Assembly: GCF_002257645.1 (NCBI RefSeq)
Contig: NZ_NQMO01000001.1
Coordinates: 574,065-606,064, forward strand
DNA length: 32,000 nucleotides
Source: Paenibacillus sp. XY044
GTDB taxonomy: Bacteria; Bacillota; Bacilli; Paenibacillales; Paenibacillaceae
Direction: 5' to 3'
Shown: positions 1-32,000 of the stretch, one piece after another
Layout: each line of letters begins with the position of its first letter
How positions within the stretch are numbered: the stretch's first letter is position 1
Made by a program: the position numbers and the translations under genes
The notes under the pieces: generated by a model
Told to the model about the DNA's origin: nothing
The model's database searches: none
Seen by the model: only the letters and a program-made list of their open reading frames with translations

Positions 1-2
1 GC

Positions 3-131
3 TTTTGTAAAGGAGTAATGCATCAAAGAATTAATTATACCGAAAATCTTGAAACAGGCAGTTATGAAGCGAAGTTTAGATGTAATAAGTGTGGAGCAAT
101 AGGGGCAACGCTAGAGCAATGGAATAAGTAA
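3..131 (+). CDS. 3' end of a hypothetical protein (partial, runs off the left edge)
   Basis: The frame is open from position 3 to TAA at 129-131. It reads ...FCKGVMHQRINYTENLETGSYEAKFRCNKCGAIGATLEQWNK, with a CxxC pair. The internal ATG at 18 has a poorly spaced SD. Confidence 0.35.
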   Translation, partial: FCKGVMHQRINYTENLETGSYEAKFRCNKCGAIGATLEQWNK

Positions 132-158
132 ATAAAAGAATAGATTAGAAAAGGAGTT

Positions 159-341
159 ATGAATATGGGTATTCTTGATCAAATGAAAGAAACGTTTAGA
201 CTTTTGACACAAGCAAAAGACGATTTACAGGAGTGGCTTGATGCAATTGAAGGAGACATGAGTTTCAATGCTGACGCAATCGAAGAAACTAAGTCACTAA
301 TTTTAGAAATTGAATCTTTTCTTCACGAAGTAGGTGCTTAA
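159..341 (+). CDS. hypothetical phage protein
   Basis: ORF-track ORF. The SD AAGGAG ends at 156, so the second in-frame ATG at 165 (8-nt spacing) may be the true start. Confidence 0.55.
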   Translation: MNMGILDQMKETFRLLTQAKDDLQEWLDAIEGDMSFNADAIEETKSLILEIESFLHEVGA

Positions 342-541
342 TGGATAAATACGCAGCCATCGACAAGTATGAAGCTCGAATAAATGATCTAGAAGAAAAG
401 AGAAAATCAACTTTATCGACCCTCGAAGATAAGGATGTAGCTAAGCACTCTAAAGTTGTACTTAAGGATGTAGCAGATATTGATGTAGAAATTGCAATAT
501 ACGTTGATGTTATCGAGACTATCAGTTCATTAGAAATTTAA
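341..541 (+). CDS. hypothetical phage protein
   Basis: The ATG overlaps the upstream stop (TAATG), and an AGGTG SD lies upstream. Confidence 0.55.
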   Translation: MDKYAAIDKYEARINDLEEKRKSTLSTLEDKDVAKHSKVVLKDVADIDVEIAIYVDVIETISSLEI

Positions 542-574
542 GATTGTATGTCATAATGGAAGGTTGAGGTAAAA

Positions 575-757
575 GTGGATCTCGAAAAACAGCTATTTGA
601 TAGAGTAGTTAAGTTCATGATTGATAACGGAATTAAATGTGACGAATATGTTGCTCAAAGTGACCACGTAATAGAAAACGCATATGAATTTATTGAGGAT
701 TTATTTAATATCGTTGAGCCTCGATTACCAGCATCGTTTTTGTATGCGGATGTGTAA
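575..757 (+). CDS. hypothetical phage protein
   Basis: GTG start preceded by GAGGT with 4-nt spacing. Acidic 60-aa ORF. Confidence 0.5.
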   Translation: MDLEKQLFDRVVKFMIDNGIKCDEYVAQSDHVIENAYEFIEDLFNIVEPRLPASFLYADV

Positions 758-762
758 TTTAA

Positions 763-1053
763 ATGAAAGGAGGTGTTAAGCTGAGTCGCAAACTTAAAAA
801 GAAAAGTGCGTTCAGAGTTCAAGATCTATGGGAAATTGAAAAAATGGCCCTATACGCCATTGCACGTACTGAGAAATACATAGAAGCTGAACCGAATCCC
901 AGATTGAGGAGCATGGCCAAGGGAAGTATTGAACATTACAAAGAGATTATTATGAAGTGTTATTGGCAGCAAGGTAAAAAAGCAGCAGATAGCTGGAATA
1001 AGTATTTGCCTGATTTAAATAGCCAGGATAGAGAAAGGAATGATGAAAAATAA
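763..1053 (+). CDS. hypothetical phage protein
   Basis: ORF-track ORF. The ATG at 763 has no SD, but a strong AAAGGAGGTG sits at 766-775, 7 nt before an in-frame CTG at 781. The start is therefore ambiguous. Confidence 0.5.
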   Translation: MKGGVKLSRKLKKKSAFRVQDLWEIEKMALYAIARTEKYIEAEPNPRLRSMAKGSIEHYKEIIMKCYWQQGKKAADSWNKYLPDLNSQDRERNDEK

Positions 1054-2165
1054 AAACTAACATATTTATTCCTAAGAAAATTAAAGTAGGATTCCAAAAC
1101 AGAGATAATACATATACAAAGAAGCTAGCTTATGTAATTTACTACGACCACAAAGATAAACTACGCAAAGAGGCATCTTGGCAGAACTGGAGAGATGAAA
1201 AAATTGATCCGGTTGACTATGATAATGAACCCCTGTCTGGGTTTGTATTAAATAAGAAAGTTGGAGATTACGTTTCAGATTGGAATCACCGCCAAGCATA
1301 CGTTCGAGTATATGATCCAAGAGGATTTGAATTCGAAATCACCATTGAAAACTTGCTTTATATCCTGGAAAATGCAAACTCAATCAAAGGTAAAGGGCTT
1401 GAGGGGGAGTTTGTATACGGATGGGACGGTAAGGAGCTGGTTTTAATGCCAGTTGACTCGCCGGATTATAAAGAAATTAGCTCATTTAATAAAATTCTAC
1501 ATGAGAAAAACTATATAAAATCTAAAGAATTAATTGTTGGGGCGACTTATAAAACAAAAGAAAATCAAGAATTAGTTTATATGGGCAGATTTGATTACTG
1601 GGGATCGAAATGGAATCGTGATAACGGCTCTTATGAATATCTAAACAAAGGAAAGTACTATTACTTCGCACAAGAAACAACAAACTATCGCAAGAAACCG
1701 GATCTTAATATAGTCGATTTGAAATCATTAGGCGATAAAATTATTGAATGCGTTACTGCGGAGTGCAGTGAACGATATGCAGATATATTTGAAATGCTTG
1801 AGCACAAATCATGCTATTCGCCATATGACGAAAGTAAAGACGAGTATGTCTACTACGACAAATATAGATTTTGTGAAAAGGTTAAAGCAAAAATAGATAA
1901 ATACTATTGGCATTACTCCACTTCTGTATATATTGAAAACAATGAGAACGGAATTGCGGAAGTTTCTGGTGATGGCAAGGACATTGCGCGTTATCAAATT
2001 ACACAAAATAAAAAAGTCCCTCGTGTTTGGGGTAGTGGATATGAGACGAAGAAAGAAACGTTGTATTCTGGCTCCCTAGAAGAAATTTGGGAAAGATATA
2101 AACCTAGATTCAGAAACAAATATCTAGCGAATGGAAAGCTATATCAAAATGGAGATGAAAATTAA
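1047..2165 (+). CDS. conserved-looking phage protein of unknown function; 5' end unresolved
   Basis: The frame is open from 1047. The first canonical start in frame is TTG at 1353, yet codons 1047-1352 read as ordinary protein (KIKTNIFIPKKIKVGFQNRDNTYTKKLAYVIYYDHKDKLRKEASWQNWRDEKIDPVDYDNEPLSGFVLNKKVGDY...). See the finding on the A-run at 1052-1056. Confidence 0.6.
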   Translation, partial: KIKTNIFIPKKIKVGFQNRDNTYTKKLAYVIYYDHKDKLRKEASWQNWRDEKIDPVDYDNEPLSGFVLNKKVGDYVSDWNHRQAYVRVYDPRGFEFEITIENLLYILENANSIKGKGLEGEFVYGWDGKELVLMPVDSPDYKEISSFNKILHEKNYIKSKELIVGATYKTKENQELVYMGRFDYWGSKWNRDNGSYEYLNKGKYYYFAQETTNYRKKPDLNIVDLKSLGDKIIECVTAECSERYADIFEMLEHKSCYSPYDESKDEYVYYDKYRFCEKVKAKIDKYYWHYSTSVYIENNENGIAEVSGDGKDIARYQITQNKKVPRVWGSGYETKKETLYSGSLEEIWERYKPRFRNKYLANGKLYQNGDEN

Positions 2166-2575
2166 TGGCAAACTTAAATGATCAAAAAATTCTTGAACTT
2201 AAAAAGCAAATCGAAGAGAAAAAGAAATTGATTGGTAAATCAAAAAAGTTCTCACCAATCACTAACTGCTCCATTGAACTTGATGGAGTAAGACAGAATA
2301 TTCAGACACTAGGCAAAGAACAACTGGTTCTGATGCTGATTAAACTAAATGCCTACGCAGCTTCTGCGAAGGAACTCGGTTTATTAGATGTATATAATGT
2401 TAGCGGATATAACGTAATTGAATGGATTGAGGATCTTAAAGCAAAACTTGACTTTATTAATCGTAAAGATGAAGAGAACAAACTAAAAGCAATGGAGGCT
2501 AAGTTGGATAAATTGCTGTCTGATGAAAAGAAGGTTGAACTAGAAATTGATGAAATTGAAGCAGCATTGAAGTAG
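2165..2575 (+). CDS. hypothetical phage protein with coiled-coil termini
   Basis: The ATG overlaps the upstream stop (TAATG). Both termini are Lys/Glu-rich and heptad-like. Confidence 0.6.
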   Translation: MANLNDQKILELKKQIEEKKKLIGKSKKFSPITNCSIELDGVRQNIQTLGKEQLVLMLIKLNAYAASAKELGLLDVYNVSGYNVIEWIEDLKAKLDFINRKDEENKLKAMEAKLDKLLSDEKKVELEIDEIEAALK

Positions 2576-2615
2576 TGGATGAAAGTCAAATTCCATCAAG
2601 AAAGGGGTCTTAAAT

Positions 2616-2798
2616 ATGGAGATTATTATTCATTTAAAAGACAATGTACAACTTATTACAAAGGTTAAAGCAGATAACTTTGATAATTTTAAGAGAGAAT
2701 ATTTCCAGGGTATTGCAGCCGGTAAAAAATTTGTGGCTACTGCAGACTCAATTCTTAGATACGACGATATTTTAATGGTTACGCAGCATTCTAAATAA
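2616..2798 (+). CDS. hypothetical phage protein
   Basis: AAAGGGG SD 8 nt upstream of the ATG. Confidence 0.5.
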   Translation: MEIIIHLKDNVQLITKVKADNFDNFKREYFQGIAAGKKFVATADSILRYDDILMVTQHSK

Positions 2799-2808
2799 AG
2801 AAAAGCCG

Positions 2809-2837
2809 TTGACTTAACGTTATAAAATAAATATAAT
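2809..2837 (+). promoter_or_regulatory. sigma-A-type consensus promoter
   Basis: TTGACT (2809-2814), a 17-nt spacer, then TATAAT (2832-2837), counted by hand. It lies in the only sizeable intergenic gap upstream of the nrd cluster. Confidence 0.6.
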
Positions 2838-2868
2838 AATATAATGTAGACATAAGGAGGCGATAAAT

Positions 2869-3093
2869 ATTAGAACTGTCTACGAACTAACCGATGTGTT
2901 GATTGATTGTTTTGAAAGAGATGTTGGAACAGAACTTGAGGAGATGCTGCACGACGACAAATACGTAACAAGTAAATTAAAGAAGCATCTTGGAACAAAA
3001 GTATTCAAGGAATACGATGCGTTGAGTGAAGATGTATGGCGAGATGCTTGGATGGATTTCGGCTTGAAGATGTGGAAGAAACAGAATACATAA
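2869..3093 (+). CDS. hypothetical phage protein (start either ATT 2869 or GTG 2896)
   Basis: AAGGAGG at 2854-2860 is followed after 8 nt by an in-frame ATT at 2869. The ORF-track GTG at 2896 has no SD. Confidence 0.5.
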   Translation: MRTVYELTDVLIDCFERDVGTELEEMLHDDKYVTSKLKKHLGTKVFKEYDALSEDVWRDAWMDFGLKMWKKQNT

Positions 3094-3112
3094 ATTTAAA
3101 GGGAGCACAAAG

Positions 3113-3379
3113 ATGAACTTGAATCCAACGATGCAAGAGATGATTGAAATTTTTGAGGACGCTAAAGAATTTGGAGCACAATACATCGCTGTAAAAATTG
3201 AGATGGACGGTTTTGAAAAACCGGAAGTAATTATCAACGAAAAAGAAAACATCGACACTAAGCTTGCTTATTATAAGAATACATACAATGAGGATCTAAC
3301 TCACAAATACTCTAAGGAAATTCGGATTGTAAATTACTCTTACGGTAACTCATATGACGAATTCCTTAATACATTATAA
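3113..3379 (+). CDS. hypothetical phage protein
   Basis: AAGGGAG SD 7 nt upstream of the ATG. 88-aa acidic ORF. Confidence 0.55.
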   Translation: MNLNPTMQEMIEIFEDAKEFGAQYIAVKIEMDGFEKPEVIINEKENIDTKLAYYKNTYNEDLTHKYSKEIRIVNYSYGNSYDEFLNTL

Positions 3380-3402
3380 ATACATAAAGAAGTGATTATA
3401 AA

Positions 3403-3756
3403 TTGCTGATTGTTTACGATTCAATGACTGGCAATGTGGATCGTTTTGTGAAGAAACTCGGTTTGAGGAATAAAAAGATTGAACCTAGACTAGTAGTTGA
3501 GGAACCATTTCTCTTAATAACCTATTCTATCGGGTTTGGAGAAGTTCCCAAGAAGGTGAATGGCTTCTTAACTGCTAATAGCCATAATCTACGTGGGGTA
3601 ATAGGTAGCGGTAACAAGATTTGGGGAGCCAACTATTGTGGAGCAGCAGAAAAAATTGCTAAAGAGTTCAACGTTCCGTTGGTACATAAATTTGAACTAT
3701 CGGGAACTGATAAAGATGTAGAGAAAGTACAACAGGAGGCCAAAAATATTGGATAG
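3403..3756 (+). CDS. nrdI: NrdI flavodoxin-like protein (class Ib RNR activation)
   Basis: The N-terminus MLIVYDSMTGNVDRFVKKL matches the NrdI signature (IxxDSKTGNVxRFV). Size is about 117 aa, and it sits immediately upstream of and overlapping nrdE. TTG start. Confidence 0.85.
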   Translation: MLIVYDSMTGNVDRFVKKLGLRNKKIEPRLVVEEPFLLITYSIGFGEVPKKVNGFLTANSHNLRGVIGSGNKIWGANYCGAAEKIAKEFNVPLVHKFELSGTDKDVEKVQQEAKNIG

Positions 3757-6700
3757 CGTTCCAAAGTATATCAAACTTAATAATGAGATTATGATCCAAG
3801 ATGACGGTAAGTTTCAATTTGAGAAGGACAGAGATGCAGTTAAAAGTTACTTTATTGATTATATAAACCAAAACACCGTCTTCTTCCATGATTTAAAAGA
3901 GAAATTGGATTACTTGATTGAAAATGACTACTATGAAGAAGAATTTCTAAGCAAGTATACATATGAACAGATTAAAGACATTTACAATATCGCCTATGCT
4001 AAGAAGTTTAGATTCCCTTCCTTTATGAGTGCTTTCAAATTTTATAATGATTATGCGCTAAAAACAAACGACAAGAGAAAGATTCTTGAACGTTATGAAG
4101 ATCGAATTGCTATTGTTGCACTTTACCTGGGCGATGGTGATTATGATAAAGCTAAGAAACTGGTTAACGCGCTAATCAATCAAGAGCTTCAACCATCTAC
4201 TCCAACATTCCTTAATGCTGGTCGCAAACGCAGAGGAGAACTGGTAAGCTGCTTTCTAATGGAGGTTAACGACTCCTTAAATGACATTTCTAAAGCAGTA
4301 GATATGTCAATGCAACTGTCGAAAGTAGGCGGCGGTGTTTCATTAAATCTCTCTAAGATTAGAGCAAAAGGGGAAGCCATTAAAGGCATCGAGAATGCAA
4401 CAAAAGGTGTTGTCGGTGTTATGAAGTTGCTTGATCACTCTTTTCGATATGCCGATCAAATGGGACAAAGACAAGGGTCAGGAGCGGCATACTTAAATGT
4501 ATTTCATGCAGATATTAATGATTTCTTAGACACCAAAAAGATCAGTGCAGACGAAGATGTTCGAGTCAAAACACTCTCAATTGGTGTTGTAATCCCCGAT
4601 AAATTCATTGAACTTGCTAAAGAGGATAAGGATGCTTATGTGTTCTATCCGTATACAGTTTATAAAGAATACGGAACGCATCTTGATGATATGGATTTTA
4701 ATTCAATGTATGATGAGTTGGCAGAAAATCCAAATGTCCGGAAAGATAAAGTGAACCCAAGAAAATTGCTTGAAAAGATGGCCATTTTGCGATTTGAGTC
4801 TGGTTATCCATACATCATGTTTGAGGATAATGTTAATGCTGAACACACATTACAGGAAATTGGCAAAGTTAAATTTAGTAATCTGTGTGTTACGGGCGAC
4901 ACAAAACTTCTTACGGCAGACGGATACCGTACAGCCAAAGAACTTTATAGTGAACAAGAGAACCTTAGAGTAGTGATTGATAATAGAACAAAAGAGTTAG
5001 ATGCTAACAACAGAGGGACGTCTATTGTAAATGCTATACCGATGCAATTAACAGCAAAACAAGCTGATGTTTATAAATTGTCTACACAACAAGGCTACGA
5101 AATCAATGCAACAGGCTGGCATAAGATGTATGTTTCCAGGGATAACAAAGTTATCAAAATTCCAATGAATGAGGTTGCTATCGGAGATAAGGTTCTTGTG
5201 CAATCAGGAGAAGGTTCTTTTGGTAAAATTCATGCTCCAGAACTTGCTTACATCGCTGGTCTCATCGCAGGGGATGGATGTATTGATGATACAACGGCAA
5301 TCATCTATCTGTATGGCAATAAATCTTCAATTAGAGATCGAGTCGAAAAAAATGTATCTTATATAATTGATCAATACTTGGATAAAAATTTTATATATAA
5401 ACACAGCGCAAATTTTCATCCAACATTTAACGAATCGTCTGATGGATCACGTATTGTATTAACTAGCCAGTTACTTAAAAAAGTGTTAGGTATGTTTTTT
5501 ATTAATAAAGATACAAAAACTGTAATTCCAGAAATTGTGTTTGCCGGAGACAAGGCGACTCAAGCTGCATACCTATCAGGGCTGTATCAAATGGATGGAA
5601 CAGTGAACTGCAATGAAAGATATAAGGCAGGATCAATTGAACTAACATCTACAAATAAACAAAGTCTCAAAGAAATTCAGATGATGTTGTTGAATATGGG
5701 TGTTTATAGCACCGTTTATAGTTACAACAATGAAGGTTTGCGATCAATGCCAGATGGGAAAGGTGGATATAAGGATTACTACTGCAAAGAAACGCATAAG
5801 ATTACTATCCAAGACAGGAACTCTAGGGAACTTTTTAACTCAATTATAGAGCTCAAAGATACAGATAGAACTAAACTTGCGGATTTCACTAAGACACTAA
5901 AACCTAAATCGAGAAATCCGAAGCACAACTATACTGCGACTGTCTCTAACATTGAATACATAGGTAAAGAAGATGTATATGACACCACCCAAGAAGACTA
6001 TCACTCTCTCATCTTTAATGGAATTGTTACAGGAAACTGTTCTGAAATTCTTCAGTATTCAGATGTTTCATCTTACACAGATTATACCCATGAAGATGAG
6101 CTCGGCATGGATATTTCCTGCAACTTAGCCTCTATTAATATTGTTAATGTGATGGAGAATAAATCTATCAAAGATACTGTGAAGGTAAGCGTTGATGCTC
6201 TGACTACAGTTTCTGAAAAAACCAGTATTGAAAATGCTCCTGGAGTACAAAAAGGGAACAATCTAATGAGGTCAATTGGATTAGGGGCAATGAACCTACA
6301 TGGTTTCCTTGCAAAGAATAAAATCATGTATGAGAGCGAACAGGCAAGAGATTTCGCAAACACGTTTTTCATGATGGTTAATTATTATTCCATTGAGCGT
6401 TCTATGGAAATCGCAAGAGATACCGGCATTAAATACTACGGCTTTGAAAAATCAACTTATGCTTCTGGTGAGTACTTTAACAAGTACACTAACCAAGATT
6501 TCAATCCTAACAATGACAAGGTTAAGGCGCTCTTTGAAGGGATCTATATTCCAACCGTTGAAGATTGGAAAGTGTTAAAAGAGATGGTCATGAAGCATGG
6601 TCTTACTAACTCTTACAGACTTGCAATTGCACCAACTGGTTCAATTTCATATGTGCAGTCTTCAACAGCTTCTGTCATGCCAATCATGGAGAGAATCGAA

Positions 6701-6997
6701 GAAAGAACTTATGGTAATTCAAAAACATATTATCCAATGCCTTACTTGTCGCCTGAAACATGGTTTTTCTACAAAGAAGCTTATGACATGGATATGTTTA
6801 GAGTAGTGGACATGATTTCAACGATTCAACAACATATTGATCAGGGCATCAGCTTTACATTGTTTATGAAAGACACTCATACAACTAGAGATTTAAATAG
6901 AATCGATTTGTATGCTCATCACAAGGGAATCAAAACGCTCTATTATGCCCGAACAAAAGATACATCTAGAGAAGTATGCTTGTCATGCTCAGTTTAA
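3749..6997 (+). CDS. nrdE: Ribonucleotide reductase class Ib alpha subunit NrdE, interrupted in frame by an intein
   Basis: Colinear with B. subtilis NrdE as I remember it ([42 protein letters not shown]...[44 protein letters not shown]-terminal CLSC). The exteins total 698 aa after removing the 384-aa insert. Confidence 0.93.
4886..6037 (+). mobile_element. Intein (384 aa) with a LAGLIDADG homing-endonuclease domain inside nrdE
   Basis: It starts with Cys in CVTGDTKLL directly after FSNL and ends at ...NGIVTGN. The next residue is the Cys of CSEILQ. Block B is ATGWHKM. The two LAGLIDADG motifs are [14 protein letters not shown] and [14 protein letters not shown]. Confidence 0.88.
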
Positions 6998-7017
6998 ATA
7001 AGAGGGAGAATAAACAA

Positions 7018-7992
7018 TTGACTAAAATTTTTGATGCTGCAAATTGGTCTAAACAAGACGATTCATTTACACAGGTTTTCTATAATCAAAATGTCAGACA
7101 ATTTTGGCTACCAGAGGAGATTTCCCTAAACGGGGATCTCCTGGCTTGGAAGTCGATGAGTGGACTAGAAAAAGATACATATAAAAAAGCTTTAGCGGGT
7201 CTTACACTGTTGGATACAGAACAAGGCAATACTGGAATGCCAAAGATTTCTGAACACGTAGAAGGACATCAACGGAAAGCAGTTCTTAATTTTATGGCGA
7301 TGATGGAGAACGCAGTGCATGCTAAATCCTATTCGAATATTTTCATGACACTTGCTCCAACAGAAGAGATTAACGAATTGTTTGAGTGGGTCAAAGATAA
7401 TAAATACCTTCAAAAGAAAGCAGAAGTTATTGTTGGTCTTTATAAAAACATCAAGGATAACGATGAAATTGCACTTTATAAAGCAATGGTTGCATCTGTT
7501 TTCTTGGAAAGTTTCTTGTTCTACAGCGGATTTTATTATCCTCTTCTCTGCTATGGTCAAGGCAAGATGATGCAAAGTGGAGAAATCATTAATTTAATTA
7601 TCCGTGACGAAGCTATCCATGGGGTTTACATCGGTCTATTAGCACAAGAAATCTATAATAAACAAGATGAAAAAACAAAAAATGAACTTATCATCTTTAC
7701 AACCAACCTGCTCGAAGACCTTTATGAAAACGAACTTCGTTATACAGAAGTTGTTTACGACCAAATTAGCTTGGCACACGATGTGAAAAAGTTCGTTCGA
7801 TACAATGCAAACAAAGCTTTGCAAAACCTGGGGTTCGATGTCTTCTTTCCAGAGGAAGAAGTAAATCCTGTTGTAATCAATGGATTAAATACAAAAGCAA
7901 AGTCACATGATTTCTTTAGCATGAAAGGCAGTTCATATCAAAAAGCGAATGTCGAGAGCCTAAAAGATGAAGACTTTTACTTCAGTAACTAA
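7018..7992 (+). CDS. nrdF: Ribonucleotide reductase class Ib beta subunit NrdF
   Basis: The TTG at 7018 (GGGAG SD 9 nt upstream) gives [15 protein letters not shown]..., matching the remembered B. subtilis NrdF N-terminus. The di-metal and Tyr-radical region reads [17 protein letters not shown]...LRDEAIHG. The ORF-track start at 6976 lies inside nrdE. Confidence 0.9.
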
Positions 7993-8026
7993 AAAATAAA
8001 TATAATAAGGGAGTAAACAAATACAT

Positions 8027-8812
8027 ATGGAACAACCATTTCAACCGAAACTAAATAAACCATGTTTCATCAAAGGAATTAATAAAAAAGGTATTGTGAA
8101 AGACTCAGAGTTTGCAAAGGAACGTTTTTTGGTCACTTATTTCTCGCGTGATACAGATAAGAGAATCACAACCTGGTTCGATATTACTCAACTTGAAGAG
8201 TATAAGCCGAAAACTAAACGATTAGGAGGGATTGTTGATACTAATAAAATCAATATTCCTACTCCTGACATGGTTTTAACGAATGAACAGATTGAATCAT
8301 TCTCTAAAATTTTTGAAACTAACACAAGTAATATCTCAACAAGAATCTCGAATTGCATGAAAGAGGTTGGTCGTAAACTGAATTCACTTCAAATCAAAGT
8401 AAAATACTTTGCAGACATCGAACCTCTAAATAAAATCAGTAAGGGAGACTGGATCGATCTGCGTTCCGCAGTAGATATCGAATTAAAAAAAGGCGAATAT
8501 GCACTAATTCCATTGGGTGTTGGCATGAAGCTGCCTGAAGGATATGAAGCAAACCCGGTACCAAGAAGCAGCACATTCAAAAATTTCGGTATTATCCAGA
8601 CAAATCACTTTGGAGTAATTGACAACTCTTATTCGGGGAATGAAGATCAGTGGCATTTCCCTGCGCTTGCTATGCGAGATACTGTAATTAAGAAGAACGA
8701 TAGAATTTGTCAATTTCGTATTCAAGAATTGATGCCGGAAGTTGAATTTATTACTGTTGATAAACTTGATGATGTTTCAAGAGGCGGTTTTGGAAGCACA
8801 GGAAAGAATTAA
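8027..8812 (+). CDS. dut: dUTPase (trimeric type) with an N-terminal extension of about 120 aa of unknown function
   Basis: The C-terminal 140 aa resemble SPbeta YosS and B. subtilis YncF ([52 protein letters not shown]). Residues 1-120 match nothing I recognise. Confidence 0.85.
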
Positions 8813-8814
8813 AA

Positions 8815-9387
8815 ATGGATATAATCAATGATAAACTTATTTTAACTGACTCACAAAAAAGAATCGTGGAAGCATATAATAGAGGATATCGAGTAACTCC
8901 CGAAGGAGTGTTTTTAAATCGGCATGGTGTAGCTTTGTCTATAGAGCTTAAAAGTAAACAAAGATACCCGTCTCGTCAAATTTCTATTAATGGAAAGAAA
9001 AAGAATTATTATATACATCGCCTGGCAGCATATTGTTTTTATGGCGATGAAGTGTTTAAAGAATACATACAAGTAAGACATCTTAATGGTAATGTCCTGG
9101 ACATATCCAAAAGTAATTTAGCGCTAGGAACTTGCTCTGAGAATCATCATGATAAAAGTCCCGAAGTCAGAAAATGTTCAGCAACTAAAGCATCGCATTC
9201 AAGAAAGAATGTAACAATGAGAACATTGAGAAAATTAACAGACGAACAGGCTTTAAATGTAAAGATGTTACTTCATCAAGGAGTAGACTGCGTGACAATC
9301 TCAAAAATGTATAAAGTTAGCGATGAGACGATTCGTCAAATTAAGAATGGATTAACTTATAAAGAAATTAAACTAAAGGAGATTTAA
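8815..9387 (+). CDS. Free-standing HNH homing endonuclease with a C-terminal HTH
   Basis: HNH_3-like core YYIHRLAAYCFYGD...VRHLNGNVLDISKSNLALGT...ENHHDK. The C-terminal HTH-like segment is VTISKMYKVSDETIRQIKNG. It is wedged between dut and thyX. Confidence 0.75.
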   Translation: MDIINDKLILTDSQKRIVEAYNRGYRVTPEGVFLNRHGVALSIELKSKQRYPSRQISINGKKKNYYIHRLAAYCFYGDEVFKEYIQVRHLNGNVLDISKSNLALGTCSENHHDKSPEVRKCSATKASHSRKNVTMRTLRKLTDEQALNVKMLLHQGVDCVTISKMYKVSDETIRQIKNGLTYKEIKLKEI

Positions 9388-9396
9388 ACATAATAT

Positions 9397-10089
9397 ATGA
9401 ATAATAAAATTGAAGTATTGAATTGTGGGTACGTAAGACTGCTAGACTCTTTTGGAGACGACCTGATGGTTGTTAATAACGCTAGAGCATCTTATGATAA
9501 AGAAGTGTCAGAGCTTAGTGAGAAAGATATTCGACTCATCAAATTTTTAGCTCGTGAAGGACATATGTCTCCTTTTAGAACACCACGCTTACAATTTGAA
9601 GTGTATGCCCCTTTGTTTGTGGCTCGTCAGTGGTGGCGCTACACAGTTGATAGTTCACATATTGAAGATGGTACAACTTGGTCGGAATCGAGTAGACGAT
9701 ACATTACTGAAAATACAGAATTTTACCTGCCAGATAAAAACGAGTGGAGAAGTAAACCACTAAACAGTAAACAGGGGTCTGGAGATATTCTTCCGGAGGA
9801 AATCGGTCATATTCTTACAGAAAAATTAGCCCAACTTTACGATGAAGGCGAAAAGCTTTATCAAGTAGCAATGGATATGGGAGCCGCACCAGAGCAGGCC
9901 CGATTATTCCTACCTGCTTATGGATTGATGGTACGCTGGAGATATTCTGCATCACTACAATCTATTTGCCATTTTCTTTCTCAACGCCTAGAACACGATG
10001 CTCAGAAGGAAATCCAAGACTATGCGAAAGCTGTGCTTGAGCTAACCAAAGAAAAATTCCCAGTAAGTATTAAAGAATTAATAAAATAA
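9397..10089 (+). CDS. thyX: Flavin-dependent thymidylate synthase ThyX
   Basis: EGHMSPFR...FEVYAPLFVARQWWRY...SESSRRY fits the ThyX signature (RHR...S.RY type), and the size of 230 aa is consistent. Confidence 0.8.
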   Translation: MNNKIEVLNCGYVRLLDSFGDDLMVVNNARASYDKEVSELSEKDIRLIKFLAREGHMSPFRTPRLQFEVYAPLFVARQWWRYTVDSSHIEDGTTWSESSRRYITENTEFYLPDKNEWRSKPLNSKQGSGDILPEEIGHILTEKLAQLYDEGEKLYQVAMDMGAAPEQARLFLPAYGLMVRWRYSASLQSICHFLSQRLEHDAQKEIQDYAKAVLELTKEKFPVSIKELIK

Positions 10090-10121
10090 CTATATACATA
10101 ATCAAAAAATCGTGGTATATT

Positions 10122-10153
10122 AAGTACAGGAAATCAATCCTGTACTTTTTTCT
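10122..10153 (+). terminator. Rho-independent terminator closing the nrd-dut-thyX operon
   Basis: Perfect 10-bp stem AAGTACAGGA / TCCTGTACTT with loop AATCAA, followed by TTTTTTC. Confidence 0.8.
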
Positions 10154-10186
10154 TTGATAACTAAATAAGGGGAGTGATAGTTAAGA

Positions 10187-10693
10187 GTGTACATGCTTCT
10201 GAATGTAGTACCAACATTGATTTTATTAGTGATCATCAAGTACCGGCATAAACTCTTCGAACAAGAGTGGGATGTTCTTAAGCAGCGCAAAACATGGGAA
10301 TCCATCTTTTATTCATTCTGCATTTCATTTATGGGATACAGTTTACTTACCAGCATCTCATTCTACATGTTAGATCCACCAACGGTACATAAAACTCAGA
10401 CACCAATTATGATTATATACTCGGTATTATTCAGTCCGATATTTGAGGAGTTGATATGTAGAAAGTTCTTACTGAACAAACTAAGTAAATATATAAATAA
10501 TAATTTATCGATATTGGTCAGTTCTTGTGTATTTGCAACTCTTCATTTCGACGTTACAAGTTTTCTTGGATACACCTTCTTGGGAATTGTATGGAGCTTT
10601 TACTACAAAAAAACTAACAGCATCTTCGTACCAATTATAAGCCATTTTTTATTCAATTATTTCGTAATTCTAATTCAATCTGTAAAGGGATGA
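10187..10693 (+). CDS. CPBP-family (CAAX protease / Abi) intramembrane metalloprotease
   Basis: Multi-TM protein with all three CPBP motifs: FEELICRKF (EExxxR), FATLHF (FxxxH) and SHFLFN (HxxxN). GTG at 10187 or ATG at 10193. Confidence 0.75.
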   Translation: MYMLLNVVPTLILLVIIKYRHKLFEQEWDVLKQRKTWESIFYSFCISFMGYSLLTSISFYMLDPPTVHKTQTPIMIIYSVLFSPIFEELICRKFLLNKLSKYINNNLSILVSSCVFATLHFDVTSFLGYTFLGIVWSFYYKKTNSIFVPIISHFLFNYFVILIQSVKG

Positions 10694-10935
10694 TACATAT
10701 TAAAGTTAACGATTTGATCAAACATATTGTTTCAATTTGCTGTGACGGAGAAGTGATCAAAGCAACGAATTTTGTAATGGGTGAAACTTATACATATGAG
10801 GGTAAGAAGTACGAATTAAATGAAGATTTCTATAATGAACTCGTTAAGTACCAGGAGTATTCGAGCAAACCTTTTAAAGTGGTTCGGTTAGGAAATAGCA
10901 AGGTTGTAAACGTAACTGGGAAAAGAGTGCTCTAA
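10690..10935 (+). CDS. hypothetical phage protein
   Basis: The ATG overlaps the CPBP stop (ATGA). Confidence 0.5.
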   Translation: MIHIKVNDLIKHIVSICCDGEVIKATNFVMGETYTYEGKKYELNEDFYNELVKYQEYSSKPFKVVRLGNSKVVNVTGKRVL

Positions 10936-11106
10936 ATGAAGGTTTTTAAAGATCTAATACATATGTTGTTTTGGAGTCGGATGTTTGAGGAAGTTAGAGA
11001 AGGACATAAAGAGATTTGCTACAACCTTGGAAAATCTGATGCAATAAAACAAATGAATAATCAATTTTATATTGAGTTCTCTAATAGCAAAGGAGAGATT
11101 AGATGA
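10936..11106 (+). CDS. hypothetical small protein (56 aa, below the ORF-track cutoff)
   Basis: Hand-translated as MKVFKDLIHMLFWSRMFEEVREGHKEICYNLGKSDAIKQMNNQFYIEFSNSKGEIR. It starts 1 nt after the upstream stop, and its stop overlaps the next ATG (ATGA). Confidence 0.45.
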   Translation: MKVFKDLIHMLFWSRMFEEVREGHKEICYNLGKSDAIKQMNNQFYIEFSNSKGEIR

Positions 11107-11390
11107 AGGTAAAATCAAAGGTTATTGAGCAATATAAGGAACTGTGCCCTTTTAGTTACGCTAAGTGTGAATCAATCACAGATGTTGAATATAAAATCAA
11201 ACGTGCTGTACAACTTGGTACACACATAGCAACTTTTGAGGGTGAGAAGTACATTCAATACTACTATAACTGCTTCGTGGTTAAAGGAAATAAAGTAATA
11301 CATATGTTTAAGAACATGGATAAATACATAGATATTCGAGAATCGGTTAAAACAGCATACGACAGGCTAGAAGGAAAGATATTAGTATGA
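11103..11390 (+). CDS. hypothetical phage protein
   Basis: AAAGGAGAG SD 5 nt upstream of the ATG. Confidence 0.55.
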   Translation: MKVKSKVIEQYKELCPFSYAKCESITDVEYKIKRAVQLGTHIATFEGEKYIQYYYNCFVVKGNKVIHMFKNMDKYIDIRESVKTAYDRLEGKILV

Positions 11391-11788
11391 ATAAAGAAGG
11401 AGGAATGAATCTCATGTGTAAGGCCATTGAATATGGAACTTTTTTAACTGATACATTTAGCAAAATGAAAGAGGATTATGACAAAATAAAAAGCAAAATT
11501 TCTGAGTATGACAAAAAAGTTAATGGCATTTATCACGAAATCGAAACCAGCAACTTGAATGCTTCTGAAGGTTATAAGAAGTATAAAGAGCTCCGCCAAA
11601 CACTTAGGATGAGAAGAGTTCTAAAGCAGGAGTTCTATACCTTAGAGAAACTCATGTATAAGACATTTGATGTCGATAGAATTAGCAGTCAAATACATAA
11701 AACTCTTCAGAGTGCGAAGGCATCTGAAGTTGGCAATCAACAGTATCGAAATGGTTGGGATATCGATGTAGACGTTATTATTGGCTAA
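11387..11788 (+). CDS. hypothetical phage protein (coiled-coil)
   Basis: ATGA overlap with the upstream gene. An internal GAAGGAGG at about 11396-11403 suggests an alternative start at ATG 11414. Confidence 0.55.
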   Translation: MNKEGGMNLMCKAIEYGTFLTDTFSKMKEDYDKIKSKISEYDKKVNGIYHEIETSNLNASEGYKKYKELRQTLRMRRVLKQEFYTLEKLMYKTFDVDRISSQIHKTLQSAKASEVGNQQYRNGWDIDVDVIIG

Positions 11789-11882
11789 TCCATTGAGTTG
11801 ATGAAAGCCGTCTTTTATCAGGATTTTAGGCTAGAAAACAAGAGAATAAGTGAGCAAAAGAGAGAAAATAGGAGAAAGTTAA

Positions 11883-12191
11883 ATGAAGGAAATTAAATAT
11901 TTGCAACATCCTCAAAATGGTGAATGGTATAAGGCAATTGGCAACAATCCAGATGGGACACTAATTCTTGAACCGGCCGCAGAAACCGAAGTCCATTTAA
12001 TGAAAGAAAAAGAAAAATGGGCAGCATGGAATCGTAACATTAATGAATTTAAAGTTGGGGATATCGTTTGGGACGGAGATCGTATTGTTCAAATTACCAA
12101 CCCTCCATTAGATGAATTTATCTCTCGATGTAAGATGATTTGTCCAGTCGAGTGGAGAGTTGATGAACTCAAGGAGGCAACCCATGGATAA
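11883..12191 (+). CDS. hypothetical phage protein
   Basis: AGGAGA SD 7 nt upstream of the ATG. Confidence 0.55.
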   Translation: MKEIKYLQHPQNGEWYKAIGNNPDGTLILEPAAETEVHLMKEKEKWAAWNRNINEFKVGDIVWDGDRIVQITNPPLDEFISRCKMICPVEWRVDELKEATHG

Positions 12192-12516
12192 ACAAACTGA
12201 GCGCCTGATAAGCGCTGATGGAATATTGTCATGGATTAATGGAGTCCTTATAGAAACGGACAGTGAACCGATTAGATATATGTTTTCCTGCTTAAAGGAG
12301 AGATTGGAGAACGGAGCCTTCGACCAAGATCCCATCCCCTTACCCACCTTAAAACCTTGGGATAAGGTACGGCATAAGCAATACCGAACTTCCGGAATCA
12401 TTAATGGAATAGATGAAAAGGGCATCGCTGCATATGTAAGTTGGGAAACCGGACAACAATCGTGGTATCCATTGAATCATTTGGAACTGGCGGAGGCGAG
12501 AGAAGATGTCAAATAA
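12184..12516 (+). CDS. hypothetical phage protein
   Basis: AAGGAGG sits 6 nt upstream of ATG 12184 (MDKQTERL...). The ORF-track start at 12160 lacks an SD. Confidence 0.55.
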   Translation: MDKQTERLISADGILSWINGVLIETDSEPIRYMFSCLKERLENGAFDQDPIPLPTLKPWDKVRHKQYRTSGIINGIDEKGIAAYVSWETGQQSWYPLNHLELAEAREDVK

Positions 12517-12772
12517 ACCAATCAAGCCATCATTTGAAGAAATCAAAATCAAACTGGAACCTGATCAATGTTTCTTTTATCAACGTGAGTCTGACGGAGA
12601 CATTGTTCTGGTGGATGAAATAGAAATATTCGCTTATGCCAAGCAGATTACATTGATTGGAACACATTTTTCAGTCGATTATGAAGATAAAACAATCAAC
12701 AAGGCATCGGATCGGAGCTTCATGAACTTTGAAACCAACCTATTGGGCGAATATTCGGAAGGTGAGGGTTAA
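12506..12772 (+). CDS. hypothetical phage protein
   Basis: Overlaps the upstream gene by 11 nt. 88-aa ORF. Confidence 0.5.
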   Translation: MSNKPIKPSFEEIKIKLEPDQCFFYQRESDGDIVLVDEIEIFAYAKQITLIGTHFSVDYEDKTINKASDRSFMNFETNLLGEYSEGEG

Positions 12773-12774
12773 AG

Positions 12775-12984
12775 ATGTCAGATAATCGGGACTGGCAAGC
12801 AGATATGGAACGGAAAATAGGAGAACTCGTTCAAGTAAAAGGAGATAACATGCGTTACGATTGGACAATTCGTCTCAAAAAGTGGCATGAGGAAACAGGA
12901 CAAAGTATTTACTTTATAACCCGGCCTGGATATGAGGGATGGTTTAGCAACGCAGCTCTAATGGATAAGGAGGCTGAAGCATGA
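12775..12984 (+). CDS. hypothetical phage protein
   Basis: GAGGG SD 6 nt upstream of the ATG. Confidence 0.5.
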   Translation: MSDNRDWQADMERKIGELVQVKGDNMRYDWTIRLKKWHEETGQSIYFITRPGYEGWFSNAALMDKEAEA

Positions 12985-13118
12985 CACCTAATTACTATAT
13001 GATGTGGATTGAACTTGAAGAAGAAATCAGACGCTTAGAAGAAATAGGCCATACAGATATAGATTTAGGAGACCTGCAACGAATCATGCATGAACTATAT
13101 CTAGACAATAGGGATTGA
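12981..13118 (+). CDS. hypothetical small protein (45 aa, below the ORF-track cutoff)
   Basis: Hand-translated as MTPNYYMMWIELEEEIRRLEEIGHTDIDLGDLQRIMHELYLDNRD. ATGA overlap with the upstream stop. Confidence 0.45.
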   Translation: MTPNYYMMWIELEEEIRRLEEIGHTDIDLGDLQRIMHELYLDNRD

Positions 13119-13208
13119 ATATAAGGAGAATGAGGCACGATCAACTAGATCGTGGAACTTAAAAGATTAAATAAAAGTATAGTTTTATCAAAATAAAGGA
13201 GGAGCAAA

Positions 13209-13496
13209 ATGAAGTTATTCAGAGTGAAAAACAAATTTTCTGGTTATGGTTTGGTAACTTATGTTGTATATGCCAAAGACGAATCAGAAGCAATAAACTT
13301 GGCGGGTGAAAAGTTAAGAGAGTATGCGCTTAAAACTAACTATAATGTTAATGAAGCAGCATATGCTCAGGTCGGAATAAAAGTTAATAATATCTTTGAA
13401 TTAATTGATACAGAAGACTACCATACATATTTTAGTGCAAAATGTTTGTCGGAGGATATTGAGGAAGAACAGATTGTTGAGATGCATTATTTCTAA
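13209..13496 (+). CDS. hypothetical phage protein
   Basis: AAAGGAGGAG SD 5 nt upstream of the ATG. Confidence 0.6.
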   Translation: MKLFRVKNKFSGYGLVTYVVYAKDESEAINLAGEKLREYALKTNYNVNEAAYAQVGIKVNNIFELIDTEDYHTYFSAKCLSEDIEEEQIVEMHYF

Positions 13497-13523
13497 TACA
13501 TATTTAGAGGAGCGATTAAATAA

Positions 13524-13694
13524 TTGAATATTGTTTTCTTTTGGATTTGGTTTGTATTTATGATCGTTCAACTCGTATATGTTGGCATTTATAAAACACT
13601 GAAATGGAAGCCATTGAAATGGAATCAATTAGGCTGGTTTTCCTTAGGATTACTCGATGCCTATCTCACTGGTTTGCTACTAAATTGGAGGTAA
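13524..13694 (+). CDS. small membrane protein (56 aa, two predicted TM segments)
   Basis: Hand-translated from TTG 13524 as MNIVFFWIWFVFMIVQLVYVGIYKTLKWKPLKWNQLGWFSLGLLDAYLTGLLLNWR. AGAGGAG lies 11 nt upstream. An alternative ATG at 13560 gives 44 aa. Confidence 0.4.
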   Translation: MNIVFFWIWFVFMIVQLVYVGIYKTLKWKPLKWNQLGWFSLGLLDAYLTGLLLNWR

Positions 13695-13695
13695 T

Positions 13696-13836
13696 ATGAA
13701 GAAAATTCTAAAGAACTTATGGAATGTTCACAGAGAACAATATCCCACTGACAAAGAAGAATGGATTGTCTTTATCTCTATCTATGTAATTATGCTGCTA
13801 ATTTGTTTAATGGGATACTCGGCTACTTACCTATAA
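13696..13836 (+). CDS. small membrane protein (46 aa, one predicted TM segment)
   Basis: Hand-translated as MKKILKNLWNVHREQYPTDKEEWIVFISIYVIMLLICLMGYSATYL. GGAGG lies 4 nt upstream. Confidence 0.45.
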   Translation: MKKILKNLWNVHREQYPTDKEEWIVFISIYVIMLLICLMGYSATYL

Positions 13837-13877
13837 CCAAATAAAAACCATATTTTATAGTGAAAGGAGTGTAATAC

Positions 13878-14120
13878 ATGTTTATCGGTTTCCCTTTAAG
13901 TGGAGCGTTATGGGGATTTGTAATTATGGTGGCCAGTATTATATTTTGGAACCTACAAACATTTGTTTTTTCTCTGTTATTGATGATCATATGCTTAATT
14001 ACAACGTACAGACTGTATGAATATTCACAATGGAAAGGAATGCAGCATGATAAACAATTTAAAGGATTACATAACTCTGATTTGCAGTTTGATGATAATG
14101 ATTCCACTATTAAAAGATAA
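13878..14120 (+). CDS. small membrane protein (80 aa, two predicted TM segments)
   Basis: GAAAGGAG SD 8 nt upstream. The N-terminal half is hydrophobic and the tail is polar. Confidence 0.55.
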   Translation: MFIGFPLSGALWGFVIMVASIIFWNLQTFVFSLLLMIICLITTYRLYEYSQWKGMQHDKQFKGLHNSDLQFDDNDSTIKR

Positions 14121-14155
14121 AATACATAGCTGGCTGAAAAAGAGGAGAGAGTATT

Positions 14156-14488
14156 TTGAAAAATGAAATTGTTCAATACTTTGTAGTAAACAAAGAACTC
14201 AATATGTCACCAGGTAAAATAGCGGCACAAGTAGCGCATGTAGCAACTAACATTACCCACAATGATAACGAAACAAGATTGTGGAGTGAATGGTATGCAA
14301 ATGACCAACCGAAAATCATCCTTCGAGGAAAAGAAAGGGATTTACTTAAACTCATCGAGCAGGGATGGTATTACATACGAGATAATGGAAGGACAGAGAT
14401 TCCAGAGAATTCTTTGACAGTCGTAGGTTGTGCTCCAAATTATAAGTCTGAGCTTCATAAGCAGGTAAAAAGGTTTCAGCTTCTTTAG
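14156..14488 (+). CDS. PTH2-family (archaeal/eukaryotic-type) peptidyl-tRNA hydrolase
   Basis: SPGKIAAQVAHVA ... W..NDQPKIILRG ... IRDNGRTEIPENSLTVVGCAP ... FQLL is colinear with the PTH2 family as I remember it (GKGKIAAQVAHAA ... GQPKIVVK ... DAGKTQ..PGT.T.LGIGP ... LKLL). TTG start after an AAGAGGAGAGAG SD. Confidence 0.75.
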   Translation: MKNEIVQYFVVNKELNMSPGKIAAQVAHVATNITHNDNETRLWSEWYANDQPKIILRGKERDLLKLIEQGWYYIRDNGRTEIPENSLTVVGCAPNYKSELHKQVKRFQLL

Positions 14489-14522
14489 TAATAGAGGTGT
14501 TGAACAATGCATTTTAAGAGGA

Positions 14523-14753
14523 GTGATTATTATTTATCTTAGTGAAGCCATCAAAAAAAGACAGCAACTACTAGAAAAAGCTCAAGCAATGGAAAAATGG
14601 GCATTAGATCAGGAGCATGGAACTAAGCAGTTAGTTTGGTTCGAGATGAAAAAAGCAATTAATCAAGTCATCGAAGATACATATGAGGAATGGCAGAGGT
14701 ACAACGAAGCCGTTGAAAAGGATATTAATCAACTGCAAATAGAAATCAGATGA
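14523..14753 (+). CDS. hypothetical phage protein (start uncertain)
   Basis: The ORF-track GTG at 14523 overlaps the last base of the SD AAGAGGAG (14516-14523). An in-frame ATT at 14532 has 8-nt spacing. Confidence 0.45.
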   Translation: MIIIYLSEAIKKRQQLLEKAQAMEKWALDQEHGTKQLVWFEMKKAINQVIEDTYEEWQRYNEAVEKDINQLQIEIR

Positions 14754-14780
14754 AACATAAACTTGTAGGAAGTGATAAAA

Positions 14781-15263
14781 ATGCTTGTACTGGGTAAGAC
14801 CGAATTGATGCAACTTCTAACCGATCAATTGACAATCATGCTCAGACGAAAACCGAAGAGTGTTGACTTGCATGTTGATTGGACTTATATCGACTACGAT
14901 AAGAAAAATAGAGAGTACTATTTTGATACAAAGAAGAAAGATTGGAAATATATAATTAAACTTCATGATGGATATACATATAGATATCTCGATACGGTTT
15001 GTGTTAGACAATTGATTAGGCATGAGTATTTGGACGCTAAGGACATACATATCGATATTCGTATTAAAGACAATTTTGATTTATTGAACACCAAGACAAT
15101 TGAAGAGGTTGTTAAATTAATGGATATTACGGCAAATATAGAACTTGATAATGAAGTATTATTAAGCAAAGAGGAAATTAAAAACCTAATTGATCTTTCT
15201 CTGGACATGGGGAACAAAGAAATGTTTATGGAGTATACGGCACAATACAATAGTTATATATAA
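14781..15263 (+). CDS. hypothetical phage protein with a C-terminal IDEAL-like motif
   Basis: ATG 14781 lies 8 nt after the AGGAAG SD. The C-terminal LIDLSLDMGNKEMFMEYT resembles the IDEAL-domain consensus (IDEALD.GDKE.F..LT). Confidence 0.55.
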   Translation: MLVLGKTELMQLLTDQLTIMLRRKPKSVDLHVDWTYIDYDKKNREYYFDTKKKDWKYIIKLHDGYTYRYLDTVCVRQLIRHEYLDAKDIHIDIRIKDNFDLLNTKTIEEVVKLMDITANIELDNEVLLSKEEIKNLIDLSLDMGNKEMFMEYTAQYNSYI

Positions 15264-15275
15264 AATAAAAATACA

Positions 15276-15304
15276 TATACTATTACTTTATAATGTGATA
15301 TAAT
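15276..15304 (+). promoter_or_regulatory. Extended -10 promoter for the actin-like cassette
   Basis: TGaTATAAT at 15296-15304, with a weak -35 TATACT at 15276-15281 (17-nt spacer). It lies in a 114-nt intergenic gap. Confidence 0.45.
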
Positions 15305-15377
15305 CTCTAATATAAGATGTAGCACAAAAGGGAACAGGGCGCCACGCTGTGTCTCTCTTTATATTGGGAGGTTAATC

Positions 15378-16325
15378 ATGAGTTCAGAATTATGTGTGTT
15401 TGATCTTGGATTCAGTTGGTCTAAAGGTAAGAAGAAGAATAAACTATATCTGCAGCCTTCTATTTATGGTGAAGGAAAGCCGATCTTTGAAGGAAGTATT
15501 AAGCAAGATGATTTTATCTTCAACGAAGATCTGTTTGTGGGCAAACTAGCTTTAAGACATAGTGACATCAAATATTTCTCACTTAATGACAATAAAACCG
15601 AAGCAATGACATCCGATGTTCTTATGAAGACCGGATTAGGATATCTAAATGGTAACAATCCATTTAACCTGGTTACTGGTTTGCCTGTTAAATTCTACTT
15701 CTCACAGAAAGACCATATGAAAGATATGATCGAGAGACTTGGGACATCAGAGAAATATGAAGTTAAAAAGGGAAATGGAAAGCCTCACATCATTAAGCTA
15801 AATATAGATAAATACAAAATTGTACCACAGGGATATGGTATTGCAATGGACTTTCTTCTTACCTCAGATGGTAGAATTAAAAATAGTGGAATAGCTAAGA
15901 AAAAGATACTCGTTATTGACCTTGGTTTCTATACATTAAATCTTCTTGGTTTAGACAAGATGGAAATTATGAAGGAGTCAACTAGCATTATATTAGGTGT
16001 TGAAAAGGCATATAGACTCCTTCAGACATATCTCCAAAAAGTAGTGGGCAAGTCTCCATCAATTTATGAAATGGATGCCTGCGTTATAGAGGGAAAGTAT
16101 GAGGGGTATGATATCAGACCATTAATTCAAAAAGCCTTTAAACCTTTATCAAAACAGATTCAAAATGAAGTCGAAAGCCTGAATATTAATTTTGATTATC
16201 ATCTGATTGGAGGAGGTGCAGCCCATAATGTATTTGAACAAATTAACCTACCCAACAAAATTCTCTTTGATCAACTAGCACAAATAAGAGGCTATGAAAA
16301 TGTAGGTGTTCGGTTATGGAAATGA
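15378..16325 (+). CDS. Actin-like ATPase of the ParM/Alp superfamily
   Basis: The actin-fold motifs appear in order: phosphate-1 VFDLGFSWSKG, phosphate-2 VIDLGFYTLNL, adenosine motif HLIGGGAAH. The length is 315 aa and a GGGAGG SD is present. Confidence 0.7.
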   Translation: MSSELCVFDLGFSWSKGKKKNKLYLQPSIYGEGKPIFEGSIKQDDFIFNEDLFVGKLALRHSDIKYFSLNDNKTEAMTSDVLMKTGLGYLNGNNPFNLVTGLPVKFYFSQKDHMKDMIERLGTSEKYEVKKGNGKPHIIKLNIDKYKIVPQGYGIAMDFLLTSDGRIKNSGIAKKKILVIDLGFYTLNLLGLDKMEIMKESTSIILGVEKAYRLLQTYLQKVVGKSPSIYEMDACVIEGKYEGYDIRPLIQKAFKPLSKQIQNEVESLNINFDYHLIGGGAAHNVFEQINLPNKILFDQLAQIRGYENVGVRLWK

Positions 16326-16597
16326 AAATCTTGAGAGCACGATTACGAAAACATAAAGACAAAGATCTGCAAGAAGCAATGAGCAAAATACCTATATATT
16401 ATGATCAAAGCGATATTATAAGAGAAGCCTTAAGACAGTTTTTATTTGGTCATCAAGGAAGAGAACCGCAATTACTTGGTAGTGAAATCATGAAGGATAT
16501 TGGTAAAGTAGAAGAGGAAGAATTAGTTGAATTAGAAGAAATTGAGGTAACTGATGAAGATTTAGAGGCGAAGTTAGATGAGTTTATTTTAAAGTAG
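16316..16597 (+). CDS. Ribbon-helix-helix-like small DNA-binding protein with an acidic tail (ParR-like adaptor candidate)
   Basis: The basic N-terminus KILRARLRKHKDKDL is followed by helices ending IIREALRQFLF. The C-terminus is highly acidic (VEEEELVELEEIEVTDEDLEAKLDEFILK). It overlaps the actin-like gene by 10 nt. Confidence 0.5.
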   Translation: MEMKILRARLRKHKDKDLQEAMSKIPIYYDQSDIIREALRQFLFGHQGREPQLLGSEIMKDIGKVEEEELVELEEIEVTDEDLEAKLDEFILK

Positions 16598-16610
16598 GCA
16601 TTTGCCTACT
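16593..16610 (+). terminator. Short hairpin overlapping the stop codon (weak terminator candidate)
   Basis: AGTAGGC / GCCTACT 7-bp stem with a 4-nt loop, followed only by TT. Confidence 0.3.
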
Positions 16611-16645
16611 TTAATACATAAATATAACTATATAAGGAGGTTAAA

Positions 16646-17020
16646 GTGAGTCGACATAAAAAGTTCATTGCATTTTGTCTTAAGAAAGCTAGGAAGAATC
16701 GTATCGATAATTACCGACTTGCAGCGACGATAATCAAGGGAGGCAGAGTTATTGCTGTAGGAGTCAACTCAAATAAGGCCGGTTGTCTAATTGACCCATT
16801 GTACGAAAACAAGGGAGTTCATGCTGAATTGGATGCACTTTGCAAACTCTCTGAGAAGCAAATAAAGGGATCAATTATGTATGTAGCAGGTTGGAGTAAG
16901 GCAAACAATATGATCACCTCAAAACCCTGTCCAAAGTGTCAGGAATACATGAAAAAGTTTGATTTGAAAGCAGTATACTATTCGATGCCGAATGGTGAAT
17001 ATGAGGAGTTAACTATTTAG
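16646..17020 (+). CDS. CMP/dCMP-type zinc deaminase (probable dCMP deaminase)
   Basis: Zinc-ligand motifs HAELDAL and PCPKCQEYM. GTG start 5 nt after AAGGAGG. Confidence 0.7.
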   Translation: MSRHKKFIAFCLKKARKNRIDNYRLAATIIKGGRVIAVGVNSNKAGCLIDPLYENKGVHAELDALCKLSEKQIKGSIMYVAGWSKANNMITSKPCPKCQEYMKKFDLKAVYYSMPNGEYEELTI

Positions 17021-17033
17021 AGGAGGTGGTTAA

Positions 17034-17207
17034 TTGAATTTAGAGTTATTCACTAAATACTATGTAGATTGCGGAGGTAGTGATGAGTTTCAAGGTTGGA
17101 ATTTGATTGTGCTGCGAACAAAACCATTTCAATTTAGATGGTTCACGGATTGTGGTTATCATTTCTTATACATTAATTTGGGTAAGAAGTGTTGGAGAGT
17201 TGTTTGA
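17034..17207 (+). CDS. hypothetical small protein (57 aa, below the ORF-track cutoff)
   Basis: Hand-translated from TTG 17034 as MNLELFTKYYVDCGGSDEFQGWNLIVLRTKPFQFRWFTDCGYHFLYINLGKKCWRVV. AGGAGG sits at 17021-17026. Confidence 0.45.
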   Translation: MNLELFTKYYVDCGGSDEFQGWNLIVLRTKPFQFRWFTDCGYHFLYINLGKKCWRVV

Positions 17208-17252
17208 TGGCATTTAATTTTATACAGATAACTATTATGAAAGGAGTAAACA

Positions 17253-18236
17253 TTGATAGTGAAGCTATGTGAGATTTGCGGTTCCGGTGAAAGAGTGAGC
17301 TTTGTTAAGAAATCTAGGAACGAAAAGTATTTAGGAATGAATATATGTCATAAACATCGTCAGCAAATTTATAGAAATGGCAAAATAACTGATAATATGC
17401 GTTCACGAAGAAATGATGAAAGGATCTGCGATATTTGCAAAGACGGATTTGACGTAAGGCAATGTGGATTAAATGGGAACTATAATGGTTTTTTATTGTG
17501 TCGAAAGCATTATCACCAAGTAAGAGCGACTGGTAGCATAGTTGATGCAAATAAAAGCCACCGTGATAGAGATAGGATTTGCGAGGTGTGCAATAAGGAA
17601 GATGCTATTTATTGCAGCGAGTTAGATAAGATGCTTTGCAGAAGACACTATGATCAAGTTTGGAATTATGGAAAGATTTTCGAAAGGACTGTTTTCGATT
17701 CGAATGATATCGTTAAATATGATACATATGCAGAAGTGATTTTGTATAATTCTAAGCACATTGAAAAAGGAAGGGTAAAAATAGATTTAGAAGATGTGGA
17801 GCATCTTTCAAAATATAAATGGTATCTTGATACATGGGGTTATGCTTCTACTGGCAATGGAAATGGAGGCACAAAGTCAGTGATGATGCAAAGGTTAATC
17901 ATGGATGTAGAGAAAGGAGAGATTGTTGATCATATAAATAGAGACACGCTAGATAATCGGAAAGAGAACTTGAGAATTGCCGATAAATCATTGAATGCTG
18001 TAAATGCAGGTTTGCGTACCAATAATACAAGTGGCGTTACGGGAGTATCTTTCAACAAACATGCAAACTGTTGGCGAATTTATATTAACTACCAGGGAAA
18101 GCGTATAGAGTTAGGTTATAAAAAGGACTATTGCGATGCAGTTGTAGCGAGATTATTAGCTGAAAAGGAATACTATCCAGAACATCCACCACAAAAACAT
18201 CTATTCGAAGAATATGGGGTATTATACGATGAGTGA
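17253..18236 (+). CDS. HNH homing endonuclease with an AP2 DNA-binding domain and three N-terminal Cys/His repeats
   Basis: HNH_3-like KWYLDTWGYAS...DHINRDTLDNRKENLRIADKSLNAVN. AP2-like SGVTGVSFNKHANCWRIYINYQGKRIELGYKKD. Three CxxC...CxKH..Q(I/V)...G(K/S)I units occupy residues 5-148. Confidence 0.75.
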   Translation: MIVKLCEICGSGERVSFVKKSRNEKYLGMNICHKHRQQIYRNGKITDNMRSRRNDERICDICKDGFDVRQCGLNGNYNGFLLCRKHYHQVRATGSIVDANKSHRDRDRICEVCNKEDAIYCSELDKMLCRRHYDQVWNYGKIFERTVFDSNDIVKYDTYAEVILYNSKHIEKGRVKIDLEDVEHLSKYKWYLDTWGYASTGNGNGGTKSVMMQRLIMDVEKGEIVDHINRDTLDNRKENLRIADKSLNAVNAGLRTNNTSGVTGVSFNKHANCWRIYINYQGKRIELGYKKDYCDAVVARLLAEKEYYPEHPPQKHLFEEYGVLYDE

Positions 18237-21200
18237 TAACTACGTCTTATACCATCTGCACTCCGATGCAAGTAATCCATCGAGTTCAATGTCTATGGAC
18301 TCAATAACTAAATTTGAAGAATATATTAATGCCGCCGAAAAAAACGAGATGACTGCTATCTGCTTCTCGGAACATGGGAATATCTTCAACTGGGTTAACA
18401 AGAAGAAAACAGTTGAATCCAAAGGATTAAAATACATACATGCGAACGAAGTTTATCTTACCGAACACAATGATAGAGAGCGTGGTTTAATAAGAGATAA
18501 TTATCACTATATGCTTATTGCAAAAAATTGGGATGGGGTCAAGGAGTTAAACAAACTAACATCCATTTCGAATGATAAGCTTGATGGTCATTATTACTAT
18601 AATCCTCGCGTAACGTTTGAGGAACTATTCAATACTTCAGATAACATAATTATGACCTCAGCCTGTCTTGCTTCGCCATTATGGAGAGCACTAAAAAATG
18701 ATAATAAGCAGATGCTAAACATGTTTATGGATTTCTTTGTGAAAAATAAGCATCGTATGTTTTTTGAAATTCAGTATCACTCACACCCAGAACAAAAATT
18801 ATTCAACCAACATCTATACGAACTATCTAAGGAGACAGGTATTCCTTTGATTGCTGGCACTGACACTCATGCTTTGAATAGAGATCAGGCAGAGGCAAGA
18901 AAGATACTTATGAAGGCAAAGGGTGCTACGTATGGAGACGAAGATTCTTTTGATTTAACATTTAAAACTTATCCCGAACTAGTGAGAATGTTTGAAGAGC
19001 AAAGTGCAATCCCACGAAGCGCTTATCTGGAGGCTATTTACAACACCAATGTAATGGCGAATATGGTTGAAGAGTTCACTTTAGATAAGTCAGCTAAATA
19101 TCCTAAGATTCACGAAGATTCAGAGAAGGTGTTTAAAGAAAAAATTAATATCGGTGTAAAAGAGCATGGAATTAATAAATTCCAAACTGAGAAGCGACAA
19201 GAGTATTTCAAGAGAATACGTGAAGAGTTTGATACATATAAAGCCGTAGGTGCAATAGACTACATGCTGCTGCAGAAAGATGTTGTTGATTGGGCACATA
19301 GCAACGGAATATATCAAGGATATGGTAGGGGATCGGTAAACGGAAGTTTAATTGCGTACCTGTTGAAGATCACTGAAATGGACAGTATTAAGCACAAATT
19401 GAACTTCTTCAGATTCCTTAATCCAGAACGCATCTCTCTAGCTGATATTGATCTGGATTGGCCACCAAGTAAAAGACAGGATGTTATTGATTATGTAGCA
19501 TCAATACCAGGGATTCATTTTTCTGAGATAATCACATTTAACACTATCGCACTAAAAGGAGCCATTAGAGAAGTTGGGCGAGCTTTAGGTATGGAATTAT
19601 CCTTAGTCGATGAGATAGCAAAATCCGTATTCAAAGATGAGAAAAAGAAGGATACCGTAGATCGTCGGTATAGAGAACAGTACCCAGAACTATTCAAATA
19701 TGTGGATTTGGTACAGGGAGTAATAATGAGTATTGGTTCTCACCCATCTGGATATGTTGTATCGCCAATTAGCTTGGACGATAATATTGGGTTGTGCTTC
19801 ACCAAGGAGAGTAAATATCCTGTTAGTCAAATCAATATGAAAGAGCTAGATGGATTAAACTATGTAAAGCTTGATATCCTTGGACTTGATAACATCGAAA
19901 TCATTAACGAAACGTGTAAACTAGCAGGAATTGATAGATTGGTTCCAGACAACATGGACGTTAATGATGAGAATGTTTGGAACTCAATTAGAGAATCGGG
20001 CTTAGGGATATTTCAATGGGAAAGCGTTAGCGCTCAAGCCTACCTCAAAGACCTGTTGAGTCCTGAAACAATACATAAAATCAAACAGCAACACCCGAAC
20101 TTTAGTTACATTGAGTTATTTTCAATTGGAAATGGTGCAATCCGACCATCAGGTGACTCATATAGACAGGCGTTGGCAAACGGAATATTTAAAGATCACG
20201 GTCACTCTGCACTAAATAAGTTCTTGGAAAATACAATCGGATATCTCGTTTATCAAGAACAAATCATGAATTTCCTGGTTGAGTTCTGCGATTTCTCAAT
20301 GGCTGAAAGCGATAGTGTAAGGCGGGGATTGTCAAAAAAAGAAGGCACTGAAAAGTTTTTGCCAGAGATTCGAAAAAGATTTATTAATAAAATGATAAAA
20401 GAATATCAAGAGACTGAAGAAGCTGCCATTTCAGTACTTGAACCATTTTTGCAAGTTATTGATGATGCCCAGCGCTATGGATTTTCTGATAACCATTCGA
20501 ATCCTTATTCTCATATCGGTTACGGAAATGGATACTTACGCTATTATTATCCGTTGGCCTTCTTAACGGTAATGCTGAATATAAATAAGGACGACATCGA
20601 GAAGACAGGTCAGATAATTGAATATGCAAAGACAAGAGGAATTGAAATATCGCCAATCAAGTTTGGTAAATCTGGATCATCTTATTCTTATAACGAAACT
20701 GATAATATGATTTACAAAGGATTAGAATCTATAAAGTTCCTTAATGCTAATATTGCAAACGAGCTGCTCCAATTAAGCAAAAATAAATATAGTGATTTCA
20801 TGTCCTTGCTAGCCGATGTAACAGAAAAAACATCGGTAAATTCAAAACAGTTAAAGATTCTAATCAGACTCAACTTTTTTTCCGAGTTCGGTAATAGCAG
20901 TCTCCTTCTTAAACTACATGAAGAGTTCTCTGAAGGAAAGATAAAATACGGTAAAAACTTAAAGTCAAAACTGCAAAGGTTAGAGAGTTTGATTGAATAT
21001 GAGCATAAGATCAGAAAAGAAGACTCTATTCCTGATACATTGCCAAATGACGAAGTGATGTTTCACAAGGAGATGTTAGGTTATGCCGATATTAAATATC
21101 CTCATGTCTCTCCTGGATGGTGTGTTCTTACTGAATTGGATACCAAGTATTCTCCCAAATTAACACTATACAACCTAAAAACCGGACAAGAACGAATATT

Positions 21201-21405
21201 TAAGATGGACAAGAAAACATTTAACGTAAAAGATAATTCTTTGAAAATTAATAAGGGCGATTTGATTAGGATTGATAGCTTCATAAAGAAACAGAGGCAA
21301 GTACCTGACGGCAAGGGCGGTTTTAAACCAACTGATCAAACAGATGTATGGATAACAGGTTACACAAAATACAGCGACAAGGAGACTTTAAATGGAATTA
21401 AGTAA
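18229..21405 (+). CDS. DnaE-type DNA polymerase III alpha subunit (phage-encoded, SPbeta YorL-like)
   Basis: PHP domain YHLHSD...CFSEHGN...IHANEVY. Polymerase core GRGSVNGSLIAYLLKITEMD...FFRFLNPERISLADIDLDW, KLDILGLDN and LVYQEQIMNF. ATG 18229 overlaps the HNH stop (ATGAGTGA); the in-frame ATG at 18214 is an alternative. Confidence 0.9.
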   Translation: MSDNYVLYHLHSDASNPSSSMSMDSITKFEEYINAAEKNEMTAICFSEHGNIFNWVNKKKTVESKGLKYIHANEVYLTEHNDRERGLIRDNYHYMLIAKNWDGVKELNKLTSISNDKLDGHYYYNPRVTFEELFNTSDNIIMTSACLASPLWRALKNDNKQMLNMFMDFFVKNKHRMFFEIQYHSHPEQKLFNQHLYELSKETGIPLIAGTDTHALNRDQAEARKILMKAKGATYGDEDSFDLTFKTYPELVRMFEEQSAIPRSAYLEAIYNTNVMANMVEEFTLDKSAKYPKIHEDSEKVFKEKINIGVKEHGINKFQTEKRQEYFKRIREEFDTYKAVGAIDYMLLQKDVVDWAHSNGIYQGYGRGSVNGSLIAYLLKITEMDSIKHKLNFFRFLNPERISLADIDLDWPPSKRQDVIDYVASIPGIHFSEIITFNTIALKGAIREVGRALGMELSLVDEIAKSVFKDEKKKDTVDRRYREQYPELFKYVDLVQGVIMSIGSHPSGYVVSPISLDDNIGLCFTKESKYPVSQINMKELDGLNYVKLDILGLDNIEIINETCKLAGIDRLVPDNMDVNDENVWNSIRESGLGIFQWESVSAQAYLKDLLSPETIHKIKQQHPNFSYIELFSIGNGAIRPSGDSYRQALANGIFKDHGHSALNKFLENTIGYLVYQEQIMNFLVEFCDFSMAESDSVRRGLSKKEGTEKFLPEIRKRFINKMIKEYQETEEAAISVLEPFLQVIDDAQRYGFSDNHSNPYSHIGYGNGYLRYYYPLAFLTVMLNINKDDIEKTGQIIEYAKTRGIEISPIKFGKSGSSYSYNETDNMIYKGLESIKFLNANIANELLQLSKNKYSDFMSLLADVTEKTSVNSKQLKILIRLNFFSEFGNSSLLLKLHEEFSEGKIKYGKNLKSKLQRLESLIEYEHKIRKEDSIPDTLPNDEVMFHKEMLGYADIKYPHVSPGWCVLTELDTKYSPKLTLYNLKTGQERIFKMDKKTFNVKDNSLKINKGDLIRIDSFIKKQRQVPDGKGGFKPTDQTDVWITGYTKYSDKETLNGIK

Positions 21406-21517
21406 AAAGCAAATTGAAAAAATATTAGGAAAGAATATCTCGGATTCAGATTATATTGAATATTTAATTTATACGTATCAGCAGCTCAAAAAGGACGAAG
21501 AAAATGGGCAGTCTTGA
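21392..21517 (+). CDS. hypothetical small protein (41 aa, below the ORF-track cutoff)
   Basis: AAGGAG lies 7 nt upstream. Hand-translated as MELSKKQIEKILGKNISDSDYIEYLIYTYQQLKKDEENGQS. It overlaps both neighbours. Confidence 0.4.
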   Translation: MELSKKQIEKILGKNISDSDYIEYLIYTYQQLKKDEENGQS

Positions 21518-21734
21518 TAGATTTGAAAATCCATACTACCAAAAACGATTCCCTGATCCACAAGAAAAGGAAGTGATGGAATACTCAACTTGTTCGGGGT
21601 GCAGAAAGATTGTAACCAATCAAGAAGTTGATGATGGTGAGGTTTTAGATGTCTACGGAATGGTCGTTCATGATGATTATTCATGTTTGAAAAAAGCAGT
21701 AGAAGCAAGAACAATTTATTTAGATAAGGAATGA
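21504..21734 (+). CDS. hypothetical small Cys-containing protein
   Basis: ORF-track ORF containing a CSGC pair. Confidence 0.5.
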   Translation: MGSLDRFENPYYQKRFPDPQEKEVMEYSTCSGCRKIVTNQEVDDGEVLDVYGMVVHDDYSCLKKAVEARTIYLDKE

Positions 21735-21738
21735 TTTA

Positions 21739-22266
21739 TTGACTCACCTATATGCCTTTGATTTAAGTATGGAGTGCACAGGATTAACAATATTCGATTT
21801 AGAATCTGTGCTTCCTGTATTAGTAGCTAGCATTTCGACATCACATTTCAGGAAGAACGCCACACATGGACAAAAACTAAAATACATAGAAGATGAAATT
21901 ATTAAGATTGGCAAGAAATATGCTCCCTCAGTCGTTGCAATTGAACGCGGATTTAGCAGGTTTAATACAAGTACACAAGTGATATATAGAGTTCATGGCG
22001 TGATAAATAAACTCTTTCACAATTATGAGCAAATATATTATCCTCCCAAAACAGTAAAAGAAGCTATCTGTCGTGGAGACGCAACAAAGAAGTACGTACA
22101 AGAAACAATACATAAGGTTTATCCAGATATTAATTTTAGCAATGAAGATGAATCTGACTCGTTCGCCATAGCATTAACTTATCTCATTAAAAATGATTTG
22201 ATCAAGTGGAACAAAGTTGAGATTAAAAAGAAAAAAGCAAAAGAGAAAGCATCAAAAGAGGAATAG
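21739..22266 (+). CDS. RuvC-like Holliday junction resolvase
   Basis: The catalytic acidic residues sit in the expected contexts: YAFDLS, VVAIERGF and DESDSFAIAL. The tail is basic. TTG start 8 nt after AAGGA. Confidence 0.7.
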   Translation: MTHLYAFDLSMECTGLTIFDLESVLPVLVASISTSHFRKNATHGQKLKYIEDEIIKIGKKYAPSVVAIERGFSRFNTSTQVIYRVHGVINKLFHNYEQIYYPPKTVKEAICRGDATKKYVQETIHKVYPDINFSNEDESDSFAIALTYLIKNDLIKWNKVEIKKKKAKEKASKEE

Positions 22267-22299
22267 GACAAATTGTGAAGGGAGTATTGATATACAGAG

Positions 22300-22467
22300 G
22301 TGATTGATATCGAAAACAAAAATAGCAATATATTAAATATTACGAAACCAGATAATCAGTTAAAGACACACGAAAAGAAAGTTGAAGTTGTAAAGGTGAT
22401 CTTTCTAGGCGAGTTTAAGTTATCTGATTACATACATAGTAAAATGCTCCAAGAATTAAATAGTTAA
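22300..22467 (+). CDS. possible small ORF (55 aa) immediately upstream of the recombinase
   Basis: Hand-translated from GTG 22300 as MIDIENKNSNILNITKPDNQLKTHEKKVEVVKVIFLGEFKLSDYIHSKMLQELNS. The SD is poor. Confidence 0.25.
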   Translation: MIDIENKNSNILNITKPDNQLKTHEKKVEVVKVIFLGEFKLSDYIHSKMLQELNS

Positions 22468-22540
22468 TCGACTGGAATCAATGGTCAAAACTAATTATAA
22501 TATTAGTATGGCCATTGATATTTTTGTAAAGGAGAGAATC

Positions 22541-24130
22541 ATGAAAACGTGTATTTATGCTAGAAAATCAACAAATAATCTAGGACAGAAAGAAACTCTA
22601 CAAAACCAAATTGATTTATGTAAATATAAATCTAAAGAGTTTGGTTTGGAAATTGTTGATATTAAAACTGACACTGGGACTGGTACTGACGATAATAATC
22701 GACCAGAAGTAAAAGAACTGATTGATGATGCGATAAATGGGAAGTATCAATGTGTCATTATGAAGGGGATAAGTAGGTTTTATAGAGATACTGAGAAAGG
22801 TTTAGCATTAATAAAATTGTTGGACAGATATGGGATAAGAGTCATCACAATTGAGGAGAATTTTGACTCAAGAGAACAAAGAACAGGTACAGGAAAGTTA
22901 GACACTTCGAGAATAACTATGTACCTGATGTTTGCAGAGATGGAATCTAAGAAAACTGCGGATCGAGTAAAGTTTCAGCAAATGGAGAGCGCTAGAAAAG
23001 GAGTGTGGACTCACGGTAAGCCACCATTTGGTTATCGACGCAACGATGATTCGAAAAAACTAGAAATAGTTGAACACGAAGCGGAAGTTATTAGATACAT
23101 TTTCGAACTATACTCTCAAGGATATGGTGTAAGAACGATAACACTCATTTTGAATGGTGAAAATAATGAAAAAAAGGTTTACCTCGCCCCTGTGAACACA
23201 TGGAAACACGATACAGTCACTTATGCTTTAAACAATAGAACTTATGCGGGAGATATTATTTATAATCAACGTAGTAGTAGAGAGAACTTATTTAAGAAAA
23301 ATCACAAATTGAAGATGGACAAGAGGGATTCATGGAAAGGATTGACTAAGAATAAGAAACAGGATTGGGTTATTGCAGACGATGCTCATCCAGCAATTAT
23401 TGATAGAGAATTGTACGACAGTGTGCAGCGAATGCTGAAAACGAAATCCAGTAATCGGGGAATTAAACGCAATTTTTCCTTGTTTGCAGGAATAGGGAAA
23501 TGTGGAGTGTGTGGATCAGGATTGACTCTAAAAAAGATGAAGATCAATAAGAAGGCTCCCCGGCAGTCATACTATTACTGTGTTAAATATACGAAATACG
23601 GAAAGAATTTTTGTAGCAATCATAGAATAGAAGAGGGACAGTTGGAGAAAGTAGTATTAGAAAATTTAAAGAGTTTGCACTCAAATCCTGATATACTAAA
23701 GCAGTTTATGGAAGATAAGTATTCGAAGATTGAAGATAGATTGAAAAATAAGAAAAACGATCAGGAGAAAATTAGATTAAGAATAACTGAGCTTACGAAG
23801 AAAGTTGACTTGCTATTAGAAAAGAATCTGAACGGCGATATTACAGACCTTCAGTTCAATAAAATGAATCAGAAGTATTCAGTTGAACTTGATGAACTTA
23901 CATCAAAACTTGAGAAAACTGTAGTGGTTAATGAATCAGAAGGAAAAGAAAACAGCAAGAATGAGAATTTCCTGAGAGCAAAAAAAGCTCTTGAAAAAGT
24001 AACGGATTATGACAAGATGGACAAAGAAGAAAAAAGAGTTTTACTAATTGATTTGGTTAAAAGCGTCACACTTATCTCTGAAGATACAGAATCGATAAAG
24101 ATTGATATTGAGTATAACTTCGAATTATAG
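22541..24130 (+). CDS. Large serine recombinase (phage integrase, SprA-like)
   Basis: ATG 22541 lies 4 nt after AAAGGAGAG and gives MKTCIYARKST (catalytic Ser context). Also present are GISRFYRD, a recombinase domain, the zinc ribbon CGVCGS...YYYCVKY...CSNH and a C-terminal coiled coil. It is the last phage gene before the junction. Confidence 0.88.
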   Translation: MKTCIYARKSTNNLGQKETLQNQIDLCKYKSKEFGLEIVDIKTDTGTGTDDNNRPEVKELIDDAINGKYQCVIMKGISRFYRDTEKGLALIKLLDRYGIRVITIEENFDSREQRTGTGKLDTSRITMYLMFAEMESKKTADRVKFQQMESARKGVWTHGKPPFGYRRNDDSKKLEIVEHEAEVIRYIFELYSQGYGVRTITLILNGENNEKKVYLAPVNTWKHDTVTYALNNRTYAGDIIYNQRSSRENLFKKNHKLKMDKRDSWKGLTKNKKQDWVIADDAHPAIIDRELYDSVQRMLKTKSSNRGIKRNFSLFAGIGKCGVCGSGLTLKKMKINKKAPRQSYYYCVKYTKYGKNFCSNHRIEEGQLEKVVLENLKSLHSNPDILKQFMEDKYSKIEDRLKNKKNDQEKIRLRITELTKKVDLLLEKNLNGDITDLQFNKMNQKYSVELDELTSKLEKTVVVNESEGKENSKNENFLRAKKALEKVTDYDKMDKEEKRVLLIDLVKSVTLISEDTESIKIDIEYNFEL

Positions 24131-24149
24131 GGTTGAGTACATATATTTT

Positions 24150-24190
24150 TTATCTACAGTGATTATCTATGGGAGCCGATCCCCGTCGCA
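24150..24190. other. Prophage-host junction (attR-type hybrid site, approximate)
   Basis: G+C is 19/60 in line 24061-24120 and 36/60 in line 24241-24300 (hand counts). Host-like coding sequence begins at the GAG CCG ATC CCC codons at 24173. Confidence 0.6.
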
Positions 24191-25051
24191 CAAACGTTTC
24201 ATTACCAGGACGAGGCCTCCGGGATCGACCTGACGAAATATGCGCGGCTGGATTGCATGGTCACCGTGGTCGACGCGCATCGCTTCTGGCATGATTTTGC
24301 CTCGGGGGAAACGCTTCTGGACCGGAAGGAAGGCGCAGGGGAGGAGGATGACCGCGATGTGGCCGATCTGCTCATCGATCAGATCGAAACCTGCGACGTG
24401 CTGCTGCTGAATAAATGCGATCTGGTGGAGGAAGGAGCGTTACAACAGCTGGAGGGATTGATCCGTAAACTTCAGCCTACGGCCAAAATCATCCGTACCG
24501 TGAACGGGGAGGTAGCGCCGGGGGAAATCATGAACACGGGCCTGTTCGATTTTGATGCGGCGAGCCAGTCTTCCGGCTGGATTCAGGAACTGGAGCGCGA
24601 ACATCATACTCCTGAAACGGAGGAATACGGCATCGGCTCCTTCGTATACAGCCGGCGCGCCCCGTTTCATCCGGAGCGGCTTGCCGCGCTGCTGTCGGAT
24701 TGGCCGGAGGAAATCGTCCGCGCTAAGGGATTGGTCTGGCTGGCTGTCCGCGGCGACATGGCGGCAAGCATCAGCCAGGCCGGGCCGTCGATTCAATTCG
24801 GCCCGGCGGGCTATTGGGTTGCTTCGCTTCCGGAAGCAGAGCAGCGCGAATGGCTGGCAAGCGAGCCCGATCTCCGGCGCAGATGGGATGAGGCCTGGGG
24901 TGACCGGTTGAACGAGATCGTGCTGATCGGGATCGGCATGGACCGGGATGACATCACCCGCCGGTTGGATGAGTGCCTGCTTACCGGCGGAGAGATGGAA
25001 ATGAACTGGTCCGAGTTTTCCAATCCGCTGCCTTGGATCGAAATCCAATAA
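24173..25051 (+). pseudogene. 3' fragment of a COG0523 G3E GTPase gene (CobW/YciC/ZigA-type metallochaperone) split by the prophage
   Basis: The frame reads EPIPVAQTFHYQDEASGIDLTKYARLDCMVTVVDAHRF...LLLNKCDL..., followed by a CobW_C-like domain. The P-loop and CxCC N-terminal section (about 95-100 aa) is absent, and phage DNA abuts the GISEPIPVAQTF-type motif. Confidence 0.8.
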
Positions 25052-25067
25052 TATACGTATAGTGCTT

Positions 25068-25103
25068 AGCCGTCCGAATAGGGTTCATTCGGGCGGCTTT
25101 TTC
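25068..25103 (+). terminator. Rho-independent terminator after the COG0523 gene
   Basis: AGCCGTCCGAAT / ATTCGGGCGGCT 12-bp stem (one G-U pair) with loop AGGGTTC, followed by TTTTTC. Confidence 0.75.
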
Positions 25104-25201
25104 GCGTGAACCGTAAGGAACGTCGGTCACACCTATAGCGACAGGACGTATCCGCCTTGCGTTTGAATCCGCTCAATGGGGTGCCCTGCTCTGAAACGGA
25201 T

Positions 25202-25229
25202 TTGACGGACGTTATAAATTCTTTAGAAT
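25202..25229 (+). promoter_or_regulatory. sigma-A-type promoter candidate for the ABC/two-component operon
   Basis: TTGACG (25202-25207), a 16-nt spacer, then TAGAAT (25224-25229). It sits about 30 nt upstream of the AGGAGGAG SD. Confidence 0.45.
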
Positions 25230-25262
25230 TGCCTCCTATACTTCTTGGCAGGAGGAGATCAT

Positions 25263-26000
25263 ATGAACGAGATGAACGTACTGGACGTATTGAACGTATC
25301 GAAAAAAGCAGGGTCGCGCACCTTGGTGGACCAAGTGTCATTTTCCATACAGGCCGGGGACGTATGCGGTTTTGTCGGCCCGAACGGTGCCGGGAAAACG
25401 ACGCTGATCCGAATGATGACAGGATTGATTAAACCGGGGGGCGGGAGCATCCGCATTGACGGAACCGATGTGGGGCGCGAGCGGGTCAAAGCGCTGTCCC
25501 GTGTCGGGGCGATTGTGGAATCACCGATCTTTTTCCCTTACATGTCGGGCAGGGACAACCTGCTGAACTTGGCCAGGCTGCATCCGAATGTGCCGGGGAC
25601 GGAACGCAAAGCACGCGTCGAGGAGGCGCTGTCGATTGTAGGACTGAGCGAACGCGGCCAAGACAAAGTGAAAACTTACTCGCTCGGCATGAAGCAGCGG
25701 CTTGGCATCGCGCAGGCGCTGCTCGGGGATCCGCGGCTGATCATTCTGGACGAACCGGCGAACGGCCTTGACCCGATGGGTATCCGCGAGCTGCGCCAGT
25801 TGATTCAGCGGCTGAATCAGGAACGAGGGATTACTTTTTTGGTTTCGAGCCACCTGCTGGACGAGCTGCAGCGAATTTGCAGCCGCTTCGTCATCATTAA
25901 GGAAGGCAGGCTGGTCTGGGAAGGCACGAGCCGCGAGTGGCAGGAGGCGGCAGGGACTAAGGGGATCGAAGAGCATTTTGTGGAGATGATGACGTCATGA
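25263..26000 (+). CDS. ABC transporter ATP-binding protein
   Basis: Walker A GPNGAGKTT, signature YSLGMKQRL, Walker B LIILDEP, H-loop SSH. ATG 25263 lies 5 nt after AGGAGGAG. Confidence 0.9.
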   Translation: MNEMNVLDVLNVSKKAGSRTLVDQVSFSIQAGDVCGFVGPNGAGKTTLIRMMTGLIKPGGGSIRIDGTDVGRERVKALSRVGAIVESPIFFPYMSGRDNLLNLARLHPNVPGTERKARVEEALSIVGLSERGQDKVKTYSLGMKQRLGIAQALLGDPRLIILDEPANGLDPMGIRELRQLIQRLNQERGITFLVSSHLLDELQRICSRFVIIKEGRLVWEGTSREWQEAAGTKGIEEHFVEMMTS

Positions 26001-26842
26001 GCAGATCCTTGTTTCTGAGCGAATGGGAACGGATGTGGAAGCGGAAAATCACCTGGCTGTTCCTGATCGCCATGCCCGCCGTCGTCGCGGCAACCGCCAA
26101 ATATTATGCCGGCCATAATTTGGGGACACCGCCCGCGAGCCCCGAGTACACCTGGGCGGGGAATTTTCCGGTGATGGCCCTGATCGAGCAGCTGATCGTC
26201 GTGTTCAACGTGATTTCCCTGGTATTGCTCACGCTTTCCGTCACGGAGGAATACCGCAGCGGGCAGATCCGGATGGTCATGCTACGTTCGTTCACGGCAG
26301 GGCAGCTGCTGCGCGCTAAGTGGCTCGCCCATACGGCGGTGATGGCGCTGTATTTTACCGTATACCTGCTATTCTCAGGGGTCGCCGGGCTGTTGTTCTT
26401 CAAGTCTCACGACTACATGCAGCTGTTTTACTATGATCATACCGTCCGCGTCTCGGGGATGCTCGGCTATACCCTGATGTATTACGCAATTGCGTTTATG
26501 ACCGTGCTGGCACTCGGGAGCGTCTTCATGGCGGCGGCCGTGATTTCAAGGACGACGACCGGGGCCGTAGGCTTAGGGCTCGGGTTTCTGCTGTGCTCGC
26601 TCGGGTTCCCGCTGATCTATCAGCTGGCCAATCGGGTCGGCGGGCTGGGGATGCCGGCTATGCTCAAGTATTTGTCATTGACCGAAATTCAGTACAGCGG
26701 GATCGCTGTCATGCTTGGGCAGGCGCAGGCTGTAAATTCGGGTGCCGTCGCCTTGGCCGCACTGCTCGTATGCGCTCTATACGCCGCGGTCTTCGGGGTA
26801 GGGTCGCTGCTTGTTTTTTCAAAATCGGACCGGTGGATGTAA
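25997..26842 (+). CDS. ABC-2-type transporter permease 1
   Basis: ATGA overlap with the ATPase gene. Polytopic hydrophobic protein of 281 aa. Confidence 0.8.
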   Translation: MSRSLFLSEWERMWKRKITWLFLIAMPAVVAATAKYYAGHNLGTPPASPEYTWAGNFPVMALIEQLIVVFNVISLVLLTLSVTEEYRSGQIRMVMLRSFTAGQLLRAKWLAHTAVMALYFTVYLLFSGVAGLLFFKSHDYMQLFYYDHTVRVSGMLGYTLMYYAIAFMTVLALGSVFMAAAVISRTTTGAVGLGLGFLLCSLGFPLIYQLANRVGGLGMPAMLKYLSLTEIQYSGIAVMLGQAQAVNSGAVALAALLVCALYAAVFGVGSLLVFSKSDRWM

Positions 26843-26854
26843 GGAGGTTATACT

Positions 26855-27625
26855 ATGTTTGCTTTGATGCGAAGCGACTGGGAACGGATGTGGAAACGGA
26901 AGAAGACGCTCATCAGTCTGCTAATCTTTGTTTTCATCGTGGGATTTGACTGCTTTTTTTTGAACATGCAGAAACTGGGGGCGTTCGATAACGTATCGAC
27001 CGTACCGCTTGGGACCGAGAATTTCGCCTTGTTTCTATTAAAAGAGGTATCGTTCTTCCTCGTGCTCATTATCGGACCGATGCTGATCATAGACAGTATG
27101 AACGGAGAGTACACAACCGGACAGCTGCGGATGGTGTTGATTCGTCCTGTATCCTTCGCCAAGCTGTTTCTGGCCAAATGGCTGAACCTGGCGGTGCTGC
27201 TGCTGCTGTTCACGCTTGTTACGTTTGCCGTCGGCGAAGCCTTCGGCTATGCCTTCCTGCCCGGTGCGGATACCGTGGTGTTTTTGAATCCGGAACACCG
27301 CTACGGGCCAGTCGGTGCGTTTTTCTACTGCTTGACGTCTTACGGCCTCTTTTATCTGATCCTGCTGGCGCAGCTGAGTTTGACCAGCCTGATCTGCACG
27401 CTGCTGCCTGGCGTCGTGCTTAGTTATTTGGGGTGGATAGCGGCCGCGGTCGGCGCGCTGTATGTCTCCGATTCGCTCGGGTTTCTGCTGATGGGGATGG
27501 ATACGGTCTTTAAATTGACGGCCGGAATGTACCATAATCCTTTTTATTTACCGCTTCTGATGTGTCTTGGATCCGGCATTGCCGTTACAATGGGAATATG
27601 GCAGCGGAGAGGCTGGACCAAATAG
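26855..27625 (+). CDS. ABC-2-type transporter permease 2 (paralogue of permease 1)
   Basis: AAGGAGG SD. Its N-terminus MFALMRSDWERMWKRKKT parallels MSRSLFLSEWERMWKRKIT of permease 1. Polytopic, 256 aa. Confidence 0.8.
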   Translation: MFALMRSDWERMWKRKKTLISLLIFVFIVGFDCFFLNMQKLGAFDNVSTVPLGTENFALFLLKEVSFFLVLIIGPMLIIDSMNGEYTTGQLRMVLIRPVSFAKLFLAKWLNLAVLLLLFTLVTFAVGEAFGYAFLPGADTVVFLNPEHRYGPVGAFFYCLTSYGLFYLILLAQLSLTSLICTLLPGVVLSYLGWIAAAVGALYVSDSLGFLLMGMDTVFKLTAGMYHNPFYLPLLMCLGSGIAVTMGIWQRRGWTK

Positions 27626-27649
27626 AGAGAGAAGAAAGAGGTACATGGA

Positions 27650-28345
27650 ATGAGCGACAAAATACTGATCGTGGATGACGAAGCCGAAATTGCCGCCCTG
27701 CTGGAGCAGGCGCTAATGATGGAAGGCTATGAAGTAACGACCGCCGCAGACGGCCGTGAAGCGCTGGACCGGATCCAGGACCGGCCGGATCTGATCATTC
27801 TGGATGTCATGATGCCGCATGTCAACGGTTTCGAGCTGTGCCAAATGATCCGCGAGGAGGTGGGCTGTCCGATTCTGTTCGTCAGCGCGAGGCAGGCCGA
27901 AGCGGACCGGATCCAAGGGCTGTCCATCGGCGGTGATGACTATATTACGAAGCCGTTCAGCATCCGGGAGCTGAAGGCGCGCGTTGCGGCCCATCTTCGG
28001 GGAAGCCGCCGCGCTGCCGGTCAGCAGGCGGAACGGTCCACTTTGCGGTACGGGTTAATGCAAATCGATCTTAACGGGCGGAGCATTGCTTACAAGCAGA
28101 TCGGGATTCCGCTGACAGCCAAGGAATTCGATATCATCGAGCTGCTGGCGCTTCACCCCGGCCAGGTCTTTTCCAAGGAGCAAATCTATGACAAAGTGTG
28201 GGGGCTTGAGGCGATGGGGGATGCCAGCACGGTAACGGAGCATGTGAAGAAAATCCGGGCGAAGCTGGGCGGTACGGATCCGGATACCCCTTATATCAGC
28301 ACGGTTTGGGGGGTCGGCTATAAATGGGAAAAGTCAGCTTTATAG
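27650..28345 (+). CDS. OmpR-family response regulator
   Basis: Receiver domain ILIVDDE...ILDVMMP...TKPF, plus a winged-helix output domain LTAKEFDIIELL...TVWGVGYKW. Confidence 0.9.
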   Translation: MSDKILIVDDEAEIAALLEQALMMEGYEVTTAADGREALDRIQDRPDLIILDVMMPHVNGFELCQMIREEVGCPILFVSARQAEADRIQGLSIGGDDYITKPFSIRELKARVAAHLRGSRRAAGQQAERSTLRYGLMQIDLNGRSIAYKQIGIPLTAKEFDIIELLALHPGQVFSKEQIYDKVWGLEAMGDASTVTEHVKKIRAKLGGTDPDTPYISTVWGVGYKWEKSAL

Positions 28346-29805
28346 AACGGCTCTCCATTAAGAAACAGCTAATCTATACCTTCATTCTGATTATGGTGCT
28401 CAGTTTAGTGCTGACAGCGATAACCTATATTCTAGGTTTTTGGTGGCTTACAAGCAGCCGCTGGTTCAATCCGGCCAATCATTACGAACAGAAAATTCCG
28501 GCGATTGCCACATACTCGCGCAGCTTGGGAGATGCGGTGCTGGATCCGGCCAACCAGCCGAAACTGGAGGTGAAGATTCCGGGTGAAGGGATCCAGTACC
28601 AGGTGATGGACACCGAAGGCAAGGCATTGTACGGAACGTTAACTGGGCCGGTCTTTGAGAAAAAAGGGGATTTGGTCCAACACTTGAATACCACTTTTTC
28701 ACGGAATCGCAGCGTCGGGTTCGGCGGCGTTATTACAAAAATCGTGCCCGTGACTTCGTCTTCCGGCGAGCTTCGCGGCGCCATCGCGCTGGAGTACAAG
28801 CTTGAGGTGACTTCAAACGGCGGTCCAGGGGCAGCGGATATTCTCAAATTTGCCCTGAATATTTGCTTTCTTGCAGCCCCTTTTATTTACATTGCGCTCT
28901 TTACCTACATATTTGCGGCCAGGTTCGGAAGGCGGATCAGCCGACCGGTTCACGAACTCATCGATGCTTCCGAGCGGATCCGCAGGCAGGATCTTGATTT
29001 TACGATCACATACAAGGCGGCCAATGAACTGGGGCTGCTCACCGATTCCTTTGAAAAGATGCGCGCCGCGCTGAAAGACTCCCTGCTCAGGGAATGGAAG
29101 CTCGAGCAGGAGCGCCGGGATATGATGGACGCCATCGCTCACGACCTCCGGACGCCGATGACGATTATTCAGGGAAACGTCGAAATGCTGACGGATACCG
29201 CCGGAGTGATTTCGCGCGACAAGCTGGAAGAGCGTCTCCGCGTGGTGGAGGGCAACATCCAGCGGGTTAACCGGCTGATTCAGGATATTCAGGTGGCTTC
29301 CGAGAAGGATATGGAATATTTTCCGCTGTACGTGAAAGAAACGGATGTCGCGGAGTTCGCAGGCGCCAAAGAACGGGAGATCCGGTATTTATGCGCAGGA
29401 AAGCATGTCCAGCTGGAATATACGGTGACCGATGAGCGACCTGAGCCGTGTTCCGTTTATATGGACGTCCAGAGAGTCGGACAGGTTCTGGATAACGTGA
29501 TCACGAACAGTCTGCGGTATGTTCCGGAGAGGGGGAGTCTCATCGTATCGCTCAAGATCCGGGAGAAGGACATCCGGTACGAAATCTGCGACACGGGGCC
29601 CGGTTTCGACGAAGCGGACATCCCGCATTTGTTCCGAAAGTTTTACAAAGGTGACAAGGGGCAAACCGGACTCGGGCTGTATACGGCCCGCGTCATTTGC
29701 GATAAACATGGGGGAGTCATCGAGGCTTCCAACCGGCCGGAAGGCGGGGCGTGCATTGCGTTTACGGTACGGACGGACTTGAACAACCGAGAATCGGAGC
29801 AATGA
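28324..29805 (+). CDS. Sensor histidine kinase (two TM segments, extracytoplasmic loop, HAMP, HisKA, HATPase_c)
   Basis: H-box DAIAHDLRTPMT, N-box NVITNSLRY, G-boxes DTGPGF and GLGLYTA. It overlaps the regulator gene by 22 nt. Confidence 0.9.
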   Translation: MGKVSFIERLSIKKQLIYTFILIMVLSLVLTAITYILGFWWLTSSRWFNPANHYEQKIPAIATYSRSLGDAVLDPANQPKLEVKIPGEGIQYQVMDTEGKALYGTLTGPVFEKKGDLVQHLNTTFSRNRSVGFGGVITKIVPVTSSSGELRGAIALEYKLEVTSNGGPGAADILKFALNICFLAAPFIYIALFTYIFAARFGRRISRPVHELIDASERIRRQDLDFTITYKAANELGLLTDSFEKMRAALKDSLLREWKLEQERRDMMDAIAHDLRTPMTIIQGNVEMLTDTAGVISRDKLEERLRVVEGNIQRVNRLIQDIQVASEKDMEYFPLYVKETDVAEFAGAKEREIRYLCAGKHVQLEYTVTDERPEPCSVYMDVQRVGQVLDNVITNSLRYVPERGSLIVSLKIREKDIRYEICDTGPGFDEADIPHLFRKFYKGDKGQTGLGLYTARVICDKHGGVIEASNRPEGGACIAFTVRTDLNNRESEQ

Positions 29806-29835
29806 CCGGGAAGCGGTAGTAAGGCGCCGGCAAAA

Positions 29836-29865
29836 ACAGGATGCGTTCATCCTGTCTTTTGATTT
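29836..29865. terminator. Bidirectional rho-independent terminator
   Basis: ACAGGATG / CATCCTGT stem with loop CGTT. It is flanked by CAAAAA upstream and CTTTTGATTT downstream, and lies between convergent genes. Confidence 0.7.
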
Positions 29866-29918
29866 GTTAGCGGCGGGTCAATCGTCGATACGGTGGATTG
29901 AGATCTCGTAACCGATGT

Positions 29919-30119
29919 TTATGCGAAGGGATGTTTCCCCTTTTTTCGTCTTAGCAGGCTCCAAGTGATGGCAAGCAACCAGGGCGTGCTTTTTTTCGGA
30001 TTGTCGGAATGATGACGTTCGCTCGATTCTTGGGTTTCTGATACGCCGGCATGTCTGCGCCGATGCTGCGCATGTCGGTATTCCATCAATTTTTCCTGTA
30101 CATAATGATGTTCCAGCAT
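29919..30119 (-). CDS. small His/Arg-rich hypothetical protein with a hydrophobic C-terminal segment
   Basis: On the minus strand, GAGGAGGAGATCAC precedes ATG 30119. The product is MLEHHYVQEKLMEYRHAQHRRRHAGVSETQESSERHHSDNPKKSTPWLLAITWSLLRRKKGKHPFA. The longer ORF-track start at 30185 lacks an SD. Confidence 0.45.
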   Translation of the reverse strand: MLEHHYVQEKLMEYRHAQHRRRHAGVSETQESSERHHSDNPKKSTPWLLAITWSLLRRKKGKHPFA

Positions 30120-30274
30120 GTGATCTCCTCCTCGAATAAATGTTCCGGTGTTGGATTTATCTGTCTTTTCTCTGTCTAATGCCATTATGATCTATTCAAA
30201 AGGGGATAAAAAGTGTATACTTGCGCAAAAGGATTTCCTCTTTTATTGGAACGTGAGAGTAAGGAGGGGTTAGC

Positions 30275-32000
30275 ATGCTGTTAGACGAAAGGTATTTGCT
30301 GCTGCATGAACGCTTTGGCGTCGGAACCGAGCTTGGGGTGCCCGTCGAAGTCACGCTGTATGAGCTGGCCGATGCGCTGTATTGCACCACCCGCAACGCC
30401 AAGCTGATTTTAAGAAAACTGGAAAGTGAGCATTTGATCGAGTGGCTGCCCGGGCTGGGCCGGGGAAACCGGTCAAGGATCGTATTCAAAGCTGACAAGG
30501 AAGCCTATTTGATCGAGTACTCCCAGCATCTCGTGGAGCAGGGCGATTACAAACGCGCTTTCGACCTGATCGGCGGATTTGGAAACGGAACGTTCGCCAA
30601 ACCGAAATTTCTCGAATGGCTTGATAATCACTTCGGCTACAAAAAAGGGGAAGAAGGCGGCCTTGACGATACGCTGATCTTTCCGGTACTGAAGTCACCG
30701 CAAACGCTGGACCCCGCCGATTTGATGTACTCGTTCGATTCGCATTTGATCCGGCAAATTTTCGACAGGCTGCTGAGGTTTGAAGAACAGACCGGCACCA
30801 TTGCACCGATGATCGCTCATACTTGGTCATCCAATGACAGTGCCACGGAGTGGACGTTTTATCTGCGCAAGGGAGTCCGTTTTCATAACGGTCAGGAGCT
30901 GACCTCACGCGATGTTCAGTATACGCTCGAGCGGCTTCAGGCCGGGACGGCCAACAACTGGCTGATGCGCGGCGTGGAGTGCGTTGAAACGATCGGCCCG
31001 CGGGTGCTGCGGGTCAAGCTGAACCAGCCCAACCGGATTTTTGACCGGTTCATGTGCTCGGCGGCGGCTTCAATTCTGCCCTATGGCTTCGCAGGCTTGG
31101 ATGAGGACAGCTATTGGGGCCACCCGCTCGGAACCGGGCCGTTCCGGCTGGTCACCTGGACCAGCGGACGGATCGAGATGGCGGCGTTCGACGCCTATTT
31201 TCAGGGGAGACCGTATCTGGACGGCGTGGACATCGTGATCATGCCGGAAGACTGCAGCACAGAAATAGACGGGATGGCCAAGGTCCACCACAGCCTGGAC
31301 ACGATGCGCATGGACCGGCATACGCCGGAGGAAAGCTGGCAGGAGATCGAGAAGTTGTGCCAAGGCTGTACGCTGCTGACCTGGAACGTTTCGCACGAAG
31401 GGGTGCAGCAGTCGGAGGCGTTCCGGCGAGCCGTGCGGATGATCCTTCATCCCGGAGAGATGGTAGCGGAGCTGGGCGGCGAACGGGCGCTGCCGGCTTT
31501 CGGATTCCGCCCGGATGCGAGCCGTTCCCACGCGGTGGAGCCGATGCGTCCCGATCGCGTCCGGAGGGCGCTGGATGAATCGGGATATAACGGAGAGGTC
31601 CTCCGCTTTGCATTCCACCAAAAATATGGGGAAGACGGGATGTGGGTCGTAAACCGGCTGGCTGCCTGGGGAATCCAAACCGAGACCCTGGATTATGACC
31701 AGTGGCCGGAATCGGATTTGGTCATCTCCGGCCTGGTGTTCCCGGAAGACGAGGTCTGCGAGATCGAAGCCTATGCGCACCGCGATTGCGTCATGCAGAC
31801 GTATCTTGACGGTGAGCGGATGGAATGGATTACGGGCCGGATCGATGCGGCCGTGGCAGCCGAAACCACGGACCAGCGGCGGATGTTCCTGAAGGAGATC
31901 GAGGAACATCTCCGCGATGAGGCGACGGTCATTTTTTTGCACCACCGGAGGCTGAGTACCTATTTACACCCCTCGGTGCGCGGCGTCAGCCTGAATCAGC
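30275..32000 (+). CDS. SgrR-family transcriptional regulator (N-terminal HTH plus family-5 solute-binding domain); 3' end outside the window
   Basis: Not in the ORF track because it has no stop. Hand-translated from ATG 30275 (AAGGAGGGG SD). It reads MLLDERYLLLHERFG...LYELADALYCTTRNAKLILRKLESEHLIEWLPGLGRGNRSRIVF, then ...LDPADLMYSFDSHLIRQIFDRLL...WTFYLRKGVRFHNG... Confidence 0.8.
   Translation, partial: MLLDERYLLLHERFGVGTELGVPVEVTLYELADALYCTTRNAKLILRKLESEHLIEWLPGLGRGNRSRIVFKADKEAYLIEYSQHLVEQGDYKRAFDLIGGFGNGTFAKPKFLEWLDNHFGYKKGEEGGLDDTLIFPVLKSPQTLDPADLMYSFDSHLIRQIFDRLLRFEEQTGTIAPMIAHTWSSNDSATEWTFYLRKGVRFHNGQELTSRDVQYTLERLQAGTANNWLMRGVECVETIGPRVLRVKLNQPNRIFDRFMCSAAASILPYGFAGLDEDSYWGHPLGTGPFRLVTWTSGRIEMAAFDAYFQGRPYLDGVDIVIMPEDCSTEIDGMAKVHHSLDTMRMDRHTPEESWQEIEKLCQGCTLLTWNVSHEGVQQSEAFRRAVRMILHPGEMVAELGGERALPAFGFRPDASRSHAVEPMRPDRVRRALDESGYNGEVLRFAFHQKYGEDGMWVVNRLAAWGIQTETLDYDQWPESDLVISGLVFPEDEVCEIEAYAHRDCVMQTYLDGERMEWITGRIDAAVAAETTDQRRMFLKEIEEHLRDEATVIFLHHRRLSTYLHPSVRGVSLNQ

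Follow-up and report, generated by a model that had tools for sequence, protein, structure and literature searches.

The closest described systems are the peptidyl-tRNA hydrolases of the Pth2 type from archaea and eukaryotes (structures 1XTY, 1WN2 and 1Q7S), proteins of 115-120 aa with an architecture of four strands and four helices (PMC11202043). The bacterial enzyme Pth1 (E. coli Pth, B. subtilis SpoVC) catalyzes the hydrolysis of peptidyl-tRNA and N-acyl-aminoacyl-tRNA, presumably the same reaction as that of the protein described here, but it is unrelated to Pth2 in sequence and fold, is longer (186-194 aa), and has a His-based active site. Annotation and discussion of viral PTH2 genes go back to 2013 or earlier: a phage PTH2 gene was noted that year in the RaK2 genome paper (PMC3622015), PTH2 genes were reported within the tRNA arrays of cluster C mycobacteriophages (PMC5966550), and Iyer et al. 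(2021, Viruses) described PTH2 across jumbo phages as the archaeo-eukaryotic type, not the host type, and proposed that it acts in ribosome rescue by hydrolyzing the peptidyl-tRNA left by cleaved tRNAs (PMC7824862). The Viral AlphaFold Database study (Sci Adv, 2025) called the prevalence of viral Pth unexpected and proposed that it secures efficient translation (PMC12487901). A passage of PMC4929431 that cites Powers et al. (2005) states that some bacteria have acquired Pth2 laterally. The literature searched yielded no experimental study or activity measurement of any phage PTH2.

The window analyzed here, a stretch of 32 kb from Paenibacillus sp. XY044, carries a PTH2 gene of 110 codons in a prophage, and this copy is one more prophage example of a viral PTH2. 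We think it reasonably probable that the gene is an accessory prophage gene for a PTH2 enzyme that supplements the host Pth1 in lytic growth. The prophage arm and its junction with the host chromosome consist of the following features.

1 to 24171, all genes on the + strand: right arm of a low-GC (35%), probably SPbeta-like prophage (Pfam and PHROG scans, GC profile)
First part of the arm, + strand: genes for NrdI, NrdE (with an intein), NrdF, a dUTPase-domain protein, HNH and ThyX
Middle of the arm, + strand: genes for a CAAX/Rce1-like membrane protease, many small open reading frames without assignment, PTH2, and an IDEAL-domain protein
Last part of the arm, + strand: genes for an actin-like ALP/ParM protein, dCMP deaminase, a second HNH, a DnaE-like Pol III alpha subunit, and a RuvC-like resolvase
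22481 to 24130, + strand: terminal large serine recombinase of the prophage (domains Resolvase, Recombinase and Zn_ribbon_recom)
24173 to 25051, + strand: truncated host gene for a cobW-family GTPase, 3' portion (PF02492 only from profile position 118, plus CobW_C)

Every long open reading frame from position 1 to about 24130 is on the + strand, and the GC content steps from 35% to 56% at about 24172. The cobW-family remnant is the 3' two-thirds of its gene and is followed by ABC transporter and two-component system genes; the host histidine kinase in the window is 91% identical to its counterpart in Paenibacillus sp. Y412MC10. The GC step, the cut cobW gene and the kinase match together identify the left part of the window as the right arm of a large prophage that splits a Paenibacillus cobW-like gene. 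Features of this arm that would fit an SPbeta-like phage are the ribonucleotide reductase with an intein (NrdE is 1082 aa and holds the intein and a LAGLIDADG domain), the DnaE-like Pol III, the serine recombinase, and the cut cobW gene. The same order of PTH2 (73% identical), ALP, DnaE and serine recombinase genes is found in a prophage of Paenibacillus sp. FSL L8-0435 (locus L004), and a 138-kb IMG/VR prophage contig (L095) is also syntenic. YopX and YosH_C domains, an indication of SPbeta-like phages, were encountered in the syntenic relative L004 alone; the window does not extend to the left arm of the prophage and its structural genes. A megablast search of window positions 12000-17000 against the GenBank phage collection gave no match, and the prophage therefore lacks a close sequenced phage relative at the DNA level. 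An earlier note, made from the letters of the window, had called the gene phage-encoded; this holds in the form prophage-encoded, since the arm that carries the gene (35% GC, probably SPbeta-like) has a large serine recombinase at its end and borders directly on Paenibacillus DNA of 56% GC. PTH2 is probably an accessory (non-core) gene of this Paenibacillus prophage.

The gene itself, its ribosome-binding site and the codons for three conserved residues are placed as follows.

14140 to 14149, + strand: Shine-Dalgarno sequence AAGAGGAGAG, whose GGAG core precedes the TTG by 9 nt (read from the sequence)
14156 to 14488, + strand: predicted gene for a PTH2-family peptidyl-tRNA hydrolase, 110 aa, TTG start, TAG stop (open reading frame list and translation)
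14216 to 14218, + strand: K21 codon, AAA, aligned with Lys18 of S. solfataricus Pth2 (GK motif)
14381 to 14383, + strand: D76 codon, GAT, aligned with Asp86 of S. solfataricus Pth2 (D-x-G-x-T motif)
14393 to 14395, + strand: T80 codon, ACA, aligned with Thr90 of S. solfataricus Pth2

The gene is real, and the observation that it belongs to the PTH2 family is confirmed. Its ribosome-binding site is strong and normally spaced from the TTG, and the TTG start is supported by the homologues, which conserve the N-terminal 17 residues (residues 3-17, with Y8, N12, L15 and M17 invariant in alignment A1, n=39). The gene has a GC content of 37.5% and a GC3 of 33%, like the prophage (35%) and unlike the host (56%). 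Compared with the 73%-identical homologue in L004, dN is 0.19 and dS is saturated, which argues for purifying selection; dN/dS against L095 is not computable as the copy there is frameshifted. Promoter- and terminator-like sites around the gene do not rise above their frequency in shuffled sequence and none isolates it as a unit of its own, so PTH2 looks like one member of a long run of co-directional genes. No tRNA genes were found in the 32-kb window and no RNA-repair genes in the prophage arm (Pfam and PHROG scans). A PADLOC search with PTH2 and nine neighbor proteins at E values up to 0.01 returned no match, a weak test given that PADLOC models describe defense and not anti-defense systems.

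Family assignment was based on profile, sequence and structure searches. The protein matches PF01981 (PTH2, Pfam) with an E value of 7.3e-22 and 78.2 bits against a gathering cut-off of 23, and the match is full length, with residues 6-110 on profile positions 2-115 of 115. In the PHROGs it matches phrog_1866 (E 1e-23), a family without a product name, and PF01981 is present in all 109 database homologues found. The sequence motifs on which the earlier note had based its assignment (GKIAAQVAHVA, PKIILRG, DNGRTEIPENSLTVVGCAP and the C-terminal QLL) are all present in the 110-aa translation. Sequence searches of the PDB matched Pth2 proteins only, with E values down to 5e-21 for a profile of 39 relatives; the matches are T. 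acidophilum 1RLK, P. horikoshii 1WN2, S. solfataricus 1XTY, A. fulgidus 1RZW/3ERJ, human Bit1 1Q7S, and M. jannaschii 2ZV3. Neither the Pth1 family (PF01195) nor a Pth1 chain appears among the profile and PDB matches at E values up to 1.

An AlphaFold2 model built on the alignment of 39 relatives has a pLDDT of 96.2 and a pTM of 0.89, with strands at residues 5-12, 53-58, 72-76 and 86-91 and helices at 19-37, 41-48, 60-68 and 97-104. A Foldseek search of the PDB with this model placed Pth2/Bit1 structures at all of its best 14 matches (TM 0.74-0.84), headed by 1xty, 1wn2, 1q7s, 1rlk, 3erj and 2zv3. The claim that the enzyme is of the PTH2 type and not of the Pth1 type is therefore borne out by the PF01981 match, the PDB matches, the predicted fold and the conserved active-site positions. 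The prophage protein thus resembles archaeal and eukaryotic Pth2 in size (110 aa), in its four-strand, four-helix fold (TM about 0.8), and in its conserved motifs, among them the Lys, Asp and Thr that match the reported active site. It differs from them in that identity is only 27-32%, in a helical insert between helix 1 and strand 2 that is about 9 residues shorter, and in being a predicted hydrolase encoded by a bacterial prophage. It also matches the NCBIfam Pth2 equivalogs (NF003314 and TIGR00283) below their cut-offs, at 61.8 vs 126 bits and 49.9 vs 82 bits, and is therefore a divergent branch of the PTH2 family rather than a certified archaeal Pth2 equivalog; judged from the sequence, the substrate range of this branch could differ.

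Mutagenesis by Fromant et al. in 2005 reportedly identified K18, D86 and T90 as the active-site residues of S. solfataricus Pth2, and we take K21, D76 and T80 of the prophage protein to be the equivalent positions. The three residues are invariant in 39/39 relatives (alignment A1), so that a loss of catalytic residues, which would have spoken against the assignment, is not seen. In the PDB alignment K21 matches the Lys of the GK motif in all Pth2 chains shown, and D76 and T80 likewise fall on the corresponding positions of 1xty and the other chains, archaeal and human. In a wider set of 89 sequences from Bacillota, phages, archaea and human, D76 is conserved in 89/89 and T80 in 84/89, D76 being outside the search pattern with which the loci of this set were gathered. 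K21, Q25 and H28 are also present in 89/89, counts that are biased because that pattern contained them. All motifs common to archaeal and human Pth2 are kept (GK, AAQxxH, W, QxK, DxGxT and S/T-x-T). The sole class-level difference from the crystallized Pth2s is N12 in place of R. This residue was considered as a mark of changed specificity and ruled out, as position 12 is N in 55/89 and R in 33/89 of the wider set and N also occurs in many archaeal sequences. From sequence and model, the product is very probably a PTH2-family hydrolase that acts on N-blocked aminoacyl-tRNA.

Homologues were found by tblastn in 18 GenBank phage records, of which 17 are genomes of 130-500 kb and one is of 49 kb. 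They comprise Enterococcus phages of about 134-142 kb (44-49% identity), Bacillus phage G (498 kb), the phiCD211 group of C. difficile phages (about 131 kb), Sinorhizobium phage Phosso (469 kb), an uncultured 484-kb phage, and EBPR siphovirus 2 (49 kb), and several of these records label the product "peptidyl-tRNA hydrolase". A structure search of BFVD gave matches with the same product name in Agrobacterium phage Atu_ph07, Klebsiella phage RaK2, Mycobacterium phage Myrna, Vibrio phage VH7D, Caulobacter phage CcrBL9 and Sinorhizobium phage phiN3, and matches beyond phages in fowlpox virus and several giant viruses. At least 81 IMG/VR viral contigs encode a relative, and most of these contigs exceed 90 kb. 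The concentration of homologues in large genomes fits the habit of large phages of carrying auxiliary translation genes. The prophage protein shares family and fold with the annotated viral PTH2s (G gp325, phiCD211, H1, RaK2 ORF188, Myrna, Atu_ph07 and fowlpox virus; PHROG 1866), which likewise belong to large genomes, and is 35-49% identical to the members from Firmicute phages. Unlike them, it is encoded in an integrated, probably SPbeta-like prophage of Paenibacillus without nearby tRNA or RNA-repair genes.

The neighborhood of PTH2 in these genomes varies in its genes. In phage G the gene is between those for thymidylate synthase and DnaE, in Enterococcus phage H1 it adjoins DHFR and FolD genes with a tRNA array about 3.4 kb away, and in phiCD211 it is between an anaerobic ribonucleotide reductase gene and that of an RtcB-type ligase, 1.1 kb from the latter. 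A setting of nucleotide-metabolism and replication genes thus recurs in G, H1, phiCD211 and the Paenibacillus prophage. When conserved neighbors were sought by tblastn with 27 window proteins against 166 loci, PTH2 alone was shared between phage lineages, and synteny was confined to two or three close Paenibacillus prophages (L004/L005 and L095). Of 60 viral loci, only 5 carry a tRNA gene at 5 kb or less from PTH2. A general linkage to a "tRNA module" was dropped on this count and on the lack of tRNA genes in the window.

The copy in L095, the closest viral relative, has a 2-nt insertion (+2 frameshift) at about codon 64, which puts D76 and T80 out of frame. Unless this is an assembly error, PTH2 is therefore dispensable for prophage carriage and lysogeny. 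A database entry of 87 aa from Paenibacillus sp. HJL G12 appears to represent the same shortened product.

Among bacteria, the closest relatives are from Paenibacillus (59-85% identity). A second group (40-52% identity) is found in Rossellomorea, Robertmurraya, Bacillus salacetis, Lysinibacillus and others, and its conserved neighbors are the gerA germination operon and glyoxalase, NUDIX, histidine phosphatase and DCC1-like genes. These are housekeeping neighbors, so the Bacillaceae homologues belong to the ordinary chromosome and not to prophages, and on this clustering we rejected the view that only phages carry PTH2 in Bacillota. In a rough NJ tree the phage, prophage and chromosomal sequences of Bacillota cluster together and separately from those of archaea and eukaryotes; the window protein is in a phage/prophage subgroup, and the Bacillaceae chromosomal copies are its sister subclade. 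The Bacillaceae copies thus share the clade of the prophage protein and differ from it in their non-phage setting (gerA operon, NUDIX, glyoxalase, histidine phosphatase). The grouping in the tree agrees with the lateral acquisition of Pth2 by some bacteria as stated in the cited passage of PMC4929431.

We propose that the prophage PTH2 supports translation during phage growth. The enzyme would act through the conserved Lys21/Asp76/Thr80 site and, by homology, would hydrolyze the ester bond that joins a peptide or an N-blocked amino acid to the 3' end of a tRNA. The gene is probably co-transcribed with the phage replication and nucleotide-metabolism genes. The intense translation of phage growth would generate drop-off peptidyl-tRNA, and Pth activity may then become limiting; in the lytic cycle PTH2 would supply hydrolase capacity beyond that of host Pth1, and tRNAs trapped as drop-off peptidyl-tRNA would return to the translatable pool. 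A precedent is given in a passage of PMC12487901, according to which lambda minigenes are toxic when Pth is limiting. Enzymatic activity, timing of expression and physiological benefit are the parts of this scheme that we infer. The host almost certainly has an essential Pth1 already, which is spoVC in B. subtilis (cited in a passage of PMC4929431), and the need for a second enzyme is for this reason not obvious. The equivalog scores below cut-off, the frameshift in L095 and the host Pth1 were counted against the translation-support reading. That general translation support is the main role of the gene has, in our judgment, about an even chance.

A different role, suggested by the earlier note, is counter-defense, in which PTH2 would rescue translation when host toxins or defense effectors attack tRNA. 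It could do so by deacylating N-acetyl-aminoacyl-tRNA, the product of TacT/AtaT-type GNAT toxins, or by releasing the peptide from peptidyl-tRNA left on or off ribosomes after cleavage by anticodon nucleases. The idea is not original, as Iyer et al. (2021; PMC7824862) and the 2025 Sci Adv study (PMC12487901) precede it. The premise of the note, reversal of TacT acetylation by Pth, holds for Pth1 (PMC9241777) and makes counter-defense biochemically reasonable; no case of such reversal by a PTH2 was found in the literature searched. Iyer et al. also place phage PTH2 among RNA-repair and ribosome-rescue adaptations (PMC7824862), and three locations of the gene are in keeping with this, namely 1.1 kb from the RtcB-type ligase gene in phiCD211, about 3.4 kb from the tRNA array in Enterococcus phage H1, and within the tRNA arrays of cluster C mycobacteriophages (PMC5966550). 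Against these stand the Paenibacillus prophage itself, with no tRNA gene in the window, no RNA-repair gene in the arm and no PADLOC match (the weak test described above), the few viral loci with a nearby tRNA gene (5/60), the neighborhoods that vary across phage lineages, the housekeeping contexts of the Bacillaceae chromosomal homologues, and a literature search that found no experimental support. The window and the neighborhood survey hold nothing that specifically favors counter-defense, which they neither support nor exclude, and we consider this role unlikely for the Paenibacillus gene. The broader proposition that phage and prophage PTH2s are dedicated counter-defense factors, which replenish the tRNA pool once tRNA-acylating toxins or tRNA-cleaving abortive-infection effectors have struck, with the Paenibacillus copy as one of them, appears decidedly unlikely.

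The gene might instead serve the host cell and not phage growth, with expression either from the prophage or after its excision; quality control of translation in sporulating or germinating cells would be an example. In favor are the spore-forming habit of the hosts, the insertion of the prophage within a host gene together with its large serine recombinase, in the manner of the developmentally excised SPbeta and skin elements, and the position of chromosomal homologues of Rossellomorea and Bacillus beside the gerA germination operon. This gerA adjacency may, however, be coincidental, and PTH2 is deep inside a co-directional block of replication and nucleotide-metabolism genes in which no promoter- or terminator-like site isolates it, promoter-like matches being no more frequent than in shuffled sequence. 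Homologues are also present in strictly lytic phages (Enterococcus phages of the Herelleviridae type and phage G), and a benefit to the lysogen is accordingly highly improbable as the reason for the gene.

That the PTH2 fold is used on another ester or amide, such as another acylated RNA or a nucleotide tied to phage nucleotide metabolism, or as a non-catalytic binding protein, is hardly probable at all: the scores below the NCBIfam thresholds, the repeated nucleotide-metabolism neighborhood in unrelated phages and a tRNA-dependent pathway of DNA hypermodification that is said to have been reported recently in phages count in its favor, but all motifs common to archaeal and human Pth2 are kept, N12 is not distinctive, and the fold match is global.

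The prophage gene adds to a puzzle, in that phages of bacteria with an essential Pth1 repeatedly retain an unrelated PTH2. If translation support through routine tRNA recycling is the true role, it would explain part of the translation toolkit of large phages. If counter-defense is true, PTH2 would represent a new class of anti-defense enzyme, one that enzymatically reverses the modification of aminoacyl-tRNA and is spread across large phages. A cultivable Paenibacillus with an inducible SPbeta-like prophage, or relatives in Bacillus, could serve as a model for the role of PTH2.

The PTH2 gene (PF01981-family peptidyl-tRNA hydrolase) of the Paenibacillus sp. XY044 prophage is accompanied by the following genes in the prophage arm, with window coordinates:
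3403-3756, + strand, NrdI
3749-6997, + strand, NrdE, class Ib ribonucleotide reductase large subunit (1082 aa)
6976-7992, + strand, NrdF
8027-8812, + strand, dUTPase-domain protein (261 aa)
8815-9387, + strand, free-standing HNH_3 endonuclease
10187-10693, + strand, CAAX/Rce1-like (CPBP) intramembrane protease
13524-14120, + strand, three small ORFs (56, 46 and 80 aa) directly upstream of PTH2
15378-16325, + strand, actin-like ALP/ParM-family protein, ~0.9 kb downstream of PTH2
17253-18236, + strand, free-standing HNH_3 endonuclease
22481-24130, + strand, large serine recombinase, at the prophage end

A host cobW-family GTPase gene is the prophage insertion site, with the junction at ~24172 (window 24131-25051). 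The 3' part alone of this gene is left in the window, matching PF02492 from profile position 118 onward and CobW_C. G+C content climbs from 35% on the prophage side of the junction to 56% on the host side, an exceptionally wide difference for a prophage and its host. The large serine recombinase at the end of the Paenibacillus prophage has the position known from SPbeta and skin, elements that likewise interrupt genes.

NrdE, flanked by NrdI and NrdF, harbours an intein, itself bearing a LAGLIDADG homing-endonuclease domain. In the dUTPase-domain protein encoded after NrdF, the dUTPase domain is confined to residues 144-259, and the N-terminal ~140 residues have no Pfam match. Both HNH_3 genes probably encode homing endonucleases; the first is located between the dUTPase and ThyX genes, and the second immediately upstream of a DnaE-like polymerase gene, overlapping its start. 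The CAAX/Rce1-like protease gene has a counterpart (41% identical) in the related prophage L004/L005. Members of this protease family frequently have roles in bacteriocin immunity or abortive infection.

Closer to PTH2, the ALP/ParM gene keeps its place in related Paenibacillus prophages, at 64% identity in L004 and 86% in L095, and this conservation suggests a function in actin-based DNA positioning or segregation in these phages. Judged by eye, the three small upstream ORFs encode hydrophobic, membrane-like products. Two of them, 13696-13836 (67% identity) and 13878-14120 (54% identity), have counterparts upstream of PTH2 in L095, whose own copy is located as follows:
5001-5340, PTH2 of prophage contig L095, the closest viral relative (IMG/VR UViG_2907202186_000003, 138 kb)

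An insertion of 2 nt near codon 64 puts the L095 gene out of frame ahead of the DxGxT motif. Either the gene became a pseudogene recently or the contig is misassembled at this point. The 87-aa database protein P0048, from Paenibacillus sp. HJL G12, resembles the truncated product of this frameshifted gene.

Homologues 40-52% identical are found on the chromosomes of Rossellomorea, Bacillus and Lysinibacillus:
~6001-6350 in each locus, chromosomal PTH2 (loci L011, L013, L015 and L021-L040)

The conserved neighbours of these Bacillaceae genes are non-phage, namely a gerA operon for spore germination and genes of the glyoxalase, NUDIX, histidine phosphatase and DCC1-like types. Rossellomorea, Bacillus and Lysinibacillus carry this chromosomal PTH2 beside the essential Pth1.

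Follow-up and report, generated by a model that had tools for sequence, protein, structure and literature searches.

The window (the whole 32,000-nt stretch of the Paenibacillus sp. XY044 genome analysed here) consists of two parts. According to the GC profile, nt 1–24172 are phage DNA (G+C fraction 0.351) and nt 24173–32000 are host DNA (0.558). The step in G+C is located within about 50 nt of nt 24160, and the DNA begins to resemble an uninterrupted orthologue (L001) exactly at nt 24173, where G+C step and homology breakpoint coincide. Host DNA resumes 42 nt past the stop (nt 24130) of a large serine recombinase (LSR) gene, at codon Glu106 of a GTPase gene. This agrees with an earlier note on this DNA, which had described a prophage with a terminal LSR (nt 22541–24130) splitting a COG0523 gene, the GTPase fragment starting at nt 24173. 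An independent assembly (Logan SRR5928793_41) matches nt 12778–32000 with 0 mismatches in 19,223 nt, and the reciprocal junction (attL) is present in the same sequencing run as the contig carrying attR. The insertion in the GTPase gene is real, and is mapped to base level. All features given below with window coordinates lie on the forward strand.

Gene content of the prophage end

The phage DNA of the window (nt 1–24172, 35% G+C) represents the right-hand part of the prophage and, by GC profile, PHROG and Pfam, is a nucleotide-metabolism and replication module. It encodes flavodoxin, NrdE with an intein, NrdF, dUTPase, HNH, ThyX and PTH2, followed by an actin-like partition protein (phrog_691, ALP_N), dCMP deaminase, a further HNH, DNA polymerase III alpha and a RuvC-like resolvase. 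The polymerase is 54–56% identical (aa) to those of 165-kb Bacillus siphophages of the Zhangjivirus PJN02/PBC2/FADO type, and SPbeta is absent among the 25 best polymerase matches. Gene order is also that of PJN02: polymerase, small ORF and resolvase come first, and the lysis genes (holin and endolysin) and tail genes follow in reverse orientation. Using megablast, the 24 kb of phage sequence matched other Bacillus phages only in patches of the ribonucleotide reductase (RNR) genes, at 72% identity. The phage is about 145 kb in length, judged from a close relative, and is known here from 24 kb of its right end and 10 kb of its left end, in which the replication, lysis and tail genes are intact ORFs. 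On these gene comparisons it appears to resemble the 165-kb Bacillus siphophages (Zhangjivirus/PBC2 group) and not SPbeta. Membership of the genus Spbetavirus was considered and rejected, given the restriction of nucleotide matches to the RNR patches, the polymerase matches, an LSR that shares only 27% identity with SprA, and a different type of resolvase.

The LSR (integrase) gene, nt 22541–24130, specifies a protein of 529 aa that is apparently intact by its Pfam domains. It begins MKTCIYARKST, with the catalytic serine, Ser10, in the YARKS motif. The Resolvase domain (PF00239, 8.7e-23) spans residues 5–156, and the Recombinase (PF07508, 2e-18) and Zn_ribbon_recom (PF13408, 1.3e-13) domains lie C-terminal to this catalytic domain, the zinc-ribbon cysteines being Cys321, 324, 347 and 358. 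The protein is 100% identical to WP_179281011.1 (Paenibacillus sp. XY044), and the start on record is nt 22541 (529 aa); exact look-up of a longer, 549-aa LSR ORF gave no match. A search of genome contigs with the LSR retrieved only two matches, a partial one of 73% in a Thermoanaerobacterium MAG and another of 32%. Inspection by eye of the sequence upstream of the gene found no convincing sigmaE/sigmaK motif.

The third gene from the prophage end (nt 21739–22266) encodes a RuvC-like Holliday-junction resolvase (Pfam RuvC 4.1e-7; phrog_159 5.4e-29); at the corresponding position, the relatives L008 and L012 have a resolvase of RecU type. It is followed, directly upstream of the LSR gene, by a small conserved ORF of 55 aa (nt 22300–22467) with a GTG start and the motif FLGEFKLxDYIxxKMLxEL. 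L008, L009, L010, L011, L012 and L013 all carry this ORF ahead of their LSR gene, whatever the att core. Since the order resolvase, small ORF, att site parallels yotM-sprB-att in SPbeta, the ORF is a candidate for the recombination directionality factor (RDF). It does not resemble SprB (hhalign probability 0.1%), searches of its family against PHROGs and by phage tblastn gave no match, and no SprB homologue was detected.

The interrupted COG0523 gene and its operon

The host sequence opens with the 3' fragment of a ZigA-like COG0523 metallochaperone GTPase gene (nt 24173–25051; codons 106–398 plus stop, identified by Pfam, NCBIfam and homology), the 5' end of which doubles as the B' arm of attR. 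As the earlier note had read it, the frame resumes at nt 24173 inside a conserved motif, and continues as EPIPVAQTFHYQDE... to the stop at nt 25051. The fragment aligns to the Pfam cobW profile only from position 95 (of 180) onward, has a full CobW_C domain (8.5e-23) and covers positions 95–389 of 390 of the NCBIfam ZigA profile. This coverage bears out the claim that the N-terminal part is absent here, with about 105 residues missing, including the P-loop and CxCC.

The missing part had been predicted to lie beyond the prophage's far end, and was found there. It is a 109-aa fragment, ending ...ESTGISEPI*, from the same sequencing run. A znuCBA operon with Zur boxes precedes it and phage lysis and tail genes adjoin; on the attL contig, znuCBA is upstream of the fragment, while the genes downstream are those for amidase, holin, tail fibre and tape measure. 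When nt 10001–10318 of L003 were joined in silico to the 3' fragment over the 8-bp core shared by the two junctions, the outcome was the single intact ORF that the earlier note had anticipated, of 398 aa and 96% identical (382/398) to the orthologue P0001. The rejoined ORF carries the P-loop (GYLGSGKTT) and CxCC (GCICC), and covers positions 1–389 of the 390 in the ZigA profile at 534 bits. Despite this full coverage the score is below the NCBIfam equivalog cut-off of 600 bits, and on its predicted sequence the rebuilt protein is ZigA-like and no formal ZigA equivalog. With ZigA/ZagA (YciC) it shares P-loop, CxCC and CobW_C, and the encoding of its gene together with znuCBA behind Zur-box matches; it differs from them in its lower score and in that its function is a predicted one.

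Uninterrupted 398-aa orthologues, which contain PF02492 and PF07683, are present between the same flanking genes in P. cellulositrophicus, P. rhizosphaerae, P. favisporus and P. cineris, so that the truncation is not shared by these related species. The COG0523 gene is the last of a znuC-znuB-znuA-COG0523 operon. Upstream of znuC there are three matches to the Zur box, one of them perfect, against 0.09 expected; the consensus used was that of B. subtilis Zur, taken from general knowledge. A GC-rich hairpin followed by a T run (nt 25069–25097), read from the sequence, is probably the native terminator of the operon; it was not called by a simple terminator scan, and promoter and terminator scanning around the junction remained at background level. 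A truncated COG0523 protein (P0135) was rejected as a further insertion, as it derives from a frameshift-ridden long-read assembly. Another, P0138, breaks after GIS, but its contig stops 64 nt further on, too soon to be informative.

Attachment sites

Comparison of attL with attR gave an 8-bp core, GAGCCGAT (nt 24173–24180), common to attL, attR, attB and attP. Between the LSR stop and the core lies the P arm of attR, the phage half-site (nt 24131–24172), recognised by the presence of the same arm beside the LSR in L008 (attP) and L009 (attR). Within it, at nt 24154–24166, is the clade-conserved motif CTACAGTGATTAT, which stands 6 nt off the core, just as in the attP of L008 and the attR of L009. 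The whole attP can be written as CTACAGTGATTAT-N6-GA-GCCGAT-ATAATCAyTrTrG, an imperfect inverted repeat. Its dyad symmetry is centred on GA in three phages (14/22 in the XY044 reconstruction, 15/20 in L008 and 16/20 in L012), and for this reason the crossover dinucleotide is probably the GA at nt 24173–24174, inside codon Glu106. This assignment is made solely from attP, the dyad symmetry of attB (11/22) being not above that of shuffles. The crossover site falls within the nucleotides encoding the invariant motif ESTGISEP(I/V)PVAQTF, and the conservation of this motif would therefore make attB a stable landing site for the phage lineage across Paenibacillus species.

Related phages add support. 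The predicted attP was found beside an LSR of 88% identity on a contig of 145,414 bp. In Paenibacillus sp. ISL-20, where the LSR is 59% identical, the insertion is at the same codon and the motif spacing is identical. A relative with 56% identity has the attP core GAACCGAT, and the CTACAGTG arms persist in more distant members of the clade, whose cores differ and which adjoin other split ORFs. The P' half-site at attL of XY044, CATTATAG, has two changes relative to the clade motif, CACTGTAG, and these might weaken excision. Pattern scans of JGI metagenomes and IMG/VR gave no further copies of attR or attP; a single match of a looser att pattern looks like chance. Phages of the Zhangjivirus PJN02/PBC2/FADO type have no LSR or attP between resolvase and lysis module in the region inspected, whereas the XY044 lineage carries its integration cassette at this point and exists as a prophage.

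Integration, excision and comparison with other elements

It is probable that a large temperate siphophage integrated in Paenibacillus sp. XY044 by means of its own LSR, through recombination of attP with an attB in the COG0523 gene. The LSR would act on attP and on the attB inside this ZigA/YciC-like gene, with crossover at the GA of Glu106. Integration has split the gene into the 109-aa 5' fragment at attL and a 3' fragment of 293 codons at attR, and has left the upstream znuCBA genes untouched. The split gene in the lysogen is presumably non-functional. Precise excision by the LSR, for which a phage-encoded directionality factor is required, would restore it, and we infer that by default this would take place only at prophage induction or curing. 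An LSR gene beside a split ORF is the general outcome of integration by LSR phages, the targets of which are commonly ORFs without a regulatory role.

The earlier note likened this architecture to that of the SPbeta and skin elements, and here its reading is not supported, as the target lies in a Zur-box operon, the LSR shares only 27% of its residues with SprA, and a homologue of SprB was not detected. Several features are common to the XY044 phage and SPbeta (SprA/SprB, in spsM of B. subtilis; phi3T is in kamA). Both are low-GC temperate siphophages of more than 120 kb with a DnaE-type polymerase of their own and an RNR that carries an intein, both have the LSR gene at the prophage end beside a split host ORF that excision can restore in frame, and in both a Holliday-junction resolvase and then a small ORF are found by an att site (PMC4191935). 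In SPbeta, however, sprB and the resolvase are at the end opposite sprA, while the XY044 phage has its LSR at the replication-module end and its lysis genes at the other. The small ORF is unrelated to SprB, and the polymerase best matches the Zhangjivirus/PBC2 type. SPbeta targets a sporulation gene, and the XY044 phage a Zur-regulon gene in a Paenibacillus host. SPbeta-like prophages are also found in the non-sporulation genes pbuX and glnA (Kohm et al., bioRxiv 10.1101/2021.11.22.469490). These share with the present case large LSR prophages that interrupt housekeeping or metabolic genes, developmental reconstitution not being evidenced; they belong to another phage lineage, infect another host genus and sit in other attB genes, COG0523 being absent from the loci described there. 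Excision by an LSR can rebuild an ORF in skin/SpoIVCA (in sigK) and in the elements vfbin and gin (PMC4191935, PMC5595907). Elements of the skin type are mostly defective and interrupt sporulation genes of the mother cell, and their excision in sporulating cells has been demonstrated, whereas the inspected genes of the XY044 phage are intact ORFs and its target is a zinc-homeostasis gene. As in the intervening elements of sporulation genes, the ORF can be restored in frame (the 398-aa join), but the target belongs to a Zur-box zinc-uptake operon and is not a mother-cell sporulation gene. The Listeria phages phi10403S/A118 in comK are a case of active lysogeny (mentioned in PMC4191935), in which excision gives back the function of a non-sporulation ORF; they supply the concept for a regulated switch.

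Such a switch, in which excision would be timed to the sporulating mother cell or to zinc limitation (as reversible active lysogeny, the excised phage persisting as an episome) and the COG0523 gene rebuilt on demand, is judged very unlikely for the XY044 prophage. The host genus is generally known to be spore-forming, the LSR adjoins an ORF that rebuilds precisely, and the attachment site is used in two species. Resolvase, small ORF and att follow one another as yotM, sprB and att do in SPbeta, the clade has conserved the small ORF, and the actin-like partition protein could support episomal maintenance. Against this, the interrupted gene belongs to a Zur-box zinc-uptake operon and is no sporulation gene, and the GTPase would be needed in vegetative cells, where excision risks loss of the phage. 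To our knowledge, no role of COG0523 in sporulation is known. The low identity to SprA and the absence of similarity to SprB also speak against a switch, as does a scan of the phage part of the window (24 kb), which contained no Zur box. No full-length copy closer than P0001 (95% identical) is found among the protein matches listed, although clustering at 90% could hide one. SPbeta-like phages reside in pbuX and glnA without a shown rearrangement, and it is general knowledge that LSR phages often target ORFs without a regulatory role. The more specific scheme, in which a cue (sporulation or zinc limitation) would drive non-lytic excision through the small ORF as RDF, the episome might be kept by the actin-like partition protein, and the COG0523 gene would be rebuilt until later re-integration, is considered very improbable as well.

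It is also unlikely, if somewhat less so than a switch, that the phage integrated as described and has since become incapable of excision or otherwise defective, the gene being permanently inactivated in this lineage. The attL of XY044 departs from related attP sites by two substitutions in the conserved P' motif, which would fit such a history, as would the occurrence of the exact insertion in only one strain and run, but the LSR ORF is intact with all its domains and Ser10, both junctions have the same 8-bp core, the ORFs for replication, lysis and tail proteins at the inspected ends are intact, and a close relative exists in attP form on the 145-kb contig. A G+C jump of 20 points within about 50 nt could, taken by itself, point to an assembly chimera or to an old deletion of the 5' part of the gene. 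An assembly artefact was rejected, given the identical independent Logan assembly and the presence of the reciprocal junction, which includes the common core along with the 5' part missing here; the same type of junction in another species and an attP in a relative argue likewise. An old deletion is refuted because the 5' fragment exists and relatives carry the gene uninterrupted. Together these explanations have practically no probability left.

Integration by the phage's own LSR, the preferred reading, is in its mode ordinary and already known, but the COG0523 attB is a new target and the phage clade is also new. No phage attB in a COG0523, CobW or yciC gene is reported in the literature searched, which upholds the claim that such a target is undescribed. 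The lysogenic host is expected to lose a zinc-limitation function, with an effect on its fitness. If conditional excision were true, phage-mediated gene reconstitution would extend from sporulation genes to metal homeostasis. The mapped set of LSR, attP and attB, with attB in a highly conserved COG0523 coding motif, belongs to a kind of pair useful as integration tools. The phages themselves form a clade of temperate phages of about 145–165 kb in Paenibacillaceae and Bacillaceae, in which the att arms (CTACAGTG) are conserved and the cores and targets vary.

Insertion of a prophage into a COG0523 gene

The composition profile of the window shows a G+C content of 35.1% at 1–24172 and of 55.8% at 24173–32000, and the change takes place within some 50 nt around 24160. 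The last low-GC gene (22541–24130, plus strand) encodes a large serine recombinase (LSR) of 529 aa, identical to WP_179281011.1 of Paenibacillus sp. XY044. Since this protein has Resolvase, Recombinase and Zn_ribbon_recom domains and a YARKS motif with Ser10 near its N-terminus, it is considered intact. Its stop codon ends at 24130, and from 24173, on the same strand, the frame reads EPIPVAQTFHYQDE... up to a stop at 25051. The Pfam cobW match of this 3' piece (24173–25051) starts only at profile position 95 of 180, CobW_C is complete, and positions 95–389 of the 390 in the NCBIfam ZigA profile are covered. The ORF, Pfam and NCBIfam matches thus bear out the earlier note, which had described and placed this LSR/COG0523 junction correctly. 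A G+C content about 20 points below that of the host (35% vs 56%) is an unusually wide gap for a temperate phage; a comparable gap occurs in Paenibacillus sp. ISL-20 (L009, nt 10000–12400).

Searched against proteins, the 3' piece matched full-length orthologues of 395–408 aa throughout Paenibacillus, the best being P0001 (398 aa, 95% identical to the 3' piece). In its contig, L001, the COG0523 gene is intact and comes last after ABC_tran, ABC-3 and ZnuA genes, and one extra ADH gene separates it from the ABC-transporter and two-component genes that also follow it in the window. Nucleotide similarity between the window and L001 starts exactly at 24173. The extra gene, a zinc-type alcohol dehydrogenase between the COG0523 gene and the ABC transporter (L001, nt 11428–12564), is absent from the window strain (25052–25244).

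The earlier note expected the 5' fragment elsewhere in the genome, and a search using P0001 residues 1–106 recovered it as P0121 (109 aa, 98% identical), which ends ...ESTGISEPI-stop. On its contig, L003 (SRR5928793_155), znuC-znuB-znuA lie upstream of the fragment; the DNA directly downstream is low in GC and carries, in opposite orientation, genes for amidase, holin, tail fibre and a 2320-aa tape measure. The two fragments come from one genome, as L003 belongs to the same run as L002 (SRR5928793_41), which matches window 12778–32000 without a mismatch in 19,223 nt. Joining L003 10001–10318 to window 24173–25051 in silico gave, as anticipated, a single intact ORF (1197 nt, 398 aa), whose product is identical to P0001 at 382 of 398 positions and covers the ZigA profile end to end with 534 bits, under the 600-bit equivalog cut-off. 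An old deletion would have left the same truncation in relatives; instead, the orthologue cluster holds uninterrupted 398-aa copies from P. cellulositrophicus, P. rhizosphaerae, P. favisporus, P. cineris and others. As the 5' fragment exists and relatives are without the truncation, both objections raised in the earlier note are excluded, and sequence data could hardly make a firmer case for the insertion.

Two other COG0523 N-terminal fragments, P0138 (L004, nt 10001–10405) and P0189, are broken at the same point, between GIS and E. The contig of one also carries TonB-dependent-receptor genes and stops 64 nt past the break; the other fragment reads ESTGISERYE-stop. More insertions into this motif, in unrelated taxa, could account for them, as could assembly breaks.

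Attachment sites and related recombinases

The junction with the 5' fragment, attL, reads ...GGCATCTCC-GAGCCGAT-ATAATCATTATAG..., and attR, in the window, ...CTACAGTGATTATCTATGG-GAGCCGAT-CCCCGTCGC..., so that both share the 8-bp core GAGCCGAT. Reconstruction gives an attP in the form of an imperfect inverted repeat. The same attP, CTACAGTGATTATCTATGGGAGCCGATATAATCACTGTGG, is present in a Logan contig of 145,414 bp (L008), directly after an LSR that is 88% identical and lies at the contig end. Metagenomic contig L012 has, after a 56%-identical LSR, an attP that is almost perfectly palindromic (core GAACCGAT). All three attPs have their centre of symmetry on GA, the first two bases of the core (window 24173–24174), which we infer to be the crossover dinucleotide; the symmetry of attB by itself is not above chance.

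The P' half-site at the XY044 attL (L003, nt 10327–10339), ATAATCATTATAG, differs by two transitions from the clade motif CACTGTAG of the L008 and L012 attPs, and these could weaken excision. The L008 contig (Logan ERR11465906_35; site at nt 11590–11664) ends exactly 22 nt beyond the core; counted from the last arm-specific base, this is the length of one 31-mer. The Logan assembly graph, which we take to be built with k=31, would break there if the reads held both attP and attL, and this suggests that sample ERR11465906 is a mix of excised and integrated phage.

Another species, Paenibacillus sp. ISL-20 (L009), has a 59%-identical LSR as the last gene of a low-GC phage block. The genes before it are those seen in the window phage, and after it comes CTACAGTGATTAT-N6-GAGCCCGTGCCTGTTGCGCAGACC..., the Glu-Pro-Val-Pro-Val-Ala-Gln codons of that species' own COG0523 gene. 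Insertion at this point by an LSR only 59% identical argues that the phage lineage targets this codon. Just 3' of the ISL-20 gene, and before a 131-aa ORF, is a perfect Zur box, TCGTAATAATTACGA (L009, around nt 12525–12545), so that the prophage sits amid a Zur-regulon cluster there too. Pattern scans of JGI metagenomes and IMG/VR found no further COG0523-type attR or attP.

More distant members of the clade (LSRs 44–50% identical) keep the CTACAGTG arms and differ in their cores; attP forms occur in a short Logan contig (L013) and a 154,759-bp IMG/VR genome (L017), and a further 44% relative is on a 166,613-bp IMG/VR contig. Two more of these distant members, the LSRs of Bacillus sp. Y1 (L010, nt 7594–8849) and Ammoniphilus resinae (L011, nt 7513–7992), 47–48% identical to that of the window, adjoin host ORFs that are apparently 5'- or 3'-truncated, the former a 5'-truncated ORF that is flotillin-like by eye and the latter a trypsin-like protease fragment. 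This suggests that the whole LSR clade integrates within coding sequences.

Between the resolvase gene and the LSR is a 55-aa ORF (22300–22467). Its C-terminal motif, FLGEFKLxDYIxxKMLxEL, recurs in a small ORF just 5' of every LSR of the clade (L008, nt 9757–9927; L012, nt 1597–1767; L010, nt 5804–5938; L011, nt 5734–5844; L013, nt 5803–5928). Because it is conserved there whatever the att core, it is a reasonable candidate for the recombination directionality factor. No similarity to SprB, PHROGs or any phage record was detectable, and it falls in no known family.

Comparison with SPbeta and fate of the interrupted gene

The earlier note likened this arrangement to SPbeta and skin. In SPbeta, the integrase gene yokA/sprA abuts one att site, and the other end carries yotM (Holliday junction resolvase), yotN (SprB, 58 aa) and att; in the XY044 phage the 55-aa ORF sits between resolvase and LSR. 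The likeness does not hold further: the LSR is only 27% identical to SprA, the resolvases are unrelated, and the small ORF does not resemble SprB. For SPbeta to excise during sporulation, sprB must be transcribed from a mother-cell promoter; the gene that is rebuilt is itself a mother-cell sporulation gene (PMC4191935). The XY044 target, in contrast, stands behind three Zur-box matches upstream of its operon, one of them perfect, against 0.09 expected; the 24 kb of phage DNA in the window contain no Zur box. A switch in which excision is controlled so that the COG0523 gene is rebuilt is accordingly improbable, although the in-silico join does restore the frame. Most probably, the LSR integrated in the ordinary way into a conserved coding motif, inactivating the COG0523 gene, and this would be reversed only on induction or curing.

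SPbeta-like prophages have already been reported in the non-sporulation genes pbuX and glnA (Kohm et al., bioRxiv 10.1101/2021.11.22.469490), and LSR prophages within metabolic genes are therefore not new in kind. The literature searched held no link of COG0523, CobW or yciC to a phage attB, in agreement with the suggestion that this target was undescribed. What is new is the attB target and the temperate lineage, which is of a known kind.

Phage type and gene content

With the 24-kb phage part as query, nothing close at the DNA level was found in the phage collection. The polymerase is 54–56% identical to those of 160–169-kb Bacillus siphophages such as PJN02, FADO, PBC2 and Kirov. In PJN02, the polymerase gene is followed by a small ORF and the Holliday junction resolvase gene, after which the other strand encodes holins, endolysin and tail proteins; circularised through attP, the XY044 prophage has the same order, except that the LSR and attP are inserted at that point. 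By coordinate arithmetic the prophage comprises 24,172 nt in the window plus up to 60,789 nt on the attL contig (10 kb of which was inspected), an extent compatible with the 145-kb relative.

The phage part of the window (1–24172) encodes flavodoxin, NrdF, dUTPase, ThyX, PTH2, dCMP deaminase, DNA polymerase III alpha and a RuvC-like resolvase, and is devoid of tRNA genes. NrdE (3749–6997) reaches 1082 aa due to an intein with a LAGLIDADG homing-endonuclease domain at about residues 390–762. An actin-like partition protein (ALP_N, phrog_691), encoded after an IDEAL-domain ORF (together 14772–16325; both retained in L008 and L009), hints at possible active segregation or episomal maintenance of the phage DNA. 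Two ORFs encode HNH endonucleases (8815–9387 and 17253–18236). The latter directly precedes and overlaps the polymerase gene, and is probably a mobile homing endonuclease, as it is missing at that position in the related L008. The polymerase itself is about 1313–1324 aa in L009 and L013 relative to 1036 aa in the window phage, a difference that may reflect an intein.
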